Source: Acidobacteriota bacterium (lineage in GTDB: Bacteria > Acidobacteriota > UBA6911). Taken from it: a DNA stretch of 64,000 nt. Made by a program: the position numbers and the translations under genes. Position 1 is the first letter of the stretch. Each line of letters begins with the position of its first letter. The notes below the pieces were generated by a model that did no database searches, was not told where the DNA came from, and saw only the letters and a program-made list of their open reading frames with translations. Location of the stretch: the NCBI GenBank assembly GCA_003225335.1, contig QHZE01000451.1:2612-66611 (forward strand), written 5' to 3'. This document shows positions 1-64,000 of this stretch, one piece after another.

Positions 1-289
1 TCTTCTGAGCGGGGTGGCTTACAACGCGTCAAAGTTCGCGGCGACAGCGCTCGGCACGTCTGTCGGGCTGGAAGAAGGTAACAATGGTATTCGTGTGACG
101 AATATTTATCCAGGTGAGGTCAACACGCCGATCCTGGACGAACGCCCGCAACCCGTCAGCGAAGAACATCGAGCGCGAATCTTACAACCCGAAGACATTG
201 CGCTGGCCGCCGTGATGATCGCGCGCCTTCCGCCGCGCGCCCACATCCCGGAGCTCGTAATCAAGCCGACGCATCAGCCCTACGCATGA
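1..289 (+). CDS. short-chain dehydrogenase/reductase (SDR) family oxidoreductase, C-terminal fragment; gene starts upstream of the window
   Basis: The open frame runs from the window edge. The C-terminal SDR-like segment reads ...NIYPGEVNTPI... and stops at 287-289. Confidence 0.55.
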   Translation, partial: LLSGVAYNASKFAATALGTSVGLEEGNNGIRVTNIYPGEVNTPILDERPQPVSEEHRARILQPEDIALAAVMIARLPPRAHIPELVIKPTHQPYA

Positions 290-292
290 TTT

Positions 293-372
293 CGGATTGC
301 GGATTGAAAGACTGGGAAGAAAGCGATCTCGTATTTCAAATCCGCAATCGGAAATCCGCAATCGCCAATCGG
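293..372. repeat. family E palindromic element (AAATCCGCAATCG units) between convergent genes
   Basis: GGATTGCGGATT ... AATCCGCAATCGGAAATCCGCAATCG inverted and tandem units. Further copies at 22975-23016 and 32512-32563. Confidence 0.7.
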
Positions 373-373
373 G

Positions 374-1792
374 CTACGGGAAGATGCCCAGCTCCATGTA
401 GGCGCGGGCTATCTTCTCGATGGCGTTGAGAAAGGCAGACGTCCGCAGATCCTTGATCTTGGGGTTCCTGAGCTGCGTATCGCGCATTTCATGATATGCG
501 ACGGCCATGGTCTCTTCGAGTCCTGAGTTGACGAGGTCGAGCTCGTCCGCCCCTCGGACTATGGCCGAACGGTCACTTTCGCTGAACTGCTTTCCCGTGG
601 CAATCTCGATTGCCCGGAGCATCCGATTCTCCATGGTTTCCTGGTAGCGCTTCCCCATGCGTCCGAAACGAACGTGCGACAGGTTCTTCAGCCACTCGAA
701 GTAGGATACGGTCACGCCGCCCGCATTGGCGTATATATCCGGGATGACAAAGACTCCCTTTTCCTGAAGAATCGCCTCCCCCTCTGGGGTGGTTGGACCG
801 TTGGCCGCTTCGAGAACAATCTTTGCTTTGATTCTGGGAGCGTTCTCCGCCGTAATCTGATTTTCAAGGGCGGCGGGGATCAGGACGTCGCATTCCGATT
901 CCAGAACATCGTTGCTTCCGGGCAAGTTCGTGGCCCCGGGAGAATTGAGAATCGACCCTGTCTCTTTCTTATGCTGAAGCACCTGATCTTCATTGAGACC
1001 GCGGGTATTCAAAATTGCGCCTTCGCGCTCCGCTATCGCCACGACGGTCGCCCCGCCCTCGCGGCAGAACTTGGCGGCGTGATACCCTACGTTTCCAAGG
1101 CCCTGAATCGCAACGCGCTTTCCCTCAAGGCCCGAAGTCAGCCCCAGGGCTTTCATGTCGTCCTTCTGTGCGCACGCCTCCCGGAGAGCGTAAAACACGC
1201 CGCGACCTGTGGCCTCTCGCCTTCCACGGATTCCTCCCTGCGTGACCGGTTTGCCGGTGACACAGGCCAGGGCGTCAAGGTGGCCGGTGTTGATGGCCAT
1301 GTAGGTATCCGCAATCCAGGCCATTTCTCTTTCTCCCGTGCCGTAATCAGGGGCCGGCACGTCGATGCCCGGGCCTATGCAGTTCTTCTTGACCAGCTCA
1401 TGAGTGTAGCGCCGCGTGACGCGCTCCATCTGCTCCGCGGTGTATTTGCCAGCATCGATCTGCACCGCACCCTTGGCTCCGCCAAACGGCACATCGACGA
1501 TCGCGCACTTGTAAGTCATGAGAGCCGCAAGAGCCATGACTTCGTCTTCGTTGGCGTCCGGGCTGAAGCGAATCCCCCCCTTGACCGGCAGCTTGTGGTG
1601 GCTGTGCTCGACGCGCCACGCCGAAATGACCTCCACGCTGCCGTCCGGATTCCGAAGGGGGAACTTAAAGTGGTAAATGCTGTTGCAATACTTGATCTGA
1701 TCCAGAAGACCCTTGGGGAGACCGGTCAGCGCGGCGGCGTGATCAAAGTAGCGGAGCACGTTTTCAAAGAAACTCTGGTTGGATGCCGGCAT
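374..1792 (-). CDS. gdhA: glutamate dehydrogenase (Glu/Leu/Phe/Val dehydrogenase family)
   Basis: The 472 aa translation carries the GGAKG catalytic-lysine region (..[14 protein letters not shown]..) and a C-terminal Rossmann motif [10 protein letters not shown]. It aligns full length to NAD(P)-GDH. Confidence 0.9.
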
Positions 1793-1867
1793 TGCAAACT
1801 CCTCTCAGGACCGCGATTCTGCCATATCCCGGGCACAGAACCCAAGCAAAGAACCAGAGGAGCTCGT

Positions 1868-1930
1868 GGTTCGGAGTTCAGGCTTTAGCCTGCTGCGGTC
1901 CAGCGCAGCCTGAAGGCTGAAACTCCAAAC
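1868..1930. repeat. family B palindromic element (GGTTCGGAGTTCAGGCTTTAGCCTG...CAGCCTGAAGGCTGAAACTCCAAAC)
   Basis: Two adjacent hairpin arms. Copies or half-copies at 4901-4962, 28302-28364, 28388-28448, 30682-30709 and 48199-48230. Confidence 0.75.
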
Positions 1931-1980
1931 TTGTCAATCACGTTTCTGCGGTGGCGTGCGATCAAATAAAACGGGCCCCC

Positions 1981-2011
1981 TTGTGGATAGACAGAAGCAA
2001 CAAAGTATAAT
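1981..2011 (+). promoter_or_regulatory. candidate sigma-70-type promoter (TATAAT at 2006-2011) upstream of the MBL-fold hydrolase gene
   Basis: Perfect -10 TATAAT 25 nt upstream of ATG 2036. Weak -35 (TTGTGG / GTGGAT). Confidence 0.3.
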
Positions 2012-2035
2012 GAGCCACCAACCTGGAGGAACAGA

Positions 2036-3091
2036 ATGCGCAAACTCATTTTAGTGGTTTGGGCGCTGTTGATGATTGGAATATCCGCCCAGCCCCAATC
2101 ACCGCAAAAGGGGCTGGATATCTATTGGTGCGATGTGGAAGGAGGAGCGGCCACTCTTATTGTCACCCCGGCTGGAGAATCCATACTGGTAGATTCCGGA
2201 TGGCCCGGGGAACGCGATGCGGCGCGCATAGCGAAGATCGCGAGGGAAGTTGCCGGATTGAAACAGATCGATCACCACCTCACGAGCCACTGGCACACCG
2301 ACCACTTCGGGGGCATCAGCGCTCTGGTGCAACAGATTCCCGTAAAGAACTTCTACGACCACGGGTTTCCGGCGTTGCCGGTCTCGGATATCCCGCCTGA
2401 GCTGGTGGAAGCCTATAAACGGGTCACCGCAGGAAAAACAACGGTGCTCAGGCCGGGGGATGGGATTCGACTGAAGCAGGCTCCGGGCAGCCCCCCGGTC
2501 TCGTTAAAGGTCGTGGCTTCGCACGGAGTGGTTTTGGGGGAGAAGGACGGCGCGCCGCAAGTGCGAGCCTGCAGCCCGGAGGCCAAGCACGAAGCCAGGG
2601 CAATCGACACATCCGACAATGCCCGCAGCCTGGCTTTCGTCCTCTCCTTTGGAGACTGGCAATTTTTCGACGCGGGAGACCTGACCTGGAATGTGGAGCA
2701 TAAACTCGTCTGTCCCCGAAACCTGGTCGGCACAGTCGACGTGTATCAGGTCACACACCACGGCATGGACATAAGCAACAACCCGGCGCTCGTGGAGGCG
2801 CTCCGGCCGCGCGTGGCCGTCATGAACAACGGCGCCAGCAAAGGCGGGTCTCCGGCCGCCGTCCGCATCGTGAAGGCATCGCCAGGGCTCCAGGGATTCT
2901 TCGCGCTTCATCGCAACATCCAGAGCGGGCCTGAGGACAATGCGTCTCCCGAGCTTACCGCCAACGACGAAGAGCAGTGCAAAGGGGAGTACGTGAAACT
3001 TGCGGTAGGCCCCGACAGCAAGTCCTACACGGTGAGCATCCCGTCCAAAGGAACCACAAGAAGTTACACGACTGCGCGCATTCACCGCTAA
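2036..3091 (+). CDS. MBL-fold metallo-hydrolase, secreted
   Basis: N-terminal signal peptide MRKLILVVWALLMIGISAQP. Metallo-beta-lactamase motif HHLTSHWHTDHFGG. Preceded by an AGGAGG RBS at 2025-2030. Confidence 0.7.
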   Translation: MRKLILVVWALLMIGISAQPQSPQKGLDIYWCDVEGGAATLIVTPAGESILVDSGWPGERDAARIAKIAREVAGLKQIDHHLTSHWHTDHFGGISALVQQIPVKNFYDHGFPALPVSDIPPELVEAYKRVTAGKTTVLRPGDGIRLKQAPGSPPVSLKVVASHGVVLGEKDGAPQVRACSPEAKHEARAIDTSDNARSLAFVLSFGDWQFFDAGDLTWNVEHKLVCPRNLVGTVDVYQVTHHGMDISNNPALVEALRPRVAVMNNGASKGGSPAAVRIVKASPGLQGFFALHRNIQSGPEDNASPELTANDEEQCKGEYVKLAVGPDSKSYTVSIPSKGTTRSYTTARIHR

Positions 3092-3140
3092 GACGCAAAA
3101 GACGCGAAGACGCGAAGAACCGCAAAGAAACGAAGAATCG
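3079..3140. repeat. family A element (GACGCGAAGA core), half copy
   Basis: ..TTCACCGCTAAGACGCAAAAGACGCGAAGACGCGAAGAACCGCAAAGAAACGAAGAATCG. Confidence 0.7.
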
Positions 3141-3156
3141 TCGCCAGGAGGCAGGA

Positions 3157-4749
3157 ATGATCAGACGCATTTTGCGGCTTGTCGCTGTGATTGCAGTGGC
3201 CGCCTTCGGGGCGCCGGCGCAGCCCCGGCAGAGTGATGCGAGGCTCGGGGCGCTGAAAGACGAGGCGGCGCAGGAAGTCGATCGGATGAAGGAATTCACC
3301 CAACAGGCCGTGGACCAGATCTTCAGCTTTGGCGAGCTCGGGTTCCAGGAATTTGAAACTTCACGTTATTGCATCAACATCCTGAAGAAGAACGGGTTCC
3401 GCGTGGAGGAGGGAATATCCGGCATGCCCACCGCGTGGATGGCGACCTGGGGATCGGGCAAGCCCGTCATCGCCCTGGGTTCCGACATCGACGGCATTCC
3501 GCAGGCTTCCCAGAAACCCGGCGTCTCTTACCGCGCGCCCCTTCTCCCCGGGGCGCCGGGCCATGGCGAAGGGCACAACAGCGGTCAAGCGGTCAACATT
3601 ACCGCCGCGCTGGTCGTGAAAAAGCTGATGGAGCGGGAGCGCTTGCCGGGGACCCTGAAGCTATGGCCGGGCGTGGCGGAAGAGCAGCTGGGCGCCAAAG
3701 CGTATTACGTTCGAGACGGATATTTCAAAGACGTGGATGCCGTGATCTTCTCCCATGTGAGCGACAACCTGAGCACCTCCTACGGTTCTGCGAACGGCAC
3801 CGGTCTGGTCTCGGTGCAGTACTCGTTTCAAGGAGAGAGCGCTCATGCCGCAGGAGCGCCCTGGAGAGCCCGCAGCGCTCTGGACGCCGTCGAGCTGATG
3901 GACATCGGCTGGAACTTCAAGCGCGAGCATCTGCGGCTGCAGCAACGCTCGCACTATGTCATCACAAACGGCGGCGATCAACCCAACGTCGTCCCGCCCA
4001 ACGCGTCGGTGTGGTATTTCTTCCGCGAGACGGAGTACCCGCGCATTCGAGAGATGTTTGAAATGGGCAATACCATCGCACAGGCGGCCGCAATGATGAC
4101 GGGCACCCAGGTCTCCTGGCGTCTCCTGGGCTCCGCCTGGCCGGCCCACTTCAACAAGGTCGTCGCCGAAACCATGGACGCGAACATCAAGAAGGCGGGT
4201 CTTCCGGTCTGGAGCGAAGCCGACCAGACCCTGGCGAAGGCGGTGCAGAGAGAGGTGAAGTCTGAAGAAAAGGGGCTCAGCAGCGAGCTTGCGCCCCTTG
4301 AAGCGCCCGTTAAAGACGAGGACAAACGAGGAGGCGGCTCGGACGATATCGGGGATGTGTCCTGGAACGTCCCCACGGTCACGCTGCGCTACCCATCCAA
4401 TATTCCCGGACTTCCCGGGCACAACTGGATCAACGCCGTGTCCATGGCGACGCCCATCGCCCACAAGGGAGCCACGGCGGGAGCGAAAGTGGCGGCGATG
4501 ACTGTGCTCGATCTCTTGATCCGGCAGGACCTCGTGCAGCAAGCCTGGGAGTATTTCCGGAATGTTCAGACCAAGGATGGGAAATACATTCCTTTCGTGA
4601 GTCCCGAGGACAAGCCGGCGATCGAGCTAAATAGGACGATCATGGAGCGCTACCGCCCGGAGATGCGGAAATACTATTACGATCCATCCCGGTACAAGAC
4701 GTATCTGGAGCAGCTGGGAATTTCCTACCCCACCGTACGCAAGGAGTAG
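3157..4749 (+). CDS. M20-family amidohydrolase/peptidase (AbgB/aminoacylase-like), secreted
   Basis: The ORF call at 2977 runs through a family-A repeat. The true start is ATG 3157, behind RBS AGGAGG, followed by the signal peptide MIRRILRLVAVIAVAAFGAPAQ. M20D-type motifs are present (GSDIDGIPQ.., HGEGHN). Confidence 0.75.
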   Translation: MIRRILRLVAVIAVAAFGAPAQPRQSDARLGALKDEAAQEVDRMKEFTQQAVDQIFSFGELGFQEFETSRYCINILKKNGFRVEEGISGMPTAWMATWGSGKPVIALGSDIDGIPQASQKPGVSYRAPLLPGAPGHGEGHNSGQAVNITAALVVKKLMERERLPGTLKLWPGVAEEQLGAKAYYVRDGYFKDVDAVIFSHVSDNLSTSYGSANGTGLVSVQYSFQGESAHAAGAPWRARSALDAVELMDIGWNFKREHLRLQQRSHYVITNGGDQPNVVPPNASVWYFFRETEYPRIREMFEMGNTIAQAAAMMTGTQVSWRLLGSAWPAHFNKVVAETMDANIKKAGLPVWSEADQTLAKAVQREVKSEEKGLSSELAPLEAPVKDEDKRGGGSDDIGDVSWNVPTVTLRYPSNIPGLPGHNWINAVSMATPIAHKGATAGAKVAAMTVLDLLIRQDLVQQAWEYFRNVQTKDGKYIPFVSPEDKPAIELNRTIMERYRPEMRKYYYDPSRYKTYLEQLGISYPTVRKE

Positions 4750-4758
4750 CCCGCCGTT

Positions 4759-4812
4759 TAGCCACAGAGCCACGGAGACACAGAATCTCTGTGTCTCCGT
4801 GGCTCTGTGGCT
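4759..4812. repeat. family C perfect palindrome (AGCCACAGAGCCACGGAGACACAGA / TCTGTGTCTCCGTGGCTCTGTGGCT)
   Basis: 25 nt perfect arms around ATCTC. Related copies at 24673-24735, 40838-40896 and 41020-41040. Confidence 0.8.
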
Positions 4813-4900
4813 AAACATTGGATTTGCCTCGATCCACTAGGCCCTCTTGGTGGACACAAAGTTCACAAAATGGTCAAATTTTTGCGTCATCGCGGGCGCA

Positions 4901-4962
4901 GGTTCGGAGTTCAGCCTTCAGGCTGCACTGGCGCCGGGCAGGCTAAAGCCTGAACTCCAAAC
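4901..4962. repeat. family B element
   Basis: GGTTCGGAGTTCAGCCTTCAGGCTGCACTGGCGCCGGGCAGGCTAAAGCCTGAACTCCAAAC. Confidence 0.75.
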
Positions 4963-4984
4963 GGGCCGTGCCACGAAGCCATCG

Positions 4985-5075
4985 TGTCACGGGCGTCTCG
5001 CCCGTGACTGACTGGGCGGTATGAGGCTCACTCGCTATGAATAGCGAGCAGACCTCATACCGCCGAGGGTAGGGA
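4985..5075. repeat. family F element (CACGGGCGTCTCGCCCGTG hairpin plus TGAGGCTCACTCGCTAT..ATAGCGAG hairpin)
   Basis: Second copy at 55296-55445 in the opposite orientation. Confidence 0.7.
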
Positions 5076-5225
5076 ACCGCCGATGCACGCCGATTAACGC
5101 CGATGGAAACATCCGCGTCCATCGGCGTTCATCGGCGGTTTCAAACTCTCAGACTGCCCTTCTCTCAACCATGGCTCTCGTACGAAACTTGACCAGTTTG
5201 TGAACTTCGTAGCTGGCTAGTCTGG

Positions 5226-5783
5226 CTAGGCCCGAGATTGCTCCACTTCGGCTGTGCAGATACGCAGGGACTTTGCGATGGGCGTCAGATGAGTTTTCAG
5301 AGCAGTTCGCCCACGATTCAGCCGCGACATAACGGTTCCGAGCGGTATGCTCAGCATGGCGGCTATTTCTTTGTAGGAGAACTCCTGGACGTCGGCGAGG
5401 AGCAGTACGGCGCGGAAGTCTTCGGGCACCTTCTTAAGAGCGGCAAGAACATCCTCGTCCGTGATCTGCTCGGGTGTCGGGGGCTCATAGGTCAGGAGGT
5501 CTTCCAGCGCATTCTCGCTCTCTCTGCGCAACCATAATGAGAACCATTTCCGCCGATGATGGTGGATGACGTGAAACAGGATCTTGAACAACCACGCCCT
5601 GCAGTTCGTTCCGGGCGTGAACCGATGGAAAGACTTCCAGGCTTGTAGATACGTCTCCTGCACCAGATCTTCCGCTTCAGTCCGGTTCCCTATGATCTTG
5701 GCTGCGGTCCTGTAAAGAGAATCCAGATGAGGCAACGCCGCGCTTTCAAACTGTTCGAGACTGGCCTTCTCGGTGGTCTCCAT
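5226..5783 (-). CDS. ECF-type sigma-70 family RNA polymerase sigma factor
   Basis: 185 aa. Region 2 reads ..DLVQETYLQAWKSF... Region 4 HTH reads ..FSYKEIAAMLSIPLGTVMSRLNRGR.. Confidence 0.85.
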   Translation of the reverse strand: METTEKASLEQFESAALPHLDSLYRTAAKIIGNRTEAEDLVQETYLQAWKSFHRFTPGTNCRAWLFKILFHVIHHHRRKWFSLWLRRESENALEDLLTYEPPTPEQITDEDVLAALKKVPEDFRAVLLLADVQEFSYKEIAAMLSIPLGTVMSRLNRGRTALKTHLTPIAKSLRICTAEVEQSRA

Positions 5784-5896
5784 GATTTCACGCTAGACGA
5801 TCAGGTTTGCGAGCGCGGAACGTTCCCGGCTGTAGTGATCCTGTCTATGGTTTTCGAACGCCTTTCGGAGTGATGAATGCCGGTACGCTGGGGCGC

Positions 5897-6175
5897 CTAT
5901 GCCATTCGTCCGGTGCCGTCCGTTCTCAGCATTTCAGCAAGGAACGATGAGCAGTTGGTCAGATTCACCTGGCGCTCCAAGAGGTTCCTGAGGAGCCTTA
6001 GCCCGTCACGGTCCGCAAACGAGACTTCACCAATGTCCAGTGTGAGTTTGTGGCCGCCTTGGAAACGCCTTTCACAGTATGTCGCAACCTCCGTAACCCA
6101 CGGACCAATCAAATCACCTTCCAGTTTCACAACGACTCGGTCGCCCGAAAGGCCGCCTTCTGAGATTCTCACCAT
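5897..6175 (-). CDS. STAS-domain protein (anti-sigma-factor antagonist-like)
   Basis: 92 aa. Pattern VVVKLEGDLIGPW...LTLDIGEVSFADRDGLRLL is typical of SpoIIAA/STAS. Lies immediately upstream of the ECF sigma gene on the same strand. The frame stays open upstream of the annotated ATG, so the start is uncertain. Confidence 0.5.
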   Translation of the reverse strand: MVRISEGGLSGDRVVVKLEGDLIGPWVTEVATYCERRFQGGHKLTLDIGEVSFADRDGLRLLRNLLERQVNLTNCSSFLAEMLRTDGTGRMA

Positions 6176-6379
6176 CTGCTGTTTCCCACTCTTTCCACTT
6201 GGTAATGGAACAGATGCAACTGGCCTGCCAATCCGGCGTCATCGGCTCTACTCCTCTCGTAACCCACAAGTCTAGAGAGATTTGATCGAAGCAAGGCAAC
6301 ACGCGACCCGTCGGCGGGCCCTCGAAATTTCGTGGAAAGGAGACTCGTCCATCCACGCGTGAGGCCAAAACTACGATAT

Positions 6380-6426
6380 TTTGTGGGTGAAAAGAAGGGC
6401 GCCGCCTCCAAGACGCGAAGAATCAC
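6380..6426. repeat. family A element, half copy
   Basis: TTGTGGGTGAAAAGAAGGGCGCCGCCTCCAAGACGCGAAGAATC. Confidence 0.6.
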
Positions 6427-6438
6427 TAAGGATTCTAT

Positions 6439-7894
6439 TCACGGCTTTTGACGGGTTACTCGGCGGTGGATGCCGAGTTTCTTCATCCTGCTGCGGAGTG
6501 TGTTGGGGTGGAGGTTGAGAATCTTTGCGGCGCCTCTGGGGCCTTCGATGACCCACGCTGATTTCTCGAGGACTGAAAGAATGTGGTGGCGCTCGACATC
6601 CTCGAGGGTGCCGGAACCTGGTGCGCTTGAGGCGTGGTCCGCCTGCACGGCGACCTCCTGGGCCACGGCATGGGTCCCAGGGGGTTCCGCGGACATGGCC
6701 GAAGGGGAAAGGGACGGGGAAGCGGAAAGTGTGGGAAATAGCACACGTTCGAGCTTGAGAACCGGTCCGGTGGACAATACTGCCGCGCGCTGCAAAACAT
6801 TTTGGAGCTCTCGAATATTGCCGGGCCAGGAATAACTGGCGAGGAGGTCCATAGTGTCCTGAGCAACCTTGTCAATCTTCTTTCCGATCCGCTTCGCAAA
6901 ACGGGTCAGGAAAAACGTCACGAGTTGGGGAATGTCCGACTGGCGTTCCCGAAGCGGCGGGATCGTGAGAGGAAACACGTTAAGGCGGTAGTACAGGTCG
7001 GCACGGAGCTGCCCTGCCGCGACCGCCTGGGCAAGGTCGCGATTGCTGGCAGCGATAATGCGCACATCCACTCGAAGGGTGCGGCTGCTCCCCACGGGCT
7101 CGAATTCCTGTTCTTGCAGGACGCGCAGGAGCTTGACCTGGGTTTCCAGCGGGAGCTCCGAGACTTCGTCCAGAAACAGGGTGCCTCCGTTAGCCAGCTC
7201 GAAACGCCCCGTGCGAGCAGTGATAGCGCCGGTGAAAGCTCCTTTGACGTGACCGAAGAGCTCGCTTTCGACCAGGCCCGCGGATATGGCGCCGCAATTG
7301 ACCTTCACGAGCGGCCGATCTTTCCGGGCGCTGCGGGCATGGATGGCGCGGGCTATAAGCTCTTTGCCGGTTCCTGTTTCGCCGTAGATCAGAACCGTAG
7401 AGTCGGTCGGGGCCACCCTTTCCACCTGACCCAGCAGGTCCAGCAGGGCAGGGCTGCTTCCCACGATCTCTTCGAAGTTGTGCTCGCGCCGGATTTCCTC
7501 CTGCAGGTAGATATTTTCAGCGCGAAGCCGGTTCTTGAGCGTTTCGACCTCTGCGAGCGCTGCGCGAAGCTCCTCTTCGGCCCGGCGCCGGAGGGCGACC
7601 TCCTGCTTCATCTCTGCGTAGAGACGGGCGTTTGTGAGAGAGATGGCGGCTTGAGACGAGAGTATGTGCATGATCCTGATGCGGTCGGCTGTGAAGGCGT
7701 CCGTCGTCAGGTTGTTCTCGAGGTACAGAATCCCCCCGAACTTTCCCTGGTGAACTACCGGCACGCAAAGGATCGATTTGGGCCGCGCCGAGCAGATGTA
7801 GGGGTCCCCCCAAAACCTCTCATCAACCGGGGCATTGCCCAGAACGATGCTCTCTCCGGTTTTGCGAACGTAGTGGACGACGGCCTGAGAAAAA
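6439..7894 (-). CDS. C-terminal part of a giant regulator: GAF (C-terminal half), sigma-54-interaction AAA+ domain and Fis-type HTH. The frame is open upstream of the annotated ATG at 7764 and joins the upstream ORF through a frameshift near 7890-7895.
   Basis: Walker A GETGTGKE, the GAFTGA loop and ESELFGH are all present. The C-terminal HTH reads ..[21 protein letters not shown]. Translating upstream of the ATG gives GAF continuation [29 protein letters not shown].. Confidence 0.8.
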
Positions 7895-10800
7895 AGATCC
7901 GAGGAAGAACCCTCTTTGCGCGCCGGCTTTTTCCAGAGCGATCTTCATGAGTTTGCGCAAGAGATCTTCGAGGACGATTTCGACGGCGATGACGTGGGCA
8001 GCTTTTGAAACGGTAGAAATGTCGAGGGGAGAAGGTTGCGGATCTCTTTCAATCCCGGCAACCGACGGCTCTCCTGGCGATGTCCCGCCGTAGGGTCGGC
8101 CCTGTGTGGCCGCCCGATCTGCCGACGCAGGGGCGCCCCTACGGCCACTTTCGTCTTCGTCTCGATCACACCCTGAACCGGCAGGGAAAGCCGTGAGCTC
8201 CGAGTCGAGCAGGTCCCGTGCCAATAAATTCGGATACTTTTCCTCCAAAGCTTTCACTTTAGCCGCGGCGCCCCACTCCTGGTAAAGACGGCGGGCCCGG
8301 CGAAGGTAGAGCGCAGCGATTTCTTCGTTGCTTTGCTGCAGCCAATATCGGGCATAAAGCTCGTTTGCGATGGCCTCGTTGGGAAGGTTTTGCGTCTCGC
8401 GCGCATACCGAAGCGCTTCCTGGTACGTATCCATGGCCGCGACCTCATGCCCGCAGACACGCTCCAGCTCGGCTCCAAGCAGCAGGGAATAGCAACGGAA
8501 ATTCTCCGGACAATTCTCTGCGAGGAAAGCCAGAGATTTCGCCAGCCGCTGAAGTTCTTGCTCCGAATCCCGGCGTTCCGCATGGCCGGCATGGGAGCAG
8601 CGTGCGGCCAGCGTGACGCCGTAGAGAAAGTCCAGCAGAACCGGCCAGATCGTTCCACCGAGAGAGTGTATTACCTGGCGGGCGTTTCGAGCGTTTTCGT
8701 AGGCCTTCTCGTATTCTTCGAACAGGACACTGAGATGAAGCTTGACCACGTAAAGGAAGGTCATGAAGAAAGGGTTGTTGCTGTAAGCCCGGACATAGGC
8801 ATCCTCGTCAAAGTCCTCGGCGGTAAGTTGGAGCGCGGACGAGGTCAGGCCCTGGAGGGCCCGCGCCCAATTCAGAATGACCTTTTGAGCGTCCACGAAG
8901 CTGTCCATCTTGAGCTTCTTGATCAGTTGCAGGTTCGGCGAATAATCGCGGACAAAGAGGGCCAGGTCCCGGCTGGTGAGGAACGCGGGCCAGGTCTCGG
9001 TGAAGGCCCCGTAGTTTGCGTAAGTGAAATCGCCGGTCTCCAGGCCGCTGCGGCAGGCTTCGCGCGCATGCGGGATGCAAGTCCGCATCGGCCGCCGCCA
9101 GAGGTTGACATGGGCGTTGAATTGCTGATGGACTTTGGCTCGCCGCTTGCGATCGTTGAGGCGTTCATTGACGCTCAACGCAAGCCTCCCGAACCGGTAC
9201 GCAGACTCGTAGTCTCCTCTGACGGGACCCACTGTGATCGCGTGAGTCACATAACCGTACGCGGACTCCTCGATGTTTCCGTGCGTCAGTGAAAGGCGGA
9301 CCATCGTTGCGGAGATAAGGCGGGTGAGAGCCTGATCTCCCAAGATATAGGCAGGCGCCCATAGGGCGGTGAGGATTCCCATCACCAACCGGATCTCCGG
9401 ATCCGCCATCACAGGCAGATCGACCAGGGAATCAATGGTCCGGTTGCCGAGGATGCTCCGGATGCCGTTCAGCTCGGCCTCGAGCGCGGATTCCTTGCCG
9501 GCCTCGGAATCGGGAAACGTAACACCGAAGAGCTCAAGGCCCTCCTTGCCGGCCTGAACGGCGAGAGCGTAGCGAGACATGTTCTCGTACTGGACGACTT
9601 TCAGATTGCAGACCTGAGCCTTGTCCAATCGCGTTCGAGCTCGTTGAAGGATATGGTCGAAGCAGCGCTGCGCCTCGTTGAAATGGCCGCACAGGTACGC
9701 GCATTCGGCAGCCTCAATCTGGAGGTCGAACATGAGCTGATAATCGGAATTCCACGAGTCTTCCGTGAGGAGATCCCTTCCTGCTTTGAGATAGGTCAGG
9801 GCGGCCTCGTAGGCGGTCGAGAACTTCGCCTTCCGGCCGGCGTTCAGGTTCAGCCGCGCCAATTGAAGGCGCTCGGCATCGTCCGTAATCAAACCCGCGC
9901 CGCGGTTCAAGTGGTGGACGATGTCAAAAAGCTTCTCGTCCAGGACGGCGGGATCGGACCGCTCCAGGAGCAGACGGCCGACAGTACCGTGGATGAGCTG
10001 TTTTTCTCCGTCCGGGATCAAGGCGTAGGCCGCTTGCTGAACACGGTCATGCAGAAATGAGTATGCGGGGATGGGATGGGCGACGTCCTCGGACTGCTCT
10101 GGAGACGCATCGTACGACGGTGCAGCCGGCAAGAGCAGCTGCTCATCAAAAACTTGCTGGAGATCGTTTGCGGCCGCGTCGCGTGATTGCTGGCTGACGA
10201 TGGCAAGCGTGGACAGGTCGAAAGGGTTTCCAATGCAAGAGGCAAGCGTCAGGGCGCGCTGAGTCTTGGGCGAGAGGCGCTGGATCTTCCGCGTCATGAG
10301 GTCGATGACGTTGTCCGTCATTGCCGCTCCTACAATGGCATCCATCTGAAAAATCCAGAAGCCGCGGTCGTAGTCGAACTCGAGCAGCCCTTCCTGACGC
10401 AACGCCTTCAAGAACTGCTGCACGAAGAAAGGGTTTCCATCAGTTTTCTGCAGAACCAGACGGGCGAGAGGCTCGGCCTCCTCGAGTTTTCGATGGAGGG
10501 TGTCGCCGATCAGGAGAGTAAGATCTCGAAGTCCCAGCGCATTCAGGAAGAGGCGCTGTATCGGAGCGCCGGCCGATTCCAGCGCGCTTAGCGTTCTCGT
10601 CAACGGATGACTGGCATCGACTTCATTGTCACGGTAGGCGCCCATCAAGAAAAGGTGCCCGATGTCGGAGCTGGTGAGGAGCGGTCTCAGCAGACCCAGT
10701 GTGGCCGCGTCGGCCCATTGCAGGTCGTCCAGAAAAATGACGAGCGGATGGTCCCGGCGCGCCAGTGCCGTGAGCAGGTTTTGGAATACGAGCTGAAATC

Positions 10801-12100
10801 TGTTCTGCGCCTCGATCGGTCCCAACGGGGGCGGCGGTGTCTGCTCGCCCAGGATCAGCGCAATCTCGGGGACCACCTCGGCCACCACGCCGCCGCCGGT
10901 GCTGCCGAGAGCTTCTGAGAGCCGGGCGCGCCAGAGGCTTAGCCGTTGCTCGCTTTCGGTGAGTAACTGCTGAACGAGTGCCCGCAACGCTTGAATCAAG
11001 GCGCCCAAAGGGATGTTGCGCACGACCTGGTCGAACTTCCCGGAAATGAAGTAGCCTTTTTGACGAACGATAGGCTTGTAAAGCTCCTGAATGAGAGACG
11101 TTTTTCCTATCCCGCTGTAACCGGCCACAAGCATCATGGCGGTGGATCCCTCGCAAACGCCTTCGAAGGCCTGAAGCAATTGGGATAACTCCGTCTCTCG
11201 TCCGTACAGTTTCTGGGGAATCAGGAAGCGGTCGGAAACGTCGCGCCGCCCGAGAGTAAACGCGGCGATGGAAGCGCGAGAATTCCACTCCTGCTCGCAG
11301 TGCTGGAGGTCTTCGTTGAGTCCGAGCGCGCTCTGGTAGCGCTCCTCGGCAGTTTTGGCGAGCAGTTTCATGACAATCTGAGAAAGGGGTTCGGGGATCG
11401 TCGCGTCAAGATGGCTGGGGGAGGGAGGCGTCTTGGCGATGTGACCGTGAATGATCTCCAGGGTGTCGCCCGACGTGAAGGGAGGCGCTCCGGTCAGGAA
11501 CTCGTACAGGATGACGCCGAGGGAGTAGAAATCAGTGCGATAGTCAATCGCGCGGTTCATGCGGCCGGTCTGTTCCGGCGAAATATACGGCAGCATGCCC
11601 CTCATGAGATGGACAGGCATCAGTGCCTGGAAATCGGCGGAGGACCTGGCCGCCAGACCCAGATCGGCGAGAGTCACCTCCCCCGTGGCAGGGAATACGA
11701 GAATGCCCTTGGGGTTGAGGCCTCTGTGTGCGACCTTGCGCCGATGCAATTCGGCCAGGATAGTGCAAAGCTGAACGGCAATTCTGAAAAAGAAGGCGAG
11801 ACTCGGTCGCCGGCTGCCGCGCAAGGAGTGGAGCGGCGCCCCGCCGCGATCTTCGAGCACAAGACAGCAGCGCCCATTCATCCGAAACATCTCGTACGGA
11901 CGCAGGACACCCGCAACGGAGAGGTCCTTCAGGATCTGGAACTCCCTCTCGAGCAACTCGATGTCGGTGTGGTTTGGCGGTTGCCGGTGCGGGACCTTCA
12001 GGAGGACCGGCCTTTTGTCCTTCAGGCTCCGGCCGCGCTGGAGAGCGTGCCAGTCATTACGCGTGAGCTCCTCGATGAGCTCGTAACCAGGAATCGTCAA
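7823..12100 (-). CDS. N-terminal part of the same regulator: Ser/Thr protein kinase domain, STAND/AAA NTPase (P-loop GYSGIGKTS), TPR-like helical region and the start of GAF. Probable TTG start at 12100; the ORF track start is 12166.
   Basis: Kinase motifs: [10 protein letters not shown] (catalytic loop), DLGLA (DFG-like) and PYISPEQ (APE-like). AAGGAGG sits 6 nt upstream of TTG at 12100. The frame terminates at 7823-7825, in a different frame from the downstream sigma-54 ORF. Confidence 0.8.
7890..7895 (-). other. A6/T6 homopolymer: most probable site of the single-base frameshift splitting the kinase-sigma54 regulator gene
   Basis: The frameshift must lie between the frame-A stop (about 7938) and the frame-B stop (7823). 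This is the only homopolymer of 6 or more in that interval. A 1-nt change here fuses ..[10 protein letters not shown] to [12 protein letters not shown].. Confidence 0.55.
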
Positions 12101-12236
12101 GAAAATCCTCCTTGGACGTCGCCTGCCGGATAGAAACCCTAAATGTGTGAGCGGAGTATGCCACAAGAGGAGTCCCTTGCAAAGAAGAGACGGTTTGACC
12201 GGGAGGAACCCTGGAGACTACATTGACAGAGAAAAA

Positions 12237-12340
12237 CTTGCCACGAATTTCACGAATTAAACGAATTTAATCCGCAAACCCGAAATCGGGGGTCCGGCGC
12301 TGGCCTGTTTTTTTCGTGTAATTCGTTCGTGTTTTCCTTA
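12237..12340. repeat. family D element (GCCACGAATTTCACGAATTA ... TTCGTGTAATTCGTTCGTG)
   Basis: Inverted arms. Other copies at 14440-14475, 22952-22985, 24741-24785, 45296-45374 and 58297-58365. Confidence 0.75.
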
Positions 12341-12568
12341 CAAGATTTTGCGTGTCTTCTTTGGAGTGCGCAAGCTTGCTTGCGCTTTAAGGGCGATGGA
12401 ACATTTCCATCCGCACCAAAGCGGCAGCAAGCTGCCGCACTCCAAAGAGCGCAGTGGCGTGTGATTTTACTTTTGGCTGCGGCTATGCTGTCCTATGTAA
12501 TTCGTGGCCGTTTTTTTCAGCTCTTCCAACGGTTTTGAACGCGTGGGAAGGCGAATTGCCGCAGGTTT

Positions 12569-13222
12569 TCATCGTGGAAGCGCCGGTAAGGAAGTCGCTC
12601 GGGGTTCTGAATCATTCTCTTCGACCCGGTGTGCCGTCACGACAAAACGCTTTGGAGCATCCCCGATGAAGTAGAACGGGTAACAGGTGACAAGCGTGAT
12701 TTCCGGCTTTGGAGAAGGCGCCAGAACCCTGATGTCTGTGGGCTCGACAATCTGAATCTTGTCCACGCGATACTGGTAGGTTCCCTTGAGCGTGGTCACC
12801 CGGATAAGGTCGTTTCGGGATATTCCTTTCAGTGGCCGGAACATACCGTCCCGATGCCCGGCAATCGCAAAATTCCCCTGCTGCCAGGGGAGGGCCGTTC
12901 CTTCTATGTGTCCTGCCGCCCGGTTGAGCGTCCATTCATTGGTTCCTCGCAGGACCATTACGGAGAGATCAATTGCAGGGATTTCCAGCCGGCCTATAAC
13001 TGAAGGGATTTCTAGAATGTCCTTCGCGGGACTGTTCTCGCCGTTGAGAGTTCCCCGGAAAGTCCACCTGTCATAGATCTGGAACACCTTCGAATGGGCA
13101 AGCATGACACCATAAGCGGCTAGAGCCGCCAGGCCTATCACCATGCAAAGACGTTCCGCTGTCCGCAGAATTGCGTGGAAAGTTTCCTTCGGCCAGGTCT
13201 TAAGATGAATTCGGATCTTCAT
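12569..13222 (-). CDS. sortase-family transpeptidase
   Basis: N-terminal TM helix. Catalytic His in AIAGHRDG, Cys in ITLVTCYPF, Arg in KRFVVTAHR. Confidence 0.8.
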   Translation of the reverse strand: MKIRIHLKTWPKETFHAILRTAERLCMVIGLAALAAYGVMLAHSKVFQIYDRWTFRGTLNGENSPAKDILEIPSVIGRLEIPAIDLSVMVLRGTNEWTLNRAAGHIEGTALPWQQGNFAIAGHRDGMFRPLKGISRNDLIRVTTLKGTYQYRVDKIQIVEPTDIRVLAPSPKPEITLVTCYPFYFIGDAPKRFVVTAHRVEENDSEPRATSLPALPR

Positions 13223-13393
13223 AGTCGTTGCGCATCAGCCGTACGACGTTGCTCCCTATGTGGCCAAAAAGTCTCTGGGCTTGGCGGCCACCAAGTAGGT
13301 CCAGGTCGTCTCCAGCACAGCTCGGTGTGGTCACAGCTTGCGACGAAGGAGCAGGGCCAGGGCCGGCTTTCCGCTCCCTCGCGCATGAAGCTT

Positions 13394-14155
13394 TTAGGAG
13401 GACCAATTCCTCAGTGTGCGGAAACTGTAAGCCGCTCCCAACGCCAGGAGACCGACGAGCCCCAAGAGTGGATAGGGGCTGCCTGTTTTAGGCAGTGATG
13501 CAGACTCTTGAGTCGTCGCAGACTCTTGAACCGTTGCCGGCGGTTGTGCGGTGTCCAGCGTGCTCTGAACCGGATCCGTGCTCGGCTGGATAGCAGCGCT
13601 TTCAGGCTCAGGGGACTCGACGGGATCCTTTTCTGGGGCGGAGGGCTCGTTGACCGGCTGAACGGAAGCCGTTTCGGCCGCGGTGCTGGGGACTTCCTTC
13701 ATCTTCGTATCGGAAATGCTGGGCGCCTCCTCCTTGACCTGGGCGGCAATCTGGGCGGTTTCGCTCTTTGAGTAGACGAACTCTTGGCCGAAAGTGTCCC
13801 CCGGATAGAACCACGCCTTTAATGCCCGCGGGGAGCCCTTGGGTGTTTCCCAGAGCGCGAATTGATTGTCCCCCGCGGGTTTGAGTCGACGGTTGGGTAA
13901 AGCCAGGATCGTTGCATGAATCTGCGTTTCGTCTTCGTTCAAGACCTGCACGATGTTCCGGTCGGATACAGAATCAACCAGTTTGAAAACATACTTCCCT
14001 GGGGGCAAGGTAGCCCCGGGAACGCGCAGGGGTTGATTCGTCGTCACAACGGTCTTCTTGTTCCTCGTGTCTGCTGAAGCATAGTGTGCGTTAACGATGA
14101 TACCTGCAATGAGTATGATGCAGGCTACGATCGTGAGAACTTTCTGTCGGTTCAT
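13394..14155 (-). CDS. LPXTG-anchored secreted protein; candidate substrate of the adjacent sortase
   Basis: Start ATG 14155 behind RBS GGAGG; the ORF track start at 14257 is an artifact. Signal/TM segment MNRQKVLTIVACIILIAGIIVNA. A Pro/Ser/Thr/Glu-rich linker. C-terminal sorting signal SLPKTGSPYPLLGLVGLLALGAAYSFRTLRN. Confidence 0.75.
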   Translation of the reverse strand: MNRQKVLTIVACIILIAGIIVNAHYASADTRNKKTVVTTNQPLRVPGATLPPGKYVFKLVDSVSDRNIVQVLNEDETQIHATILALPNRRLKPAGDNQFALWETPKGSPRALKAWFYPGDTFGQEFVYSKSETAQIAAQVKEEAPSISDTKMKEVPSTAAETASVQPVNEPSAPEKDPVESPEPESAAIQPSTDPVQSTLDTAQPPATVQESATTQESASLPKTGSPYPLLGLVGLLALGAAYSFRTLRNWSS

Positions 14156-14252
14156 CTGATACCTCCGTTTTCCAATGGGAGCCGATGCGTTGTGGGAGGA
14201 TTGTCTACAGCGGCCTTGAATTACAAATGTTTTGACAATCTGTAGTATCCGT

Positions 14253-14268
14253 TGCAACAGCCGTGCCA
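14253..14268 (-). promoter_or_regulatory. sigma-54 (RpoN) -24/-12 promoter, TGGCACG-N4-TTGCA, reading toward the LPXTG-protein/sortase operon
   Basis: The minus-strand sequence TGGCACGGCTGTTGCA matches the consensus TGGCACG-N4-TTGCW perfectly. The GG-to-GC spacing is canonical. The predicted TSS lies about 85-90 nt upstream of ATG 14155. Confidence 0.7.
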
Positions 14269-14382
14269 GTCTGGGGTTCGTGCCGGTATCTTACACAGGC
14301 TCAAGAGAAGGACACACGAAGCCGGACGAGCCGGGGTACCGCGAGAGTGGGAATCCAGGGAAAATTTCCGCACTGACAAAGG

Positions 14383-14434
14383 TCATGAAGAGTGGGTTGT
14401 TGCTGTAAGCCCTGACATAGGGATCCTCGTCCTA
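14383..14434 (-). pseudogene. about 50 bp relic fragment homologous to an internal segment of the regulator gene (8761-8812)
   Basis: GGTCATGAAGAgtGGGTTGTTGCTGTAAGCCCtGACATAGGgATCCTCGTC matches 8761-8812 at about 90% identity. The translation [18 protein letters not shown] compares with [18 protein letters not shown]. Confidence 0.5.
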
Positions 14435-14439
14435 GCCTA

Positions 14440-14475
14440 TTTTTTTGTAATTCGTGAAATTCGTGGCCTTTTTTT
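14440..14475. repeat. family D element
   Basis: TTGTAATTCGTGAAATTCGTGGCC. Confidence 0.65.
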
Positions 14476-14512
14476 CAGTTGGTGCAAATCCGTGGCGGCA
14501 GGGAATGAATTC

Positions 14513-17461
14513 TCAAAAGCTGTAGCGGAGGGCGACTTCTATTTCCCGGGCTCTCCGGGCGCCGAAGATCTTGCCGAAGAGGGAAGTCCCGAAGACGGCA
14601 TACGGTTGTTCGAAGTTGACCTGATTGAAGGCATTAAAGAGCTCGAGTCGAAACTCAAACAAATGCCCATTCGAAAGCCGGGCCTGGCGGATGACACTCA
14701 CATCCCAGTTATGATACCTGGGCCCGGCGAGTATGTTTCTTCCCGAATTCCCGAAGGCGTAGGCCTGGGGCGCAGCGAAATCTGAGACCGCAAACCATTG
14801 GTTCACGCTGCGCTTGGACGGATCCAACGTGCCGGGACCGAGCCGGTCCGGCCGGTCGCTGGCGACGCCGTCGTTTCCGGGATCGCCTGGGAGCAGCACA
14901 TTGTAGGGAGCGCCCGTCTGGACGCGCGTAATGCCCGAGAGGCGCCAACCTCCTGCGATTTTCTGCACCCACCCTGGCGAGTCGCGACTGAACTTGCCGT
15001 CTTTCCCAAACGGCAGGTCGAAGATGTAACTGAGGAACAGTTCTCTTGCCGGGATGGAATCTGCCGGACCGCGCTCGGCGCGGAGATTCCGCGGGTTCGA
15101 GGGAAAGCTGCGGTAAAGATCATTCAATGTCCGGTTCCAGGCGAACTCCGACTTCAATGCCAGACCTTCCACCAGTCGCCGCTCGGCAGACAGACGCAAG
15201 GCGTGGGCGGTGTACGAACCGCTGGCCGTCAGGATTGCGAAACGCCCGAAGTTCGGATTGGGGCGGCGAGGCTGAATGTCTCCGGGACCCGGGAGCGGAA
15301 CATTAGCCGCGAGGGTCTGCGCAATGTGAGTCCCCTTGCTCCCCTGGTAAGAAGCCGAAAAATTCCAATGCTGGAATGACTCGTTCTGCGCGATGAGATG
15401 CCAGCTCTGTATGTAAGGAGTCCGAAGGTGGGGATCAATCCCGCGCACACCCAGTTCGGCGGCCACATTCGATTCAAAGGGAGTGGCCAAATTGAGCCCC
15501 GCTCTGTCTACGGAAGACTGCGCGGTCTCGACAAAGTAGAAAGGGAAATTGCGTGCCAGATTATTCACGAAGAATCCCGCACCCACGGGAGAATAAAACG
15601 TCGAGTACGAGCTTCGGAGCACCAGGCGGTTGCGGCCGAAGGGGCTATAGGCGAAACCCAGGCTCGGTCCCCAATCGTTGCGGTCAGGGAAGACCAGTCC
15701 GCCCTTCCCTGCGCCATTCAGTCCCAACTGGTGGGCCCGCTCGCTTCCCGCGATAACGATTTCCCCGTCCAGGGGCGGTTCAAACAGAAGGGGAAAGAAG
15801 CCCGAAACGTTGTTGCCCACAGACCTGTAAGGGGAGGCGTAGTTGTAGCTGAGCCCCGTGTTGAGGCTGAGGTTCGGACTGATCTTCCACTCGTCGCTGA
15901 CAAACAGATACCATGACTTCCGCCTCAGGTCGGCGCGGTCCGACCCCACTCCCCTCGAAGCCGTATCCGGAAAACCGAAAAGAAAGTCGGCAAACGCATC
16001 GCCGCTGTAGTAGCCGTCGAATGCGAATCTCCCCTTGCGCAGGCCGTCCGAACGGTTGTTGTTGGTCTGATGCGCCGCGAACCCTCCGCCGATGCGGATC
16101 GAGTGGTCTTCTGGAGCATAGGTCAGCGCGGCATCCCAGGACATCCTGTTGTTCACGCCGGTAATAGGAAAGACCGCATCTCCGAAGGAGGCGTAACCGG
16201 AAAACCGGAAATCCGGGTAGCCTTCGTCCTGCGGGTCTGCCACCGACAAACCGGATATTCCCAGGGAGCCGAGGAGGTCCGCCTTTCCTGCATTTACAGA
16301 ACGAAGGACATCTTCATTGCGGCTGAAATCGAGTCGCAACGAGCCTAGAAGCCGGTTGGTCAGCTTGCGCGTAAACGAGACCGAGGCCGCTTGATCCCGT
16401 CCTTTCCGGATGGATCCAAAGGCCGGCAGGAAGTTAGCCGAGGAGTCGTCGGCATCGGAAAGCTCGTAGCGGACAAAAATCTTGGACGCGTCGCTGAGTT
16501 GGGAATCGAACCTCAAGGAGAAGGAGTCTCGATTGCGAACGACAGGTTTGTTGTTCACGTAGTTCCGATCCGGGTCCGGCTGGTTAGGATCCGGTATGAG
16601 GGGGAGAAGACGCTTTGCCACCGGATGGATTCTGGATTCCGGAATCCGGTTGGCTTCCAGAGGCAGACCGCTGACCGGGTCCCGCAGTTGTGTTGCCAGA
16701 GCGCTAAAGTCGCCGCGCTTCATGGCAGGGTCCGGCACATGCGACACAAGCGTGGATCCCTGGATGATTCGGAGGCCCTCGTAGGTGCCCAGCAGGTTCA
16801 ACTTGCTGCTTAGCAGCGCGCCGAAGGTGACGCCGAACTGGTTTCTCTTGTACTCGGGCAGAGGCTCCCCGACCGGGTCGAAGAAGTTGCGCGCATCGAA
16901 GTTGTCGTTGCGGAGGAACTCGTAGAGAGAGCCGTGGAAGCGGCCGATTCTCTTGGCCGAAAAGGGATTGACGATCTCCGCAATGGAGCGAGGTCCGGGA
17001 ACGTTCGTCCGGGCAGGCTCGGTTTCCTGAACCCTGTAATCTCGAATTGTCGCCAGCGATGGATCTGCCTCGATCGGCGGATCGGGGGCGCCGGTTTCTT
17101 CCCGGGGCGCGGTAAGCTCCATCGCCCGGACGCCCTTCTCGGTCACCTGGATCCGCAAGTGACGCCGCTCTTTGCTGTCGAGCGACAGGAAGACGAGGAA
17201 CGTGGTCCTGTTCTCTTGCTCGGCGTAAACGACATAGTGACCCTTGGGAAGCTCTGCCGTGAAGTTTCCCTTTTGGTTTGTGGCTACAGGGATCCTGTTG
17301 TTGGTTTGCCGGTCCACGATGAAAACTATCAGCGACGCGACCGGCTTGCCTTGGGCGTCCTGAGCGTTGCCGCTCAAGGTGGCTGCTTCGCAAACGAGCG
17401 GGACCCCGGGAAACAAGGAGAATAGAAGCAGGCCGCGCAATGCGGTCGTGCAGCCATTCAT
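14513..17461 (-). CDS. TonB-dependent outer-membrane receptor with N-terminal carboxypeptidase-regulatory-like domain
   Basis: 982 aa with signal peptide and a beta-strand-rich sequence. The C-terminal outer-membrane signature ends in ..ALRYSF. Confidence 0.8.
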   Translation of the reverse strand: MNGCTTALRGLLLFSLFPGVPLVCEAATLSGNAQDAQGKPVASLIVFIVDRQTNNRIPVATNQKGNFTAELPKGHYVVYAEQENRTTFLVFLSLDSKERRHLRIQVTEKGVRAMELTAPREETGAPDPPIEADPSLATIRDYRVQETEPARTNVPGPRSIAEIVNPFSAKRIGRFHGSLYEFLRNDNFDARNFFDPVGEPLPEYKRNQFGVTFGALLSSKLNLLGTYEGLRIIQGSTLVSHVPDPAMKRGDFSALATQLRDPVSGLPLEANRIPESRIHPVAKRLLPLIPDPNQPDPDRNYVNNKPVVRNRDSFSLRFDSQLSDASKIFVRYELSDADDSSANFLPAFGSIRKGRDQAASVSFTRKLTNRLLGSLRLDFSRNEDVLRSVNAGKADLLGSLGISGLSVADPQDEGYPDFRFSGYASFGDAVFPITGVNNRMSWDAALTYAPEDHSIRIGGGFAAHQTNNNRSDGLRKGRFAFDGYYSGDAFADFLFGFPDTASRGVGSDRADLRRKSWYLFVSDEWKISPNLSLNTGLSYNYASPYRSVGNNVSGFFPLLFEPPLDGEIVIAGSERAHQLGLNGAGKGGLVFPDRNDWGPSLGFAYSPFGRNRLVLRSSYSTFYSPVGAGFFVNNLARNFPFYFVETAQSSVDRAGLNLATPFESNVAAELGVRGIDPHLRTPYIQSWHLIAQNESFQHWNFSASYQGSKGTHIAQTLAANVPLPGPGDIQPRRPNPNFGRFAILTASGSYTAHALRLSAERRLVEGLALKSEFAWNRTLNDLYRSFPSNPRNLRAERGPADSIPARELFLSYIFDLPFGKDGKFSRDSPGWVQKIAGGWRLSGITRVQTGAPYNVLLPGDPGNDGVASDRPDRLGPGTLDPSKRSVNQWFAVSDFAAPQAYAFGNSGRNILAGPRYHNWDVSVIRQARLSNGHLFEFRLELFNAFNQVNFEQPYAVFGTSLFGKIFGARRAREIEVALRYSF

Positions 17462-18195
17462 AATAGCGGCTCGCCCTTGACCACCATCCTGGTGACGAAG
17501 AAGTTGGCTCTCAGATCTTGTTCAAACGAAGGGACGTCGAGCTCGAAGCTGACGACCTGATCTTCCGGGATAACTACAGGAACGCCCTGGATCCTGCGTG
17601 GAAAAACAAACTTCGCGCCTACGACATCATCCTGCGGGGCGAAATATGCGGAGAGCTTGACCTGGTGGAATCGAGGCGTGGAGATGAAGGCCCTGGCTTT
17701 CATCGTCTCCGTAGTCTGGCCCTGGAGGAACTGCGTTATTTGAAGCTCGAGACTGGGGTCATTGGATCGAAAGCTCACGGCGACGACGATCCAGTTGCTT
17801 ACATCCATCTTGAGACCGGGGTTCAGGGCGGCATCGAATTTTCGTTTGGCGGCTCTGTCCATCTGGTCGTAGCCCGCCTTAATCTGCTTGACTCGCGCGT
17901 AGGCCTGCCGGACCGGTCGCGCCGAGAGGAAGCGCACAAAGAACGTGCTGTAGATTTCCTTTTCTCCGAGAATACCGCTGCCGATCCCCCCTATTACACG
18001 GGTGAAAGTCTCTTGCCTGGCCCACGGAGATTGATTCAGAACTTCGACGGCTTCTTCCAGCGTCCACGTCGTGTAAGGCTTTCCCAAAATGCCGGCGTCT
18101 GCCGCGAAGGCCGGGAGCGCCAGAAGCAAAATCCAGTAAAAGTATCTCCGTCGATCTCTCATGGAAGCACGTTTCTGATCCGCAGACTTGATCAT
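17458..18195 (-). CDS. secreted hypothetical protein, translationally coupled (ATGA overlap) to the downstream TonB-dependent receptor
   Basis: Signal peptide ..YFYWILLLALPAFAADAG. Stop and start overlap as ATGA at 17458-17461. Confidence 0.5.
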   Translation of the reverse strand: MIKSADQKRASMRDRRRYFYWILLLALPAFAADAGILGKPYTTWTLEEAVEVLNQSPWARQETFTRVIGGIGSGILGEKEIYSTFFVRFLSARPVRQAYARVKQIKAGYDQMDRAAKRKFDAALNPGLKMDVSNWIVVAVSFRSNDPSLELQITQFLQGQTTETMKARAFISTPRFHQVKLSAYFAPQDDVVGAKFVFPRRIQGVPVVIPEDQVVSFELDVPSFEQDLRANFFVTRMVVKGEPLL

Positions 18196-18246
18196 AGATT
18201 CTGTCGCTTGGGCTGATCAAGTGCAGAGTCTGTGGCCCACACCCAA

Positions 18247-18356
18247 ATTCTTTGCTCTCCGGCGCCAAATTCTTTGCGACTCTTTGCGTCTTCGCGTCTC
18301 TGTGGTGAAGCAGGTTACGCCGCATTCACCGCCAAGACGCAAAGACGCGAAGAATC
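18247..18356. repeat. family A palindromic element, full copy
   Basis: TTCTTTGCGACTCTTTGCGTCTTCGCGTCTCTGTGGTGAAG ... TTCACCGCCAAGACGCAAAGACGCGAAGAATC. Confidence 0.8.
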
Positions 18357-18414
18357 ATCAGGAAGATTTTTGGGTTGCGGCTATCCCGCGCCAGGTTTAA
18401 AGGTATGGATTGAC

Positions 18415-20358
18415 ATGAAAGACGAGATCATCTGGCGTCCCCATGGAGACTACGTCACGAAGTCGAATCTGCGCCGTTTCATGGACCGGTGCGGGGCCGG
18501 GGACTACCAGGAGCTTCTGGCGCGCTCCGTCCGCGACAGCGAATGGTTCTGGGACGCCTCCATGAAAGATCTGGGTGTGGAGTGGTACGAGCCCTACACG
18601 CGGGTCCTGGACAGCTCGCGCGGGTTTCCCTGGTGCCGCTGGTTTGAGTCCGGAAAAATCAACCTGGTGCACAACTGCCTCGACAGGCACAGCAGTTCCC
18701 GCCGGGACCAGCTTGCTCTTATCTGGGAAGGCGACGGCGGCGAAACCCGCGAGATGACCTACGGGGAGCTTGACGCCGCGGTTTGCCGAATGGCGAACGC
18801 TATGCGGGACCGGGGTGTCGGAACAGGCGACAGCGTGGGAATTTACATGCCCATGCTGCCGGAGACTGTCGTTGCGCTTCTTGCAGTTTGGAAGATCGGC
18901 AGCATCGCCGTGCCGATCTTTTCAGGTTTCGGCCCGGACGCTGTTGCGGTCCGGCTGCGAGATGCCGGAGCGAAATTGCTCTTTACGGCAGACGCCTCGG
19001 TCCGCAGGGGAAAGCCGCTGCAGCTCAAAGAGCTGGCGGATCAGGCGCTGCGATCGGCGCCGTCGGTGAAAACCTGTGTCGTGTTCCGGCGAACGGGTGC
19101 GAGCGTGAGCTGGCAAGCCGGCAGGGACGCCTGGTGGGATGAGCTTGTGGAAAGCTATCCCTCGCGAGCACCGACCGAGCGCCTCAATTCAGAGGACCTG
19201 TGTCTGAATATTTACACATCCGGAACAACCGGCCGTCCGAAAGGAACGCTGCACACACATGGAGGAGTAATCGCTCAAGTGCCGCGAGAGCTGGCTTACT
19301 TCATGGATGTCCAGGAGCGAGATCGCTTTTTCTGGCTGACCGATCTCGGTTGGATGATGGGTCCCTGGGAAATCATCGGAGTAACTTTCCTGGGCGCAAC
19401 CGTCTTCTTATTTGAAGGAGCGCCCAATTGGCCCAACCCCGATCGCCTCTGGCAAATCGTGGAGCGGCACCGGCTGACGCATCTTGGGATCTCACCCACA
19501 GCCATCCGGCTCCTCTTGCGGGCGGGCGAGCAGTGGGTAGACCGCCACGATCTCTCCAGTCTGCGCATCCTCGGCTCGACCGGAGAGCCTTGGGACCCCG
19601 AGTCCTATCTCTGGTACTTTCGCAAGGCGGGCGGCGAGCGTTGTCCTGTAATCAATATCTCCGGAGGCTCCGAGCTGATGGGTTGCCTGGTCGCCTGTAC
19701 TCCGCTCGCGCCTTTAAAGCCGTGCTCGTTTCAAGGCCCCGGTCTGGGAATGGACGTGGATGTCTGCGATGAGGACGGGAAGCCGGTGCGCGGCGCCGTG
19801 GGTTATCTCGTGTGCAAGAAGCCGGCGCCGTCGATGACGCGCGGGTTCTTGAACGATCCTCAGAGGTATCTGGAAACCTACTTTTCACGCTGGCCGGGAA
19901 CCTGGTACCACGGCGACTGGGCGCGCGTCGACGAAGACGGCTTCTGGTACATCCTGGGGCGAGCGGACGACACCATCAAGGTCGCCGGAAAACGCACGGG
20001 CCCCGCCGAGATCGAAGCCGCCCTGATCTCGCATCCTGCGGTGTCGGAAGCCGCAGCCATCGGTGTTCCCGACGAGGTCAGGGGAGAGACAGTAGTCTGC
20101 TTCGTCGTCCTGAAGCCGGGATTCGAAACGGCGGATGCGCTGACCGGGCAGCTCTCGGACAAAGTCGTGGAGTCTCTGGGCAAGACGCTTCGTCCCCGCA
20201 AAGTGTACATTGTGAGCGCGCTCCCGAAGACGCGCTCCGCGAAGATCGTGCGCGGAGCAATCAAGCGCCGTTATCTGGGACAGGACCCGGGCGATCTCTC
20301 GTCGGTGGAAAACCCGGAGGCCCTTGACGCCATCCCTTCGCTGTTTCCCACCACGTAG
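18415..20358 (+). CDS. AMP-forming acyl-CoA synthetase (acetyl-CoA synthetase family)
   Basis: The ORF track start at 18232 runs through a family-A repeat. ATG 18415 (MKDEIIWRPHGDY..) gives a 647 aa protein. AMP-binding motifs YTSGTTGRPKG and ..GYGQTE-like. ACAS_N-like N-terminus. Confidence 0.8.
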   Translation: MKDEIIWRPHGDYVTKSNLRRFMDRCGAGDYQELLARSVRDSEWFWDASMKDLGVEWYEPYTRVLDSSRGFPWCRWFESGKINLVHNCLDRHSSSRRDQLALIWEGDGGETREMTYGELDAAVCRMANAMRDRGVGTGDSVGIYMPMLPETVVALLAVWKIGSIAVPIFSGFGPDAVAVRLRDAGAKLLFTADASVRRGKPLQLKELADQALRSAPSVKTCVVFRRTGASVSWQAGRDAWWDELVESYPSRAPTERLNSEDLCLNIYTSGTTGRPKGTLHTHGGVIAQVPRELAYFMDVQERDRFFWLTDLGWMMGPWEIIGVTFLGATVFLFEGAPNWPNPDRLWQIVERHRLTHLGISPTAIRLLLRAGEQWVDRHDLSSLRILGSTGEPWDPESYLWYFRKAGGERCPVINISGGSELMGCLVACTPLAPLKPCSFQGPGLGMDVDVCDEDGKPVRGAVGYLVCKKPAPSMTRGFLNDPQRYLETYFSRWPGTWYHGDWARVDEDGFWYILGRADDTIKVAGKRTGPAEIEAALISHPAVSEAAAIGVPDEVRGETVVCFVVLKPGFETADALTGQLSDKVVESLGKTLRPRKVYIVSALPKTRSAKIVRGAIKRRYLGQDPGDLSSVENPEALDAIPSLFPTT

Positions 20359-20375
20359 ATCCCGAGTGCACATCT

Positions 20376-20473
20376 TCTTAGCGATTCTTCGCGTCTTTGC
20401 GTCTTAGCGGTAACAATGGCGTAACCGCTTTCACCACAAAGACGCGAAGACGCAAAGAACTGCAAAGAATTCT
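20376..20473. repeat. family A palindromic element, full copy
   Basis: TTCTTCGCGTCTTTGCGTCTTAGCGGTAAC..GTAACCGCTTTCACCACAAAGACGCGAAGACGCAAAGAACTGCAAAGAA. Confidence 0.8.
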
Positions 20474-20563
20474 CGCCTCAGGAGTGTTATCCGCAGCCAT
20501 GTCCGAGGCGGCCATGCGACGAGGGCGCCGGAGAATTGCCTGGCTTCAATCGTCAATCGTCAA

Positions 20564-21424
20564 TCAAAAGAGGACCATTGCCAGGCGCTTTCGATATTCC
20601 TCCGCAAGACCGCTGCGCTCGCCGGCAAGAGCGAACACGGTGAGCATCGCTTTTCTGGCCGCCTCCTCCCTGAAGTTCCTGTTGCGCGTCACTACAAACA
20701 GAAACTCTTCCAGAGCTCCGCGATAGTCGCCACCGGCTGCAAGGCAGCAGCCGTGAGCATACCGCGCCTCCAGATTCTCGGGTTCTGCCACCGCGCGGGT
20801 CGCGCAGGCCTCCAATCCTCCATTCTGGCCGCAAACGGTGTGGAACTCGAGGGCCTGTTTCAGAGGCTCCGCCTGTTCCTGCTGCGGAGAATCGGACGGG
20901 ATTCGATCCCACAGGGATGCGGCCTCTGCGTCGCCGGCGGCAGCCAAAATCTTTCCGAGCTCTAACAACGCGCCGCCGTGAGAGGGGTCCGCTCGAAGAG
21001 CTTCTTCGAATGCGCGACGTGCTTCCTGCGCCTGGCCGAGGTCCAGGCAAGCTAATCCTTCTGCATACTTCCGGTCGGCGTCGCTGGGACAGTGACGGCG
21101 CAAGAAGTGCCGCGCTTCACCCTCGGAAATCGCGCCCATGAACTCGTCGACCACCGCGCCCCCCTTGAAAACCTTCACGTTTGGAATGCTGCGGATACCG
21201 AAACCTTGCGCGATCTCCGGATTCTCTTCCGTGTTGACCTTGGCCAGGAGAAAATCACCCTTGAATTCCTCGGCCAGTCTTTCCAGCACCGGCCCGAGAA
21301 TCCGGCAGGGACCGCACCACGGCGCCCAGAAATCTACAACCACCGGGCGGCGAAAAGACTCATCAATTACCGACTGATCAAAGTCCTGAATTCCTACATC
21401 CTTTACGTGAACCGCTGTTGCCAC
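20564..21424 (-). CDS. thioredoxin-domain plus TPR-like protein (YbbN/CnoX-like co-chaperone)
   Basis: WCGPC active site followed by a helical TPR-like C-terminal half. The likely start is GTG 21424 behind GGGAGGA; the ORF track start is 21472. Confidence 0.75.
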   Translation of the reverse strand: MATAVHVKDVGIQDFDQSVIDESFRRPVVVDFWAPWCGPCRILGPVLERLAEEFKGDFLLAKVNTEENPEIAQGFGIRSIPNVKVFKGGAVVDEFMGAISEGEARHFLRRHCPSDADRKYAEGLACLDLGQAQEARRAFEEALRADPSHGGALLELGKILAAAGDAEAASLWDRIPSDSPQQEQAEPLKQALEFHTVCGQNGGLEACATRAVAEPENLEARYAHGCCLAAGGDYRGALEEFLFVVTRNRNFREEAARKAMLTVFALAGERSGLAEEYRKRLAMVLF

Positions 21425-21462
21425 GAGCTGTCCTCCCGCACTCAAATTAGAATATTTCCGCC

Positions 21463-21545
21463 TTCCACACAAGATCAGACCTCAGACTTCAGACCTCAGA
21501 CTCCAACTCGCACGTAGTCTGATCCCTGAGGTCTGAGGTCTGATG
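21463..21545. repeat. CAGACCTCAGAC oligo-repeat palindrome
   Basis: CAGACCTCAGACTTCAGACCTCAGACTCC...GATCCCTGAGGTCTGAGGTCTGATG. A related copy lies at 61187-61290. Confidence 0.7.
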
Positions 21546-21548
21546 CCC

Positions 21549-22886
21549 TTAGCGGGGTTCGACTTGCATACGCATGCCATACTTCGGCCGCAGGGTGATC
21601 AGGGGTTGGGGAACGACAGTGTGGTTCGGAACAAGCCTCAGGCGCCAGCGTTGGGCCAGGGTAGCGAGCAGCAGGACTCCTTCCATCCAGGCGAAGGATT
21701 CCCCGATACACACTCGAGGTCCGCCACCAAAAGGGAAGTACGTGAACTTGTGCCTGGCCTCGCGCGCTTCCGTGGTCCAACGAGCCGGCTCGAATTTGAA
21801 AGGATCCGGAAAATAGCGCGGATCATGGTGCATCACGTAGGGACTCATTAAGATAACCGAGCGTGCCGGGATGATGTTGCTGTCGATCGCGTAATCCTCA
21901 AGCGCTCGCCGTCCGATGACCCAGGCGGGCGGGTAGAGCCGCATGGACTCCGCGAAAACCATCTCCGTGTAACGAAGGCGCGCCACGTCGTCAAAGCCGG
22001 GCACTCGCCCTTCGAGCGCCTCATCCACTTCGGCGTGCATTCTTGCTTCCGGCTGGGAATGCTGGGAGAGCAGATACCAGGACCAGGTCAGAGCGTTGGC
22101 TGTCGTTTCGTGCCCGGCGAGGAAAAGCGTCATCGCTTCGTCGCGGACCTGCAGGTCTGACATGCCGCTTCCGTCCCCCTCATCCTGCGCCAGCAGCAGC
22201 ATCGAGAGGAGGTCGCCCCGGTCCTCCCGGTCCTTCCTGCGCTCGTTGATGATCCGGTAAATGGTCGCGTCCAGCCTCTCCCGCGCTTTCTGAAAACGGC
22301 GGTTGCTTGGAAGAGGGAGCTTGTCGAGAAGCTCCGTGAAGGGAAGGGTGACCCGGCCGAACAATTGCATGACCTCGGTCAGCGCCTTCCGGATGTCCTG
22401 CGCCTCACTTTCCACATCCGCGTCGAAAAGCGTTTTGGCCACGATCGCAAGAGTCAGACGCATCATCTCCTGGGCGACATCCAGGGTCATACTGGCCTGC
22501 CAGCGCTCTCTGGTTCTCGCCCCGAAATCCGCCATTACATTCGCATAGCTGTTGATACGCTGCCGGTGAAAGGCCGGCTGAACCAGCTGCCGTTGCCGGC
22601 GATGGAGCTCCCCCTCGCTGGTCAGCAATCCCTCCCCCAGGAAACGCTTCGCCAGCTCGAGGCCACGGCTCTTGACGAAATTTCGATGGCGGGTGACCAG
22701 GACATCCTTGATGTGGTCCGGATGATTGAAAAGATAGACGTCCTGGGGTCCGAGCTTGAAGTGTGCGATGTCGCCGTACGTGCGCGCAAGCCCTGTCAGG
22801 AAACCGAGCGGGTCACGGCGGAACTCAAACAAGCTTCCTACCAGCGGCTTGCCTTTGGGTCCGCGCGTCTGAAGTCCGGCCGCCAT
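21549..22886 (-). CDS. cytochrome P450
   Basis: Haem-binding loop [18 protein letters not shown] motif (ESMR) and AGHETT I-helix motif. Confidence 0.85.
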
Positions 22887-22951
22887 AATGTGACAGGATA
22901 TCACATATGGGAATCACAATGGAACCCCGGGGAACTGACGACAGAAAGACT

Positions 22952-23016
22952 CGCCACGAATCACACGAATTAACGCGGAGATTAATCCGCAGTCCGCAAT
23001 TGGAAATCCGCAATTG
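22952..23016. repeat. composite family D plus family E element
   Basis: CGCCACGAATCACACGAATTAACGCGGAGATTAATCCGCAGTCCGCAATTGGAAATCCGCAATTG. Confidence 0.7.
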
Positions 23017-23018
23017 AG

Positions 23019-23927
23019 TCAGCGGTAGTGCTGGTCGATTTTTTTCTTGAGGAACTGGACGCTGCGGGCCATCTGGGCAAGGCCTTCCATGCCGTCCTCG
23101 ACGGAGATCCAGCCCGTGTAGTTGATCTCGCGCAGAATGCGGAAAATGGCGTCGTAATCGTTCAGACCTTTCCCGATCTCCCCGTGACATAGATCGGGAG
23201 AATACCCCAGCGTTCCGTCCGCCTGTCTGAGGTCTTCGAGCCGGGCATCCCCTTTGAGGTAGCGGTCGGAGGCCTGCATCGTCACCACGCGGTGCTTCAC
23301 CTTGCGCAAAAACGCGACGGGATCCTCGCCGGCGAGGAGCGTGTTGCTGGGATCGTACTGCACCCCGAAGAAAGGGGAGTCGACCTGATCGATAATCTGG
23401 AGGAAGATCTCGCTGCGCTGGGCGAATTCGGGATAGCGCCAGAGACCGTCTTTGTAGTGATTTTCCATGCAAAGAGTGACGCCGCGCGAGGCGGAATATT
23501 TCAGGCTGGCGCTGATTCCCTCGACAGCCCACCGGATACCGTCCTCCAGCGGCGTTTCCGGATGGCGCTGCCCTGAGAGCGTACGGCAATAAGGCGTTCC
23601 GAGCTCGAGTGACAAATCGACAGCGTCCTTCTGGCGCCGGATCTGACGCGCCCGTTCCGCCGGATCGGGATGCGTGAAGTCGGGCGAGAAGCAGAGCATG
23701 GAGGTGCGCAACCCGGCCTTCTTCATAGCGGCCAGTACCTCCCGCAACTCACCGCTGTCCCGGCGGGGGAAAAAGCCGTCGTACATTTCAATGGCTTCAA
23801 TCCCCAGGGTACCGGCCTGCTTGATCCAGTCGAGCAGCGGCATCTTGCCGCTGCAAAGCTCGTCAAAATAAGCTTTGGGAAAAACCGAAATGGACGGTCT
23901 GCCGTCAGGCGGCATTTCACTTCCCAA
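23019..23927 (-). CDS. sugar phosphate isomerase/epimerase (xylose-isomerase-like TIM barrel)
   Basis: 302 aa. The pattern ..LGIEAIEM.. ..CMENHY.. ..GWISVE.. is typical of AP-endonuclease-2/xylose-isomerase-like TIM enzymes. Confidence 0.7.
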   Translation of the reverse strand: MGSEMPPDGRPSISVFPKAYFDELCSGKMPLLDWIKQAGTLGIEAIEMYDGFFPRRDSGELREVLAAMKKAGLRTSMLCFSPDFTHPDPAERARQIRRQKDAVDLSLELGTPYCRTLSGQRHPETPLEDGIRWAVEGISASLKYSASRGVTLCMENHYKDGLWRYPEFAQRSEIFLQIIDQVDSPFFGVQYDPSNTLLAGEDPVAFLRKVKHRVVTMQASDRYLKGDARLEDLRQADGTLGYSPDLCHGEIGKGLNDYDAIFRILREINYTGWISVEDGMEGLAQMARSVQFLKKKIDQHYR

Positions 23928-24549
23928 GGAGTTGCGCGGCCTCTTCTTTGGAAACCGAGCGGATTTTCAGGTTGCGGAACGACACCTCCCCGTGGTCGCC
24001 CTGAAGGCGGAGCGGGCCTGGCGCATCTTCGCGATCGCTGCTGGCGCCCGTCCCCCTGGGGCCTGCGTTCACATGGTCGAGAATCTTCTTGCCGTTGTGG
24101 TATACGGTCAAGCGTTTTCCCACGAAGGTGATATCGAAGACTTCCCATTCGCCCGCAGGGCGGCTAGCGTTGATCGCGGGAGGAATGCGCCGGTACAACG
24201 CGCCGCATCCGCTGTCGCTGGGATCCTTGCCGTAGCTGTCGGCGATCTGAATCTCATAGCGATCCCTCATGTATACGCCCGAGTTGCTCGCCGGAACGAT
24301 CTTGAATTCTACATGGAGCTGGAAATCATAGAACTCTTGATCGGTCTGAATGTCCGTGCCTTTCGCGGCAGTCGTATAGACGCCGTTCTCCACTCTCCAG
24401 AGATTGGGACCATTGGGGTTGCGCAGATGCCAGCCGGCGAGGGTGGTTCCGTTGAAAAGAGGAATCCACCTCTCTTCTGCCGGCGCACCCGGAACCAGAG
24501 TCCATCCCACAAGAAGGCCCAGCATTGTGAAGCGCCTCGTGTTTTTCAT
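23917..24549 (-). CDS. DUF1080-type (3-keto-disaccharide hydrolase-like) secreted protein
   Basis: Start ATG 24549 (MKNTRRFTMLGLLVGWTLVPGAPA signal peptide). Motifs ..WIPLFNGTTLAGW.. and ..GPLRLQGDHGEVSFRNLKIR.. are characteristic of DUF1080. Confidence 0.65.
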   Translation of the reverse strand: MKNTRRFTMLGLLVGWTLVPGAPAEERWIPLFNGTTLAGWHLRNPNGPNLWRVENGVYTTAAKGTDIQTDQEFYDFQLHVEFKIVPASNSGVYMRDRYEIQIADSYGKDPSDSGCGALYRRIPPAINASRPAGEWEVFDITFVGKRLTVYHNGKKILDHVNAGPRGTGASSDREDAPGPLRLQGDHGEVSFRNLKIRSVSKEEAAQLLGK

Positions 24550-24672
24550 GTTTGCGCCCCCGCAAGGAGATTTTCCGCTCACGCCCAGACCGAAGGTCAC
24601 ACAAAAATCGGTTAATGTGTCACAAGCCGTGAAAAAATTCCGTCCGTCCGCTGCTCACGCTCGCGGCGCTTC

Positions 24673-24785
24673 TTCTCTGTGTCTCCGTGTCTCTGTGGCC
24701 AATGACGGTTTTTGGCCACAGAGACACGGAGAAAAAAACTGGCCACGAATTTCACGATTATACGATAACCAGTCGCGAAATCATC
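24673..24785. repeat. composite family C plus family D element
   Basis: CTCTGTGTCTCCGTGTCTCTGTGGCCAATGACGGTTTTTGGCCACAGAGACACGGAGAAAAAAACTGGCCACGAATTTCACGATTATACGA. Confidence 0.7.
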
Positions 24786-24823
24786 AAGAACCGGATTCGC
24801 GCGCGATGGTACCATAACTTTCC

Positions 24824-26014
24824 ATGCGGAACGCGCGAGCCGTAGCAGACTTCCTCGGACTGCGCGGTGACGTCGTCGCGCTGCTGACTGCGATGATTGT
24901 CATTGGGTGCGGCGAAGAGCTCTGGATCCGGTTTGTGCCCAAGTACCTCGACGTTCTCGGAGCTGGCACTCTCGCGATCGGTGTCTACGACGGTCTCAAG
25001 ACGCTGCTGGGGGCTCTCTATGCCTATCCGGGGGGAATTCTCACGGACCGCTGGGGGCATCGAAAGGCGCTGGTCCTCTTTACGTCTCTCTCGATAATCG
25101 GCTACTTGATCGTCTTCGCGATACCGCACTGGCCCGCTGTTCTGGGGGCAACCTTTCTGTTTCTATCCTGGTCGTCGTTCTCCTTGCCCGCCACGTTTTC
25201 CCTGGTGGGAAAGAATCTTGCGCCGGAGAAATACGGAATGGGAATAGCGGTTCAGGCAATTGTCAAACGTGTTCCGATCGTCATTGGCCCCGTTCTTGGA
25301 GGGTTGTTGATCGACCGGCTGGGCTTTCGCGGCGGCATGCGCGTGGCGCTTGTCGTTTCGTCGTTGCTTGGGGCGGCGACCGTGCTCATCCAGCTCCGCA
25401 TCTCCGAAGATGAGAGCTCGAGCTTCCAAAGCGCATCCTGGCGGCGCGGCCCGCGCATCGGCGATTTCCGGCCGGAGTTGCGGCACCTGCTCCTCTCGGA
25501 CATCCTTGTTCGATTTTGCGAGCGCATACCCTTCGCCTGGGTGGTGATCTATGCCATGTCCTATCCCGGAATCGGCGCTCGGGAGTTCGGGTATCTGACC
25601 AGTTTGGAGACGGCTACGGCGATGGTTTGTTTTATTCCCATTGCCTATCTCTCGGATCGGTACGGCCGCGAGACCTTCGTGGTTGCCACGTTCGTTTTCT
25701 TCACTCTCTTTCCTCTCTTTCTGCTTCATTCTCAAACTATTGCCTGGCTGGCTGCCGCATTCGTCATTCGCGGCCTCAAGGAGTTCGGCGAGCCGGCGCG
25801 CAAGGCGCTCATTATTCAATACAGCGCGGGATCCAACCAGGGGCGGGTGATTGGCGCCTACTATTTGATGCGGGACCTGATTGTTACGCCGGGTTCGCTG
25901 CTCGGCGCATGGCTTTGGGAGGCGGGACCGCGGGTTAATTTCTGGGGCGCCTTTGTCTGCGGTCTCGCGGGCACGGTCTACTATGTCTTTCACCTCCAGC
26001 GCCGCACCTCCTGA
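24824..26014 (+). CDS. MFS transporter
   Basis: Polytopic hydrophobic protein with an MFS-like motif (G..TDRWGHRK). Confidence 0.7.
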   Translation: MRNARAVADFLGLRGDVVALLTAMIVIGCGEELWIRFVPKYLDVLGAGTLAIGVYDGLKTLLGALYAYPGGILTDRWGHRKALVLFTSLSIIGYLIVFAIPHWPAVLGATFLFLSWSSFSLPATFSLVGKNLAPEKYGMGIAVQAIVKRVPIVIGPVLGGLLIDRLGFRGGMRVALVVSSLLGAATVLIQLRISEDESSSFQSASWRRGPRIGDFRPELRHLLLSDILVRFCERIPFAWVVIYAMSYPGIGAREFGYLTSLETATAMVCFIPIAYLSDRYGRETFVVATFVFFTLFPLFLLHSQTIAWLAAAFVIRGLKEFGEPARKALIIQYSAGSNQGRVIGAYYLMRDLIVTPGSLLGAWLWEAGPRVNFWGAFVCGLAGTVYYVFHLQRRTS

Positions 26015-26269
26015 AAAGGAATCCAGAATTCAGAATCCAGAATCCAGAAGAAGTGGCATGGCGCTTCCCTGGCACAACAAAGACTGCCCGGTAAAGACCG
26101 CACCAGTCCAGGAAGGGCTCCCGCAACCATTCTGGATTCTGGATTCCTCCGCCGGTGGATAATTGACATCGATGTTTTGTCGCGTCATACTCGCCGTTGA
26201 TTAGACTGCGTACAGTATTAGAGGATTTCAATCATCCGTCCTTTCCCAGTGCCAAGGAGGGTTTGAAAC

Positions 26270-27628
26270 ATGTCGGAAAAAAGTAAGATTAATCGGCGGC
26301 AGTTCATCCAGAGGAGCGCGCTGGGAAGCGCGGCCATGGGAATGGCTCTCGGAGAAGGCCATGGCGAGGCTCCGGAAGTTCCTGCTCGCGTGCCAGCCAG
26401 TGACAAGGTCACTGTCGGCATGATCGGCGTCGGCGCGCGCGCGCAGGAGCTCATGCAGGCAATAATGACGCTGCCCGGCACGGAAATCGTCGGGGTGTGC
26501 GATGCCTACAAGGGCCGGACCGATCGCGCGGTGGCTCGGACAAAAGGGCGCGCGAAAGTCTACAAAGACTACAAGGAGATTCTGGCAGACAAATCCATAG
26601 ACACGGTCGTCATCGCCACTCCGGACCATTGGCACGCAACGATCGCAATCGACGCGGTTCGGGCGGGCAAAGACGTGTACATCGAGAAGCCGATGACCTA
26701 CGCGGTCGAGGAGGGGAACAACATCATCGCGGAAGTAAAGAAGACCGGGCGCATCTTGCAGGTGGGAAGCCAGGGGATGAGCTCTCGCACCCAGCAAAAG
26801 GCCCGGGAGATCATCGCATCCGGCAAGCTCGGTCAGGTGACAATGGTTCGGGCTTTCTATAACCGGAACACCGCCAGCGGCGCCTGGATCTATCCGATCC
26901 CGCCGGACGCGTCACCGCAGACGGTCAATTGGGAAATGTTCCTCGGGCCGGCGCCCAAGCGTTCTGTCGATTACGCGAGATTCTTCAGATGGCGCTGCTA
27001 CCGCGATTATTCCGGCGGAATCGCAACCGATTTGTTCGTGCACCTGGTGACGAGCATCCACTTCATGATGAACGCGAAGATGCCCGCCAACTTCGTCGCA
27101 ATGGGCCAGCTCTACCGATGGAAGGAATCAAGAGACGTTCCCGATACCGTCAACGCGATCCTGGAGTATCCCGAAGGTTTCACGGCCAACCTGAGCAGCA
27201 CCTTCAACAATCAATTGAGCTCTGAGGGAGGCTTCCAGATTCTCGGGACCAAGGGGAGCCTGGTCCTCGGTAACGGCCTTTCCTTCCATCCCGAGATCGT
27301 TAGTGAGGACAATCGCTGGATCGTTGAAAGCTGGCCGGAGACATTGGAAGAAGCCTATTACAAGGATCCCAAGGTGCGCTCCGAAGAGCTTCCCAACACC
27401 CGCGAACCGGAAGTGCTCGCAGGTGAGGAGGAGTTTCGCGAGATCGGATTCGATGCGACGATTCTGCATTTCCGCAATTTCTTTTCATGCGTCAAGACGC
27501 GGAAGCAGCCTTTGCAGGACGCCCTTGCCGGTCACCGCAACGCTGCATGCGCGCACCTCATCAACCAGTCGATACGCGAAAGGAGGATGGTGAGCTGGGA
27601 CGTCGGGAAAGAGACTGCCAAAGCCTGA
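26270..27628 (+). CDS. Gfo/Idh/MocA-family oxidoreductase with twin-arginine signal
   Basis: Tat motif NRRQFIQRSALGSAAMGMA. Rossmann motif MIGVGARAQ. Gfo/Idh/MocA signature ..EKPMT... Confidence 0.85.
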   Translation: MSEKSKINRRQFIQRSALGSAAMGMALGEGHGEAPEVPARVPASDKVTVGMIGVGARAQELMQAIMTLPGTEIVGVCDAYKGRTDRAVARTKGRAKVYKDYKEILADKSIDTVVIATPDHWHATIAIDAVRAGKDVYIEKPMTYAVEEGNNIIAEVKKTGRILQVGSQGMSSRTQQKAREIIASGKLGQVTMVRAFYNRNTASGAWIYPIPPDASPQTVNWEMFLGPAPKRSVDYARFFRWRCYRDYSGGIATDLFVHLVTSIHFMMNAKMPANFVAMGQLYRWKESRDVPDTVNAILEYPEGFTANLSSTFNNQLSSEGGFQILGTKGSLVLGNGLSFHPEIVSEDNRWIVESWPETLEEAYYKDPKVRSEELPNTREPEVLAGEEEFREIGFDATILHFRNFFSCVKTRKQPLQDALAGHRNAACAHLINQSIRERRMVSWDVGKETAKA

Positions 27629-27751
27629 AACAAATGGCTTGCGAAAACTCTTTGCAGACAGGCAGAGAATGCCGATAAAGATTAGGGCGAAGCGTTCTAT
27701 GCGCCTACCTGGTTTTCCAGGTATGATTCTGATCCGGGCAGGTAAGAAGCT

Positions 27752-28291
27752 ATGGTCGAGACAAGAACTCATCGCAGGGTCACTCGAAACCGCAAGAAGA
27801 ACCGCGTTCCTCTGGCGAAGCTGCGGACCGCGGAGGTCGTCAGGACTGTTGTGGACCATCCCGGGCGGCTCAACGAACTGGTCGCTCTGCTGGATGACAG
27901 CGAGCGGGCGTTGCGGGGACGAGCGGCGGCAACGCTGGCCCGGCTTTCGGAATCGCATGCGCATCGCCTCATTCGGGTTGTTGACCGGCTCCGCGAAGCG
28001 CTCTCCGATGACTCCGCTTATGTCCGATGGCACCTGGTCTACACACTCGGCCGGCTTGGAACTTCCTTCCCCGTACGAGCGCCGCTCTTTCTCCAGGAGC
28101 TTCTTGAGCGCCTGGAGGATTCCAACCGAATCGTCAGATCCTTTTCGCTACAGGCCCTGGGGTGCATGGCGGCCCGGGACCCGCGCCCGGTCGAGCAGCT
28201 GTTTGCATCCGCCAAGAAAGACGTTCCTCCGCCATTGCTGCGAATCCTGCGCGCTTCCGGGACCGAAATCCGGAAGCCGGCCGGGAAGTAG
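27752..28291 (+). CDS. HEAT-repeat-like hypothetical protein
   Basis: 179 aa with helical repeats and Arg-rich segments. No catalytic motif. Confidence 0.4.
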   Translation: MVETRTHRRVTRNRKKNRVPLAKLRTAEVVRTVVDHPGRLNELVALLDDSERALRGRAAATLARLSESHAHRLIRVVDRLREALSDDSAYVRWHLVYTLGRLGTSFPVRAPLFLQELLERLEDSNRIVRSFSLQALGCMAARDPRPVEQLFASAKKDVPPPLLRILRASGTEIRKPAGK

Positions 28292-28301
28292 CGCGCAACC
28301 A

Positions 28302-28448
28302 GGTTTGGAATTCAGCCTTCAGCCTGCACAGAGCCGGGCAGGCTAAAGCCTGAACTCCGAACCAAAGCCCACGAGATCATTGCTCACGTTTGGAGTTCAG
28401 CCTTCAGGCTGCACGGAGCCCGGGCAGGCTAAAGCCTGAACTCCAAAC
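28302..28448. repeat. two tandem family B elements between convergent genes
   Basis: Copies at 28302-28364 and 28388-28448. Confidence 0.8.
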
Positions 28449-28455
28449 CAAAGAC

Positions 28456-29127
28456 TTATCGCTTCGCGCGCCGATAAGCCGTTGCCAGCGAATCGGCGTA
28501 CTCGTTCCAGCGATAGCCGGAGTGGGCGGCGATCCAGCACAGTTTCAGCTCGGGACGGCGCTTGAACAAGCCGTACAGTTCCTGCACCAGTTCCAGGTTC
28601 TTGATCTCGCCGCCCTTGCGCCGCCAACCGCGCGCTTCCCAACCCTGGGCCCACTTGTCGATCGTGCTCACGCACAACTGGCTATCGGTGTAAACGACGG
28701 CGGGTGTGCCCTCGGGCACGAGAGAGACACCGGCGATTAAGGCCGACAGCTCCATGCGGTTGTTCGTGGTGTGCGGCTCGTGTCCCCAGCGCTCTGCGAC
28801 GATCTGATCTTCGATCACGTAGACCGCGCCCCAGCCTCCGGGGCCCGGATTGGGATCGGCCGCACCGTCGGTGAAGACTCCAACCTTGGGGCCTGCCTTG
28901 TACTTGGCGAGCACTTCGCTGAGCGTCAGGTTTTCTTCACGCGTTGCCGCGGGTGAACGCAGGGCTTGCCGCTCGCCGGGAATGCGTGTCCTGTTGCGCT
29001 CCGTTGTACCGTTCTGCTTGTTCTTACAGCTCAGGCAGTGCTTGGGCTTCCAACCCGGGTACTTGGCGAGCGTCGCGTCCGGAACCTCGAACGTTTTCCC
29101 GCAGTCCTGGCAGGTGAAGCTCGCCAC
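28456..29127 (-). CDS. rnhA: ribonuclease H (type 1) with N-terminal Cys4 zinc-ribbon
   Basis: RNase HI motifs GVFTDGAA.., ..NNRMELSA.., ..YTDSQ.., ..HSGYRWNEYAD. The N-terminus reads CQDCGK...CLSCKNK. Confidence 0.8.
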   Translation of the reverse strand: MASFTCQDCGKTFEVPDATLAKYPGWKPKHCLSCKNKQNGTTERNRTRIPGERQALRSPAATREENLTLSEVLAKYKAGPKVGVFTDGAADPNPGPGGWGAVYVIEDQIVAERWGHEPHTTNNRMELSALIAGVSLVPEGTPAVVYTDSQLCVSTIDKWAQGWEARGWRRKGGEIKNLELVQELYGLFKRRPELKLCWIAAHSGYRWNEYADSLATAYRRAKR

Positions 29128-29212
29128 GTCTCTGCTTACCCTCCCCGGTTTCCGATCCCCAGCTCAAGCTCCGCGCAGCCCAGATATAGCTGGAAAGAAT
29201 TTTCCCACACCT

Positions 29213-29322
29213 ATTCACCACAAAGACACGAAGACGCGAAGAATCGCAAAGGATTTCTTCGCGTCTTCGTGTTGAGATTTTTTTTGGTTGCGGCTGGGCT
29301 GCTCTGTGTTCATCGGTGGTTT
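29213..29322. repeat. family A palindrome followed by family I element (TTGGTTGCGGCTGGGCTGCTCTGTGTTCATCGGTGG)
   Basis: The same A plus I composite recurs at 62370-62642. Confidence 0.75.
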
Positions 29323-29359
29323 TGTTTCAGCTCTGTTCCGACGGCAACGCCCTGCGGCG

Positions 29360-30655
29360 TCAGGGGCGGTTCAGGTACTTCTGGTAGAGGCGGGTGTGCC
29401 TGGTTTCCAGGCTGACGTTCTTGCCGGCAATGAACAGATTCTTGACTTGTGTACGAATCTCCAGGAGGTCGCCGTCCGTAACGGCCAAGTCAGCAACTTT
29501 TCCAGGTTCGATCTTGCCCATTCGATCCGCGACGCCCAGAATCTCGGCCGGATTCACGGTGACCGCCTTTAGAGCCTCCTCGTGAGACAGCCCGTAGGCC
29601 TGCGCAAACCCTGCTTCGTAGGGCAGGTTCCTGACGTCGGAGCTGCTCGGCGAGGTCAGGGCAAACCTGACCCCCGCTCGGACCAGATCTCTGGGAAGAG
29701 TGAACCTCGCGTCGTACGGGTCGTCCTCCCGCACAGGGAGCGCAACGATGGATTCCAGAATCACCGGGATGTTCTCCTTCTTCAGCAGATCTGCCACCCT
29801 GCTTGCCTCGCGTCCTCCCTGAAGGACCATCTTCAACTTTTCCTTTCTGGCAAAGTCGACGGCATTCTTGATGTCTCGGGCAGTGTCGGCCTGTATGAAG
29901 ACGGCCATTTTCTCCTGAACCACCGGAATCAAAGCTTCGAGCTTGCGGTCCACTGCTGTGGAGGGATTGCTGGTCCGGGCTCGGGAGTAATGGCGGGCGG
30001 CTTCCAGGAGATCGCCGATCTCCCGGACACGTCTCTCGTAATTCCGTTTCCGTTCGGAGAAAGTCTGACGGCGAGTTTCCCGCAACCCGCCCCCGGAGAC
30101 GGTTCGCTCGCTGAGGCTCGGGAACTGCATGACGAGGCCGGCCCTCTCGAGGATGGCCATTTCATTCACTGTCCAGCCGTCCAGGTGCAGCAACACCGCC
30201 TGACCGGAAAGAATCCCGCCGGCAGGCACGCTCAGACTGGCGGTGATCCCGTTTGCCCGCGCGACGGGAATATGCTCGCTGTCGGGATGGATCGCGGTGA
30301 AGGCCAGCAGGTGGGGGTTGTAGTCTCCTATCTCCGAGGCGTCGTTGGTGGCAGGAACGGAGCCGATTTCGGTAAGGCCGATGTTGCTCCAGGCGTTGAT
30401 CATGCCTGGATAGACTTCCAGTCCCTGGCCGTTGATGATCTGGGCTCCCGCAGGGATCTTTACGTTGGAACCCACGGCCGCAATCTTTCCGTCGGCGATG
30501 ACCACCGTGGCTCGCGGGAGAGTTCCCGAGGAAGCCAGGGTATGCACCTGCGCGTCACGTATCGCATAGGTCGGACTCCCTGCTGTGGCCCGCAGCCCCA
30601 GGAGGGCGCAAAACAGCGCTAGCGCCGGAAGATGTTTGAGATTTCTCCTCTGCAT
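29360..30655 (-). CDS. secreted amidohydrolase-superfamily paralogue 1 (COG1228-like), metal-binding HxH degenerate
   Basis: Signal peptide. The fold is conserved with paralogue 2, but HxH is replaced by ..PGMINAWSN.. and further His ligands are missing. Confidence 0.7.
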   Translation of the reverse strand: MQRRNLKHLPALALFCALLGLRATAGSPTYAIRDAQVHTLASSGTLPRATVVIADGKIAAVGSNVKIPAGAQIINGQGLEVYPGMINAWSNIGLTEIGSVPATNDASEIGDYNPHLLAFTAIHPDSEHIPVARANGITASLSVPAGGILSGQAVLLHLDGWTVNEMAILERAGLVMQFPSLSERTVSGGGLRETRRQTFSERKRNYERRVREIGDLLEAARHYSRARTSNPSTAVDRKLEALIPVVQEKMAVFIQADTARDIKNAVDFARKEKLKMVLQGGREASRVADLLKKENIPVILESIVALPVREDDPYDARFTLPRDLVRAGVRFALTSPSSSDVRNLPYEAGFAQAYGLSHEEALKAVTVNPAEILGVADRMGKIEPGKVADLAVTDGDLLEIRTQVKNLFIAGKNVSLETRHTRLYQKYLNRP

Positions 30656-30734
30656 GTTCGTTCCCCTCGGTGTCCAACTCAGGTTCGGAGTTCCGGCTTT
30701 AGCCTGCCCTCCCGTACCCTGACGGCAGCCTAAC

Positions 30735-30790
30735 TACATGATTTCATAAATACGGTAACGTCTTCCGCCCCAGCGGGGCGAAAAGAAATT
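30735..30790. repeat. family H element (TACATGATTTCATAAATACGGTAACG..CGCCCCAGCGGGGCGAAA)
   Basis: Second copy at 49503-49570. Confidence 0.6.
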
Positions 30791-31008
30791 AGCCGGGGGT
30801 GAGCGAAGCGAACCCCCGGGGTAGAAGAGGGACAACGATACGCACCCCGGCAGGGGTTGCAGGACCTCCCCGCCCTTGCCGGGGCGCGTTGGTCACGTAG
30901 GCAAGGGTTCCAGTGGTTCGCAAAAAGCGCTCACCCCTGGCTGAGTTCCTCCCGCTCCGGAGCGAAAGACCCTTTCGAGAAGAACGGCTCTTGTCTCAAT
31001 CGCAGCTC

Positions 31009-32436
31009 TCAGGGTTCATCGGGCGGTTCGACCGCAGTCGTTGTCACATCGGTGGGAGGTGTCCGCCGTCCCTCGGGGCGCCGCTCGCGTTCCCGCTCCT
31101 TTTTATCCTTTTCTTTCAGCGAGGCTCTTTCCTTCTCCAGGCGTTCCCGCATTTCCAGATCCTTCTGAATGTCGAAATAGACCTGGCCGTCGATGAAGAC
31201 CTTCTGAGCTACCGCGTAGACGCTCAGCGGGTGGCGGTTGTAGATGACCAGGTCGGCATCCTTGCCGGGCTCGATCGAGCCTACGCGATTGTCGATACGC
31301 AGTTGTTTCGCCGGATTCAGCGTGACCAGGGCCAGGGCTTCCTGCTCGCTGAGCCCCCCGTATTTCATGCATTTGGCCGCTTCCTGATTCAGATGCCGGG
31401 CTTCTTCCGCGCTGTCGGAATTTATGGAAACAACGACGCCTTTGCGCGTCATGATCGCGGCGTTGTAAGGAATCGCGTCATACGCCTCGACTTTGTAAGC
31501 CCACCAGTCCGAGAAAGTTGAGGCTCCGGCGCCATGCTCGGCGATCTCCTTCGCGACTTTGTAACCCTCGAGGACGTGCTGGAACGTGGCGATCTTGAAC
31601 CCGAACTCATCGGCCACCCGAAGAAGCATCAAGATCTCGTCGGCGCGGTAGCAATGCGCGTGGACCAATCGCTCCCCGCGCAAAATCTCTGCGAGAGTTT
31701 CCAGCTTCAAATCTTTTGCGGGCGGTATGGCTGGCTTGTCTGCCGCCAAGGCTCGTTTCTTGTACTCGTCCCACTTCTCGGTGTAGGTGCGGGCTTCAAT
31801 CAAGGCGTCGCGGATCACGTCTTCAACGCCCATTCGTGTCTGGGGGTAGCGGGCCGGGGAAGTGCCGGGCGTTGCCCGCGAGCGCTTGGGATTCTCACCC
31901 AGGGCAAACTTGATGCCCGGCTTCGCCCCTTCGAAAATCAAACCCTTTGCGTCCTTGCCCCACCGGAGCTTTATGACCTGATTGCGGCCTCCGATCGGAT
32001 TGGCGCTGCCGTGGAGGATGTTGGCCGTCGTAACGCCCCCGGCCAAGCTCCGGTAGATGTTGATATCTTCGGGATCAATCACGTCTTCAATCCCGACCAT
32101 GGCGGTGACCGCCAGTGTGCCTTCATTGACCCCGCCGCTGATGGCGATGTGGGAGTGACAATCGATGATTCCCGGCATGACATACTGGCCCTTCGCGTCG
32201 ATCACCGTGGCGCCTTCGGGCGTAGCAACTTGGGGGCCGATCTCGGCGATTTTGCCCTCGCGAATGAGAACGGACCCTTTGGGAAGGGCAGGGCGCGAGA
32301 CAGGAAGAATGAAGGCGTCTTTTATGATTAAGACGCCGGACGCGGGAGATCGCTGCGGTTCAGAGGCCAGAAGCCAAGCCGCGCACGACGCGAGAACAAT
32401 CGTCGCCATCAAAGCAGTCTTTTTCATACAAATCAT
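31009..32436 (-). CDS. secreted amidohydrolase-superfamily paralogue 2 (COG1228-like), catalytic motifs intact
   Basis: Signal peptide. PGIIDCHSHI (HxH). Downstream His and Asp ligands (..HAHCY.., ..SINSDS..). Lys/Glu-rich C-terminal tail. Confidence 0.8.
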   Translation of the reverse strand: MICMKKTALMATIVLASCAAWLLASEPQRSPASGVLIIKDAFILPVSRPALPKGSVLIREGKIAEIGPQVATPEGATVIDAKGQYVMPGIIDCHSHIAISGGVNEGTLAVTAMVGIEDVIDPEDINIYRSLAGGVTTANILHGSANPIGGRNQVIKLRWGKDAKGLIFEGAKPGIKFALGENPKRSRATPGTSPARYPQTRMGVEDVIRDALIEARTYTEKWDEYKKRALAADKPAIPPAKDLKLETLAEILRGERLVHAHCYRADEILMLLRVADEFGFKIATFQHVLEGYKVAKEIAEHGAGASTFSDWWAYKVEAYDAIPYNAAIMTRKGVVVSINSDSAEEARHLNQEAAKCMKYGGLSEQEALALVTLNPAKQLRIDNRVGSIEPGKDADLVIYNRHPLSVYAVAQKVFIDGQVYFDIQKDLEMRERLEKERASLKEKDKKERERERRPEGRRTPPTDVTTTAVEPPDEP

Positions 32437-32511
32437 CCCCGCCTATTGCGGCTTGCGGATTGAAAAACGCCGGAAGAATTGGGGATTCGCGACTGTGGAT
32501 TGAGAAAACCT

Positions 32512-32563
32512 AGTCGATTTCAAATCCCGATTGTCAAATCCGCAATCCGCAATCCGCAATCGG
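32512..32563. repeat. family E element
   Basis: TTTCAAATCCCGATTGTCAAATCCGCAATCCGCAATCCGCAATCGG. Confidence 0.7.
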
Positions 32564-32564
32564 T

Positions 32565-33941
32565 TCACTCCGGTTCGGGTTCGGTGATGTCATACTTCTT
32601 GCCGTCAATGAACACGTACTTTACGCGGGTGCGGCTGTCGAAAATATCTCCTGTGGCTATGGTCAGATTAGCGGTCTTGCCCTTCTCGATGCTCCCTAAC
32701 TTGCCAGCTACGCCGAAAATCTCCGCCGCCGTCAGCGTTAAAGCCCGCATCGCGATGTCCTTGGGCAGTCCCGCTTCGACGCTCCGGGCGATGTTCCGCA
32801 TGAAGTCACGCGGGCTCGAGATGTCGCCGGATTGAAAGGCGAACTGCACGCCCGCTTTAGCCAGAGCCGCCGCGTTGACCGGAGCCTCCACTCGTCTGCG
32901 GAGGACCGGAAGCTCTTCCTCCAATTCGGGGTCGGAGTCCCGGTCTCGTTCAGGAAACTTCATGGAAAGCAACACCGGGACCCCCTTCTCTTTCAGCAAG
33001 GGCGCTATTCTTGCCGCCTCGCTCCCACCGCTCAGGATGCATTTGAGCTTGAACGATTGGGCCAGTTCCATTGCGCGCTGTATTTGCGCGGGTGTGTCTC
33101 CGGGCACAACGGCGGGCAGTTCGCGCTTGAGCACGGGGATCAGAGCTTGAAGAGAATGGTTGTAATCCGGGCGCACGACACCTGTGTGGACGTTGTAGAT
33201 GTTCCATGCGACGTCGTAACGCTCCGCGTCCAGGAAAGTTTGCTTGACGAAAGCGACGACTCCCATCAAAGAGCTCGGGTAACCGCCGCCGAAGCCCCCG
33301 GCGCTTTGCAAACTGATATGCATGGCCACCGGAGTTTTTACGACCATGGCTCCCACGGAGGCTCCTGAAAGATTCACCAGGGAGCTCTGGCCCTCGAAGA
33401 TTCCTGTTCGCGGCGCTACGAGGGCGGTGGTGATTCCCACGGCGCGCGCGCTTTCAATTTTCCTGTTTGTCGGGTTGATCAGGTCGGCTGCCTGCACATG
33501 AGAATTCAGCAATGGCCTCTCGGCTGCCGGCGGCGCAGGGGCCTGCTGGGTGGGTTGTGCGGGTGCGGCTGGCGGACCCGGACGAGCGGAAGGCGGCCCC
33601 GGCGCCTGGGGAGCGCGCGGCTCCTCAAGGCCGGCGTCACAGAGCCCGTCGATCAGGCCTGGATACACCGTGAGTCCCGTTCCGTCGAGGGTCCTGGCGT
33701 CTGGAGGGATAGGGACGTTGGCGCCCACGGCCTCGATGATTCCGTTGCGCAAGATTACCGTCCCCTTCTCCAACGGCGCCCCGGACACAGGAAAGATCCG
33801 GGCGCCGCTGATGGCGAAGACGGCCGGCTCCTCCGTTCGCGCGGAGACGGCGGCGAAAAGGGCCAGGAGAACAAGAATCAGGGCGATCCGGGAGCGAAGA
33901 AACAATTTTCTGAAAGAGAGAAACCTCATTCGGAATCCCAC
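32565..33941 (-). CDS. secreted amidohydrolase-superfamily paralogue 3 (COG1228-like), HxH degenerate, Pro/Ala-rich insert
   Basis: Signal peptide. ..PGLIDGLCDAG.. replaces HxH. A 40 aa PAPQ-rich insert. Confidence 0.7.
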   Translation of the reverse strand: MGFRMRFLSFRKLFLRSRIALILVLLALFAAVSARTEEPAVFAISGARIFPVSGAPLEKGTVILRNGIIEAVGANVPIPPDARTLDGTGLTVYPGLIDGLCDAGLEEPRAPQAPGPPSARPGPPAAPAQPTQQAPAPPAAERPLLNSHVQAADLINPTNRKIESARAVGITTALVAPRTGIFEGQSSLVNLSGASVGAMVVKTPVAMHISLQSAGGFGGGYPSSLMGVVAFVKQTFLDAERYDVAWNIYNVHTGVVRPDYNHSLQALIPVLKRELPAVVPGDTPAQIQRAMELAQSFKLKCILSGGSEAARIAPLLKEKGVPVLLSMKFPERDRDSDPELEEELPVLRRRVEAPVNAAALAKAGVQFAFQSGDISSPRDFMRNIARSVEAGLPKDIAMRALTLTAAEIFGVAGKLGSIEKGKTANLTIATGDIFDSRTRVKYVFIDGKKYDITEPEPE

Positions 33942-34010
33942 CCTCGATAGCTCTGGAAGGAGCGCATCTTAAACCAATCCGTCCCCTATTCCCATAAAAA
34001 AGCTGGAAAC

Positions 34011-34079
34011 CGCATTCACCACGAAGACGCGAAGACACGGAGAAAGTCTTCTTCGCGCCTTCGCGTCTTCGTGGTGAAA
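34011..34079. repeat. family A palindromic element, full copy
   Basis: CATTCACCACGAAGACGCGAAGACACGGAGAAAGTCTTCTTCGCGCCTTCGCGTCTTCGTGGTGAAAAG. Confidence 0.8.
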
Positions 34080-34082
34080 AGA

Positions 34083-34847
34083 CTACCTTCTGGACTGCCT
34101 CAAGAGCACATAGACCGCGCCGACGCCGCCGTCTCTGGCCGGAGCGGAGGCGTAAGCCACGACGTAGCGAGACATCCTCCGAGTAGCCAGCCAGCGCTGC
34201 AGGCTGTCCTTGAGTATCCCTCTGCCCGTAGGTGAGTTGATGCCTCTGCCGTGAATGACCTTGACGCAGCAAGAACGGAAGCGGGACATCCCGCGGAGGA
34301 AATCTTCCACGACTCTTCTGGCTTCCGCGCGAGTGAACCCGTGCAGATCCACCTGGCCCTGGATCGAATACAGGCCCTCCCGCAAACGCGGAAGGTAGCG
34401 CTTTCCGGCAACCCCTACCCAGCCCTCGATGTATTCCGGATGGTCTACGATCGGTGCCTCACGATCTCCCATCGCCGCCCCCATTAACTTGTGGTCCTCC
34501 AGGTCCCCGTTCGATGCGGGCCGGGGTGACGGCGGCAGGGAAGGCACGGGATCATGACGCCATGTCACCCGCACCACATCGCGCATCGCGCTTTCAAATA
34601 ACTCTTCTTCATTTCCGTCCTCAGCCGCGGCCAGCGAGCCGGTCTGGGCCTCGAGCGGTCGAGGCAGGAGCTGAAAACCTGCCTTGCTCAGAATCTTGTC
34701 CAAAGCTGCAAATGGCCTCTGCGCCGTATGCCTTGAGGATCGCGTGCGGCGATGCGTGGGTTTTGAATCGAACGTACGGCGCGACGTCATCACGAATGAC
34801 GATTGAACGAATGACGATTGAAGGATATGGCACGGCTCACTTGGCAA
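34083..34847 (-). CDS. Smr-domain protein
   Basis: The C-terminal motif ..VDLHGFTRAEA...VIHGRG..LK..L..WL. is the Smr (MutS2 C-terminal-like) signature. The N-terminal start is uncertain. Confidence 0.6.
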   Translation of the reverse strand: MPSEPCHILQSSFVQSSFVMTSRRTFDSKPTHRRTRSSRHTAQRPFAALDKILSKAGFQLLPRPLEAQTGSLAAAEDGNEEELFESAMRDVVRVTWRHDPVPSLPPSPRPASNGDLEDHKLMGAAMGDREAPIVDHPEYIEGWVGVAGKRYLPRLREGLYSIQGQVDLHGFTRAEARRVVEDFLRGMSRFRSCCVKVIHGRGINSPTGRGILKDSLQRWLATRRMSRYVVAYASAPARDGGVGAVYVLLRQSRR

Positions 34848-34895
34848 TCGTCATTGGAACCGGCGGATCCCGTCCCCACATAGCTGTTGCCTCGC

Positions 34896-36005
34896 TTACT
34901 GTATGATGTAGTCCCGTGTAACCAGGTCCCAGTATGTTTCGTTCCTTCCTGCTGCCTCATTGGCCAGAAACGTGTTAAGGGACTGCATTACGGTTGTCAT
35001 GTAAGAACCCGGAACCTGGGCCGGATGAGCCTGCCACATGTTGGCGTAAGACCGGATGATGTAACTGTCCTGTGCCAGGGGAAGCACACGGAGATTGCCG
35101 AGGTACGAATGCCAGCGTTCGGTCCTGAACAGGTAGAACTCCACGTTCGAAGCATAAAAGCATTTCACTTCGAGACCTCTCGAGCGAAGCTCCTGAGCCA
35201 CCTGATGGAATGCGCTCGGACCTCCGAAGTCGCCCACAACCGGAACAATCCGATTCTCTCTGTGAAGTTCCTTTACGGTGCGAAAACGATCCTCCTGCGC
35301 GAGATAGCTCAACTGGGCGCCGTTGGGATCGCGCGCTTCGAGCAGGCTCCGATAGGAAGGATGATGAGGACGGGGCGCCCGATTGTAACTGGTGAATTTA
35401 ATGTCGGGGCCGCCGTTGACAAAAGCGTAGGCTATGTACTCTACCGCCTTGAAGTCCTCGTGTGTGAGTCCGATGTTCCACGCCTGCATGGCTGCGATTG
35501 CTTCGGCAATCTTTAGAGAAATGAAGGCCGGGTCACGGGGGGCTTGGTCACTCCGGCGCAAGAGCTCGGAGATCTTTTCGTTCTTCGCGTGCGGGGCCAG
35601 CAAGCGGCCGAATAGACGTTCCAGGTATTCGTCTCGGTCCCGGCTCAGCTGAAACAGAGCCTTGAAGTAGAGGTGTTGAAGAGCATTTTGCCGGCGAATG
35701 TCGAGGATGACCGCAAGCCTTGGCCGCATCTCCGCGATGTAGGTGTAGTTCTGGTCAGGTCCCACTCCAAGATAGGCTCCACCCCGGATTGCAAGACGAT
35801 TCATGGCGGGCAACACCCGCAGATATGCGGCCTCGTTGGAAACGAAATTGTCGCTGTCAAAATAGCCTTCGGGTTCGGACAACCCTGCGATCAACTGGCC
35901 GAACTTTTCCGTCCCGATGGGCGCGTCGAGAACGCGTTCAGGCTGCCGGAGATACAGAACGCCCGAGGCTATGAAAGCCAGCAGAAACTTGGAAAGAACT
36001 CGCAT
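34896..36005 (-). CDS. secreted hypothetical protein
   Basis: Start ATG 36005 (MRVLSKFLLAFIASGVLYL signal). No recognisable family. Confidence 0.4.
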   Translation of the reverse strand: MRVLSKFLLAFIASGVLYLRQPERVLDAPIGTEKFGQLIAGLSEPEGYFDSDNFVSNEAAYLRVLPAMNRLAIRGGAYLGVGPDQNYTYIAEMRPRLAVILDIRRQNALQHLYFKALFQLSRDRDEYLERLFGRLLAPHAKNEKISELLRRSDQAPRDPAFISLKIAEAIAAMQAWNIGLTHEDFKAVEYIAYAFVNGGPDIKFTSYNRAPRPHHPSYRSLLEARDPNGAQLSYLAQEDRFRTVKELHRENRIVPVVGDFGGPSAFHQVAQELRSRGLEVKCFYASNVEFYLFRTERWHSYLGNLRVLPLAQDSYIIRSYANMWQAHPAQVPGSYMTTVMQSLNTFLANEAAGRNETYWDLVTRDYIIQ

Positions 36006-36250
36006 GGTCACGCGCTTTTCCTGCCACGATGCTGCCCTTGATGATACCACTAAGAAGGTCCGGGCACGACCAGGAGGTCTTGAAGCAGGTTCGCCACGCA
36101 GGAACCCGGTCGCAACCCAAACTATGAACGAGACCACCGATGAACACAGATAAACAGAGATAAACACAGATCTGCGTTCATCCGTGTTCGCCGGCGGTTT
36201 CATTTCGCGCAGTTTCCGCAATGCCGTCCGGGTCACGGGCGTAGCAAACC

Positions 36251-36279
36251 TTGACTTTTGCTAAAGATACTTGTATTGT
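36251..36279 (+). promoter_or_regulatory. candidate sigma-70-type promoter TTGACT-N17-TATTGT upstream of the IscA/ErpA-family gene
   Basis: Good -35 and -10 hexamers with a 17 nt spacer, about 150 nt upstream of ATG 36430. Confidence 0.35.
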
Positions 36280-36429
36280 TTGGAGCTTAAACCGGAGGCC
36301 GAAAAGCAATAATTTGGCAAAACCGAAGGACAGATTCCGGGTCCGGTTGATTTTTTCCTCCGGAATGCGCAAGGCAGTTTCCGAGGATGATTGCTCGTAA
36401 GAATTAACGACGTAACGAAAGGAGATTCG

Positions 36430-36750
36430 ATGCTTACTTTGACCGATATGGCGATCCAGAAGGTCAAATCTATAATGGAGGAGCGAGGGGAGCAAGGAGG
36501 ACTGCGCATTGCGGTAGTCGGCGGCGGGTGCTCGGGCTTTCAATACCAGATGTCCCTGGACAGGGAACCAAGTTCCGACGACCAGGTCATCGACATGAAC
36601 GGCCTGAAGATCTTTGTAGATTCCCGCTCACTTCTGTATCTGAACGGAACCCAGGTGGATTACGTGGATGGCCTGACGGGGTCCGGGTTCAAGTTTGAGA
36701 ACCCTAATACCAAGGGCAGCTGCGGGTGCGGCGAATCCTTCTACGTCTAA
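36430..36750 (+). CDS. Fe-S cluster insertion protein, HesB/IscA/ErpA family
   Basis: RBS AAAGGAG. 106 aa. The C-terminal CGCGESF motif and an internal Cys in ..GGGCSGF.. are the three conserved Cys of A-type carriers. Confidence 0.85.
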   Translation: MLTLTDMAIQKVKSIMEERGEQGGLRIAVVGGGCSGFQYQMSLDREPSSDDQVIDMNGLKIFVDSRSLLYLNGTQVDYVDGLTGSGFKFENPNTKGSCGCGESFYV

Positions 36751-36835
36751 AATTTGGGAGCCGTTATTTGTACCGCTTTCCGGAACGCGGGCGTAAGTGC
36801 CCGCGTTTTCTTTTTGAGCCGAAGGAGAGTACGGA

Positions 36836-37207
36836 GTGTCCTCAAACCCCACGCAGGACCGCATCACGCTTTTCGGAATCAAATTGCAGCCCCGAATCGG
36901 AGTGACACCGGGAGAGAGGCGTTTGCCTCAACCCTGCCAGGCGGACCTGACGGTTTGGGCTGACTTCGAAGCCGCGGCCACAACGGATTCTTTGGACCGG
37001 GCTATTGATTACAGCAGGATGCTTTCTGTCGTCCTGGAGACCGCCCACAGCCGTGAGTACAACCTGCTCGAAACACTCGCCTACCGGATTGCGAAGGACG
37101 TCTTGCAGGCGTTTCCGGCGGAGCGAGTCGGCGTCCGGGTCCGCAAGCGTCCAGCGCCTCTTGCCGATAAGGTGGATTACATCGAGGTGGAGGTATTTGA
37201 GTCTTAG
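36836..37207 (+). CDS. folB: dihydroneopterin aldolase
   Basis: 123 aa. Motifs ..LFGIKL...IGVTPGER..Q and ..DLTVWADF.. Confidence 0.75.
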   Translation: MSSNPTQDRITLFGIKLQPRIGVTPGERRLPQPCQADLTVWADFEAAATTDSLDRAIDYSRMLSVVLETAHSREYNLLETLAYRIAKDVLQAFPAERVGVRVRKRPAPLADKVDYIEVEVFES

Positions 37208-37224
37208 ATTTGTCTTAGATTCCT

Positions 37225-37285
37225 TACGTCTTCGCGGTGGAAACTGAACCCGATTTAGCCGCGCAGACGCGAAGAGCGGAAAAGA
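37225..37285. repeat. family A-like element
   Basis: CTTACGTCTTCGCGGTGGAAA...GCCGCGCAGACGCGAAGAGCGG. Confidence 0.55.
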
Positions 37286-37348
37286 GTCGCGGAGAAGTCG
37301 TTCAGAGGGCGGGCGATTCTTGACAAAGGTGGGCGTTGCAACTAACTT

Positions 37349-37723
37349 GTGTGTTTTGAGGTGGCGACAATAGACGGCGAAAAGGGCAAACGCGGCACGG
37401 GATGCTCCGATGTTGGCGAAGAAGAGTGTGTTCTTTACGAATACGAAAAACTGGTGCCACTCCGCATCGGGGGAATTGACGTTCGCGTACCCGAGAATAA
37501 CAGTCTGCTCCGTTGCTTCCAGTACTTGAAGCTCTACCCCATATCCATGGGGGGGTTCTGCTGGAACGCCGATTGCCGGACATGTGAGGTCGTAATTCAG
37601 GTCGGCACAGAACCCGCGCGGCGGGTGCTATCGTGCCAAACAACAGTCATCCCCGGAATGGCGGTCCTGGAGATGACGGAAAAGCTCAAGTTTTGCCTGC
37701 GGAACCTGGACAGCGAAGATTAG
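37349..37723 (+). CDS. small Cys-rich protein with a 2Fe-2S ferredoxin-like (Fer2_4-type) motif
   Basis: GTG start. ..RIGGIDVRVPENNSLLRCFQYLKLYPISMGGFCWNADCRTCEVVI.. resembles the 2Fe-2S domains of NuoG or sarcosine-oxidase type. Confidence 0.4.
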   Translation: MCFEVATIDGEKGKRGTGCSDVGEEECVLYEYEKLVPLRIGGIDVRVPENNSLLRCFQYLKLYPISMGGFCWNADCRTCEVVIQVGTEPARRVLSCQTTVIPGMAVLEMTEKLKFCLRNLDSED

Positions 37724-37769
37724 ATTCTGTGACACGATGATGCGTGGACGCTCCTTGTTTTCATTGATC

Positions 37770-37832
37770 CGGTCGATCAATGAAAAATGACAAATGACCG
37801 GCGGTCATCTGTCATTCTTCATTTTCTGGAAG
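37770..37832. repeat. ATGACAAATGA-type palindrome between the 2Fe-2S gene and nuoB
   Basis: GATCCGGTCGATCAATGAAAAATGACAAATGACCGGCGGTCATCTGTCATTCTTCATTTTC. Related copies lie at 46868-46960 and 48140-48280. Confidence 0.65.
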
Positions 37833-37846
37833 TGAGGCAAAAGAAG

Positions 37847-38320
37847 ATGGCTGGCGAATCGGGCGCAGGCCCTGGGTTCTTCACTTCAAAACTGGAGCGT
37901 GCCATCGGATGGGCGCGGAAGTATTCCATCTTCCAATATCCTTTCGTAACAGCCTGCTGCGGCATGGAGTACATGGCGACCGCGGCAGGGCACTACGATG
38001 TGGACCGCTTTGGAGCAGGACTGCCGCGCTTTTCGCCAAGACAGGCCGATGTTCTCTTTGTGGTGGGAACCATCAGTCACAAGATCGCTCCTGTCCTCTA
38101 CCGCGTGTACGAACAGATGTGCGAACCCAAATGGGTGGTTGCGTTCGGGGTCTGTACGTGCACCGGAGGGTTCTACGACAACTACGCAACCGTCCAGGGG
38201 ATCGACACTATCATTCCTGTAGACGTTTACATTCCGGGCTGCCCGCCCCGCCCTGAAGCCGTTCTGGACGGGCTAATGAAGTTACAAGAAAAGATCGAGA
38301 ACCAGAAACAGCTTCTTTGA
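37847..38320 (+). CDS. nuoB: NADH-quinone oxidoreductase subunit B (alternative start 37787)
   Basis: N2-cluster ligands CCGMEYMA and ..GCPPRPEA.. The length fits from ATG 37847. Confidence 0.9.
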   Translation: MAGESGAGPGFFTSKLERAIGWARKYSIFQYPFVTACCGMEYMATAAGHYDVDRFGAGLPRFSPRQADVLFVVGTISHKIAPVLYRVYEQMCEPKWVVAFGVCTCTGGFYDNYATVQGIDTIIPVDVYIPGCPPRPEAVLDGLMKLQEKIENQKQLL

Positions 38321-38328
38321 GTCCGCTT

Positions 38329-39669
38329 ATGGATGCCGCAACGTCCGCGCGGGAGACTCGAACCATGCTGGTCAACGTCGGGCCGTCGCACCCGGCGATG
38401 CATGGCGTGATTCGTTTGGTTACGGAGCTCGAGGGCGAAACCGTTGTCAAAGTGGAAGCGGAGATCGGATATCTCCATCGCGCCTTCGAGAAGAGCTGTG
38501 AGAATTCCACCTGGACCCAGAGCATTCCCTATACGGACCGTCTGAATTACGTTTCCCCGCTCATCAACAACTTCGGTTACTGCGCGGCCGTGGAAAAACT
38601 CCTCGGCATAGAAATCACGGAGCGCTGCAAGTACATCCGCGTTTTGATGAGCGAGATCTCACGCATTACGGATCATCTCACCTGCATCGGCGCGTCCGCC
38701 ATGGAGGTGGGCGCCATGACGGCCTTCTTGTACTTCATCAAGGCGCGCGAGTACCTCTACGAGATCGTCGAAGAAGTAACGGGCGCCCGGCTTACCATCT
38801 CCTACGGCCGAATCGGCGGCGTCAAGGCAGATCTTCCCCAAGGACTTGAAGAAAAGCTGGAGACAGATCTCAAGAAAGTCGAGAAGGAGCTTTACCAGGT
38901 AGACAAGCTCCTGACGCGCAACCGCATCTTTGTCGACCGGATGAAGGATGTCGGAGTCCTCACCGCGGAAGATGCCATCAGCTATTCCATTACGGGCCCC
39001 ATGGGCCGGGCGTCGGGAATAAACTACGACGTCCGGAGAGACTTTCCCTATTTTGTTTATGACCGGATGGAATTCGACGTCCCTTTGGGAGAGAAGGGGG
39101 ACAATTACGATCGTTACCTGGTGCGCATGGAAGAGATGCGCCAGAGCGTGCGCATCATACGGCAGGCCATGAAACAAATGCCGGGCGGGGCGGTAAATGT
39201 GGACTCCCAGGGAAAGGTCGTGCAGTCCTTCGAACTTGTGGACCAGGCCAAGATGGGGAGGACCGAAGGACTCGTCGATGTCGTCACCACGGTGGATCCC
39301 ACTCTTGAAGGAACACAGCGTACCTTCTTGAAACGAGTCATGCCCGCCGAGAGGCGAGTGATTCTTCCGCCCAAGGAAGACACGTACGGGAACATTGAGG
39401 GCCTGATGAACCATTTCAAGATCATCATGGACAATCACGGAATCCGGCCGCCCAAGGGAGACACGTACTTCGCCGTCGAAGGAGCCAACGGCGAGCTTGG
39501 ATTCTATGTTGTCAGCGATGGCAAGGACCACCCGTACCGCGTGCGGGTGCGGCCGCCGTGCTTCTTCGGCATGGCAGGGCTGCACAGGATGTTGGAAGGG
39601 TACATGGTGGCGGACATCGTACCCACGTTCGGATCCATCAACATGATTGCCGGAGAATTGGATCGATAA
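38329..39669 (+). CDS. nuoD: NADH-quinone oxidoreductase subunit D (49 kDa) with an approximately 40 aa internal insertion; alternative starts TTG 38317 and ATG 38365
   Basis: ..LVNVGPSHPAMHGVIRL.. and the C-terminal ..ADIVPTFGSINMIAGELDR are NuoD hallmarks. There are no NiFe Cys motifs. Confidence 0.85.
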   Translation: MDAATSARETRTMLVNVGPSHPAMHGVIRLVTELEGETVVKVEAEIGYLHRAFEKSCENSTWTQSIPYTDRLNYVSPLINNFGYCAAVEKLLGIEITERCKYIRVLMSEISRITDHLTCIGASAMEVGAMTAFLYFIKAREYLYEIVEEVTGARLTISYGRIGGVKADLPQGLEEKLETDLKKVEKELYQVDKLLTRNRIFVDRMKDVGVLTAEDAISYSITGPMGRASGINYDVRRDFPYFVYDRMEFDVPLGEKGDNYDRYLVRMEEMRQSVRIIRQAMKQMPGGAVNVDSQGKVVQSFELVDQAKMGRTEGLVDVVTTVDPTLEGTQRTFLKRVMPAERRVILPPKEDTYGNIEGLMNHFKIIMDNHGIRPPKGDTYFAVEGANGELGFYVVSDGKDHPYRVRVRPPCFFGMAGLHRMLEGYMVADIVPTFGSINMIAGELDR

Positions 39670-40698
39670 ATGGCGCTTCTTTCCGTGCAGCTTCGAAATC
39701 GCCTGGGCCTCCTCAAGAGCTACGTGCTCCGCCAGTCTCACGTCCCTGGAGGGCCGCTGACGCTGGCGATTGAGAGCACTGCCAAGTGCAATCTTTTCTG
39801 CCCTATGTGCCCGCGTGAAAGCATTTATTTTCCTCCCAAAGACATGGAGTTGCCGGTTTTCAAGAAGATCATTGACGACGGGAAAGCCTTTCTCGAATTC
39901 GCGGTGCCCTATGGAGTCGGAGAGCCCCTGCTCAATCCTGAAATCTACGACATGATTGCTTACTGCAAGCAGGTGGGGGTGCCTAGCGGAATCTCCACAA
40001 ACGCGACGGTACTTACCGAAGAGGCCGGCCGTAAGCTCATCAAAGCCGGACTGGATTACATCATCCTGGCCTTTGACGGGGCGACGAAAGCGACCTACGA
40101 GAAATACCGGAAGGGAGCGGATTTCGAAAAAGTCCGCGCCAACATTCTGACCTTCCTGCGGGTGAAGAAGGAATTGCGATCGAAGATCTTCTGCATCCTG
40201 CAAATGGTCCGGCTCAATGAAAACCGCGCGGAGATCCCGGACCTGATCCGGATGTGGAGGGTGGAGGGGATCGACGAGATCCGGATAAAAAAGGACGAAG
40301 TCCACAACGAGGGAAGCGCGATCCCGGGCGATAGCGAAGAGCGGCCCCCGATGAAGCACCCGTGTTACCTGCTTTGGCGTGGTCCGATGTACATCCACTA
40401 CGACGGAACAGTGTTCCCTTGCTGCTACATCTATCCGGAAGAACCCATCGGCAATGTCAGAAAGAGCACGCTCCAGGAGATATGGAACTCGGACAAGATG
40501 GTCCAGTTGCGCGAGGCTCACATCCGGGGAGATCTGAGAGGCTACAAGGCATGCCAGAACTGCCCGGCAGCAAGGCCGAAGCTCCCGGTGACCCTGGGGA
40601 GCTTTCTGATAAACACCCACACAGTCAGGAAAACGATTCCATTTTTTGAGAGGCTTGCGCAGCTGCGCAATATTTCGGTTTTTGAGACGCTGAAATAG
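39670..40698 (+). CDS. radical SAM enzyme with C-terminal SPASM/twitch-like Cys-rich domain
   Basis: The start abuts the nuoD stop (TAAATG). CNLFCPMC (CX3CX2C) at about residue 40. C-terminal Cys cluster ..HPCYLL..FPCCYIY..KACQNCP. Confidence 0.8.
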   Translation: MALLSVQLRNRLGLLKSYVLRQSHVPGGPLTLAIESTAKCNLFCPMCPRESIYFPPKDMELPVFKKIIDDGKAFLEFAVPYGVGEPLLNPEIYDMIAYCKQVGVPSGISTNATVLTEEAGRKLIKAGLDYIILAFDGATKATYEKYRKGADFEKVRANILTFLRVKKELRSKIFCILQMVRLNENRAEIPDLIRMWRVEGIDEIRIKKDEVHNEGSAIPGDSEERPPMKHPCYLLWRGPMYIHYDGTVFPCCYIYPEEPIGNVRKSTLQEIWNSDKMVQLREAHIRGDLRGYKACQNCPAARPKLPVTLGSFLINTHTVRKTIPFFERLAQLRNISVFETLK

Positions 40699-40837
40699 CT
40701 AACGCCTGTCCGTAACTCGTCAGCAGCTGTGAAAAAACCGAAGGGATCCTGCGTGGCCACCGATTTTTCATATGTTCTGAGACATTGTATTACTGTGATT
40801 CAGACAGGGACCCTGGATCGGCAAGCCGTCCTGCTTC

Positions 40838-41040
40838 ATCACGGAGCACACGGAGAGGCACGGAGAACGTGATGCCTCTGTGAAATCTCCGTGCACTCCT
40901 TGGTCGTGAGAAAAAATGTATCGCCGGCTTCCAGCCGGCAAAGGTCGTGTTGACCCAAAAGGAGTTGTCGAGGCTCAGATGCCGGCGAGACGCCGGCGCT
41001 ACGATTTTTTCTCACGACCCTTGTCTCCGTGGTGAATAAA
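40838..41040. repeat. nested palindromic element: family C arms flanking a 118 bp hairpin-rich core (40902-41019) closed by a 16 bp stem GGTCGTGAGAAAAAAT/ATTTTTTCTCACGACC
   Basis: Internal hairpins CGCCGGCTTCCAGCCGGCAAAG and GCCGGCGAGACGCCGGCG. It lies downstream of the radical SAM gene. Confidence 0.7.
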
Positions 41041-41219
41041 GCGCTTGAATTCTTCTCGAGCTTGGCTTCTCGCGACTCGTCGGCCTCGTGATGCCTTCAA
41101 AATGTCGCTCCACTCGTCATTCGTCAATCGAAATGTCCCACCCCTGACTGAAGACCATTGCATTACGCGGCTCTGTCCCCAAAAACGCGGTATAATGCAA
41201 ACCCTATGGGAACTGGATC

Positions 41220-41621
41220 ATGAGCGACGGTGCGCAGAAGATCTACAGTTTGACCGAGGCCAATGAGTTGGTCCCTCTGATAGCCGACATCACTGCGGAC
41301 GTTGTCCGGCAGCTGGACGGGATTCGCCAGCGTTACAAGACCGGCGCGGAGGAAGGGGAGCCGGCCGTGCCCGAGTGGGTGCTGAAGGAGATTGAAGACG
41401 CATTGCGCGACTGGTCCAACAGGGTGCTCGAACTGGGCGCGGTTCCCAAAGGCTACTTTACCGTCGATTTTCAGTCAGTGGATCCGGAGCTGCTTTATTG
41501 CTGGACCTACGGGGAAGATAAGATCGCGTACACCCATAAGGTCTGGGAGAACTTCAGCCATCGGAAGCCTATTGCTTCCAGCGCAGAGGCGCCCACAGAT
41601 CACCTGCGATGGATCAACTGA
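41220..41621 (+). CDS. hypothetical protein
   Basis: 133 aa acidic protein with TATAAT 25 nt upstream. No motif recognised. Confidence 0.4.
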   Translation: MSDGAQKIYSLTEANELVPLIADITADVVRQLDGIRQRYKTGAEEGEPAVPEWVLKEIEDALRDWSNRVLELGAVPKGYFTVDFQSVDPELLYCWTYGEDKIAYTHKVWENFSHRKPIASSAEAPTDHLRWIN

Positions 41622-41698
41622 CAGATGTTTCGTGACGCTCCCAGCCTTCGAGTCTTAGGGGTGAACGGCTAAGTCTCAAAGACTCGAATCGGACCTCC

Positions 41699-42448
41699 AT
41701 GGTTACGCTTAAATCCAAACGCGAGCTGGAAATCATGCGGGATGCCAGCAGGATCGTGGGAGAGATTCTGCAGGAGCTGCGTCCACTGGTTCAGCCCGGG
41801 ATAACAACCCGCGAGTTGGATCGAATTGCAGAAGAGAAGACCCTCAAGCGCGGCGCTGCCCCGGCTTTCAAGGGCTATCGCGGTTTCCCCCGCACGCTTT
41901 GCACTTCCATCAATCATGAAGTGGTCCACGGCATCCCCGGCCATCGGGAACTGAAGGAAGGGGATATCGTGGGCCTCGACTTTGGAGTGATTTACAACGG
42001 TTATTACGGCGATTCGGCCATTACCGTGCCGGTCGGTGAAATCTCTCAGGACCTGAAACAGTTGCTGCGCGTAGCCGAAGAGTGTCTGTATCTCGGAATA
42101 GACCAGATGGTCCCGGGAAATCACCTGTCGGATATTTCGCGAGCAATCCAGACGCATGCGGAGTCCCATGGGTACTCTCTGGTCAAGGAGTTCGGCGGCC
42201 ATGGCATTGGCAGACGCCTTCATGAAGAGCCTATGGTGCTCAACTATGTGGTCAACGGTCGCGGCATCAAGCTCAAGCCGGGGTTGGTCCTGGCGGTCGA
42301 ACCCATGGTCAACCTGGGAGGCGATCAGGTCCGTATCCTGAGCGACCGCTGGACAGTTGTGACTGTGGACGGCAAACCGTCTGCGCACTTCGAGCACACG
42401 ATCGCGATCACCGAGCACGGTCCCCACATCCTTACCAAGGTGGCATGA
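41699..42448 (+). CDS. map: type I methionine aminopeptidase
   Basis: 249 aa. Metal ligands in ..DFGVIYNGYYGDSA.., ..HGIG..LHE.., ..EPMV.. Confidence 0.9.
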   Translation: MVTLKSKRELEIMRDASRIVGEILQELRPLVQPGITTRELDRIAEEKTLKRGAAPAFKGYRGFPRTLCTSINHEVVHGIPGHRELKEGDIVGLDFGVIYNGYYGDSAITVPVGEISQDLKQLLRVAEECLYLGIDQMVPGNHLSDISRAIQTHAESHGYSLVKEFGGHGIGRRLHEEPMVLNYVVNGRGIKLKPGLVLAVEPMVNLGGDQVRILSDRWTVVTVDGKPSAHFEHTIAITEHGPHILTKVA

Positions 42449-42462
42449 ACCACAACCATTAG

Positions 42463-42537
42463 CCTTTGCGCCCTTCGCGTCTTCGCGGTTAATTCGGGCT
42501 CAGTCTCACCGCGAAGACGCCACGGGCGCGAAGGGGT
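42463..42537. repeat. family A-like palindromic element
   Basis: CTTTGCGCCCTTCGCGTCTTCGCGGTTAAT..TCACCGCGAAGACGCCACGGGCGCGAAGGGG. Confidence 0.7.
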
Positions 42538-42624
42538 CGCAAGATGCTCGAATCGGTCCTCCCAGTTTTTCAGAATTCTCGAAAAACTGAATTTTCAAGA
42601 CCTGACCCCAAAAGAGGAGAGGCG

Positions 42625-43581
42625 ATGCCGGGAAGAAAGCTGCGAGAAGAAAGAGAGCTTTTCTATACCTACCTGCGTCAGAACGGGATGAAGAAGACCC
42701 GGCAGAAGGATCTTATTCTGGAAGTGTTCCTTACCACGGAAGGACATCTCAGCGTCGAAGACCTGTACGCCCTGGTCAAGAAGAAGGACAGGAAGGTGGG
42801 AATCGTGACGGTCTTCAGGACCCTAAAAACCCTGACGGGCTGCGGCATTGCCCGGGAGATCGCCCTCGGCGACGGGCTCACGCGATTCGAGCACAGCTAC
42901 CACCATCCGCATCACCATCACATCATCTGCACGCAGTGCCGCAAGGCGATCGAGTTCGTTTCTCCCGAACTGGAGAGAATCCAGGAAGAAATCGTGCGCA
43001 AGTATCACTTTCAGCCGCTGCTCCACCGCTTACAAGTCTACGGCATCTGTGAAGATTGCCTGGAACACCGCCCGGCTCCCGAGCCTCCCCGGCTCGACAC
43101 CGAAAAGATCTTTGCCCGGGACGCGCTGAGGATGGCCATTCTGATGGAGACGCGCGGTCTCGCGTTCTACCGGGATGCCGCGCGCCGGAATCTGGATCCC
43201 GACGGCCGTGAAGTCTTGAAAAGGATTGTGGAGGAGGAAGAGAAGCATCTGGCGGACTTACAGGCTGAGCTGAAGCGGTTTTGCCGAATGGAGAAAGGGC
43301 TGGAAACGGCTCCGGTCTTCCTTCATTTTGACCCATGCGAGTTGGAACGTCTGGTGCCGGACCTCGAGGAATATGAAGTCGACGGAACGCTTCGTCTCGA
43401 CACGCGGCGTTCTCTGGAGATGGCCATGGTTCTGGAACGTCGCGCCGCGGAATTCTTCAAGGATTACTCCGCCAAGTTCCTCGAGACCGAAGGCAAGCGA
43501 ATCTTCGTGCAGTTTGCCGAAGAGGAACAGAGGCACTTCGAATCCATTCGCCGCCGCGCCGAAGAGCCCCTCTCCGTCTAA
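42625..43581 (+). CDS. Fur/PerR-family metalloregulator fused to a C-terminal ferritin-like (rubrerythrin-type di-iron) domain
   Basis: RBS AAAGAGGAGAGG plus ATG 42625. N-terminal Fur fold with HHPHHHHIICTQC and ICEDC. The C-terminal roughly 170 aa carries two E..ExxH di-iron motifs (EEEEKHLADL, EEEQRHFESI). Confidence 0.75.
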   Translation: MPGRKLREERELFYTYLRQNGMKKTRQKDLILEVFLTTEGHLSVEDLYALVKKKDRKVGIVTVFRTLKTLTGCGIAREIALGDGLTRFEHSYHHPHHHHIICTQCRKAIEFVSPELERIQEEIVRKYHFQPLLHRLQVYGICEDCLEHRPAPEPPRLDTEKIFARDALRMAILMETRGLAFYRDAARRNLDPDGREVLKRIVEEEEKHLADLQAELKRFCRMEKGLETAPVFLHFDPCELERLVPDLEEYEVDGTLRLDTRRSLEMAMVLERRAAEFFKDYSAKFLETEGKRIFVQFAEEEQRHFESIRRRAEEPLSV

Positions 43582-43588
43582 CCGACGC

Positions 43589-43765
43589 GCATTCACCGCT
43601 GAGACGCAAAGACGAAGATGATAGTTGCCGGCGCACTCGTTCACGCCAGGTGTTATGCAGATTCCAACAGAATTAATGCCGTAGGGCCGACGGCTAAAGT
43701 TGTTTGCTCTTCGACAGAAAATTCTTTGCGATTCTTTGCGTCTTCGCGTCTTTGTGGTGAAAAGC
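43589..43765. repeat. family A element with long (about 85 nt) spacer between arms
   Basis: The left arm CATTCACCGCTGAGACGCAAAGACGAAGA spans 43589-43620. The right arm TTCTTTGCGATTCTTTGCGTCTTCGCGTCTTTGTGGTGAAAAG spans 43706-43765. Confidence 0.7.
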
Positions 43766-43770
43766 AATCG

Positions 43771-45225
43771 TCAGACCCAGGCGCCTTCCGGCAGCCGCTT
43801 GGGATCCCAGCGTCCGGCTTCGCCGCAGCCGGCGCGCCTTGGCAGGACTTTATCCGGATTGCAGAGTCCCTCAGGATCAAACGCGCGTTTCACCTTCGTC
43901 ATGGCGCGCAAATCCTCTTCTGAGAACTGGCGATCCATGTAGTCCCGCTTGTCCAAACCTATGCCGTGCTCTCCGCTGAGAGTTCCCCCGACCGCGAGGC
44001 AAGCTTCGATAATATCGGCGCAGGCCGCCAGCATGCGCCGGGTTTCATGGGGATCCTTCTCGTCATACAGAAGGATGGGGTGGAGATTCCCGTCTCCTGC
44101 GTGAAAGACGTTAGCGACCCGGATGTTGTGAGATTTTGATATTTCGTACACTCGGGAAAGCACTTCCGGAAGACGGTTGCGGGGGACAACAGTGTCGGAG
44201 AGATACATGTTGGGGCTCAACCGCCCGCAGGCGCCAAAGGCGCCCTTTCTGCCGGCCCAGAGCGCGGCGCGCTCTGCCGGGTCCCGCGCCACGCGGATTT
44301 CCGCGCAACCGTTGGCCTGGCAGAGCGCCCGAATCTGTTCTTCGCGCACCTTCAGGCCTGCGTCCAGGCCGTCCAGCTCGATGAGGAGCACGGCGCCGGC
44401 GTCCCTCGGATAACCTGCGCGGTAGTGGGAGTCCTCCACCGCCTTGATTATGGCCTGATCCATCATTTCGAGCGCGACGGGAACGATGCCTGCGGCTACG
44501 ATGTCCGACACGGTCTCGGTGGCCTGCTGGACGTGCGCGTATGCGGCCAGCAGCGTTCGCGTCGCCGGACTCGTGCGCACCAACCGCAGGCGGATCTCCG
44601 TGGCGATACCGAAAGTCCCCTCACTCCCTACAAAGATACCGCACAGATCGTATCCGGGTGGATCTGCGGCGGCGCCTCCCAATTCCATCACTTCGCCGTC
44701 CCCGAGAACGACGCTCAGCGCTAGAACGTGGTTTACGGTCGTGCCGTACTTGAGGCAGTGAGGCCCGCCGCTGTTTTCTGCGATGTTTCCTCCGATGGTG
44801 CAGGCGATCTGGCTGGAAGGGTCGGGAGCATAAAAGAAACCCGCATCAGCGACCCTGCGGGAAATCTCCATGTTGATCACGCCGGGCTGTACTACCGCCG
44901 CGCGGGCCTCGGCGTCTACTTCGAGGATCCGTTTCATGCGGGACGTTTCTATGATCATTCCACCGCGCGCCGCAGTCGCGCCCCCGCTCAATCCCGTGCC
45001 GGAGCCTCGCGCGGTAAAAGGCATCCGGTAACGCCGGGCGAGCTCGACCAGCCGGGAGACCTGGTGTGTAGTTTCCGGGAAGACCACAAAATCCGGCAGC
45101 GAGCGGTGATGGGTGAGGCCGTCGCATTCGTATGCCAGCAGCTCATCGGGGTCGTGCAAAATATAATTGGACCCGGCAATCTCTTCCAGTTCGCGGAGGA
45201 TCTTCGGCTTCGGCTCGGTCTTCAT
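43771..45225 (-). CDS. FAD-linked oxidase (GlcD / D-lactate dehydrogenase-like)
   Basis: 484 aa. FAD-binding PCMH-type N-domain ..RGSGTGLSGGA.. and a C-terminal oxidase domain. Confidence 0.8.
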   Translation of the reverse strand: MKTEPKPKILRELEEIAGSNYILHDPDELLAYECDGLTHHRSLPDFVVFPETTHQVSRLVELARRYRMPFTARGSGTGLSGGATAARGGMIIETSRMKRILEVDAEARAAVVQPGVINMEISRRVADAGFFYAPDPSSQIACTIGGNIAENSGGPHCLKYGTTVNHVLALSVVLGDGEVMELGGAAADPPGYDLCGIFVGSEGTFGIATEIRLRLVRTSPATRTLLAAYAHVQQATETVSDIVAAGIVPVALEMMDQAIIKAVEDSHYRAGYPRDAGAVLLIELDGLDAGLKVREEQIRALCQANGCAEIRVARDPAERAALWAGRKGAFGACGRLSPNMYLSDTVVPRNRLPEVLSRVYEISKSHNIRVANVFHAGDGNLHPILLYDEKDPHETRRMLAACADIIEACLAVGGTLSGEHGIGLDKRDYMDRQFSEEDLRAMTKVKRAFDPEGLCNPDKVLPRRAGCGEAGRWDPKRLPEGAWV

Positions 45226-45295
45226 AAGCTACAGATTACTCATTCGCACGATCCTTTTTCAACTCCCGCGGCACGGATTGCACAACTGGAAAAGC

Positions 45296-45374
45296 CTTGC
45301 CACGAATTACACGAAAGGGCTGCGTCACCGTGAGTGAGCGAAAGCATTTCGTGTAATTCGTGAAATTCGTGGCA
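45296..45374. repeat. family D palindromic element, full copy
   Basis: TTGCCACGAATTACACGAAAGGGCTGCGTCACCGTGAGTGAGCGAAAGCATTTCGTGTAATTCGTGAAATTCGTGGCAA. Confidence 0.8.
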
Positions 45375-45430
45375 AAGGAAGGTCGGTGTCTGGACTTCAT
45401 CCGGGGATTTGGGTAGAATCCGATTTCCTT

Positions 45431-45922
45431 ATGAGACAGCCGGAGCTCGGACCGCTGGAGCGGTTGTACATTACAGAAGTGGTAAAGGGCCTGGTCCTCA
45501 CCGCAAAGCACTTCTTTGTCAATTTCCCTCGTCACCTTCTGCGCGCTTTCGGCTTCAAGGTGGACAAGGGCGAAACAATCACCTACGAGTATCCGGAGGA
45601 GCGGCGGCCGTACGCGAAAAGGCTTCGAACGCGTCACCGCCTCACGATGCGCGAAGACGGAACGCCCCGTTGCGTGGCCTGCATGATGTGCGAGACGGTC
45701 TGCCCGGCGCGCTGTATTCACATTGTGGCTACAGAGCACCCGGATCCGAACATCGAGAAAATGCCCAAAGTGTTCGACATCGATCTGGGCGTGTGTGTCT
45801 TCTGCGGGTTTTGCGTGGAAGCCTGCCCGGAGGACGCGATCCGTATGGATACGGGCATTGTCGAACTCGCCTCATACACCCGCGAAGGCATGATCTACAG
45901 AATGGATCAGCTCCTGGGCTGA
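45431..45922 (+). CDS. nuoI: NADH-quinone oxidoreductase subunit I (2x[4Fe-4S]); alternative GTG start 45386
   Basis: CVACMMCETVCP and CVFCGFCVEACP ferredoxin motifs. The N-terminus aligns with Nqo9/NuoI from M(RQPELG). Confidence 0.85.
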   Translation: MRQPELGPLERLYITEVVKGLVLTAKHFFVNFPRHLLRAFGFKVDKGETITYEYPEERRPYAKRLRTRHRLTMREDGTPRCVACMMCETVCPARCIHIVATEHPDPNIEKMPKVFDIDLGVCVFCGFCVEACPEDAIRMDTGIVELASYTREGMIYRMDQLLG

Positions 45923-46011
45923 TTTCTTGACAAGCCCACCTGATAGCTTTACAGTAAATTTTCCAATCACTTGCAAACACGAGGACTTCGTCGATCTGAA
46001 GGAGGCGCAAG

Positions 46012-46803
46012 ATGGGAGATATTTCCGCAGCGTTTGAAGCCTTGTTTCGATGGATGCACGTCTTTGCTGGAATTCTATGGATAGGACATCTGTATTTTTT
46101 CAACTTCGTGAACGGCCAGTTCGAAGGAAAACTGGACGGAGGAACCAAGAAGACCGTGATTCCGGAGCTGCGGCCTCGCGCTCTGTTCTGGTTCCGATGG
46201 GGGGCTGCCTGGACCTGGGTCACCGGAGTCCTGCTCCTTGGCATCGTCTACTACATGAACGGCGTGGCGGTGGATACCAACAAAGAGTTTACGGCCGGGA
46301 CCATCGTGATGATCGCGGTTACCTTCCTGGCTGTTTTGCTTTACGATTTCCTGTTCAAGAGCCCCCTGGCGCAGAATATCAAGGTGGCCTCCACCGTGGC
46401 TTACGTCCTGCTCGCCATTGTGGTCGTGCTCTTCGCGACTTTCGGGAACTTCAGCTACCGGGGCACGCTGATTCATACCGGCGCCATGTTCGGAACCATA
46501 ATGGCTTTTAATGTGTGGTTCCGCATATGGCCGGCACAGCAAAAAATCATCAAGGCGATCAAGGAAGGCACCGCTCCCGATGCGAACCTCGTGAAACTCG
46601 CCGGACTCCGATCCCGGCAGAACACGTACCTGTCGCTCCCGCTGCTCTGGGCGATGGTGGGCCAGCACACCACCTACTTCGCCGGCGGGAACCTCGGGAT
46701 CTCAAGCAAGTACTACTGGATCGCCTGGCTGGCGCTCATCCCCGTCAGCTGGCATATCATCTTCCAGTGCTACAAGAAGGCAGGGAAGGTCTCCGGTTTC
46801 TAG
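46012..46803 (+). CDS. polytopic integral membrane protein (possibly a haem/cytochrome-associated membrane domain)
   Basis: 263 aa with at least 6 predicted TM helices and a His-containing first helix (WMHVFAGILWIGHLYFF). It precedes the cytochrome c peroxidase gene. Confidence 0.45.
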   Translation: MGDISAAFEALFRWMHVFAGILWIGHLYFFNFVNGQFEGKLDGGTKKTVIPELRPRALFWFRWGAAWTWVTGVLLLGIVYYMNGVAVDTNKEFTAGTIVMIAVTFLAVLLYDFLFKSPLAQNIKVASTVAYVLLAIVVVLFATFGNFSYRGTLIHTGAMFGTIMAFNVWFRIWPAQQKIIKAIKEGTAPDANLVKLAGLRSRQNTYLSLPLLWAMVGQHTTYFAGGNLGISSKYYWIAWLALIPVSWHIIFQCYKKAGKVSGF

Positions 46804-46821
46804 GCAACGTAACTCATTTAC

Positions 46822-46999
46822 CGCTCATTCACCGCAGAGACGCAGAGAACGCAGAGAAAGATTCGGCAAAATGACCCATGACAAATGAAGGATGAAAGAT
46901 TGCACGCGAGGAAACGAATCTGCGAAGCTGTCGTTGTTCATTTGTCATCGATCATTGTCAAACATTCTCCGCGTACTCCGCGTCTCTGCGGTGAGAACG
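46822..46999. repeat. composite: family A-variant arms (GACGCAGAGA) flanking an ATGACAAATGA-type palindrome
   Basis: The left arm spans 46822-46860 and the right arm 46965-46999. The inner palindrome spans 46868-46960. Confidence 0.75.
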
Positions 47000-47038
47000 G
47001 GAATCGCAACTAATGAAAATCTTAATTTTGGAAAGGCT

Positions 47039-48124
47039 ATGAGAAGCGTCTATTCATTGCGTGGTTTCAACATTCGTCTTGCGCTCTCCATCTTCTTCGT
47101 TTGTGCGCTGGCTCTGACTATTGCCGGTTGTGCCAGGAAGGAGCCGGAACAGCCGAAGGAGGAAGCGCCAAAAGCCCCCGCGCCGTATGTGATGAGTTTC
47201 CCGCTGGGCCTGGCTGCGGAGAGCGTCGTTGTCCCCCCTGATAATCCTATGACGGAGGAGAAGATCAAGCTGGGCAAGAGGCTGTTCTTCGAGAAGAAAC
47301 TCTCGACGGACCAATCCATTTCCTGCGCCTCTTGCCACATTCCCGAGCACGGTTTTTCAGACTCGCGCCAGTTTTCGGCCGGAGTCGGAGGCAAAACGGG
47401 AACCCGCCAGTCTCCCGCCGCCATAAACCGGGTTTTCAGCGCAGCGCAGTTCTGGGATGGCCGCGCGAAATCCCTCGAGGAACAGGCGCTCGGACCGGTT
47501 CAGAACCCGTTGGAAATGGCTATGCCGTCCATGGACGTGGTCGTCGAAAGACTCACGAGCGACCCAAGTTACTCCAGCGACTTCAAGGCGGCCTTTCCTC
47601 CGGACGGAGCCATCACGCCGGGAAACCTGGCCAAGGCGATTGCCAGCTTCGAGAGGACGATTGTGTCAGGGAAGAGCCCCTTCGATCGCTTTACGGCCGG
47701 AGACAAGACTGCGATGAGCGAGGCGGCACAGCGGGGCATGAAAATCTTTCGAGACGAGAAGAAGGGAAACTGCGAAACTTGCCATGCCTCTTTCAACTTC
47801 ACCGACGAAAACTACAATAATATCGGTGTGGGTATGGCGGCCAAGAAGCCCGATCTGGGCCGTTACGAAGTCACCAAGCTGGAAGGGCATCAAGGGGCAT
47901 TCAAAACCCCGACGCTCCGCGAGGTGGCCAACACCGCTCCCTACATGCATGACGGTTCTGAAAAGACCCTCGAAGAGGTCGTCGCCTTCTACAACAAAGG
48001 AGGCTACCGGAACAAGTGGCTTTCCCCGAAGATCAAACCCTTGAAGCTGACCAAGCAGGAGCAGCAGGACCTCGTGGAGTTTTTGAAGGCGCTCTCCGGT
48101 GAGGTGACCTGGTACGGGAAATAA
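47039..48124 (+). CDS. di-haem cytochrome c peroxidase (CCP/MauG family), lipoprotein
   Basis: Start ATG 47039; the ORF track start at 46892 runs through repeats. Lipobox LALTIAGC. Two CxxCH sites (CASCH, CETCH). Confidence 0.85.
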   Translation: MRSVYSLRGFNIRLALSIFFVCALALTIAGCARKEPEQPKEEAPKAPAPYVMSFPLGLAAESVVVPPDNPMTEEKIKLGKRLFFEKKLSTDQSISCASCHIPEHGFSDSRQFSAGVGGKTGTRQSPAAINRVFSAAQFWDGRAKSLEEQALGPVQNPLEMAMPSMDVVVERLTSDPSYSSDFKAAFPPDGAITPGNLAKAIASFERTIVSGKSPFDRFTAGDKTAMSEAAQRGMKIFRDEKKGNCETCHASFNFTDENYNNIGVGMAAKKPDLGRYEVTKLEGHQGAFKTPTLREVANTAPYMHDGSEKTLEEVVAFYNKGGYRNKWLSPKIKPLKLTKQEQQDLVEFLKALSGEVTWYGK

Positions 48125-48139
48125 GAAAGCGGAAGAGAA

Positions 48140-48280
48140 ATGCCATTTGTCATTTTTCATTGGTCATTTGTCATTGATCGTATTTCGATCGCTCCAAGTC
48201 TGGAGTTCAGCCTTCAGGCCGCACTGCGCCTCCGTTAAGCCACCAGCCAGAAATGACAAATGACCGATGACAAATGAGAG
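48140..48280. repeat. composite: TGTCATTTGTCATT arms flanking a family B half-copy (48199-48230)
   Basis: ..TGTCATTTTTCATTGGTCATTTGTCATTGATCG ... AATGACAAATGACCGATGACAAATGAGAG. Confidence 0.7.
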
Positions 48281-48366
48281 AAGACTGACTGAAGGATGGT
48301 CAGTCCCCTTCGGGATCCGCACCACCCGTAAGTTAGCGCGGTTACCTCCGTTGGCTTTCTTGCTGG

Positions 48367-49200
48367 TCAGCGGATCGTGGCTACAGGCTTGAGGTAACGC
48401 AGGGATTCCTTCAGGGGCCGGACTTGGAGGTTCTTCTTCACGGCGACCAGCTCTGCTGCGATGCTGATCGCGATTTCCTCCGGGGTTTCAGAGCCGATTT
48501 CAATTCCCACGGGAGCGTAGACGCGCTCGAAATTCGCAGGGTCCATCCCTTCGCGCTCCAGCGCCTCATAAAGAAGTTTTGTCTTGCGCCGGCTGCCGAG
48601 CAGGCCGATGTATTTGGCCGGTGTGTGTAGCGCAAAGCGCAGGCAGGCCAGATCAAAGTTGTGCCCGCGCGTCGCAATAAGGACATAAGAAGAGTCGTTG
48701 ACGGGCAGTTTTCGAAAGTTTTCTTCCCACGGGTCCACGTAAATGGTATCGGCCTGCGGAAAGCGCTCGGGATTGGCGTATTTGATCCTGTCGTCGACAA
48801 CGGCGATCTTGAATCCGATGCTCCTGGCAACCTGCGCCACGCACTGGCCCACATGACCGGCGCCGAAGACGTAGAGAACAGGATCGGGAAGTATCGGTTC
48901 CACGTAAACCTCCATGACGCCCCCGCAGAGAAGTCCGCTTTCTTCCGCGTCATCTTCGGTCAGATCAAACGTCAGCAATTTTGGCTTCTCGATGCGCATC
49001 ACCAGCAAGGCTTCGCGGCAAACCTCCGCCTCGGTGCAGCCTCCTCCGATGCTCCCCCACTGCCGGCCATCTTCATAAACGAGCATTTTTGCGGGGTCTT
49101 TGCGCGGTGTGGATCCTTTGCGCGCCACGATGGTCGCCAGCGCCGCCCGTTGGCCGCGTCGGCGGACTTCAACGATCTCTTCGTACAGGTCCTCAGGCAT
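48367..49200 (-). CDS. XdhC/CoxI-family accessory protein
   Basis: 277 aa. ..GGGCTEAEV.. and a Rossmann-like motif ..YVFGAGHVG.. are typical of XdhC. Confidence 0.8.
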   Translation of the reverse strand: MPEDLYEEIVEVRRRGQRAALATIVARKGSTPRKDPAKMLVYEDGRQWGSIGGGCTEAEVCREALLVMRIEKPKLLTFDLTEDDAEESGLLCGGVMEVYVEPILPDPVLYVFGAGHVGQCVAQVARSIGFKIAVVDDRIKYANPERFPQADTIYVDPWEENFRKLPVNDSSYVLIATRGHNFDLACLRFALHTPAKYIGLLGSRRKTKLLYEALEREGMDPANFERVYAPVGIEIGSETPEEIAISIAAELVAVKKNLQVRPLKESLRYLKPVATIR

Positions 49201-49254
49201 AATGACAAAGCATTATGCCACAAACTACGCGATCGTGTGATCTGCCCGATCTTG

Positions 49255-49470
49255 AGGTAGTGGGTCATTTTGAATTTGAAAAGGGCCCACTACCCAAAAT
49301 TCACTCGACCATCCTGTCCATCCAGTTATCCTGTCTGGCTGTTTAACCCGTCGCAGCATGCGCGGGGCAAATAGGACGGATCGGACAGGATAACAGGATT
49401 TACTGGATTGGGGGGGACAGATGACAAAATTCGGTAGTGGGTCATTTTGAATTGAAAATGACCCAGTACC
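49255..49470. repeat. MITE-like element: 34 bp terminal repeats GTGGGTCATTTTGAATTTGAAAAGGGCCCACTAC flanking about 140 bp with an internal inverted repeat (GGATAACAGGA / TCCTGTTATCC)
   Basis: The terminal copies lie at 49255-49290 and 49433-49470 and are near-identical. There is no coding capacity. Confidence 0.6.
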
Positions 49471-49502
49471 GATCTTGACGGGCGCAATCAGAACTGCGAG
49501 TC

Positions 49503-49570
49503 ACCAGTACATGATTTCACAAATACGCCAACGTATTTTCCCGGCCTTTCGCCCCGCCGGGGTGAAATAC
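49503..49570. repeat. family H element
   Basis: TACATGATTTCACAAATACGCCAACGTATTTTCCCGGCCTTTCGCCCCGCCGGGGTGAAATACG. Confidence 0.6.
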
Positions 49571-49571
49571 G

Positions 49572-49820
49572 TCAGGCAGCCGGTACCAGCTTCTTGTTCA
49601 GGAACTGAATCAGTTTATTGACGGAATCCAGGTTTTCCGGAATGATCTCGTCATCTTGAAACCTGATCCCATATTGTTCTTCAATGAAGGCCACCAACTC
49701 CAGAACGCCGGTCGAGTCAATGAGGCCCTTTTCCAGGAAGGAGTCATCATCTGAAAACTGACTGTCTTCCACACCAAACAAGAAGTTGTCGATGATAAAT
49801 CGTCGCAGTTCTTCTCTCAC
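49572..49820 (-). CDS. acyl carrier protein-like
   Basis: 82 aa acidic protein. ..LIDSTGVLELV.. matches the phosphopantetheine attachment Ser motif (DSx). Confidence 0.7.
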   Translation of the reverse strand: MREELRRFIIDNFLFGVEDSQFSDDDSFLEKGLIDSTGVLELVAFIEEQYGIRFQDDEIIPENLDSVNKLIQFLNKKLVPAA

Positions 49821-49823
49821 ATT

Positions 49824-51761
49824 TCACCACATTAGATGTTCGATGAATTGGTCTACCATGAGCTGAGTAGAAAGGACACCAGCCAGCGCCATGTTGTCTT
49901 TGATTCCGATCGCCAGCCCTCGGCGGAACTTATCAACTAGCTTTTGGACCGCGGCAGGCCGGAAGAGGCCAGTCTTTCGAATTTGCGCCGGGGCCAGAGC
50001 CGCCTCGACATAATCGCGACCTCTGCCGTTGGAGAAGAAGCTTTTTCCCTCCGGAGCGCGGTAAGGTTGCTTCGGTCTCTTCTCGACGGAACGGGGAATG
50101 AGGTGTTCCGCACAGCGCTTCAAAATGTATTTCTCATTCAACACTTTCATCTTGAGATTGGGTGGGATCAATGCCGCCAGCTGGACTACCCGATGATCCA
50201 GGAAAGGGAAGCGTCCCTCGACCGAATGCGCCATTGCCATCCGGTCTCCCTGCGATGAGAGAATGTAACCGGGTAACAGAAACATTGCTTCCAGGTACTG
50301 TGCCCTGCAAAAAGAGTCCCAACGGTAATAGTCTTCGGGTAAATTCGCTTCGAGCTCCGTGTAGCAGTTTTCCGAGCGGAGCTCGTCTTTGACATCGTCC
50401 GAAAAGAGGACTTTGATTCTTGAAGTCAGCATCCATCGAGGAAGGTGCGAGAAGAAGGGGTTCGACAGGTCCTCCGCGTTGACGTGAAAGAACGCCTTGA
50501 GATATTCCGGAGGCTGCTCTTGCAAAATGGGAAGATACGGATAGAGCCGCTTGAGAAGCAGAGGGCGGACCTGAGAATCCGGCTGCACTCCCCAGAACCG
50601 GCGTATCTTGGTCTCCTTGAAGATGTCATAGCCGCCCAGGATCTCATCGGAGCCTTCGCCTGTCAGAACCACCTTGTAGCCCTGCTCCCGGACCAGGCGG
50701 GAAAGAATAAAAAATGGAGAGGGCGCCGTTCGAAGGATCGGCTTTTCCGTTTGCCAGATGACACGAGGAAATACCTGCCCGATGTCGTCGTAGCTGCAAC
50801 GGATCTCGTGACGCTCGGTTCCTAAAAACCGGCTCACCTCTTCCTGATACGGCGCTTCGTTGAATTCCGGATCATCGAACGTGACGGAGAAAGCCTTGAG
50901 AGGTGTGTTCGTAAATCTTCGAACGATTGCTGTGATTATGCCGGAATCGAGCCCGCCACTCAAATAGGCGCCCACCGGCACGTCCGCTCGAAGCCGAATG
51001 CGTGTCGCGTCCACGAGCAGGTCCAGAAGCTGCTCGCTATACTCCTGCTCTTCCCTGCGTCCGATCTTGCGGATTTCTGAAGCAGGCGAATAGTCCAGCT
51101 GCCAGTATCGCTGGGATTTGATGCAGCCGTTCTGAACCGTCATCGAATGGCCCGCAGGCAGCTCTTGAATCCCACGAAAGATGGTCCTTGGGGGCAACGT
51201 GAACCAGAAAGTGAAAACCTGATCCAGCCCTACGCGATCCACCTCGCGTGATACTCCGGGATGGCGAAGCAGCGACTTTATTTCCGAAGCAAAGAGAAAC
51301 ACGCCATTGCAGGTTGTATAGAAGAGCGGCCTAACCGCTAAACGGTCCCGTGAAAGAAATAGCTTCTGATTCTTCGAATCCCAGATGGCAAAGGCCCACT
51401 GGCCGTTAAAGTCCTTGACGCAATCCTCCCCTTTTTCCTCATAGTGGTGCAGGATGACTTCCGTATCCGAGTGGGTTGCAAAACGATGCCCCTTGCGGAT
51501 GAGGTCCTCTCTCAATTCGAGATAGTTGAAGATTTCACCGTTAAAAGTAATCCAAAGAGACCGATCCTCATTGGGCATTGGCTGGTGCCCACAGGCCAAA
51601 TCGATGATGCTGAGCCGGGCGTGCGCCAGCCCGACGTTCCGATCAATATGGATTCCGCAATCGTCCGGTCCGCGGTGCCGGACAGTTTGGATCATCCGGC
51701 GCAGAAGGTCAGGATCGGCGCCCGCATCATCAAAGTTCAGCACTCCGGCTATCCCGCACAT
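49824..51761 (-). CDS. asparagine synthetase (glutamine-hydrolysing) family amidotransferase
   Basis: N-terminal MCGIAG (Ntn Cys2). PP-loop ..YLSGGLDSG... 645 aa. Confidence 0.85.
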   Translation of the reverse strand: MCGIAGVLNFDDAGADPDLLRRMIQTVRHRGPDDCGIHIDRNVGLAHARLSIIDLACGHQPMPNEDRSLWITFNGEIFNYLELREDLIRKGHRFATHSDTEVILHHYEEKGEDCVKDFNGQWAFAIWDSKNQKLFLSRDRLAVRPLFYTTCNGVFLFASEIKSLLRHPGVSREVDRVGLDQVFTFWFTLPPRTIFRGIQELPAGHSMTVQNGCIKSQRYWQLDYSPASEIRKIGRREEQEYSEQLLDLLVDATRIRLRADVPVGAYLSGGLDSGIITAIVRRFTNTPLKAFSVTFDDPEFNEAPYQEEVSRFLGTERHEIRCSYDDIGQVFPRVIWQTEKPILRTAPSPFFILSRLVREQGYKVVLTGEGSDEILGGYDIFKETKIRRFWGVQPDSQVRPLLLKRLYPYLPILQEQPPEYLKAFFHVNAEDLSNPFFSHLPRWMLTSRIKVLFSDDVKDELRSENCYTELEANLPEDYYRWDSFCRAQYLEAMFLLPGYILSSQGDRMAMAHSVEGRFPFLDHRVVQLAALIPPNLKMKVLNEKYILKRCAEHLIPRSVEKRPKQPYRAPEGKSFFSNGRGRDYVEAALAPAQIRKTGLFRPAAVQKLVDKFRRGLAIGIKDNMALAGVLSTQLMVDQFIEHLMW

Positions 51762-53002
51762 ACTGCCGCCTGTCTCGCTCCGTTATTTGTGCCCTGACAC
51801 CCTTTTTGTGCCCAGTCATCCGCAGCTGAACCAGTCGATGCCCCGCTTTTGCTGACAGTCCCGTTGACTGCGGCTCTCCGGAACGAGGAGATCTGCTTAT
51901 CATTCCCTGTCTCTGAGAGGTCACAGAACCGCATCCACCATTCTCCTTCCAAGCGTGTGAGGAAGGCGTTTCCCCGATGGATCACGTCCAGAATATCCTT
52001 GTTTCGCGACTGTACTAACACTCCGCCGGGCCAGGTAAAGCCACAATGGCTGCTTGACAGTTCCAGAGCGAACTCCGGCTCTGTTTGCCCGGAAACTGCG
52101 ATCGCCCCTTGCTGCCACGCCTGGTAGAAGAGATGATTTAAGACATGAGCGATTGAGCGAACTTTGCCTCCGATTTGCAACACCTGGCTTACCGCGCCCG
52201 GTTTTGCGTAATACAAATACCAGCCCAATATTTCTCCCTTGACACTTTGAACCATTCCTTTCCGAAGTTCCCCGTGCTTCTTCTGTTCCCCCGCCTTTTT
52301 CAGAAGCCACTTGAGTGAATCGAGGTCGTATTCGGGCTGCAATGCCCGATGCCCGGCCAAATGGCGAAGGCACCAAATAATAGCCTCTTCAGCGGGCTCT
52401 GCTTCGATGCTTTCAGGCTCCGAAAAGCAATAAGGTCCGTCCGCAATCCGAACAGCCGCGGCATCCAGGGCCCAAGAGATCGGGCGCGAAGCCTTGGCAA
52501 CAGTTCCCAGCAGCCTCCGGTTTTCACAAAGATTCACCAGGTACTGGGCAGGCCGCAGTATCCGGGTCCACAGCGGGGAGTACAACATCGCGACACTTCC
52601 CCCCGCAGCCTCCCAGACTCTCCGGGCCAACCCGTTTGCTCCGTCGGAAAAGGATAAATCCTGCGGTCCGGAAAAGAATTTCCGGAATAGTTCTAGCGCA
52701 GCAAACGGAAGGCCTTTGCTCCGATCCACCACGATCTGTGAAGCAACCGCCGCCTTAATCGACTTTCCCATGAACCTCATAGGGCGGGGCATTACACCTA
52801 CGAAACCGGCAATTCGCCGGTCGGAGTTTTCATAGACCAAGGACGGGAAATCCCCTGACTGCCAAGGATTCAAGAAAAAGACTTCCTCAAGATAGCGGCT
52901 CAGCGAATCCAGCGGAACTGATTCCCGGAGGTGAAACTCTTTCGCCCAAAGCTCAGCAACCTCGCCAGTATCGTCCTTCTGAAACTCTCTTACTCGGCCC
53001 AT
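51749..53002 (-). CDS. GNAT/FemAB-like acyltransferase-fold protein (tentative)
   Basis: 417 aa. A weak GNAT-like segment (..IAGFVGVMP..). It overlaps the asnB-like start by 13 nt. Confidence 0.35.
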   Translation of the reverse strand: MGRVREFQKDDTGEVAELWAKEFHLRESVPLDSLSRYLEEVFFLNPWQSGDFPSLVYENSDRRIAGFVGVMPRPMRFMGKSIKAAVASQIVVDRSKGLPFAALELFRKFFSGPQDLSFSDGANGLARRVWEAAGGSVAMLYSPLWTRILRPAQYLVNLCENRRLLGTVAKASRPISWALDAAAVRIADGPYCFSEPESIEAEPAEEAIIWCLRHLAGHRALQPEYDLDSLKWLLKKAGEQKKHGELRKGMVQSVKGEILGWYLYYAKPGAVSQVLQIGGKVRSIAHVLNHLFYQAWQQGAIAVSGQTEPEFALELSSSHCGFTWPGGVLVQSRNKDILDVIHRGNAFLTRLEGEWWMRFCDLSETGNDKQISSFRRAAVNGTVSKSGASTGSAADDWAQKGCQGTNNGARQAAVCAG

Positions 53003-53250
53003 CCTGGATTAGCCGCTCCAATCTGCCAGTTAGTTTCTGTCGCAAGACCAAGGATCCCGAAGGGGGTCCAGCAGGAAAGCCCAGGGCGCAAGCCTTGGGT
53101 TCAAGGTCCGGATTGCAGCTTGAAGTACAAATTCACCTCATAAGAACCCCAATGCAAAAACAGAAAGCAAACAGATGAAAGGCTACGAAGCAAACAGCAT
53201 GCCAGCTTTGCTTTGGAAACGAGGAAAGGTAAATTCCGAAATTCGAGCGG

Positions 53251-53279
53251 CCTGGAGCCAGGAAGCTTCTGGCTCCAGG
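53251..53279. promoter_or_regulatory. perfect 29 bp palindrome CCTGGAGCCAGGAAGCTTCTGGCTCCAGG in an otherwise gene-free 740 bp spacer
   Basis: Exact dyad symmetry centred on AAGCTT. Either an operator-like site or a hairpin. Confidence 0.3.
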
Positions 53280-53739
53280 CCGGGCTGAAGCGGCAAAGAT
53301 TTACCATCAGTGGAATTCAAGTACCGTGGGCTGTGAGCCGACTGCAATGCTTTGCGGTTGGCCTGGAGGCGTAGTCCATTCTGGATCATCGGCTGATCGA
53401 AATTCGCCGCGAAGATTCGGCCAAATACAAGATGCGGGAAAAACACGTACTCAAGGAAGGTTTCCGCGATCTCGTGACGGAGGTATTGCAGCGGGCCGAG
53501 CAGACCTATGGCGCTCCCGTCAGTCCCTGTTTCGTGAATCCGGAAGCAGGCCGGGCGCATGAAACGCTCTCCACTTGGAGCGGCGCTTGCATGCGGATAT
53601 TTCGATCCCGGCGCCGTGGAACCATTGGTCCCAAGCTGAAGAAAAGCGGCGGCGCATCCGCCGGGGCTTGCGAGGACATGTCCGCGTTGGACATTGTTTC
53701 TGTGCAGTTACTCACCATCAGTTCTTGACGACAGATCTG

Positions 53740-55290
53740 ATGCTGATCCCAAACCTTTTGGAGTCCACCGCTGGCCGGTTCCCGAACAAGGACGCGCTGT
53801 GGTACAAGCAGGAATGGATGACCTATGCGCAACTGGAAACGTATGCCAATCGCCTTGCGCGTGCCTTGAGGAAGCTCGGAGTGAAACAATGCGACCGCGT
53901 AGCCTTGCTGTATGAAAACTCTTTTTACTACGTCATCGCCCACTTCGCCATCTTCAAGGCCGGGGCCGTAAGCGTTTCCTTGAACACCGAGACTTCGGCG
54001 CAATCACTGGCGTATTTGCTCCATGATTGCGAAGCCAAAGCGATTTTTGCCGCTGGAAAATATTTGCCGCTGCTTGCGCAAACGGAAGCCCAGCTCTCCC
54101 ATCTCGAACATGTCTTCACGGACCGGGATGCTTTGGCGTTTCCTCCGGGGTTCACGCGCCTTCGCGCGGCGGCCATCGAAGATCTATGGTCCCAAGGCCC
54201 GGGTGACCCACCTTCGTGTGAAGTAAGGGAAGCGGATCTCGGTTCGCTGGTGTATACCTCCGGTAGTACCGCCAAGCCCAAGGGCGTGATGCTGTCGCAT
54301 CAAAATCTCGTCAGCAATGCCCAAGCTGTGCTGCAATACATGCAGTTGACGCCGGAGGATCGAGTTCTCTGCGTCCTGCCCTTCTACTACATCTATGGCA
54401 CGTCGCTGCTTTATACCCATTTCGCGGCGGGCGGCTCAGTCGTCATTGAAAACCGTTTCGCGTATCCCAACGTGGCGCTGGATACCTTAGAAAAAACCGC
54501 GGCCAGTGGTTTCGCGGGCGTTCCTTCCACCTTCGCCATTCTGCTGACCAAATCCACGCTGCGGAGGCGCGTTTTTCCCAGCCTTCGCTACGTGACTCAG
54601 GCGGGAGGGGCCATGGCGCCTGCGCTGCAAAAGGAGGTGGCCGAAGCATTCCAACCAGCGCGGCTTTTCATCATGTACGGGTGCACTGAGGCCGCGCCAC
54701 GCCTTACCTATTTGGAGCCTGAGGCCTTGCCCTTGAAATGGGGTTCCATCGGCAAGGCCGTTCCCGGCGTCGAAGTCATTGTCGCGGATGAACGCGGAAA
54801 CCGGCTTCCGCCGGGAAAAACCGGGGAAATAGCGGCGCGTGGGCCGAACATCATGATGGGTTACTGGAAGGACCCGCAGGCCACCGCCGAGGCCATCCGC
54901 AACGGCTGGTACTTCACCGGCGATTTGGGTCGCGAGGACGAGGAAGGATATCTCTTCGTCGTAGGCCGCAGCAAGGACATGATCAAGACTGCCGGCAACA
55001 GCGTCAGCGCGCAGGAAATCGAAGAAGTGCTGATGGAATTGGAAGGCGTTTCCGAGGCCGCCGTGATCGGCATTCCGGACGCCATTCTCGGAGAGGGCAT
55101 CAAGGTTTTTGTGGTCCCTAAGCCAGGACGAGCGCTTGATCCGGAAGCGATAAAGGCGAAGCTGAAAATCCGTCTGCCCGTCTTCAATCAGCCGGCGTGG
55201 ATAGAAGTACGGGACGATTTGCCTAAGAGCGTGGCGGGGAAGGTTTTGAAGACCATCCTCAGGGATGAGGCCTGCTCATCGCTGGGATGA
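53740..55290 (+). CDS. AMP-dependent synthetase/ligase (acyl-CoA/acyl-ACP ligase)
   Basis: Start ATG 53740; the track start at 53575 is an artifact. Motifs YTSGSTAKPKG and ..GYWKD.. ..TGD.. Confidence 0.85.
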   Translation: MLIPNLLESTAGRFPNKDALWYKQEWMTYAQLETYANRLARALRKLGVKQCDRVALLYENSFYYVIAHFAIFKAGAVSVSLNTETSAQSLAYLLHDCEAKAIFAAGKYLPLLAQTEAQLSHLEHVFTDRDALAFPPGFTRLRAAAIEDLWSQGPGDPPSCEVREADLGSLVYTSGSTAKPKGVMLSHQNLVSNAQAVLQYMQLTPEDRVLCVLPFYYIYGTSLLYTHFAAGGSVVIENRFAYPNVALDTLEKTAASGFAGVPSTFAILLTKSTLRRRVFPSLRYVTQAGGAMAPALQKEVAEAFQPARLFIMYGCTEAAPRLTYLEPEALPLKWGSIGKAVPGVEVIVADERGNRLPPGKTGEIAARGPNIMMGYWKDPQATAEAIRNGWYFTGDLGREDEEGYLFVVGRSKDMIKTAGNSVSAQEIEEVLMELEGVSEAAVIGIPDAILGEGIKVFVVPKPGRALDPEAIKAKLKIRLPVFNQPAWIEVRDDLPKSVAGKVLKTILRDEACSSLG

Positions 55291-55295
55291 ACACA

Positions 55296-55445
55296 GGCCC
55301 GTGGCACGGGCGTCTCGCCCGTGGGAAACGAGGATCTAACCTGGGTCCGGGACGGCATGCCACGGCTCGCTTGTGAATGCCTTGGGTTCGCCGCTACTAA
55401 TAGCGAGTGAGCCTCATAGCAGTCATTCACGGGCGGGACGCCCGT
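55296..55445. repeat. family F element
   Basis: CCCGTGGCACGGGCGTCTCGCCCGTGGG ... CTAATAGCGAGTGAGCCTCATAGC ... CACGGGCGGGACGCCCGTGCC. Confidence 0.7.
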
Positions 55446-55512
55446 GCCAGGATAGCTTCGTCGCAGGGCCCGGCCATGATACGAACCAACCCATGACAAT
55501 GGGAATCGGCTC

Positions 55513-56505
55513 ATGACGACAAAGACCTTTTCCAAGGACGTCTTGCAACTGGACTGCGCTGCCGAGGTGGAGCGCATCTCACGCGAGCTTCGGGACTTCG
55601 CCCAGAAATGCCGCAAACGCGGCGCGGTGGTGGCCCTGTCCGGTGGCATCGACAGCTCGACTACGGCAGCTCTGTGCGTCGCAGGGCTGGGCAAGGAACG
55701 GGTTTTCGGTCTGCACATGCCGGAACGCGATTCCTCCGGGGAAACGCCGAGGCTGAGTCAGGCGGTTTCCACACAGTTCGGGTTCGCCTCGGTGATGGAA
55801 GAGCTGACCCCTATATTGGAATCGCTGGGCTGCTATGCCCGCCGAGACGAGGCCATCAGCTCCGTGATCCCGGAGTACGGACCGGGATGGAAGGCCAAAA
55901 TCGTCCTGCCCAAGGTGACCGAACACACGGGGTTCAACTTTTATTCCATCGTGGCCCAATCCCCTGACGGCGCGCTGATCAAAGAGCGGCTGCCACATGA
56001 GGCCTATCTGCAAATCGTGGCGGCCACCAACTTCAAGCAGCGCGTGCGCAAGATGCTGGAGTATTACCACGCAGACCGGCTGAACTACCTGACCACAGGC
56101 ACCCCGAACCGGCTGGAATATGACCAGGGATTTTTCGTCAAATTGGGCGATGGCGCGGCGGACATCAAGCTCATTGCTCATCTTTACAAGTCCCAGGTCT
56201 ACCAGTTGGCCGAATATCTCGGCGTGCCCGAAAAAGTCCGGAAGCGGTCTCCGACCACGGATACCTATTCCCTGCATCAAAGCCAGGACGAATTTTACTT
56301 CTCCCTGCCTTATGAGCAGATGGACCTTTGCCTGTACGGCAAGAACAACGGAATCCCGGCCGCGGCCGTGGCCGAGCTGATCGGCCTTTCGGAGGAACAG
56401 GTGGAGCGGGTATATAAGGACATCGACGTGAAGCGGCGATCCACTCTCTACCTGCACTCGAACCCCCATTTAGTGGCCGCGATCCCCGAGATCCGGGGTA
56501 TTTAG
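55513..56505 (+). CDS. NAD+ synthetase-like PP-loop ATP pyrophosphatase
   Basis: PP-loop ALSGGIDSS. NadE-like overall. 330 aa. Confidence 0.7.
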   Translation: MTTKTFSKDVLQLDCAAEVERISRELRDFAQKCRKRGAVVALSGGIDSSTTAALCVAGLGKERVFGLHMPERDSSGETPRLSQAVSTQFGFASVMEELTPILESLGCYARRDEAISSVIPEYGPGWKAKIVLPKVTEHTGFNFYSIVAQSPDGALIKERLPHEAYLQIVAATNFKQRVRKMLEYYHADRLNYLTTGTPNRLEYDQGFFVKLGDGAADIKLIAHLYKSQVYQLAEYLGVPEKVRKRSPTTDTYSLHQSQDEFYFSLPYEQMDLCLYGKNNGIPAAAVAELIGLSEEQVERVYKDIDVKRRSTLYLHSNPHLVAAIPEIRGI

Positions 56506-56524
56506 GGCTTCAATCGCGGCCTTT

Positions 56525-56600
56525 TTCACGACAAAGACGCGAAGACACGAAGACTCACACAGACATGATCGTGGTGGATCTTCGTGTCTTTGTGGTGAAG
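56525..56600. repeat. family A palindromic element, full copy
   Basis: TTCACGACAAAGACGCGAAGACACGAAGACTCACACAGACATGATCGTGGTGGATCTTCGTGTCTTTGTGGTGAAGG. Confidence 0.8.
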
Positions 56601-56799
56601 GCCGGATGCGTGCGCTCCCAGGAGCAGGAGGACTCTTGCGCTCGACCCTTTGCCCCTACCATGATTACAATGATTATGATTACACCCGTGGTTGACTGGA
56701 TTCTTTCGGCGGTGATACTATTCGCCTTTTGTTTGACCCCTCGGGACTCTTCACCGAAACTTCGTATGAACGACTCATCTGATCCAGAGAAGGTGAACT

Positions 56800-58203
56800 T
56801 TGAGTACAGAGCCCATTCTTTACGACGTGGCCGTGATCGGGTCGGGCCCTGGAGGCTACGTCGCAGCCATCAAGGCCACTCAGCTCGGCCTGAAAGTCGC
56901 CCTGATTGAGAAATACGCCAAGTTTGGCGGCACCTGTCTTCATTGGGGCTGCATACCCACAAAAGCCCTCCTCCTCAACGCCGACCTCTACGAAAAGGCC
57001 CTCAACGGTAAAGAGTTCGGCATTCTTTACAAAGACATCAACCTGGACTTTCGCCTCGTGAAGGCGCGGAAGGACAAAATCGTCAAGAAGCTGGCTATGG
57101 GAACCGACTTCTTGATGAAAAAAAACAAGGTCGTCACCTTTCGCGGCAAGGGAACGATCACTGGTCCCGGCGTGATCCAGGTCGAGGGGGAAACGGTCCA
57201 GGAAGTTCGGGCCAGGAACATCGTCGTGGCCACCGGGTCGGAGGCCAAGCTGTTTCCCGGAATAGCACTGGACGGGCAGTGCCTGCTGACCAATAAGGAG
57301 ATCCTCGATCTGGACGGGATCCCCAGGTCGCTGCTGGTCATCGGCGCAGGCGCCGTGGGCATTGAGTTCGCATCGATCTTCTCCCGAGTGGGAACCGATG
57401 TGACAGTTGTTGAGATGCTGCCCCGAATCCTGCCTGTGGAGGACCATGAGATTTCCGAAGAGCTCAAGAAGATCCTTGGCAAGAAGAGAATGAAGCTGCT
57501 TACGGACGCGCGTCTGGACAATCTTCAGGTGCAGGACGGCAGGGCACACGCCACAGTGACTCTCCCTGGGGGCGAAGTCAAAACAATCATAACCGAGAAA
57601 GCTCTGATTGCCGTCGGGCGGCGTCCCGTTAGCGAAGGGATCGGGCTGGAGAAGCTGCGAGTGGCTACGACGAAGGGATTCATACCGGTGGACGAAAGAA
57701 TGGAAACCAACGTCCCGGGTATTTTTGCAATCGGCGATGTGGTGCCCACACAGCAACTGGCGCACCTCGCCTCTCACGAGGGCATGCTCGCCATGAGGCA
57801 TATCGCCGGCGAGAGCACCGAGCCGATTAACTACGATCTCGTGCCCAACTGCACGTACTGCAGCCCGGAAGTCGCGAGCGTCGGTCTTACGGAGAATAAG
57901 GCGCGAGACAGGGGATACGACGTCGTAACGAGCAAGTTTCCGTTTGCCGCTATTGGCAAAGCCACGATTCTGGGCGAGAATGAAGGGTTCGTCAAGTTCG
58001 TCTGCGACAGGAAGTATCAGGAGATCCTGGGTATCCACATGATCGGGCCGCACGTGACGGAACTGGTCGCAGAGGCTACCGCCTTGATTGGACTGGAAGC
58101 CACGGCTGCGGACGCGTGCCATTTGATTCACGCGCACCCCACGGTCTCCGAAGGAATCATGGAAGCCGCGCACGCCATCTACGGCGCCGCGATCCATTTA
58201 TAG
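56800..58203 (+). CDS. lpdA: dihydrolipoyl dehydrogenase (E3)
   Basis: GGTCLHWGCIPTK redox disulfide. FAD- and NAD-binding GxGxxG motifs. C-terminal HAHPTVSE. Confidence 0.9.
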   Translation: MSTEPILYDVAVIGSGPGGYVAAIKATQLGLKVALIEKYAKFGGTCLHWGCIPTKALLLNADLYEKALNGKEFGILYKDINLDFRLVKARKDKIVKKLAMGTDFLMKKNKVVTFRGKGTITGPGVIQVEGETVQEVRARNIVVATGSEAKLFPGIALDGQCLLTNKEILDLDGIPRSLLVIGAGAVGIEFASIFSRVGTDVTVVEMLPRILPVEDHEISEELKKILGKKRMKLLTDARLDNLQVQDGRAHATVTLPGGEVKTIITEKALIAVGRRPVSEGIGLEKLRVATTKGFIPVDERMETNVPGIFAIGDVVPTQQLAHLASHEGMLAMRHIAGESTEPINYDLVPNCTYCSPEVASVGLTENKARDRGYDVVTSKFPFAAIGKATILGENEGFVKFVCDRKYQEILGIHMIGPHVTELVAEATALIGLEATAADACHLIHAHPTVSEGIMEAAHAIYGAAIHL

Positions 58204-58296
58204 AAGACACAGCTACTGTCTGAATCGCAGTTGCAAGAGGTGCAATTAGACTGGGGGCCAAATTTTTCCGGGCTACCGTGAGGTGAGCTCTTGATC

Positions 58297-58365
58297 TTTT
58301 TCGTGAAATTCGTGAAATTCGCGGCGGTTTTTACTGATTACTGGCCACGAATTCCACGAATTAAA
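58297..58365. repeat. family D element
   Basis: TTCGTGAAATTCGTGAAATTCGCGGCGG...CTGGCCACGAATTCCACGAATTAAAAC. Confidence 0.75.
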
Positions 58366-58445
58366 ACTCTCCACAGCTTGCGAGAGAGTTAAGGGCCGCA
58401 TCAATTGACTCCCACTTCTAATTACACCCAGTTGCAGGAGGGGAC

Positions 58446-59165
58446 GTGACCTCCGCCGGCAAGACCTGCTACGCGCTGTCGCTGGGCTCGGTGGAATACC
58501 GCCGGGCGCTCGAGCTGCAAATGCAGGTTTGCGAAATGAAAAAGAAAGGCTTCCGGGAGGATGTCCTGCTTCTCCTGGAACACCCGCCGACGATAACACT
58601 GGGCCGGAACGGCGGGTGGCATCATCTTCTGGCTTCTAAGGAGGGGCTGGCGGCCCGAGGGGTCGAATGCTTTGAAGTCGATCGTGGCGGCGACATTACG
58701 TTCCACGGCCCGGGACAAGTCGTCGGATATCCTCTGCTGCAGTTGGAAGGGCGGGAGCGTGATGTTCACCGCTACATGAGGTGTCTCGAGGATGTGCTCC
58801 TACGGGTGCTTGAAGCCTATGGAATAGAGAGCGCGCGGCGGGAAGGCCTCACCGGAGTATGGACCGGCCAGGGGAAGATCGCAGCCATGGGCGTTCACAT
58901 CAGTCGCTGGATCACGCGTCACGGTTTCGCCCTTAACGTGCGGACGGACCTTGCGTATTTCGACCTTATCGTTCCCTGCGGCATCGCAGGGGCGGGCATC
59001 GCATCCATGAGCTCTATTCTCCGGCGGAATGTTGAAGTCCAGGAGGTGGCCGATTTGCTGGTGGAGGAGTTCGGTTCGGTTTTCGAGCGCCGGGTGGTCC
59101 GAGTGAGCGAAGGCGATCTCTACAAAGCAATGCAGACGCATGCCCACCAAAACGCAGTTGCATGA
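58446..59165 (+). CDS. lipB: lipoyl(octanoyl) transferase
   Basis: ..RGG..T.HGPGQ.VGY.. and ..GVW..KIAA.G.. are LipB motifs. 239 aa. Confidence 0.8.
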   Translation: MTSAGKTCYALSLGSVEYRRALELQMQVCEMKKKGFREDVLLLLEHPPTITLGRNGGWHHLLASKEGLAARGVECFEVDRGGDITFHGPGQVVGYPLLQLEGRERDVHRYMRCLEDVLLRVLEAYGIESARREGLTGVWTGQGKIAAMGVHISRWITRHGFALNVRTDLAYFDLIVPCGIAGAGIASMSSILRRNVEVQEVADLLVEEFGSVFERRVVRVSEGDLYKAMQTHAHQNAVA

Positions 59166-60105
59166 GCTTTACTACTGGATGCAATTGACCCGCATCCTGG
59201 AGGAAAAGCTGGTCGCTCTCTACCGCACCGGCAAGGTGGTAGGGGGTGTTTACACGGGCCGGGGACAGGAAGCTATCGCGATCGGGACCGCGTACGCACT
59301 CGAGAAGGACGATCTGCTTGCCCCCATGATCCGGAACCTTGGCTCCTTGCTCGTGCGCGGGTTTTGCCCCGAGGATGCCCTGGCGCAGTACCTGGCGCGT
59401 GCCACCAGCCCAACCCGCGGACGCGATTGCAACTTGCACATGGGGGACTTGGGAAAGGGCGTGATCGCGCCGATAAGCATGCTGGGAGCGCTGATCCCTG
59501 TCATGGCTGGGGCGGCTCTGGCGGTCAAGATTCAAAAAAAGAGGAGCGTGGCTCTGACCTACATAGGGGACGGCGGCACGAGCACGACCGATTTTCACGA
59601 GGGGCTCAACTTTGCCGCCGTCCGCAAAGTGCCTCTGGTTCTGGTGATCGAGAACAACGGTTGGGCGTATTCGACTCCGGTTGCCAGGCAAACAGCCAAT
59701 CCCGAGTTCGTGATTCGGGCACAGGCATACGGCGTGGCAGGGTTTCAAGTGGACGGAAACGACGTGCTCGCAGTGTACGAGGCGGCGTGCAAAGCCATGG
59801 ATCACGCCCGGCAGGGAAACGGGCCTGTTCTTATCGAAGCCAAGACCATGCGCATGAGGGGGCACGCCGAACACGACGACGCGTGGTACGTGCCCAGAGA
59901 CGAAATCGAACACTGGAAGACCCGGGACCCTGTCGACAGATTCGAACGTTACCTGCGCGAAACCGGATCGATGTCTGAGGAAGAACGGAATACAATTTTG
60001 CGCCGGATCAACGGCGAAGTGGACAGGGCCGCAGAGCTTGCCGAACAGGGCCCGTTGCCGTCGGGAGAAGACGCGGCAGGTGGTGTGTATCATGAGACAA
60101 CATGA
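59140..60105 (+). CDS. 2-oxoacid dehydrogenase E1 component alpha subunit (TPP-dependent), copy 1
   Basis: TPP motif ..IGDGGTSTTDFHEGLNFA...NN. It overlaps the lipB end by 26 nt. Confidence 0.85.
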   Translation: MPTKTQLHELYYWMQLTRILEEKLVALYRTGKVVGGVYTGRGQEAIAIGTAYALEKDDLLAPMIRNLGSLLVRGFCPEDALAQYLARATSPTRGRDCNLHMGDLGKGVIAPISMLGALIPVMAGAALAVKIQKKRSVALTYIGDGGTSTTDFHEGLNFAAVRKVPLVLVIENNGWAYSTPVARQTANPEFVIRAQAYGVAGFQVDGNDVLAVYEAACKAMDHARQGNGPVLIEAKTMRMRGHAEHDDAWYVPRDEIEHWKTRDPVDRFERYLRETGSMSEEERNTILRRINGEVDRAAELAEQGPLPSGEDAAGGVYHETT

Positions 60106-61180
60106 CAAAGATCTTCATCCGTCCGCGAAGGTTCCTTCCGTGCGCGAGGAGAAATTGACGGAGGGACGGGAGAGCGTCGGCGTGGCCCTGCAGAGCGCCC
60201 TCGTCCACTCCATAGGCGCGGAACCGCTGCGGCGAATGCTCTACTACATGATGCTGACGCGCGAGCTGGAGAATCGAATCGAAAGAAAGCTGTACCGCCA
60301 AGGGAAAATTGTGGGCGGCGTGTATGTCGGCCGCGGGCAGGAAGCCATCAGCGTCGGGTCCTGCACCCTCACTCGGCCGCAGGATGTCGTATGTCCATCC
60401 CATCGCGATATGGCAGCATTTCTGATCCGGGGCATGACCCCGCCGAGGATACTTGCGCAGTACATGGGCAGGCGCGACGGCTACACCCGCGGAAGAGACG
60501 GCAACATGCATATGGGAGACCTCAAGCTGCACGTGATTTCGTTTGTCAGCATGCTGGCCGACAACGTCCCGGTCGCGGCCGGAGTCGGGCTCGCGTTCAA
60601 GATGCGCAAGGAAGACAGGGTGGTCCTCTGCTATTTCGGCGATGGCGCCACCAGTCGCGGAGACTGGCACGAGGGGCTGAACTTTGCCTCTGTCGAGAAG
60701 TTGCCGGTCGTTTACATTTGCAACAACAATCAGTTTGCGTATTCGACGCCCGTGCAATTACAGATGGCGGTGGAGAACGTGGCCGATCGCGCTCCGGCTT
60801 ACGGGATGCTGGGAGAAATCGTGGACGGCAACGACGTTCTCGCCGTTTATGACGCGACCCGAAGAGCGATCGAACGGGCGCGCGCCGGGCTCGGACCCAC
60901 TCTGCTCGAATGCAAGACGTTTCGCATGACTGGTCATTCCGCCCACGATGACGCCTCGTATGTCTCCAGGGAGGTCTTCGAAGAGTGGGAGCGAAAAGAT
61001 CCTATTTCCCGCTACCAGCGGGTTCTCTTGCAGGAGGAGATTATCTCGCAGGAGAAGATCGACGCGATGCAGCGGCAGGTAATTGAGGAGATAGACCAGG
61101 CAGTAGATTGGGCGGAAAGCAGCCCTTATCCGGAGCCGGAGGATTGCTTGCGCGGAGTCTATTATGAGGATGACGAATAA
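60092..61180 (+). CDS. 2-oxoacid dehydrogenase E1 alpha subunit, tandem paralogue (copy 2) with about 45 aa N-terminal extension
   Basis: Start ATG 60092. TPP motif ..FGDGATSRGDWHEGLNFA..NN. About 45% identical to copy 1 by eye. Confidence 0.85.
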   Translation: MRQHDKDLHPSAKVPSVREEKLTEGRESVGVALQSALVHSIGAEPLRRMLYYMMLTRELENRIERKLYRQGKIVGGVYVGRGQEAISVGSCTLTRPQDVVCPSHRDMAAFLIRGMTPPRILAQYMGRRDGYTRGRDGNMHMGDLKLHVISFVSMLADNVPVAAGVGLAFKMRKEDRVVLCYFGDGATSRGDWHEGLNFASVEKLPVVYICNNNQFAYSTPVQLQMAVENVADRAPAYGMLGEIVDGNDVLAVYDATRRAIERARAGLGPTLLECKTFRMTGHSAHDDASYVSREVFEEWERKDPISRYQRVLLQEEIISQEKIDAMQRQVIEEIDQAVDWAESSPYPEPEDCLRGVYYEDDE

Positions 61181-61186
61181 CGAGAC

Positions 61187-61290
61187 CTCCGACCTCAGAC
61201 CTCAGACCGCGCGGAAGCAGTCTCAGGTCCGAGGGTCTGACCCCTGAGGTCTGACTTCTCGTCATTCGTCATTCGTCACTCGTCATTCCA
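61187..61290. repeat. GACCTCAGAC palindrome plus TCATTCGTCA tandem units between E1-alpha copy 2 and E1-beta
   Basis: CGACCTCAGACCTCAGACC...GTCTGACCCCTGAGGTCTGAC then TCGTCATTCGTCATTCGTCACTCGTCATTC. Confidence 0.7.
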
Positions 61291-61291
61291 T

Positions 61292-62266
61292 ATGAGTCCG
61301 ACAACGTACCTGGAGGCGATTCGCCAGGGAATCTGGGAGGAGATGGAGCGCGATGAGCGCGTCTTCATCCTCGGAGAAGACGTAGGAATCTACGGAGGCG
61401 CCTTCAAGGTCACAGAGGGGATGCTGGAGCGCTTCGGCGCCCATCGTGTGATCGACACGCCTATTTCCGAGTCTGCGATCGTGGGAGCCGCTATCGGCGC
61501 CGCTTACATGGGTCTGCGGCCGATCGCCGAAATGCAGTTCATTGACTTCATTTCCTGCGCTTTTGACCAGATCACGAACTTTGCCGCGAAGTCCCGGTAC
61601 CGCTGGGGCGCCGGAGTTCCCATGGTCATCCGGGGGCCCTCAGGGGGCGGCGTGCACGGCGGGCCGTTCCACTCGCAAAACCCCGAGATGTACTTTGTCC
61701 ATACCCCCGGCCTTAAGGTGGTTGCGCCCTCCACCGCCTATGACGCGAAGGGATTGATCAAAGCTGCTATCCGTGACGAGGATCCGGTCATTTACCTGGA
61801 GCACAAGTTTCTCTATCGCAGGGTCAAGGAAGAACTGCCCCAAGACGACTACACAGTCCCGATCGGGAAAGCCGTCATTCGCCGTCCGGGGCGGGACCTC
61901 GTGGTCTTGACCTACGGCGCTATGGTCTACATCGCCATGGAGGCGGCCTCCGAACTGGTTAAAGAGGGTATCGACCTCGAAGTGATAGATCTAAGAAGCC
62001 TGCTTCCGCTCGATAAGGAAACCATCCTGGAGTCGGTGAGGAGAAACAACAAGGTCTTCGTCTTGCACGAGGACACGCGAACAGGAGGGATTGCGGGTGA
62101 GATCGCTGCCGTCATTTGCGAGGAGGCCTTCGAGTATCTCGATGGGCCTGTCTTGCGCGTAACGGCCCTGGACACCCCCGTTCCGTACAGCCCTCCATTG
62201 GAAGAATTCTTTCTTCCAAAAGTGCCGGACGTTCTCAAAACGGCGCGGATGCTGGCTTCGTATTAG
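61292..62266 (+). CDS. 2-oxoacid dehydrogenase E1 component beta subunit
   Basis: Transketolase-like pyrimidine and C-terminal domains (..FLLGEDVG..). 324 aa. Confidence 0.9.
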   Translation: MSPTTYLEAIRQGIWEEMERDERVFILGEDVGIYGGAFKVTEGMLERFGAHRVIDTPISESAIVGAAIGAAYMGLRPIAEMQFIDFISCAFDQITNFAAKSRYRWGAGVPMVIRGPSGGGVHGGPFHSQNPEMYFVHTPGLKVVAPSTAYDAKGLIKAAIRDEDPVIYLEHKFLYRRVKEELPQDDYTVPIGKAVIRRPGRDLVVLTYGAMVYIAMEAASELVKEGIDLEVIDLRSLLPLDKETILESVRRNNKVFVLHEDTRTGGIAGEIAAVICEEAFEYLDGPVLRVTALDTPVPYSPPLEEFFLPKVPDVLKTARMLASY

Positions 62267-62369
62267 GCCGGACGCTGCCGGAAAGAATTTTCGTCTGCCT
62301 GGACTGCGCAAAATGAAACCACAGATGAACGCAAATTTACACAGAGCAGCCAAACCGCAACCAAAAAAC

Positions 62370-62642
62370 CTCACCGCAGAGGCGCGGAGAACGCGGAGGT
62401 CATCCCTCGGGGCGTCCCGCAAGGCGGGACTCAGCGTTTCTAACTCCCCGCACTCCCAGGAGAACGCACAAAAAATCCTTTGCCGGCAGGAAAGGATTTT
62501 TCTTCGCGGAATCTTCGCGCTCTTCGCGGCTTCGCGGTGAATCCTGGGCTGGACTTTCACCGCGAAGGCGCGAAGCACGCGAAGAAAACGCGAAGGACTT
62601 TAGTTTGGTTGCGGCTTTGCTGCTCTGTGTTCATCGGCGGGT
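62370..62642. repeat. composite family A-variant arms plus family I element
   Basis: TCACCGCAGAGGCGCGGAGAACGCGGAGG ... CTTCGCGCTCTTCGCGGCTTCGCGGTGAATC ... TTTCACCGCGAAGGCGCGAAGCACGCGAAGAAAACGCGAAGG, then TTTGGTTGCGGCTTTGCTGCTCTGTGTTCATCGGCGG. Confidence 0.75.
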
Positions 62643-62691
62643 TCATTCATGCTTTGCGAAGCGTGAAATTCATTAGGAGACTTACGATCTC

Positions 62692-64000
62692 ATGGCCACA
62701 AAAGTAATCATGCCCCAGATGGGGGAATCCATATTCGAAGGGACCATTACCAAGTGGTTGAAAAGGGTAGGCGACCGGGTGAGCCGGGACGAGCCTCTGT
62801 TCGAGATTTCTACCGACAAGGTGGATTCGGAGATTCCTTCGCCTGCCTCCGGGGTTCTGACTCAGATTCTCGTCCCAGAAGGCCAGACAGTGCAAATCAA
62901 CACTGTGGTTGCGGTCATCGACGGAGACGGAACGCAGCCCGAAGTTGAAAAGGCAGAAGCCCCTGCGCCGGCGAAGGCTGAGATCCGAGAAGCTCCGGTG
63001 GAAAAGCCCAGACCTGTCGAAGAGAAGCCCAAGCCTGTCGAGGAGAAGCGAACGGTACAGGAGTTCAAGCCTCGCACGGAGGCGAAGCCCCCAGCGCCGC
63101 AGCCCAAAGCAGTTTCGGAACTTGCGTACGCACCACTGGAAATCCGCGCCTCGCCTCTGGTGCGGCGCCTGGCTCGAGAACACAACATCGACCTGTCCCA
63201 CCTTCAGGGCACGGGCCTGGGCGGCCGCATTACCAAGCAGGACATACTGAGTCATATAGACCAGGCGCGTGAAGCCGGAGCCGTGTCGGAGCCTGTGAGA
63301 ACTGCCGTCCCACGCGCGGAAGAGAAGGCAGCAGCGGCCGGCGCCGAGGCCGCAAGAACCGGACCCGCAGTGGAAGTCCCGAAGTTCTCCGAAGACACGG
63401 AAATCGTGCCGATGACGCCGATGCGAAAGGCAATTGCCGAGCACATGGTGCTCAGTAAGCGCACGTCCGCTCATGTGAGCACAGTCTTCGAGGTGGACAT
63501 GACCCACGTCGTCCAGCTCCGGGAACAACATAAAGAGACGTTCGAAGACAGGGAGAAAATCAAGCTGACCTATACGCCCTTCTTTGTGAAGGCTCTGGTG
63601 GATACGATCAGGGAGTTCCCGATCATGAACTGCTCCGTGTCGGGCGATGCTATCGTTTACAAGCGTCCTATCAACGTGGGAATCGCGGTTGCGTTGGAAA
63701 CGGGACTGATCGTGCCTGTCGTAAAAGATGCGCATCTCAAGTCCTTCACCGGGCTGGCGCTGGCAATTCACGACCTGGCAGAGCGGGCGCGCACGAAGAA
63801 ACTGAAGCCGGAGGACGTGCAGCACGGGACCATTACGGTGACCAATCCCGGGATCTACGGTCCCCTCTTCGGCACTCCGATCATCAATCAGCCGCAGGTC
63901 GCAATCCTGGGAGTGGGGGGCATCGAAAAACGACCGGTGGTAATAAACGATGCCATCGCCATTCGCTCCATGGTTTACCTTTCCCTCACTTTTGATCACC
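62692..64000 (+). CDS. dihydrolipoamide acyltransferase (E2), 5' portion; continues beyond the window
   Basis: RBS AGGAGA. Lipoyl domain ..ISTDKVDSEIPSP.. A Pro/Ala/Glu linker. E3-binding domain. Start of the catalytic domain. Confidence 0.85.
   Translation, partial: MATKVIMPQMGESIFEGTITKWLKRVGDRVSRDEPLFEISTDKVDSEIPSPASGVLTQILVPEGQTVQINTVVAVIDGDGTQPEVEKAEAPAPAKAEIREAPVEKPRPVEEKPKPVEEKRTVQEFKPRTEAKPPAPQPKAVSELAYAPLEIRASPLVRRLAREHNIDLSHLQGTGLGGRITKQDILSHIDQAREAGAVSEPVRTAVPRAEEKAAAAGAEAARTGPAVEVPKFSEDTEIVPMTPMRKAIAEHMVLSKRTSAHVSTVFEVDMTHVVQLREQHKETFEDREKIKLTYTPFFVKALVDTIREFPIMNCSVSGDAIVYKRPINVGIAVALETGLIVPVVKDAHLKSFTGLALAIHDLAERARTKKLKPEDVQHGTITVTNPGIYGPLFGTPIINQPQVAILGVGGIEKRPVVINDAIAIRSMVYLSLTFDH

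Follow-up and report, generated by a model that had tools for sequence, protein, structure and literature searches.

Three tandem amidohydrolase genes

The window, by which we mean the whole 64,000-nucleotide stretch of an Acidobacteriota contig (QHZE01000451.1) that was analyzed, carries three tandem open reading frames for amidohydrolase-like proteins. All three lie on the minus strand and are, therefore, transcribed in the order of the 458-, 475-, and 431-aa products, which we designate A, B, and C. They correspond to paralogues 3, 2, and 1 of the original prediction, the positions of which were exact and the quoted motifs of which are found in the sequence (PGLIDGLCDAG in A, PGIIDCHSHI in B, and PGMINAWSN in C).

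32565..33941, minus strand: gene A, putative exported pseudo-amidohydrolase, 458 aa (open reading frame; Pfam 35.7 bits; 3OOQ E = 2.5e-30)
31009..32436, minus strand: gene B, predicted catalytic amidohydrolase subunit, 475 aa (open reading frame; Pfam 73.9 bits; 3OOQ E = 3.4e-64)
29360..30655, minus strand: gene C, putative exported pseudo-amidohydrolase, 431 aa (open reading frame; Pfam 46.4 bits; 3OOQ E = 2.4e-38)

The length of A is counted from the GTG at 33941, and the ATG at 33929, with GAGG upstream, is a likelier start; in B, the likelier start is the ATG at 32427 (MKKT...).

A, B, and C are all proteins of the amidohydrolase superfamily. Their whole-protein scores for Pfam PF01979 (Amidohydro_1), given above, all exceed the curated gathering cut-off of 25 bits, with B matching the full-length profile and A and C mainly its C-terminal part. 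The top solved relative of each is PDB 3OOQ, the alignment of which covers residues 36–421 of B, and matches to 3MTW and 3BE7 were partial. 3OOQ was also the top Foldseek match of the model of an A-B homologue (TMt 0.87) and of the monomer model of window C (TMt 0.72; pLDDT 72.8), the latter being poor at residues 97–166 despite high conservation there. The family had been described beforehand as COG1228-like, of which the superfamily assignment stands for all three proteins, but the characterized COG1228 dipeptidases turned out to be only distant relatives: for NCBIfam NF051886 (COG1228 dipeptidases/carboxypeptidases, Cc2672-like), A, B, and C scored 36.7, 53.2, and 37.7 bits against a cut-off of 500. 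The NCBIfam search with A, B, and C gave no specific function and no score near any cut-off. Identity as HutI (TIGR01224) was also rejected, the scores of 24.9, 62.7, and 42.5 bits being below the 298-bit cut-off. The JGI name "imidazolonepropionase-like" is a generic label, and the database names of the trio proteins read just "amidohydrolase".

Metal ligands in B

The features of B on which the assignment of its putative active site is based are as follows.

32146..32163, minus strand: HxH motif of B, D92-C-H94-S-H96-I97, barrel strand 1 (alignment; strand from the model of a homologue)
31909..31911, minus strand: K176 of B, strand 4, candidate carboxylated bridging ligand (alignment; strand from model)
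31654..31656, minus strand: H261 of B, strand 5 (alignment; strand from model)
31576..31578, minus strand: H287 of B, strand 6 (alignment; strand from model)
31414..31416, minus strand: D341 of B, strand 8 (alignment; strand from model)
31012..31173, minus strand: Lys/Glu/Arg-rich C-terminal tail of B, aa 422–475 (sequence)

The ligand positions were compared in an alignment of 49 B, 46 A, and 50 C domains. As a result, H94, H96, H261, H287, and D341 were found to be 100% conserved in B (49/49) and to be the same residues in 3OOQ, in agreement with the earlier claim that the middle paralogue keeps the HxH motif and the His and Asp ligands. The position of K176 was occupied by Lys in 48 of the 49 B sequences. 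Furthermore, in a set of independent fusion proteins, 65 of the 67 B domains, but none of the A or C domains, had the resulting HHKHHD pattern, and the placement of the B ligands on strands 1, 4, 5, 6, and 8 fits the canonical layout in the AF2 model of a homologue, the A-B fusion protein P0241. As judged by alignment, B is thus the only member of the trio in which the canonical ligands of a binuclear-type amidohydrolase center are all present, and it would presumably hold such a center with a carboxylated Lys. By analogy with the nearest characterized relatives, its substrate might be a small amide, for example, of the peptide or N-acyl amino acid type. The Lys/Glu-rich tail ascribed to B is present; its counterpart in the P0241 model is a long helix after the domain (residues 869–890), and, in B-C and A-B-C fusions, the tail region separates the B domain from the C domain.

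Ligand loss in A and C

At the corresponding sites, A and C show the following features.

33627..33656, minus strand: degenerate HxH site of A, LIDGLCDAGL, with L100 and D102 in place of the two His (alignments)
33507..33626, minus strand: Pro/Ala-rich low-complexity loop of A, aa 106–145 (class-wide feature)
30380..30400, minus strand: degenerate HxH site of C, INAWSNI, with W89 and N91 in place of the two His (alignments)

In the alignment, window A has Pro at the H261 position and Gly at the H287 and D341 positions, and window C has no His or Asp at the remaining ligand positions beyond HxH. The loss of ligands from the flanking paralogues, as originally predicted, is real and not peculiar to the window genome: the six ligand positions are occupied by variable non-ligand residues across the 46 A and 50 C orthologues, with Gly at the H287 position in 93% of A and 80% of C. 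An alternative metal site was also looked for in A and C, and none was completed by the substituting residues, which are not conserved even among orthologues. Each class nevertheless has conserved polar residues of its own, which are D105, E108, S126, R133, Y314, D315, and R342 (invariant) in C and D98, Q234, D238, and R289 in A. The predicted Pro/Ala-rich insertion of A was likewise found and belongs to a class-wide low-complexity loop; in A, the loop after the former HxH strand is 14–47 aa long (median 37), compared with about 12 and about 20 aa in B and C, respectively, and the counterpart of the A loop had a pLDDT below 50 in the model of the fused homologue.

Predicted export signals and intergenic spacers

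Each of the three proteins begins with a putative signal peptide, as listed below together with the spacers between the genes.

33840..33941, minus strand: putative signal peptide of A, about aa 1–34, ending AVSA|RTEE (read from sequence)
32365..32436, minus strand: putative signal peptide of B, about aa 1–24 (sequence and orthologue comparison)
30581..30655, minus strand: putative signal peptide of C, about aa 1–25, ending ATA|GS (sequence and orthologues)
32437..32564, no strand: A-B intergenic spacer, 128 nt, with a GCGGATT tandem repeat (sequence)
30656..31008, no strand: B-C spacer, 353 nt, unusually long and strongly structured, with short genome repeats (folding, repeat scan)

By a hydrophobicity heuristic, nearly all of the separately encoded A, B, and C orthologues have a hydrophobic h-region with an AxA-type site after it, and in fusions such a signal-like segment was found only at the N-terminus. 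These N-terminal signals, as judged by the heuristic, and the trio arrangement ruled out assignment of the window proteins to the stand-alone class represented by 3OOQ. A lipoprotein reading of B from the lipobox-like LASC and Tat export of C from QRRNLK were both dropped because neither motif is conserved in orthologues.

The genes A/B and B/C usually abut or overlap in orthologue loci, whereas spacers of 128 and 353 nt separate them in the window. A folding z-score of −4.46 marks the B-C spacer as highly structured, so that the expression of C may be uncoupled from that of B. It also contains a repeat (30682–30709) that occurs four times in the window and a match to Acido-Lenti-1 (30766–30819, minus strand) that, at 22 bits, is below the gathering score of 37. 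No Rfam match was obtained at the gathering threshold in the whole window, and the matches to miRNA models at the E-value threshold were merely long palindromes. Within the trio, scanning gave no promoter-like sites and three terminator-like sites, compared with 6.2 expected.

Co-conservation and gene fusion

In about 30 loci from several phyla, the three genes stand in the order A-B-C and are closely spaced or overlap. This order is kept across Acidobacteriota, Gemmatimonadota, Bacteroidota, Planctomycetota, Verrucomicrobiota, and Armatimonadota, so that the three genes are co-conserved as well as, in other cases, fused. The related loci belong to MAGs with assignments to Chloracidobacterium, Gemmatimonas, Luteitalea, and Chitinophaga. 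Fusions of the A-B, B-C, and A-B-C types recur in many independent lineages without any change in order. At the locus level, at least 11 A-B fusions were found, with two of the B-C type (L029 and L032) and one of the A-B-C type (L053); protein clusters with an A-B fusion numbered at least 120. P0361 and P0363 are two examples of natural A-B-C chains. Among the best 150 representatives for the C profile, 44 were A-B-C single chains (1129–1589 aa) and 20 were B-C fusions; overall, 3692 representative clusters matched the C profile at E ≤ 1e-30. Armatimonadota, Planctomycetota, and Thermoanaerobaculia are the sources of the fused proteins, in which the ligands are kept by the B domain only. The trio, being kept together or fused in many phyla, is very probably one enzyme complex, so far undescribed. 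C is not universally required, given that one locus (L055) has A-B only, with no C within 6 kb, and that the protein at two others (L050 and L052) consists of B and one dead domain.

No flanking gene is conserved beyond the trio, any one being present in at most 5 of 56 loci, and the five loci that share a flanking family are close relatives. In the window, the neighbors (Smr, RNase H, DUF7790, and a GFO/IDH/MocA oxidoreductase) are all unrelated. Accordingly, no hint to the substrate came from the gene neighborhood among the 56 loci.

Origin of the two degenerate paralogues

A and C have several derived states in common at positions where B and 3OOQ are alike, namely, the loss of G143, the loss of the E181-N182-K184 loop, N146G, H287G, and L131R. 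Because the deletions are derived and common to both, the loss of ligands would have come first and the duplication after it, and descent of A and C from a single, already degenerate duplicate appears to be the best explanation of these sequence patterns. The ancestor was probably an enzyme like 3OOQ, encoded by a stand-alone gene, cytoplasmic, and homo-oligomeric, that was duplicated; one copy would have lost its ligands and then been duplicated again to give A and C, and these dead copies would now fill the subunit positions beside the live B. Across 46 loci, B had a median identity of 57% to the window protein, compared with 39% for A and 44% for C, and the patterns of conservation may best be explained by purifying selection that keeps A and C as obligate partners of B.

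A proposed hetero-oligomeric enzyme and its alternatives

We consider it likely that the trio are the parts of one extracytoplasmic, hetero-oligomeric metallo-amidohydrolase with B as the sole catalytic subunit. The original suggestion of one enzyme flanked by two pseudoenzyme partners is strongly supported by the ligand pattern, the conserved order, the fusions, the derived deletions common to A and C, and the lack of any further conserved neighbor. A, B, and C would physically assemble and, in the window genome, would do so after each has been exported by its own signal peptide; the occurrence of single-chain A-B-C proteins in other lineages points to a 1:1:1 unit. The AF2 model of P0241, which had a pTM of 0.81 despite a disordered linker, may indirectly support a defined packing of A against B, although homo-oligomer contacts in the alignment could inflate this value. 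A and C may serve in binding, scaffolding, or regulation; they could provide structural support or could shape or feed the active site of B, and one candidate element is the disordered Pro/Ala/Gly-rich loop predicted at the mouth of the former active site of A.

Because each subunit has a separate signal peptide, A, B, and C could in principle act separately. A and C might, therefore, be free-standing binders of the substrate or product that reuse the old pocket and act before or after B in the same extracytoplasmic process, with no complex being formed. This would be compatible with the long spacers in the window genome, with the A-B genes lacking an adjacent C, and with the class-specific residues that A and C each keep; however, repeated fusion in three combinations with a constant order is difficult to reconcile with it, there is no co-conserved gene for a transporter or another pathway component, and the pTM of the fusion model would argue for fixed proximity. 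We, hence, regard it as unlikely. Somewhat more doubtful still is a cascade of three enzymes, in which A and/or C would act through a non-canonical, metal-independent, or displaced site. All six canonical positions are variable within A and within C, the loop after strand 4 is deleted in both, both have evolved faster than B, and neither scores above the cut-off of any known family model in NCBIfam, which together weigh more heavily than the conserved polar residues of A and C and the fact that some members of the superfamily function without metal.

The reading of A and C as functionless, decaying duplicates that are in tandem by recent accident is already refuted by the conservation data, and we give it practically no credence. 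The catalytic residues are indeed all gone from A and C, and A does carry a low-complexity insertion, but the reading frames are intact, orthologues at 35–57% identity preserve the order in several phyla, the clusters related to C number in the thousands as given above, and the units are fused into single long open reading frames.

Returning to the hetero-oligomeric enzyme, we would extend the proposal, with about even chances of its being right, to a widespread, undescribed enzyme of the cell envelope that exists as an obligate 1:1:1 assembly or a single chain, in which the dead paralogues account for two-thirds of the mass and are needed for the activity or specificity of B. The A loop and the conserved former pockets could then capture a larger, peptide-like substrate and present it to B.

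In phyla of soil and water (Acidobacteriota, Gemmatimonadota, Planctomycetota, Bacteroidota, Verrucomicrobiota, and Armatimonadota among them), thousands of such proteins bear just the label "amidohydrolase family protein", so that automatic annotation arrives at three enzymes in place of what is probably a single one. Recognition of the architecture with one live and two dead members would correct metabolic inference for the genomes that carry it. The trio is also a natural system for the change from a homo-oligomer to an obligate hetero-oligomer by duplication and degeneration, for which split, doubly fused, and triply fused forms all exist for comparison. In searches for the substrate, B would best be co-expressed with its two paralogues or produced in the form of a natural A-B-C chain; a need for A and C alongside B may explain why the family has stayed uncharacterized.

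Comparison with known systems

No description of an A-B-C module was found in the literature on 3OOQ, COG1228, and inactive, heteromeric, or tandem amidohydrolases, and a paper on Acidobacteria genomes mentions just the abundance of COG1228 genes (PMC4644332). The nearest group with known substrates comprises the Xaa-Arg/Lys carboxypeptidases Cc2672 and Sgx9260b, the prolidase Sgx9355e, and HutI, all of the same superfamily. The similarity of B to the characterized COG1228 enzymes is partial and weak (53.2 of 500 bits for NF051886 and 62.7 of 298 for HutI), and these enzymes, including the Caulobacter Xaa-Arg/Lys dipeptidase, are too distant for their substrates to be transferred to B.

3OOQ, a structural-genomics entry for an amidohydrolase of Thermotoga maritima MSB8, is like B in having the equivalents of H94, H96, H261, H287, and D341 and a GENPK loop. 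It differs in being about 385 aa long with no signal peptide, whereas the window proteins have predicted ones, and in being a homo-oligomer of 10 chains, listed as a dihedral assembly, whereas the window module has one live and two dead paralogues. Genes of the 3OOQ type in Thermotogota, Dictyoglomi, and Caloramator are single, with no adjoining paralogue, and the gene context of these stand-alone genes gave no functional hint.

The animal dihydropyrimidinase-related CRMP/DPYSL proteins, which appeared as weak matches of B in the PDB search, belong to the same superfamily, are non-catalytic with their metal ligands lost, and oligomerize with each other. They are eukaryotic, cytosolic adaptors of signaling and the cytoskeleton, and, unlike the trio, are not known to have a live enzyme subunit as a partner or in an operon. 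PyrC' of Pseudomonas, which associates with aspartate transcarbamoylase, and the dihydroorotase-like domain of yeast Ura2 are pseudoenzymes of the amidohydrolase superfamily that serve as structural partners of an active enzyme. In these cases, the pseudoenzyme is paired with an enzyme of the same pathway that is not homologous to it, whereas in the trio the partner is a paralogue of the same fold, accompanied by two distinct dead paralogues. The M16 metallopeptidases, such as the alpha/beta mitochondrial processing peptidase and the bacterial M16B heterodimers, consist of adjacent or fused paralogues, one with the metal motif and a dead one for substrate binding. Their fold and chemistry are unrelated, and they have two partners, whereas the trio has three; if the proposed enzyme is real, it would be a three-member, same-fold bacterial counterpart of the alpha/beta processing-peptidase principle.

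Results

The trio consists of three neighbouring amidohydrolase-superfamily genes, which are designated A, B, and C in the order of transcription and are listed with their flanking genes.

28456-29127, minus strand, RNase H gene, downstream of the trio, with an N-terminal Cys-rich extension (CQDCGK...CLSC)
30655-29360, minus strand, C, ORF of 431 aa, third in transcription order (paralogue 1 of the original prediction)
32436-31009, minus strand, B, ORF of 475 aa, second in transcription order (paralogue 2)
33941-32565, minus strand, A, ORF of 458 aa, first in transcription order (paralogue 3)
34083-34847, minus strand, Smr-domain gene, upstream of the trio
34896-36236, minus strand, DUF7790 gene

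All three proteins passed the cut-off of Pfam Amidohydro_1, and every NCBIfam model scored far below its own cut-off in a scan of them. The top solved relative common to the three was 3OOQ, a Thermotoga maritima amidohydrolase of unknown function (E = 2.5e-30 for A, 3.4e-64 for B, and 2.4e-38 for C). A shared 26% identity with B and 36% with C, C was 100% identical to a protein from an Acidobacteria MAG, and no fourth paralogue of the trio was found across the window. ATG 33929 (MRFLSF..., GAGG upstream) is likelier than GTG 33941 as the start of A, as is ATG 32427 (MKKTAL..., GGCGGGGA upstream) than ATG 32436 for B; the conclusions are unaffected by these choices.

Related loci (n = 83) were gathered with a profile of C orthologues, and each amidohydrolase ORF in them was classed against A, B, and C. 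In the alignment of 49 B, 46 A, and 50 C domains with 3OOQ, the ligand residues H94, H96, H261, H287, and D341 (B numbering) were invariant across the B domains and the same in 3OOQ, and the column of K176 was Lys in 48 of the 49 B sequences. The ligand columns of A and C held mixed residues unable to bind metal, for example, L/Y/F and D/T/S in A and G/V/A and Q/N/S in C, with the H287 column being mostly Gly in both. AlphaFold2 modelling of P0241, a naturally occurring A-B fusion (pLDDT 79.5, pTM 0.81), placed the B ligands on barrel strands 1 (HxH), 4 (Lys), 5 (His), 6 (His), and 8 (Asp), a modelled arrangement that is canonical for the binuclear amidohydrolase centre. Therefore, B is predicted to be a complete enzyme, and A and C, judged from their aligned residues, cannot build a conserved metal site. 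The original prediction that only the middle paralogue retains the ligands thus held, with no replacement residues completing a metal site in the mixed columns of A and C.

The order A-B-C recurred in about 30 loci, with the genes usually lying end to end or sharing a few bases, in Acidobacteriota (Bryobacterales, Acidoferrum, Pyrinomonadaceae, Chloracidobacterium, and Luteitalea), Gemmatimonadota, and Bacteroidota. Fused genes were present in many further loci, including A-B fusions (single ORFs, 916-1204 aa) with C encoded separately behind them (Gemmatimonadota, Opitutaceae, Planctomycetota, Eisenbacteria, and Acidobacteriota), one further A-B fusion with a separate C on a 6.5-Mb contig, B-C fusions (L029 and L032), and a 1447-aa A-B-C protein of Mariniblastus (L053). 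A few lineages had A-B without C (L055) or the live domain with one dead domain (L050 and L052). With an A-B fusion as the database query, the matches (about 870-970 aa) formed at least 120 clusters, and an exhaustive search with the C-alignment profile matched 3692 representative clusters at E <= 1e-30. The best 150 of these 3692 comprised 82 stand-alone C proteins, 44 A-B-C single chains (1129-1589 aa), and 20 B-C proteins among others, and their fusion order was A-B-C throughout, except for one C-B-C and one B-A protein. Among the fusions in these best 150 matches, HHKHHD was present at the six ligand positions in 65 of 67 B domains and was found in none of the A and C domains. The triple fusions, from Armatimonadota, Planctomycetota, and Thermoanaerobaculia, bore the sole name "amidohydrolase family protein". 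In a heuristic check made with no dedicated predictor, a hydrophobic N-terminal segment with an AxA-type site was present on nearly all separate A, B, and C orthologues, and fusion proteins had a single one, at the N-terminus.

No conserved flanking gene was found beside the module among the related loci; the RNase H, Smr-domain, and DUF7790 genes did not recur beside the trio elsewhere and are unrelated to it. Weakly related amidohydrolase-like ORFs were also observed near the trio in L043 (9351-11609, plus strand), L003 (1278-2576, minus strand), and L009 (1-2520, minus strand), that of L043 being a 752-aa ORF immediately following C, whose alignment with the N-terminus of B spans 92 aa at 41% identity.

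The Pro/Ala-rich insertion originally noted in A proved to be a low-complexity loop present throughout the A class (14-47 aa, median 37), located directly after the former HxH strand and disordered in the homologue model. Its end carries conserved motifs that differ between clades: GP[EQ]DRPxT is found in many Acidobacteria and Gemmatimonadota, NSNYPAGL in loci of the Pyrinomonadaceae type, and [YH]WNPQV in other loci (examples in L005, L007, L008, L010, L011, L013, L018, L037, L046, and L051). The A protein of the window keeps just a remnant, ERPLL. The Lys/Glu-rich tail of B, likewise noted, has as its counterpart in the homologue model a long helix following the domain, and this region sits between B and C in fusions. 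The model of the window C was moderate (pLDDT 72.8; best structural match 3OOQ, TMt 0.72). Its residues 97-166 (nt about 30158-30367) had a pLDDT of 25-45 in the monomer, despite ranking with the best-conserved stretches of C (D105, E108, G110, S126, R133, G136, P144, G147, G151, and G160); possible reasons are the low depth of the alignment (24 sequences) and an ordering of this segment that takes place only within the complex.

A palindromic intergenic repeat with the core CTTCGCGTCTTCGTG occurred in 23 copies in the window at <=2 mismatches (0.33 expected by chance) and looks like a REP-like element or terminator hairpin family of the genome. Hairpin copies directly downstream of C (29213-29272) and directly upstream of A (34008-34082) bracket the trio, and about 20 other sites include 3103, 18282-18352, 20387-20457, 43734-43756, 56530-56594, and 62522-62575. 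Long near-perfect palindromes (4749-4823, 20372-20471, 24660-24749, and 40909-41012) hit models of plant and animal miRNA precursors on both strands, with scores far short of the gathering values, and are almost certainly hairpin repeats, not miRNA-family RNAs. The 353-nt B-C spacer (30656-31008), a comparable form of which is absent from orthologous loci, folded far better than shuffles (z = -4.46). It also matched the Acido-Lenti-1 RNA motif below threshold (30766-30819, minus strand; 22 bits, gathering score 37), with the GGCUAAUUU linker retained between a pair of GC-rich hairpins. A GCGGATT tandem repeat lies in the A-B spacer (32534-32562), with a 93% identical copy near the window start (336-364; also 288-306). 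A second short repeat (about 28 nt, 92-96% identity) was found in the B-C spacer at 30682-30709 and at other intergenic sites:

28336-28363, 28422-28449, 1868-1893, and 4936-4958, further copies of the second short repeat

Discussion

We conclude that the trio is one functional unit, predicted to be exported, of a live enzyme, B, and two dead paralogous partners, A and C. The original prediction of one enzyme with two non-catalytic partners is supported by the ligand pattern, the conserved order, and the fusions, from which we infer a physical complex, probably assembled outside the cytoplasm. A 1:1:1 unit is implied because single-chain A-B-C forms exist. Indirect support for a fixed A:B packing comes from the modelled A-B fusion, whose two domains and disordered linker together gave a pTM of 0.81; this value may come partly from homo-oligomer contacts inherited in the alignment. 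A and C could provide support, shape the site of B, or capture the substrate. The sole functional hint from domain fusion is P0389, a 1258-aa Planctomycetales MAG protein named 'serine hydrolase' at NCBI, in which a B-C fusion is followed by a C-terminal serine-hydrolase domain of the Beta-lactamase family (PF00144; residues 916-1241, E = 8.7e-53); this hints weakly at peptide or amide breakdown.

Relatives of the 3OOQ type (about 385 aa) are encoded by solitary genes and have neither a signal peptide nor an adjoining paralogue; the 3OOQ entry itself comprises ten chains in what is recorded as a dihedral assembly. At positions where B agrees with 3OOQ, A and C have derived states in common: both have lost G143 and, behind strand 4, the E181-N182-K184 loop, and both carry N146G, H287G, and L131R. 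Most simply, the live enzyme would have been duplicated once, one of the copies would have degenerated, and a second duplication, of this dead copy, would then have given rise to A and C. Over 46 loci, B had the highest median identity to its window counterpart (57%), followed by C (44%) and A (39%); A and C evolve faster than B, yet selection clearly acts on them.

No description of this live/dead/dead amidohydrolase module was found in the literature covered by the searches, and the three-part form, with its split and fused versions and wide distribution, appears to be undescribed. The partnering of a live enzyme by a pseudoenzyme paralogue is itself a well-known principle, and the amidohydrolase superfamily already has known dead members in the CRMPs and the inactive dihydroorotase-like subunits.

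What the first reader, a model, noticed from the sequence alone, without database searches (positions are those of the whole stretch)
42625..43581. Fur/PerR-family regulator fused to a rubrerythrin-like di-iron domain
The N-terminal roughly 145 aa have the Fur fold with both metal sites, HHPHHHHIICTQC and ICEDC. The C-terminal roughly 170 aa contain two E(x)nExxH di-iron motifs, EEEEKHLADL and EEEQRHFESI, typical of ferritin-like or rubrerythrin four-helix bundles. The ORF is continuous with no frameshift and is preceded by a strong RBS, AAAGAGGAGAGG. Fusing a peroxide- or iron-sensing repressor to a di-iron sensing or peroxidase domain would couple sensing chemistry directly to DNA binding. 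Fur proteins are normally single-domain.
Basis: partly seen in the sequence, partly recalled or inferred. Interest (0 to 1): 0.55.

Follow-up and report, generated by a model that had tools for sequence, protein, structure and literature searches.

The report
Fur repressor fused to di-iron domain
This is a real, uncharacterized gene, conserved across the soil phylum Acidobacteriota, in which the classic bacterial iron-sensing repressor Fur carries an extra ferritin-like domain with a two-iron binding site, probably a built-in second sensing or modulating module that ordinary Fur proteins lack.

Summary
Window 42625-43581 (+) encodes a continuous 318-aa protein. Residues 14-148 are a complete Fur module: Pfam FUR E=6e-31, the Cys4 site, and regulatory site H41/E89/H97/H99/E110. 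Residues 159-313 form a confidently modelled ferritin-like four-helix bundle (pLDDT 92.5) carrying the full E, ExxH, E, ExxH di-iron ligand set.

It is not an assembly artefact. At least 465 full-length relatives exist in the window's clade, and a second very large clade exists in Vicinamibacterales. Every member that carries an organism name is Acidobacteriota. Sources call them only 'Fur family regulator' or 'transcriptional repressor', and five literature searches found no description.

The Fur site is Fur-type (Glu), not PerR-type (Asp). The bundle is closest to uncharacterized COG1633 proteins (2oh3, 2fzf), not to rubrerythrin proper, and it has no rubredoxin domain.

The di-iron ligands are invariant in Vicinamibacterales (119/120). 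They have eroded repeatedly in the window's clade, although this protein keeps all six.

The most likely function is an Fe(II)-dependent repressor with a cis regulatory or scaffolding di-metal domain, not an enzyme. Its regulon is unknown, and no Fur box precedes the gene in this window. I rate it a new variant of a known kind, of moderate-to-good interest.

The parts
42611..42622 (+). Ribosome-binding site AAAGAGGAGAGG, 2 nt before the ATG at 42625
   Evidence: Read directly from the sequence. Homologues start at the same Met.
42625..43581 (+). Complete CDS of the Fur/ferritin-like fusion protein (318 aa plus stop)
   Evidence: A 100% identical protein (P0001) and at least 465 full-length relatives exist.
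42664..43068 (+). Fur module, aa 14-148: winged-helix DNA-binding domain plus dimerization domain
   Evidence: Pfam FUR E=5.7e-31. PDB C. jejuni Fur 6d57 E=1.9e-25 over aa 11-148. Foldseek hits to Fur, PerR and Zur structures.
42745..42747 (+). His41, the N-terminal-domain ligand of the regulatory metal site S2 (equivalent to PerR His37)
   Evidence: Alignment. Invariant in 131/131 and 120/120 members.
42889..42939 (+). E89 and the HSYHHPHHHHIICTQC motif (aa 89-105). It holds S2 ligands E89, H97 and H99, S3 ligands H96 and H98, and the first CxxC (C102, C105) of the Cys4 site.
42952..42954 (+). Glu110, the S2 O-donor at the position of PerR Asp104. Glu here marks the Fur type.
   Evidence: Criterion from PMC4866751. 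Conserved in 129/131 and 120/120 members.
43048..43059 (+). Second CxxC (C142-E-D-C145) of the structural Cys4 site
43060..43098 (+). Short Pro-rich linker LEHRPAPEPPRLD (aa 146-158)
   Evidence: Low-confidence, non-helical stretch in the AF2 models. Variable in the alignment.
43099..43563 (+). Ferritin-like (COG1633/erythrin-type) four-helix bundle, aa 159-313. Helices are A 159-188, B 192-222, C 260-282 and D 289-313, with a long B-C crossover.
43111..43125 (+). FARDA motif (aa 163-167) at the start of helix A. It is conserved in both clades and is not a metal ligand.
43147..43149 (+). Glu175, the helix-A di-iron ligand candidate
43237..43248 (+). E205-E-K-H208, the helix-B ExxH di-iron motif
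43318..43332 (+). FLHFD (aa 232-236) in the B-C crossover loop. It is nearly invariant in the window's clade and reads FLFFK in Vicinamibacterales. It is a probable packing or interface element.
43435..43437 (+). Glu271, the helix-C di-iron ligand candidate. It is present here but replaced by Asn, Gly, Gln or Ser in most of the window's clade.
43525..43536 (+). E301-Q-R-H304, the helix-D ExxH di-iron motif

Best explanation
The gene encodes a genuine one-polypeptide metalloregulator that is conserved across Acidobacteriota.

Shown: the N-terminal 148 residues are a complete Fur-type module. It has a winged-helix DNA-binding domain, a dimerization domain with the structural Cys4 site, and a regulatory His3Glu2 site. 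The C-terminal 155 residues are a ferritin-like four-helix bundle of the COG1633/erythrin type. In this protein it retains all six canonical di-iron ligands (E175, E205xxH208, E271, E301xxH304).

Inferred: the protein binds DNA as an Fe(II)-loaded Fur dimer and represses transcription. In many relatives this includes its own promoter, which carries a Fur-box-like 7-1-7 palindrome. The fused bundle is not a stand-alone enzyme. It is a cis regulatory appendage attached through a 13-residue linker next to the dimerization domain. Its scaffold, marked by the conserved FARDA, FLxF and FF elements, contacts or bridges the Fur dimer. Its di-metal site, where intact as here, gives a second read-out of iron supply and possibly of O2/H2O2, through Fe(II)2 to Fe(III)2 oxidation. 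That read-out would tune DNA binding. The domain would then be a covalent counterpart of trans-acting Fe(II)-binding Fur modulators such as Fpa/YlaN.
For: - The fusion is real and selected. There are at least 465 full-length relatives at 63-100% identity, 38 loci in Acidobacteriota species genomes and a second large clade in Vicinamibacterales. The two halves diverge in parallel between clades, at 41% and 38% identity. No convincing split or stand-alone versions exist; the apparent ones are fragments or IS-disrupted.
- The Fur module is intact. H41, E89, H97, H99, E110 and the four Cys are invariant or nearly so in 131 and 120 members.
- The Fur module is Fur-type, not PerR-type.
- The di-iron ligand pattern EEHEEH is found in 119/120 Vicinamibacterales members, in the divergent clades P0128, P0136, P0139 and P0174, and in the window's sub-clade. 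That points to an ancestral, selected metal site.
- It does not look like an enzyme. There is no rubredoxin domain, only C220 and C238 lie in the C-terminal half, there is no ExxE on helix C, and rubrerythrin is a distant structural match.
- Autoregulation is plausible. The 17-mer TTGAAGATCATTTGCAA (7-1-7 core TGAAGAT-C-ATTTGCA) lies at a fixed -56 to -65 next to an extended -10 in 17 loci, once per locus, and again in the 3 metagenome loci that carry the gene.
- The neighbourhood is iron-related. In Vicinamibacterales, 4/4 loci show IscA/ErpA-like, then the fusion, then PHP. In the window's clade a 2x[4Fe-4S] NuoI-like gene follows in about 30 of 35 loci.
- There is a precedent for a Fur modulator that binds Fe(II): Fpa/YlaN (PMC11559061).
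Against: - There are no experimental data for any member. Metal binding, DNA binding and the coupling between them are all inferred.
- In the window's own clade the di-iron ligands are lost repeatedly (AGQQQR, ATQQER, AEQGEH, GEYNGN, EELNKQ; E271 is Asn in 51/131), yet the domain is kept. Metal sensing therefore cannot be the universal function. The C-terminal half also evolves faster than the Fur half in this clade, at 53% against 80% identity.
- This window lacks the candidate operator. A REP-like hairpin occupies the upstream region, and no sigma-70-like promoter was found.
- The Vicinamibacterales operons show no Fur-box-like palindrome.
- The regulon could not be determined.
- The inter-domain geometry is not established. 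The full-length model has pTM 0.59 and a low-confidence dimerization region, and neither coordinates nor a multimer model were available.
Confidence: 0.5

Rival explanations
1. Scaffold only. The C-terminal bundle is mainly a structural or oligomerization module. It might pair the two bundles of a Fur dimer, or build tetramers for cooperative operator binding. The di-metal site would be vestigial or purely structural, with no sensing role.
For: Ligands are lost many times independently in the window's clade while the domain stays full-length. The best-conserved positions in that clade are non-ligand ones: FARDA, M170-A171, R177, N189, G194, FLHFD, P245, F277-F278, F285, F297. COG1633, rubrerythrin and ferritin-type bundles commonly oligomerize (general knowledge, not tested here).
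Against: All six ligands are essentially invariant in Vicinamibacterales (119/120). They are also retained in the divergent clades and in the window's own sub-clade, which is hard to explain without selection on metal binding. This protein has the full set.
Confidence: 0.25
2. Bifunctional enzyme-regulator. The bundle is a catalytic rubrerythrin-like peroxidase, or a Bfr/Dps-like ferroxidase, tethered to DNA by Fur. It would detoxify H2O2 or Fe(II) locally, or protect the Fur Fe(II) site.
For: The six-ligand set is the same as the ferroxidase and peroxidase centres of bacterioferritin and the erythrins. Structural matches include Dps, Dpr, ferritin and Mn-catalase. perR-rbr operons elsewhere link Fur-family regulators with rubrerythrins (PMC545781). 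A di-haem peroxidase gene lies 3.3 kb downstream here, and a Cu/Zn SOD gene lies near the Vicinamibacterales operon.
Against: There is no rubredoxin or other electron-entry domain. Helix C lacks the rubrerythrin ExxE (sequence). Rubrerythrin proper is a distant match. A regulator is present at low copy number, which makes a poor bulk detoxifier (inference). Ligand loss in many relatives is incompatible with an essential catalytic role. The peroxidase neighbour is not conserved, being present in 3 of about 35 loci.
Confidence: 0.12
3. PerR-like peroxide sensor. The Fur module itself senses H2O2 by metal-catalysed His oxidation, and the fused bundle is simply its regulated rubrerythrin partner captured by gene fusion.
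For: The Fur family includes PerR. The NCBIfam PerR models give secondary hits at 65.6 bits. perR-rbr gene adjacency is common in delta-proteobacteria (PMC545781).
Against: The best matches are Fur models, at 103.9 bits against 65.6, and Fur structures. Both O-donor positions are Glu (E89, E110), not the Asp85 and Asp104 that characterize PerR and govern H2O2 reactivity. The neighbours are not peroxide-stress genes in most loci.
Confidence: 0.08
4. Artefact. Two separate genes (fur and a COG1633 gene) were joined by a sequencing or assembly error or a frameshift.
For: None found.
Against: The same continuous architecture, of the same length (about 317-335 aa), appears in well over a thousand independent assemblies from JGI, ENA, NCBI and Logan, including multi-megabase contigs and a closed chromosome. 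The linker is in frame without stops. No locus with adjacent split genes was seen.
Confidence: 0.01

Closest known systems
Fur (ferric uptake regulator), e.g. C. jejuni Fur 6d57/4ets, B. cereus Fur 9ire, M. gryphiswaldense Fur 4rb1
   Same: Full-length match of aa 11-149 at 35-37% identity. Same Cys4 structural site, same His3Glu2 regulatory site with Glu at both O-donor positions, and an S3-like site in the window's clade. A Fur-box-like 7-1-7 palindrome lies at the promoters of many orthologues.
   Different: It carries an extra 170-residue ferritin-like domain that no characterized Fur has. It scores far below the NCBIfam Fur equivalog cut-offs, at 103.9 against 220 bits. The operator consensus TGAAGAT-C-ATTTGCA differs from TGATAAT-n-ATTATCA at 4 of 14 positions. 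Regulon and metal specificity are unknown.
COG1633 / 'erythrin'-type stand-alone ferritin-like di-iron proteins (2oh3 Magnetospirillum, 2fzf Pyrococcus PF1190, 1vjx TM1526, symerythrin)
   Different: Those are single-domain proteins, mostly of unknown function. Here the bundle is fused to a transcription factor and has clade-specific conserved elements (FARDA, FLHFD) absent from them. Identity is only about 20-26%.
Rubrerythrin proper (e.g. D. vulgaris Rbr, 1b71) and the perR-rbr(-rdl/-roo) operons
   Same: It hits the Pfam Rubrerythrin family above threshold and has a di-iron four-helix bundle. In Desulfovibrio, Geobacter and Desulfuromonas a Fur-family regulator gene and rbr are co-transcribed (PMC545781), so the fusion joins two partner types that recur as neighbours elsewhere.
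   Different: It has no rubredoxin-like Fe(Cys)4 domain and no ExxE seventh ligand on helix C, and it is a distant structural match (rank 39, TM 0.41). The regulator half is Fur-type, not PerR-type. In those operons Rbr is a regulated enzyme, not part of the regulator.
Fpa/YlaN-Fur (Firmicutes)
   Same: A small helical Fe(II)-binding protein that binds Fur and lowers its DNA binding, giving Fur a second iron-dependent input (PMC11559061; a YlaN-Fur model, 9a4a, was among the fold hits to the Fur half). Functionally this is the closest precedent for an accessory metal-binding module acting on Fur.
   Different: It acts in trans, is unrelated in sequence and fold family, binds a single Fe(II) and is found in Gram-positive bacteria. 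Here the module is covalently fused, is a di-metal ferritin-like bundle, and is found in Acidobacteriota. The functional analogy is an inference, not a test.
Other fusions of erythrin/ferritin-like or hemerythrin di-iron domains to non-enzymatic partners: MbfA (erythrin-VIT1 iron exporter), PRK12775-type multidomain proteins, mammalian FBXL5 hemerythrin domain
   Same: A di-iron helical bundle serves as an iron- (and O2-) responsive module attached to an effector. Weak sequence matches to MbfA (2.8e-5) and to the PRK12775 ferritin domain (8e-8). The FBXL5 comparison rests on my own knowledge.
   Different: The effector here is a DNA-binding repressor that already has its own iron site. No such fusion with a Fur-family protein was found in the literature searched.

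Membership tests
Fur family (Pfam PF01475) | Sequence match to the family profile over the DNA-binding and dimerization domains, above the curated threshold | tested here: met
   107.6 bits against a cut-off of 23.1, covering aa 20-139 and profile positions 2-121 of 121. PDB Fur hits down to 1.9e-25. Foldseek probability 1.00 to Fur, PerR and Zur structures.
Fur family (Pfam PF01475) | Structural Zn(Cys)4 site formed by two CxxC motifs | tested here: met
   C102-x2-C105 and C142-x2-C145 are present. Each is conserved in 129-130 of 131 and in 120/120 members. Zn occupancy itself is not testable here.
Fur sensu stricto (Fe(II)-sensing) | Regulatory site of three His plus two acidic ligands, with Glu at the position of PerR Asp104 | tested here: met
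   H41, E89, H97, H99 and E110 align to PerR H37, D85, H91, H93 and D104. The criterion is from PMC4866751. The residues are invariant across both clades.
Fur sensu stricto (Fe(II)-sensing) | Equivalog-level similarity to characterized Fur (NCBIfam cut-offs) | tested here: not met
   Best score is 103.9 bits to NF051892 against a cut-off of 220; NF051891 scores 88 against 200; NF006999 scores 74.9 against 146. It is therefore a Fur-family member but not an equivalog of any curated Fur.
Fur sensu stricto (Fe(II)-sensing) | Fe(II)-dependent binding to a Fur box and control of iron-uptake genes | not testable with these tools
   A Fur-box-like 7-1-7 palindrome lies at the promoter of 17 orthologous loci but not in this window or in Vicinamibacterales. 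The regulon could not be recovered.
PerR | Asp at both O-donor positions (Asp85, Asp104) of the regulatory site, which confers H2O2 reactivity | tested here: not met
   Glu89 and Glu110 occupy those positions. PerR models score lower than Fur models, at 65.6 against 103.9 bits.
Ferritin-like superfamily, COG1633/erythrin-type di-iron domain | Four-helix bundle with a long crossover between helices B and C | tested here: met
Ferritin-like superfamily, COG1633/erythrin-type di-iron domain | Ligand set: Glu (helix A), ExxH (B), Glu (C), ExxH (D) | tested here: met
   E175, E205/H208, E271 and E301/H304 are present in this protein. The columns align with the ligand columns of 2fzf, TM1526 and the designed DF proteins. 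Across the family the result is mixed: 119/120 in Vicinamibacterales but only 47/131 in the window's clade.
Ferritin-like superfamily, COG1633/erythrin-type di-iron domain | Actual binding of two Fe (or Mn) ions | not testable with these tools
   Needs metal analysis and spectroscopy of purified protein.
Rubrerythrin sensu stricto | Pfam PF02915 match above threshold | tested here: met
   29.6 bits against 22.8, in two stretches. Relatives score up to 42 bits.
Rubrerythrin sensu stricto | Rubredoxin-like Fe(Cys)4 domain attached to the di-iron bundle | tested here: not met
   The C-terminal half has only C220 and C238 and no CxxC pair. The only Cys4 site is the Fur structural site, N-terminal to the bundle.
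Rubrerythrin sensu stricto | Seventh ligand: ExxE on helix C (Glu94/Glu97 in D. vulgaris Rbr; numbering from my own knowledge) | tested here: not met
   Helix C reads L-E271-R-R-A, with no Glu at +3.
Dps / ferritin / bacterioferritin cage formers | Assembly into 12- or 24-mer shells; for Dps, an inter-subunit ferroxidase site | not tested
   Only fold-level similarity at 6-15% identity. The site here is intra-subunit. The oligomeric state is unknown.

The most novel reading that the evidence does not exclude
The fused bundle is a redox-active di-iron switch. Fe(II)2 loading reports iron sufficiency, and oxidation by O2 or H2O2 to an oxo-bridged Fe(III)2 form changes the bundle's conformation or pairing, which gates DNA binding by the attached Fur dimer. 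That would be a new class of one-component regulator, phylum-wide in Acidobacteriota, that integrates iron supply and oxidant exposure in a single polypeptide. It would be a bacterial, DNA-binding analogue of the FBXL5 hemerythrin iron/oxygen sensor. It would also explain how an H2O2-insensitive Fur-type site can still respond to oxidants. A more extreme version (about 5%) has the adjacent Fur Cys4 site binding Fe and feeding electrons to the di-iron site, as in a 'reverse rubrerythrin'.
Probability: 0.3. Interest if true: 0.75.

Novelty: new variant of a known kind. Interest (0 to 1): 0.55.

Why it matters
Fur is the paradigm bacterial metalloregulator, and it has been treated as a self-contained two-domain protein. 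Only recently were accessory proteins shown to modulate it (Fpa/YlaN). Here an entire, ecologically dominant soil and sediment phylum appears to use a Fur with a built-in second metal-binding domain, and public annotation hides this under 'Fur family regulator'.

If the di-iron bundle modulates DNA binding, it would be a new way of wiring iron and oxidant sensing into one polypeptide. It would give a natural system for studying allosteric control of Fur, and a handle on iron homeostasis in Acidobacteriota, which are hard to culture and poorly understood genetically.

The family also offers a natural experiment: clades with a strictly conserved di-iron site alongside clades where it has decayed.

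Tried and rejected
1. Sequencing-error fusion: rejected by recurrence.
2. Naturally split genes or stand-alone close homologues of the C-terminal domain. The apparent ones (P0121, P0122, P0124, P0130) begin inside conserved motifs or inside the Fur domain, and P0127 is joined to a transposase. All are fragments.
3. Fur box in the window. The classical 7-1-7 pattern gives one 3-mismatch hit, which equals chance and lies between convergent genes. The family-specific operator gives six 3-mismatch hits, more than the shuffles, but all lie inside long ORFs or at gene ends. The PWM scan found no intergenic site.
4. Regulon discovery by scanning metagenome contigs for the exact 17-mer. 117 of the 120 hits are chance matches in unrelated, mostly low-GC contigs, and only 3 carry the fusion. 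This was a dead end.
5. Operator in Vicinamibacterales: no 7-1-7 palindrome upstream of the iscA-like or fusion genes.
6. H234/D236/C238 of the FLHFD loop as an extra metal site: rejected as a general feature, because Vicinamibacterales has FLFFK and Ala at these positions.
7. Functional link to the di-haem peroxidase. The neighbour is not conserved, being present in 3 of about 35 loci.
8. Known RNA elements in the flanks: none.
9. The whole-protein fold search was dominated by the Fur half, so the C-terminal domain was modelled separately.
10. The afdb50 fold library was unavailable.
11. A search for a cultured host through cluster names returned only MAG or unnamed records.
12. Literature: five searches with different vocabularies found no description of a Fur/ferritin-like fusion. 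The library covers open-access papers only.
Full report
**1. The observation**

Window 42625-43581 (+) is a continuous ORF of 318 codons plus stop. The ORF listing extends it to an upstream ATG at 42544, but every homologue starts at the MP(x)RKL Met at 42625. That Met is preceded by AAAGAGGAGAGG at 42611-42622.

Pfam assigns FUR to aa 20-139 (E=5.7e-31). It assigns Rubrerythrin (PF02915) to the C-terminal half at 29.6 bits, above the curated 22.8, with Ferritin_2 just under its threshold. PDB sequence search gives C. jejuni Fur (6d57) at 1.9e-25 over aa 11-148. It gives weak hits of aa 165-313 to designed di-iron bundles and to 2fzf and 2oh3.

**2. Not an artefact, and widespread**

A search of 5.8 billion proteins returned at least 465 relatives. 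The best 120 are all full-length (about 317-322 aa, 63-100% identity) and carry both Pfam domains.

A scan of one genome per species found 38 loci encoding the fusion, all in Acidobacteriota MAGs. The Gemmatimonadales and Myxococcota hits covered the Fur half only.

An exhaustive HMMER search with the C-terminal domain alone found only 35 representatives at E<=1e-10 among 1.84 billion. Many of them match from about residue 150 of proteins about 320 aa long, and those checked were again FUR+Rubrerythrin.

A high-GC branch turned out to be a very large Vicinamibacterales clade. Every member that carries an organism name is Acidobacteriota, and the names given are only 'Fur family ... regulator' or 'transcriptional repressor'.

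Apparent stand-alone C-terminal domains are fragments or IS-disrupted genes. Between the two big clades the Fur half is 41% identical and the C-terminal half 38%. That fits one ancient fusion followed by co-divergence.

**3. The Fur half**

All three Fur metal sites are present:
- the Cys4 site (C102, C105, C142, C145);
- the regulatory site S2 (H41, E89, H97, H99, E110);
- an S3-like site (H96, H98, E117, H134).

S1 and S2 are essentially invariant in 131 members of the window's clade and in 120 Vicinamibacterales members. S3 is absent from Vicinamibacterales.

NCBIfam ranks Fur models (103.9 bits) above PerR (65.6) and Zur (30.8), but all fall far below the equivalog cut-offs.

In an alignment to B. 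subtilis PerR, H41/E89/H97/H99/E110 fall on H37/D85/H91/H93/D104. PerR proteins have Asp at these O-donor positions, whereas Fur proteins have Glu at the Asp104 position. That residue has been proposed to control H2O2 access (PMC4866751, citing Parent et al. 2013). The module is therefore Fur-type. By this criterion it should not itself be a peroxide sensor.

**4. The C-terminal half**

Modelled alone with a 31-sequence alignment it gives pLDDT 92.5 and pTM 0.86. It is a four-helix bundle (helices 159-188, 192-222, 260-282, 289-313) with a long B-C crossover.

- Foldseek: 2fzf and 2oh3 (TM 0.61/0.67) come first, and rubrerythrin 1b71 is only rank 39 (TM 0.41).
- A 16-sequence profile of the domain hits 2fzf (7e-13), TM1526 (1e-10), designed DF di-iron proteins, 2oh3, EncB and symerythrin. 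The family's E and ExxH columns fall on the ligand columns.

The protein has the six canonical ligands E175, E205/H208, E271 and E301/H304. It has no rubredoxin-type CxxC pairs and no ExxE on helix C. It is therefore a ferritin-like, erythrin/COG1633-type di-iron domain, and 'rubrerythrin' applies only in the Pfam sense.

**5. Conservation of the di-iron site differs by clade**

| Group | State of the six ligands |
|---|---|
| Vicinamibacterales | EEHEEH in 119/120; both halves equally constrained (82% and 79% mean pairwise identity) |
| Divergent fusions P0128, P0136, P0139, P0174 | all six kept |
| Window's clade, 131 members | EEHEEH in 47; Glu271 is Asn in 51; Glu205 often Val or Gly |
| Window's clade, species-representative genomes | eroded many times: AGQQQR, ATQQER, AEQGEH, GEYNGN, EELNKQ |

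In the window's clade the domain keeps its length despite this erosion, and the FLHF(D/N) crossover loop stays nearly invariant. There the C-terminal half evolves faster than the Fur half, at 53% against 80% identity.

The window protein and its sub-clade (L001, L004, L017, L021, L034, P0002-P0020) keep the complete site. Elements conserved in both clades besides the ligands are FARDA at the start of helix A, F232/L233/F235 and F277-F278.

My reading is that the complete di-metal site is ancestral and is under selection in most lineages, including this one. The scaffold also has a metal-independent role, most simply a contact with the Fur core or a pairing of bundles.

**6. Regulatory DNA**

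Seventeen loci of the window's clade carry TTGAAGATCATTTGCAA at -56 to -65 from the ATG, followed by an extended -10 (TGnTATGAT).
- The core TGAAGAT-C-ATTTGCA is a 7-1-7 inverted repeat matching the Fur-family consensus TGATAAT-n-ATTATCA at 10 of 14 positions.
- It occurs once per locus, only at this promoter.
- It reappears with the same context in the three metagenome loci that encode the fusion.

This is a plausible autoregulatory operator, although a pure promoter element cannot be excluded.

The window itself lacks it. The 177-bp gap after map holds a REP-like hairpin (42463-42534) and an AT-rich stretch, with no sigma-70-like match and no Fur box. Vicinamibacterales operons show no such palindrome either. 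An attempt to find regulon members by scanning metagenomes for the 17-mer was swamped by chance hits.

**7. Genomic context**

| Clade | Gene order around the fusion |
|---|---|
| Window's clade (about 30 of 35 loci) | map, then the fusion, then a NuoI-like 2x[4Fe-4S] gene |
| This window | a GlcD-like gene inserted on the opposite strand; radical-SAM/SPASM and DUF2203 genes upstream; Urate_ox_N membrane protein, di-haem peroxidase and XdhC downstream |
| L018 (closed chromosome) | nuoD, map, methyltransferase, fusion, nuoI-like, lpdA, lipB, E2 |
| Vicinamibacterales (4/4 loci) | IscA/ErpA-like Fe-S carrier, fusion, PHP, ABC-ATPase-like (overlapping stop and start codons in L166); Cu/Zn SOD opposite in 3/4 |
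| Third clade (P0128) | unrelated neighbours |

The peroxidase is a neighbour in only 3 other loci. The context is thus mildly iron/Fe-S flavoured, but it does not define a function.

**8. Mechanism**

Shown:
- a complete Fur-type sensor and DNA-binding module;
- an attached ferritin-like bundle with an intact di-iron ligand set;
- long-term co-inheritance of the two halves;
- no electron-transfer domain.

Inferred: the protein is an Fe(II)-dependent repressor, and its fused bundle acts in cis on the Fur dimer. The scaffold provides a contact or bridge. The di-metal site, where present, provides a second read-out of iron availability and possibly of O2/H2O2.

The precedent is Fpa/YlaN, a separate Fe(II)-binding protein that binds Fur and lowers its DNA binding (PMC11559061). 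The recurrent perR-rbr operons of delta-proteobacteria show that Fur-family regulators and rubrerythrin-type proteins are frequent partners (PMC545781). In those operons, however, Rbr is a regulated enzyme.

Rivals:
- scaffold-only (supported by the ligand erosion);
- enzyme-regulator (weakened by the missing rubredoxin domain and by the ligand loss);
- PerR-like sensor (contradicted by Glu89 and Glu110);
- artefact (refuted).

**9. Novelty and verdict**

The architecture is visible in databases, where both Pfam hits are precomputed, but it is annotated only as a Fur-family regulator. Five literature searches with different vocabularies found no description; the library covers open-access papers only.

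It is best filed as a new variant of a known kind: a Fur-family regulator with an added di-iron ferritin-like domain. Its breadth across the phylum, the clean contrast between clades that keep or lose the metal site, and the direct testability of cis-modulation of Fur make it moderately to clearly interesting (0.55). If the di-iron site proves to gate DNA binding, the interest would be higher.

Noticed in passing
window 42463-42534, 43597-43748, 46829-46994; also 3085-3113, 18286-18340, 20399-20453, 34019-34074, 37226-37270, 62526-62571: A dispersed REP-like palindromic element made of inverted GCGTCTTCGCGG-type arms 30-45 nt apart. There are 17 matches against 1.1 expected. Copies bracket the fusion gene, and one sits where relatives have the promoter and operator. 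No Rfam family matches in 41500-47200.
   Followed up: partly
window 45297-45375: A strong inverted repeat, with 16-nt arms 100% complementary and 19-nt arms 95% complementary (TTGCCACGAATTACACGAA / TTCGTGAAATTCGTGGCAA). It lies in the divergent intergenic region between the GlcD-like gene (start 45225, - strand) and the NuoI-like gene (start 45386, + strand). It could be an operator or a bidirectional terminator. Unexplained.
   Followed up: no
window 46892-47039: The first ~49 codons of the di-haem cytochrome c peroxidase ORF overlap a REP-like element. The likelier start is Met50 at 47039, which is followed by a lipoprotein-like signal ending LTIAGC.
   Followed up: no
L002, L003, L005, L007, L010, L012, L014-L016, L018, L022, L023, L025, L026, L028, L029, L038 at -56 to -65 from the fusion ATG; also L073, L112, L155: A conserved 17-mer TTGAAGATCATTTGCAA (Fur-box-like 7-1-7 palindrome) directly upstream of an extended -10 (TGnTATGAT). 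It occurs once per locus and is absent from this window and from the sub-clade that keeps Glu271.
   Followed up: yes
L018 2712-7555; window 38317-39669 and 45386-45922: The fusion sits between nuoD and a solitary nuoI-like 2x[4Fe-4S] gene, with map and a methyltransferase also inserted. The complex I genes therefore look split around this locus. The window ORF 38317-39669 was assumed to be nuoD from synteny only and was not checked by HMM.
   Followed up: partly
L164 7512-8981, L165 7648-10623, L166 3659-6503: In Vicinamibacterales the fusion lies in an apparent operon: IscA/ErpA-like (PF01521), fusion, PHP-domain protein, ABC-ATPase-like, with a Cu/Zn superoxide dismutase gene on the opposite strand just downstream. 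TATAAT lies 7-9 nt before the iscA-like ATG in L165 and L166, which suggests a leaderless transcript. Some database proteins (P0137, P0150, P0161, P0180) read as Rubrerythrin+PHP or FUR+Rubrerythrin+PHP. P0138 and P0150 contain long low-complexity stretches, so they probably join adjacent genes.
   Followed up: partly
P0127 (185 aa): A family member whose C-terminal 125 residues are the ferritin-like domain. Its N-terminus looks to me like a transposase/integrase fragment (not checked by HMM), apparently an IS insertion into the fusion gene.
   Followed up: no
L006, L013 (closest syntenic relatives, 66-68% identity), L007, L025, L028, L029, L038: Orthologues in which most or all six di-iron ligands are replaced (AGQQQR, ATQQER, AEQGEH, EELNKQ, GEYNGN). 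The domain nevertheless remains full-length and the FLHF loop is conserved, which makes them natural 'ligand-dead' variants for comparison.
   Followed up: partly

Follow-up and report, generated by a model that had tools for sequence, protein, structure and literature searches.

A cluster of five genes on an Acidobacteriota contig (QHZE01000451.1) raises the question of whether enzymes that look like asparagine synthetase and NAD synthetase serve primary metabolism or a dedicated acyl-amide pathway. The cluster occupies positions 49572–56505 of the window, by which we mean the whole 64,000-nucleotide stretch of DNA that was analysed. All five open reading frames are present where an earlier note on this DNA had described them, and domain searches bear out the families that it had assigned to the acyl carrier protein or ACP (PP-binding), the AsnB-like amidotransferase (GATase_7 plus Asn_synthase), the AMP-dependent ligase (AMP-binding plus AMP-binding_C) and the NadE-like enzyme (NAD_synthase). 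These four families, which recur elsewhere as a cassette, all lie within 7 kb here. They do not form a single collinear operon but two divergent units, with the ACP, AsnB-like and GNAT genes on the minus strand and the ligase and NadE-like genes on the plus strand. The core of the earlier claim, that this is an ACP-dependent acyl-amide module and not housekeeping AsnB and NadE, is supported by the co-conservation of the five genes. On balance, we favour the reading that they form a module dependent on a dedicated ACP, assembled from two lineages and belonging to an acyl-amide pathway.

The carrier protein and the AsnB-like amidotransferase

The stand-alone ACP (49572–49820, minus strand; 82 amino acids) is separated by a 3 nt gap from the gene for the AsnB-like glutamine amidotransferase (49824–51761, minus strand; 645 amino acids), which overlaps the GNAT gene by 13 nt, exactly as had been described. 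The ACP contains the expected GLIDSTGV motif and scores above the cut-off in a Pfam profile search (PF00550, 26.4 bits); its best NCBIfam matches are all below cut-off, for example ACP_for_OlsHI (47 against 130). It is 66–73% identical to the ACPs of three loci with tandem-GNAT genes (L093, L094 and L001), compared with 40–47% for polysaccharide-type ACPs, and nests in the clade of the former, hereafter the GNAT-type or A lineage. The AsnB-like protein nests in the same clade, at 70–72% identity to its counterparts in these loci. Its MCGIAG motif, with the N-terminal cysteine of the glutaminase, and its SGGLDS PP-loop, both noticed before, align with E. coli AsnB (1ct9), as does its GEGSDE motif. 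Its best solved relative is 7ylz, a 'hydroxyamidotransferase' as deposited (5e-62), followed by 1ct9. The broad model TIGR01536 is passed (520 bits; cut-off 267), but the AsnB equivalog NF006949 is failed (338 against 499). TIGR03108 (470.5 against 816.9) and TIGR03104 (397 against 570) are likewise below cut-off, the latter score being a point of difference from AsnO of NAGGN synthesis.

The 417-residue protein is a predicted tandem GNAT

The third minus-strand gene (51749–53002) encodes 417 amino acids with no significant Pfam or NCBIfam match (PF13527 at E = 0.039); some of its homologues do have a precomputed PF13527 match. The predicted structure contains two GNAT folds in one chain, with a folded core (residues 1–354) and a disordered tail (355–417), and resembles Eis and N-myristoyltransferase. 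Of the earlier description as GNAT/FemAB-like, the GNAT part is borne out by this fold, but no FemAB-type structure was among the matches listed and the FemAB identity was dropped. Most relatives adjoin a ligase, with an ACP called beside it in one locus (L003), and one is fused after the PP-binding domain of a PKS/NRPS protein; a further GNAT-family relative (P0260) carries an ATP-grasp domain in the same chain. From the ligase and ACP neighbours, the PKS/NRPS fusion and the fold, we infer that the tandem GNAT acts on carrier-bound acyl groups. It is one of several alternative acyltransferase partners; cassettes in polysaccharide loci use hexapeptide-repeat (left-handed beta-helix) transferases instead.

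The plus-strand unit belongs to a different lineage

The AMP-forming ligase, a putative acyl-ACP synthetase (53740–55290, plus strand; 516 amino acids), starts at an ATG inside a longer TTG open reading frame, a choice backed by homologues. It scores below cut-off with both PRK06187 (443 against 476) and TIGR03098 (410.3 against 592.35). In the tree it is the sister of the ligase from a polysaccharide locus (L090), to which it is 73% identical, and so falls in the polysaccharide-type or P lineage. In contrast, it is just 35–39% identical to the ligases that usually accompany the GNAT-type ACP, so cross-loading of that ACP is assumed in any joint pathway.

The NadE-like protein, a putative PP-loop amidating enzyme (55513–56505, plus strand; 330 amino acids), is 79% identical to its P-lineage counterparts. 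It aligns end to end with NF002048 (PRK00876 subfamily, 330 amino acids; 493 bits against a cut-off of 313). Its SGGIDSS PP-loop, N173/R177, E202 and GFFVKLGDG align with the P. horikoshii and Francisella enzymes and match the canonical NadE blocks (PP-loop, N-x3-R and G-F-F-x-K-x-G-D-G), which leaves room for a true NAD synthetase activity. Only 219 of the 330 residues superpose on solved NadE, and an extra beta element at about 127–160 is missing from the aligned part of the solved NadE structures; the best fold match is 3fiu, an entry titled NMN synthetase. At position 220, a proline conserved in 117 of 119 relatives is replaced by leucine, which is fixed in the population.

In P-type cassettes, an ACP gene lies between these two genes. 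Three such loci (L088, L090 and L092) have an open reading frame of 86–107 amino acids at this point, and that of L090 scores as an ACP. The corresponding gap in the window (55291–55512) has no protein or DNA similarity to this reading frame, and contains no ACP.

The spacer contains the remnant of a second AsnB gene

The 737 nt between the two units had been described as having no convincing gene. They hold a truncated second AsnB gene that had been missed, lying on the plus strand at about 53276–53728 and corresponding to roughly the last quarter of a P-type AsnB. Positions 53378–53728 are 48% identical to residues 522–637 of the L090 AsnB (E = 2e-29), but only 26% identical to the resident AsnB. 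With a rhizobial AsnB as the query, the match runs through an in-frame stop codon near 53372 and reaches 53276; the remnant ends 12 nt before the ATG of the ligase. At its 5' end lies an inverted repeat (53248–53282), previously taken for a perfect 29 bp palindrome. Its arms (53248–53261 and 53269–53282) form a perfect 14 nt repeat; the 7 nt between them, GAAGCTT, are not complementary to themselves. By a rough estimate, about 2e-5 such repeats would be expected in the spacer by chance. The sequence occurs once in the window, folds as RNA with –37.5 kcal/mol (z = –4.5) and is not followed by a T-run on either strand. It may mark a rearrangement junction.

A mosaic of two lineages

The AsnB pseudogene reveals what was not previously recognised, that the module is a mosaic: its GNAT, AsnB and ACP genes come from the GNAT-type lineage, and its ligase and NadE-like genes from the polysaccharide-type lineage. 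This assignment combines identity tables and neighbour-joining trees with the AsnB stub and the missing P-type ACP. The source lineage of the second group is represented by cassettes with the order AsnB-ligase-ACP-NadE in polysaccharide loci (L088, L089, L090, L092 and L100; 73, 79 and 48% identity for ligase, NadE-like protein and AsnB stub, respectively). Of the duplicated P-type genes, AsnB survives as a dead stub and the ACP is gone, so that each function is left with exactly one intact copy. A merger followed by complementary losses argues that both lineages do the same chemistry.

A mosaic of this kind could also be wreckage, that is, two half-operons thrown together by a rearrangement, with no working pathway and with reading frames that are intact because the event is recent. 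The AsnB stub, the lost P-type ACP, the distant origin of the ligase and the Pro220Leu change in the NadE-like protein would all fit, as would the divergent arrangement of the units around a spacer in which no sigma-70-like promoter match was found. However, the losses are exactly complementary, with one intact copy for each of the five functions. Moreover, the same arrangement is found in four contigs from different samples at 99.4–99.8% identity, and the near-identical strains (n = 4) show different patterns of change in the stub and in the genes. The stub has 8 variant sites in 351 nt, including three indels, with four non-synonymous changes to one synonymous. In contrast, the five genes have no indels and few non-synonymous changes; on small counts (2–7 sites per gene), synonymous changes are about as numerous as non-synonymous ones or more so, the ACP having three of the former and none of the latter. 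Residues invariant in the families are also kept in the window proteins no less well than in ordinary members. We consider wreckage unlikely.

The five genes are co-conserved across phyla

All five genes lie within about 8 kb of one another in at least 14 related loci (L001, L009, L011, L013, L016, L029, L044, L061, L065, L074, L077, L079, L093 and L094), so that the absence of co-conservation, which the earlier note had named as contrary evidence, is not what is seen. To judge from the record titles (Acidobacteria, Binatia, Burkholderiales, Verrucomicrobiia, Planctomycetales, Ignavibacteriota and Gemmatimonadetes), these loci span at least seven phyla; the genes occur in at least five orders, and clustering of the open reading frames across the loci found no further conserved neighbour. 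A cultured example is plasmid p1 of Shinella zoogloeoides, where asnB is preceded by the gene for a 'hypothetical protein' that shares 30% identity with the window GNAT (E = 1e-55).

The four-gene cassette without the GNAT is wider still. It was present in four of four contexts sampled from NadE-like matches, on S. meliloti pSymB and on a Mesorhizobium plasmid, and the NadE-like protein has at least 8,000 relatives, with at least 600 matching stretches in a metagenome scan. Among metagenome loci fetched by the NadE-like protein alone, those flanked by 5 kb or more in each direction (n = 19) contained AsnB in every case, an ACP in 18, a ligase in 17 and all three in 17; across all such loci, 65 of 79 had at least one partner gene. 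By these associations the five genes are a real and widely co-conserved set, which would build and transfer an amide-bearing acyl group.

The two units might still be independent, the GNAT-AsnB-ACP unit using a ligase encoded elsewhere and the ligase-NadE unit serving a polysaccharide pathway that is likewise encoded elsewhere. Their ancestries differ, the usual partners of P-type cassettes are the hexapeptide transferases of polysaccharide loci, and the S. meliloti cassette has no neighbouring acyltransferase. Against this, the P-type unit here lacks an ACP and an AsnB of its own, the partners found in 18 and 19 of the 19 well-flanked loci, respectively. In the closest relatives of the A-type unit (L093, L094 and L001), a ligase and a NadE come next, and both are missing from that unit here. 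Adjacency restores the full set, and independence of the units seems to us improbable.

The locus had also been likened to the accessory genes of exosortase/PEP-CTERM exopolysaccharide systems. TIGR03108 and TIGR03098 are indeed the second-best NCBIfam matches of the AsnB-like protein and the ligase, the A-type ligase of L001 comes nearer to TIGR03098 (493 against 592), and some relatives adjoin exopolysaccharide genes. However, all scores are under the curated cut-offs, and the five-gene module has no conserved neighbour of any kind. No polysaccharide, exosortase or PEP-CTERM genes were found among the larger open reading frames of the window that were scanned, in agreement with what had been said of the last two. 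In the type 1 exosortase set, moreover, the ligase is paired with a decarboxylase and not with a NadE-like enzyme. An exosortase role is thus very unlikely, and the locus is more like the S. meliloti asnB-ACP-ligase-nadE operon and the polysaccharide-locus cassettes.

Family names and synteny point in opposite directions on whether these are housekeeping enzymes: the window proteins pass models named asparagine synthase (TIGR01536) and NAD(+) synthase (NF002048), and public annotation calls their homologues asnB and nadE, but in the loci compared the genes lie with each other, an ACP and a ligase, and never with NAD metabolism. That the two are ordinary enzymes, asparagine synthetase B and NH3-dependent NAD synthetase, whose genes have a ligase and an ACP nearby by chance is scarcely credible, given the tight and repeated linkage, the failed NF006949 equivalog, the extra beta-strands of the NadE-like protein and the location of the S. 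meliloti operon on pSymB, a replicon that becomes dispensable when two essential genes have been moved elsewhere, in an organism whose chromosome has another NadE.

A proposed pathway and its relation to known systems

For the acyl-amide module that we favour, we suggest the following scheme. The AMP-forming ligase would charge the ACP with a carboxylic acid. Two ATP-consuming amidations would follow, one by the AsnB-like enzyme with glutamine and one by the NadE-like enzyme with ammonia, each turning a free carboxyl of the carrier-bound acyl group or of its acceptor into a carboxamide. The tandem GNAT would finally pass the acyl group on from the carrier to an amine. Each chemical step, the substrate, the acceptor and the functionality of the hybrid set are all conjectural in this scheme.

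The closest studied system is the S. meliloti pSymB operon asnB-smb20651-smb20650-nadE1 (Ramos-Vega et al, 2009, Microbiology 155:257, as relayed in PMC7232532 and PMC5686131), with which we equate the pSymB cassette by gene content, gene order and replicon. The same four families are present, at 53, 47, 39 and 57% identity to the window AsnB, ACP, ligase and NadE-like proteins, respectively, and experiment has confirmed the ACP: SMb20651 shares a transcript with the ligase SMb20650, and in E. coli this ligase brings about acylation of the ACP, although it is no substitute for FadD (PMC7232532). The function of SMb20651 is described as still open (PMC5686131). In contrast to the window, with its divergent units, mixed ancestry and pseudogene, the operon consists of four collinear genes of one lineage. 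It has no adjacent tandem GNAT or other acyltransferase, which suggests that the output of the cassette need not always be acyl transfer. The polysaccharide-locus cassettes differ in another respect, lying among glycosyltransferases, Wzy_C, a flippase, FdtA/DegT and a polysaccharide deacetylase, none of which was found in the window. The OlsHI ornithine-lipid pathway (PMC12493201) was rejected as an identity, as the ACP fails NF052616 (47 against 130) and the cluster has no GH3-like OlsH or hydrolase OlsI.

Other likenesses are of logic, and are drawn by description. The rfbKLMNO genes of Vibrio cholerae O1, the proposed source of the tetronate N-acyl group of perosamine, similarly combine a dedicated ACP, an AMP-forming ligase, tailoring enzymes and an amino-sugar acyltransferase, but there the tailoring enzymes are reductases/dehydrogenases, compared with two amidating enzymes here. 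In oxytetracycline biosynthesis, an AsnB-family amidotransferase of the OxyD type amidates the free carboxyl end of a dicarboxylic acyl group held as a thioester, giving the malonamyl starter; OxyD, however, is part of a type II polyketide synthase system and has no NadE-like partner. The AsnO/Ngg pair of NAGGN synthesis (TIGR03104/TIGR03103) produces an N-acyl amino-acid amide by the joint action of an AsnB-like amidotransferase and an enzyme that contains a GNAT domain. Ngg has a GNAT plus ATP-grasp layout, as in the GNAT relative P0260 mentioned above, and NAGGN synthesis is not known to involve an ACP, ligase or NadE-like enzyme.

Implications

The four-gene cassette is very common, yet its sole studied member is that of S. 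meliloti, and annotation pipelines give two of its genes primary-metabolism labels that are misleading if the present reading is right. The problem is now narrowed to a cassette with variable acyltransferases that often lies in polysaccharide loci and whose tandem-GNAT version is a stand-alone five-gene unit. Cultured hosts are at hand in S. meliloti, Mesorhizobium and, for the five-gene form, Shinella zoogloeoides. The window itself offers a clean, small case of two related gene sets that merged, each then losing duplicated parts. More tentatively, the NF002048/PRK00876 'NAD(+) synthase' subfamily (330 amino acids) could be no NAD synthetase at all but an amidating enzyme specialised for acyl groups on a private ACP, acting there together with an AsnB-like partner. 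The pair might then make an amide-bearing acyl decoration, new to description, that soil bacteria put on polysaccharides or other amines by way of interchangeable acyltransferases. If this is true, the hybrid in the window would show that parts of the two lineages are functionally exchangeable.

A five-gene module in an unrelated neighbourhood

An ORF listing matched exactly the five reading frames and two junctions that an earlier note had described between 49572 and 56505. The minus strand carries genes for an acyl carrier protein (ACP; 49572-49820), an AsnB-like protein (49824-51761) and a 417 aa protein (51749-53002), and the plus strand those for an AMP-forming ligase, whose start at the ATG at 53740 is backed by homologues, and a NadE-like protein (55513-56505). 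Pfam and NCBIfam agree with the domain assignments of the ACP, the AsnB-like protein, the ligase and the NadE-like protein. The original observation was essentially right, and the reading of the five genes as a module is supported; three details had to be corrected, namely the family match of the 417 aa protein, a palindrome and the content of the spacer. The analogy with exosortase loci was not supported: the larger window ORFs that were scanned included no exosortase, PEP-CTERM, glycosyltransferase or export gene, and the AsnB-like protein failed the model for the XrtA-associated equivalog.

The flanking genes, for XdhC, a MauG-like di-haem peroxidase and the Lpd, LplA and E1 proteins of a 2-oxoacid dehydrogenase, are not related to the module. 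A Urate_ox_N-like gene and a MauG/MbnH-like di-haem peroxidase gene (46012-48124, plus strand) are kept together with an XdhC maturation factor gene (48367-49200, minus strand) beside the module in the strain contigs L004, L005 and L007, and these neighbours appear to have no relation to it. Two successive E1-alpha (E1_dh) paralogues and then one E1-beta occupy 59140-61180 on the plus strand, with Lpd and a lipoate ligase upstream. Elsewhere in the window, we noted a 345 aa protein (42544-43581, plus strand) with a FUR regulator domain and a weak rubrerythrin/ferritin-like C-terminal match (E = 1.4e-06, with no single domain stretch over threshold), a tandem of three amidohydrolase-family paralogues of 431, 475 and 458 aa (29360-33941, minus strand), a radical SAM/SPASM enzyme directly after a Complex1_49kDa-like protein (38317-40698, plus strand), and, adjoining a sigma-54 activator, a 1,447 aa protein that combines an N-terminal Ser/Thr kinase domain with an AAA_16 ATPase domain (7823-12166, minus strand). 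Rfam at gathering thresholds gave no structured RNA match over the whole window.

The tandem-GNAT protein and its loci

The 417 aa protein had been called GNAT/FemAB-like. Its sequence-family matches in Pfam and NCBIfam were not significant; structure prediction nonetheless gives it a tandem-GNAT fold. Hundreds of homologues exist in soil and groundwater metagenomes, and a profile search returned 2,496 clusters among 1.84 billion representatives. Residues 355-417 (51749-51940) make up a low-complexity, disordered C-terminal tail of ~60 residues that runs into the AsnB start, and variable tails resembling it were seen in some homologues. Three fused relatives were informative: P0367, a PKS/NRPS protein of 1731 aa in which the GNAT domain is at the C-terminus, directly after a carrier domain; P0260 (801 aa), which joins GNAT to an ATP-grasp (ATPgrasp_Ter) domain; and P0281 (761 aa), which joins it to Acetyltransf_6.

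Screening with the window proteins divided 80 genomic loci, obtained with the 417 aa family alignment, into two classes. All five genes lay within about 8 kb in 12 loci, as well as in two cut contigs and three direct look-ups (L001, L093 and L094). Judging by record titles, five-gene loci occur in Acidobacteria, Binatia, Burkholderiales, Verrucomicrobiia, Planctomycetales, Ignavibacteriota and Gemmatimonadetes. The closest relatives have the order GNAT-AsnB-ACP-ligase-NadE, which is permuted elsewhere, and clustering every ORF of the five-gene loci found no sixth conserved gene. In the second class, comprising the remaining loci of the 80, the GNAT-like gene mostly adjoins a more distant ligase. 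This division implies that the GNAT-like family generally pairs with a private ligase, plus an ACP where gene calls existed, and that a subset of its loci has recruited AsnB and NadE. Most tandem-GNAT members (most of L014-L087) sit beside a distinct, distant ligase of 26-30% identity, without NadE. At locus L003 (7067-11107) the GNAT comes after a luciferase-like monooxygenase, a ligase and an ACP; loci of this kind make up a second type of ACP-dependent module, one that is apparently undescribed.

A four-gene cassette in other bacteria

The genes for AsnB, ACP, ligase and NadE also occur as a cassette without the GNAT. A homologue search with the NadE-like protein gave at least 8,000 candidates, and all four of the contexts sampled hold AsnB, ligase, an ~86 aa ORF and NadE together. 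The same four carry hexapeptide-repeat acyltransferases, and three lie amid polysaccharide genes (Wzy_C, GT4, flippase, FdtA/DegT and polysaccharide deacetylases). The ~86 aa ORF of the polysaccharide-type locus L090 is an ACP by score. An independent metagenome scan yielded 79 further NadE-like loci, 19 of them flanked by at least 5 kb in each direction. AsnB-like genes were present in all 19 of these, ACP in 18, the ligase in 17, and all three in 17; a tandem GNAT was found in 2-3, a hexapeptide transferase in five and a VOC-family protein in four.

Two further proteins recur beside the cassette. One, of 275-302 aa, matches nothing in Pfam or NCBIfam; in several polysaccharide-type cassettes it comes right after NadE or after one intervening hexapeptide gene (L090:10022-10849, L088:10648-11517 and L092:10663-11571), and it is present in 4 of the 19 well-flanked loci. 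The other is a VOC (glyoxalase-fold) protein that repeatedly adjoins the cassette (L089:4622-5044, L098:8992-9468, and at L100, L136, L142 and L148).

Cultured rhizobia carry the cassette as well, as found by tblastn of their plasmids. The order is nadE-asnB-AMP-binding-ACP in Mesorhizobium and asnB-ACP-ligase-nadE on S. meliloti pSymB, where a VOC protein lies upstream of asnB on the opposite strand. In Shinella zoogloeoides XJ20 all five genes are present on p1 (MOE34_RS23260-23280): the 369 aa product annotated 'hypothetical protein' and encoded upstream of asnB belongs to the GNAT-like family (30% identity, E = 1e-55). Genes for exopolysaccharide transport and glycosyltransferases adjoin the cassette.

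By gene content, order and replicon, the pSymB genes correspond to the SMb20651 (ACP)/SMb20650 (ligase) operon. Ramos-Vega et al. in 2009 reportedly named asnB and nadE1 as flanking genes, and are said to have seen C12/C18 acylation in E. coli. SMb20650 and SMb20651 are cotranscribed, expression of SMb20650 in E. coli gives acylated SMb20651, and FadD is not replaceable by SMb20650 (PMC7232532); the function of SMb20651 is said to need further investigation (PMC5686131). Literature searches covering asnB, nadE, ACP, O-antigen and exopolysaccharide found no publication assigning the cassette a function. A paper on NadE and PII does not cover the NF002048-type NadE subfamily.

Evidence for a mosaic of two lineages

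The window AsnB and ACP are 70-72% and 66-73% identical, respectively, to those of their nearest relatives, the GNAT-type loci L093, L094 and L001, and the window ligase and NadE are 35-39% and 56-58% identical to the counterparts there. Against the polysaccharide-type locus L090, the ligase and NadE are 73% and 79% identical, and AsnB and ACP 47% each. In neighbour-joining trees, AsnB and ACP fell within the GNAT-type clade, and the ligase and NadE were sister to L090 within the polysaccharide-type clade.

The 737 nt spacer between the GNAT and ligase genes had been thought to lack a convincing gene; it holds the remnant of a second AsnB. On the plus strand, 116 codons (53378-53728) share 48% identity with the L090 AsnB C-terminus (E = 2e-29) and only 26% with the resident AsnB, and a rhizobial AsnB query takes the match back to about 53276, across an in-frame stop. 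Between the end of the stub and the ligase ATG lie 12 nt, consistent with the AsnB-then-ligase order of the polysaccharide-type loci L088, L090 and L092. An ORF at 53432-53728 (plus strand), considered as a gene in its own right with a weak FeThRed_B match (E = 0.01), is this stub read from an internal ATG, and an ORF at 53183-53560 (minus strand) had no family match.

On sequence evidence the window module is a mosaic of GNAT-type and polysaccharide-type sets, and the polysaccharide-type AsnB remnant in the spacer accounts for its origin. Every one of the five functions is left with a single intact copy; of the duplicates that the merged sets brought, AsnB is dead and the ACP, the GNAT-type ligase and the GNAT-type NadE are gone. 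The ACP of L088, L090 and L092 is located between ligase and NadE; blastx and DNA alignment found no ACP remnant in the 222 nt ligase/NadE gap of the window, nor any ligase or NadE remnant downstream of the ACP (49201-49571).

The spacer also contains what was taken for a perfect 29 bp palindrome. It is an inverted repeat (53248-53282) with perfect 14 nt arms; the 7 nt between the arms are not self-complementary, and as RNA the repeat gives -37.5 kcal/mol (z = -4.5). A repeated element was rejected on its single occurrence in the window, and a terminator on the lack of a T-run after the hairpin. The repeat coincides exactly with the 5' end of the AsnB stub, and we infer that it may mark a rearrangement junction. 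No sigma-70-like promoter was found in the spacer, the sigma-70 model being uninformative for a probable Acidobacterium host.

The same arrangement is present in four other metagenome contigs at 99.4-99.8% identity. Across these strain contigs the five genes have zero indels and small counts of synonymous to non-synonymous variants (ACP 3:0, GNAT 5:0, AsnB 3:2, ligase 3:4, NadE 2:2). The stub has 8 variant sites in 351 nt, 3 of them indels, with 4 non-synonymous versus 1 synonymous. The window GNAT deviates in 0 of 58 conserved columns and NadE in 2 of 117, which is within the range of other members; in one of these two, Pro is replaced by Leu in the conserved KPIAHLYK block, and this change is fixed in the population. 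Variant counts and conserved columns together point, in small numbers, to purifying selection on the five genes and none on the stub.

Predicted chemistry of the module

Alignment indicated that the AsnB-like protein retains the N-terminal cysteine, the glutaminase residues and the PP-loop. It passed only the broad NCBIfam model TIGR01536; the AsnB, XrtA-associated, NAGGN and lasso-cyclase equivalogs all failed. Among solved structures, its best relative is 7ylz, a deposited 'hydroxyamidotransferase'. The NadE-like protein passes NF002048 and, in alignments with canonical NadE, retains the motifs of the conserved blocks; it may still accept NaAD. Its superposition on solved NadE enzymes covers no more than 219 of 330 residues, an additional three-stranded element lies at about 127-160, and its best structural match is 3fiu, an entry titled NMN synthetase from Francisella. 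Catalytic residues are conserved in the AsnB and NadE alignments, which do not tell substrates apart. Assignment of the ACP to OlsHI ornithine-lipid synthesis was rejected: its best NCBIfam match, ACP_for_OlsHI, reached only 47 of 130 bits, and a GH3-like or hydrolase partner is absent.

The genes inherited as a set thus encode a dedicated ACP, an AMP-forming ligase, two enzymes that amidate carboxylates at the expense of ATP, and an acyltransferase. The last of these is an interchangeable partner: it can be a tandem GNAT or a hexapeptide transferase, or no acyltransferase may be adjacent. The cassette is frequently found within polysaccharide loci. We propose that the ligase would put an acid onto the ACP, that the AsnB-like (glutamine) and NadE-like (ammonia) enzymes would amidate free carboxyls on the tethered acyl group or its acceptor, and that the acyltransferase would hand the acyl group to an amine. 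For the stand-alone five-gene form, possible acceptors include small amines, lipid head groups and cell-surface polymers. Precedents for such chemistry are the malonamyl starter unit of OxyD, the proposed tetronate pathway of V. cholerae O1 (rfbKLMNO) and AsnO/Ngg in NAGGN synthesis. The VOC-family neighbour belongs to the same superfamily as methylmalonyl-CoA epimerase; taken with the presence of three carboxylate-activating enzymes, it hints, speculatively, that the acyl substrate may be di- or tricarboxylic.

The cassette itself is already known and uncharacterised, with two of its genes probably mislabelled in annotation; the tandem-GNAT five-gene form and the window mosaic are new. The cassette represents a very common orphan pathway, and the window provides a tidy instance of modules merging.
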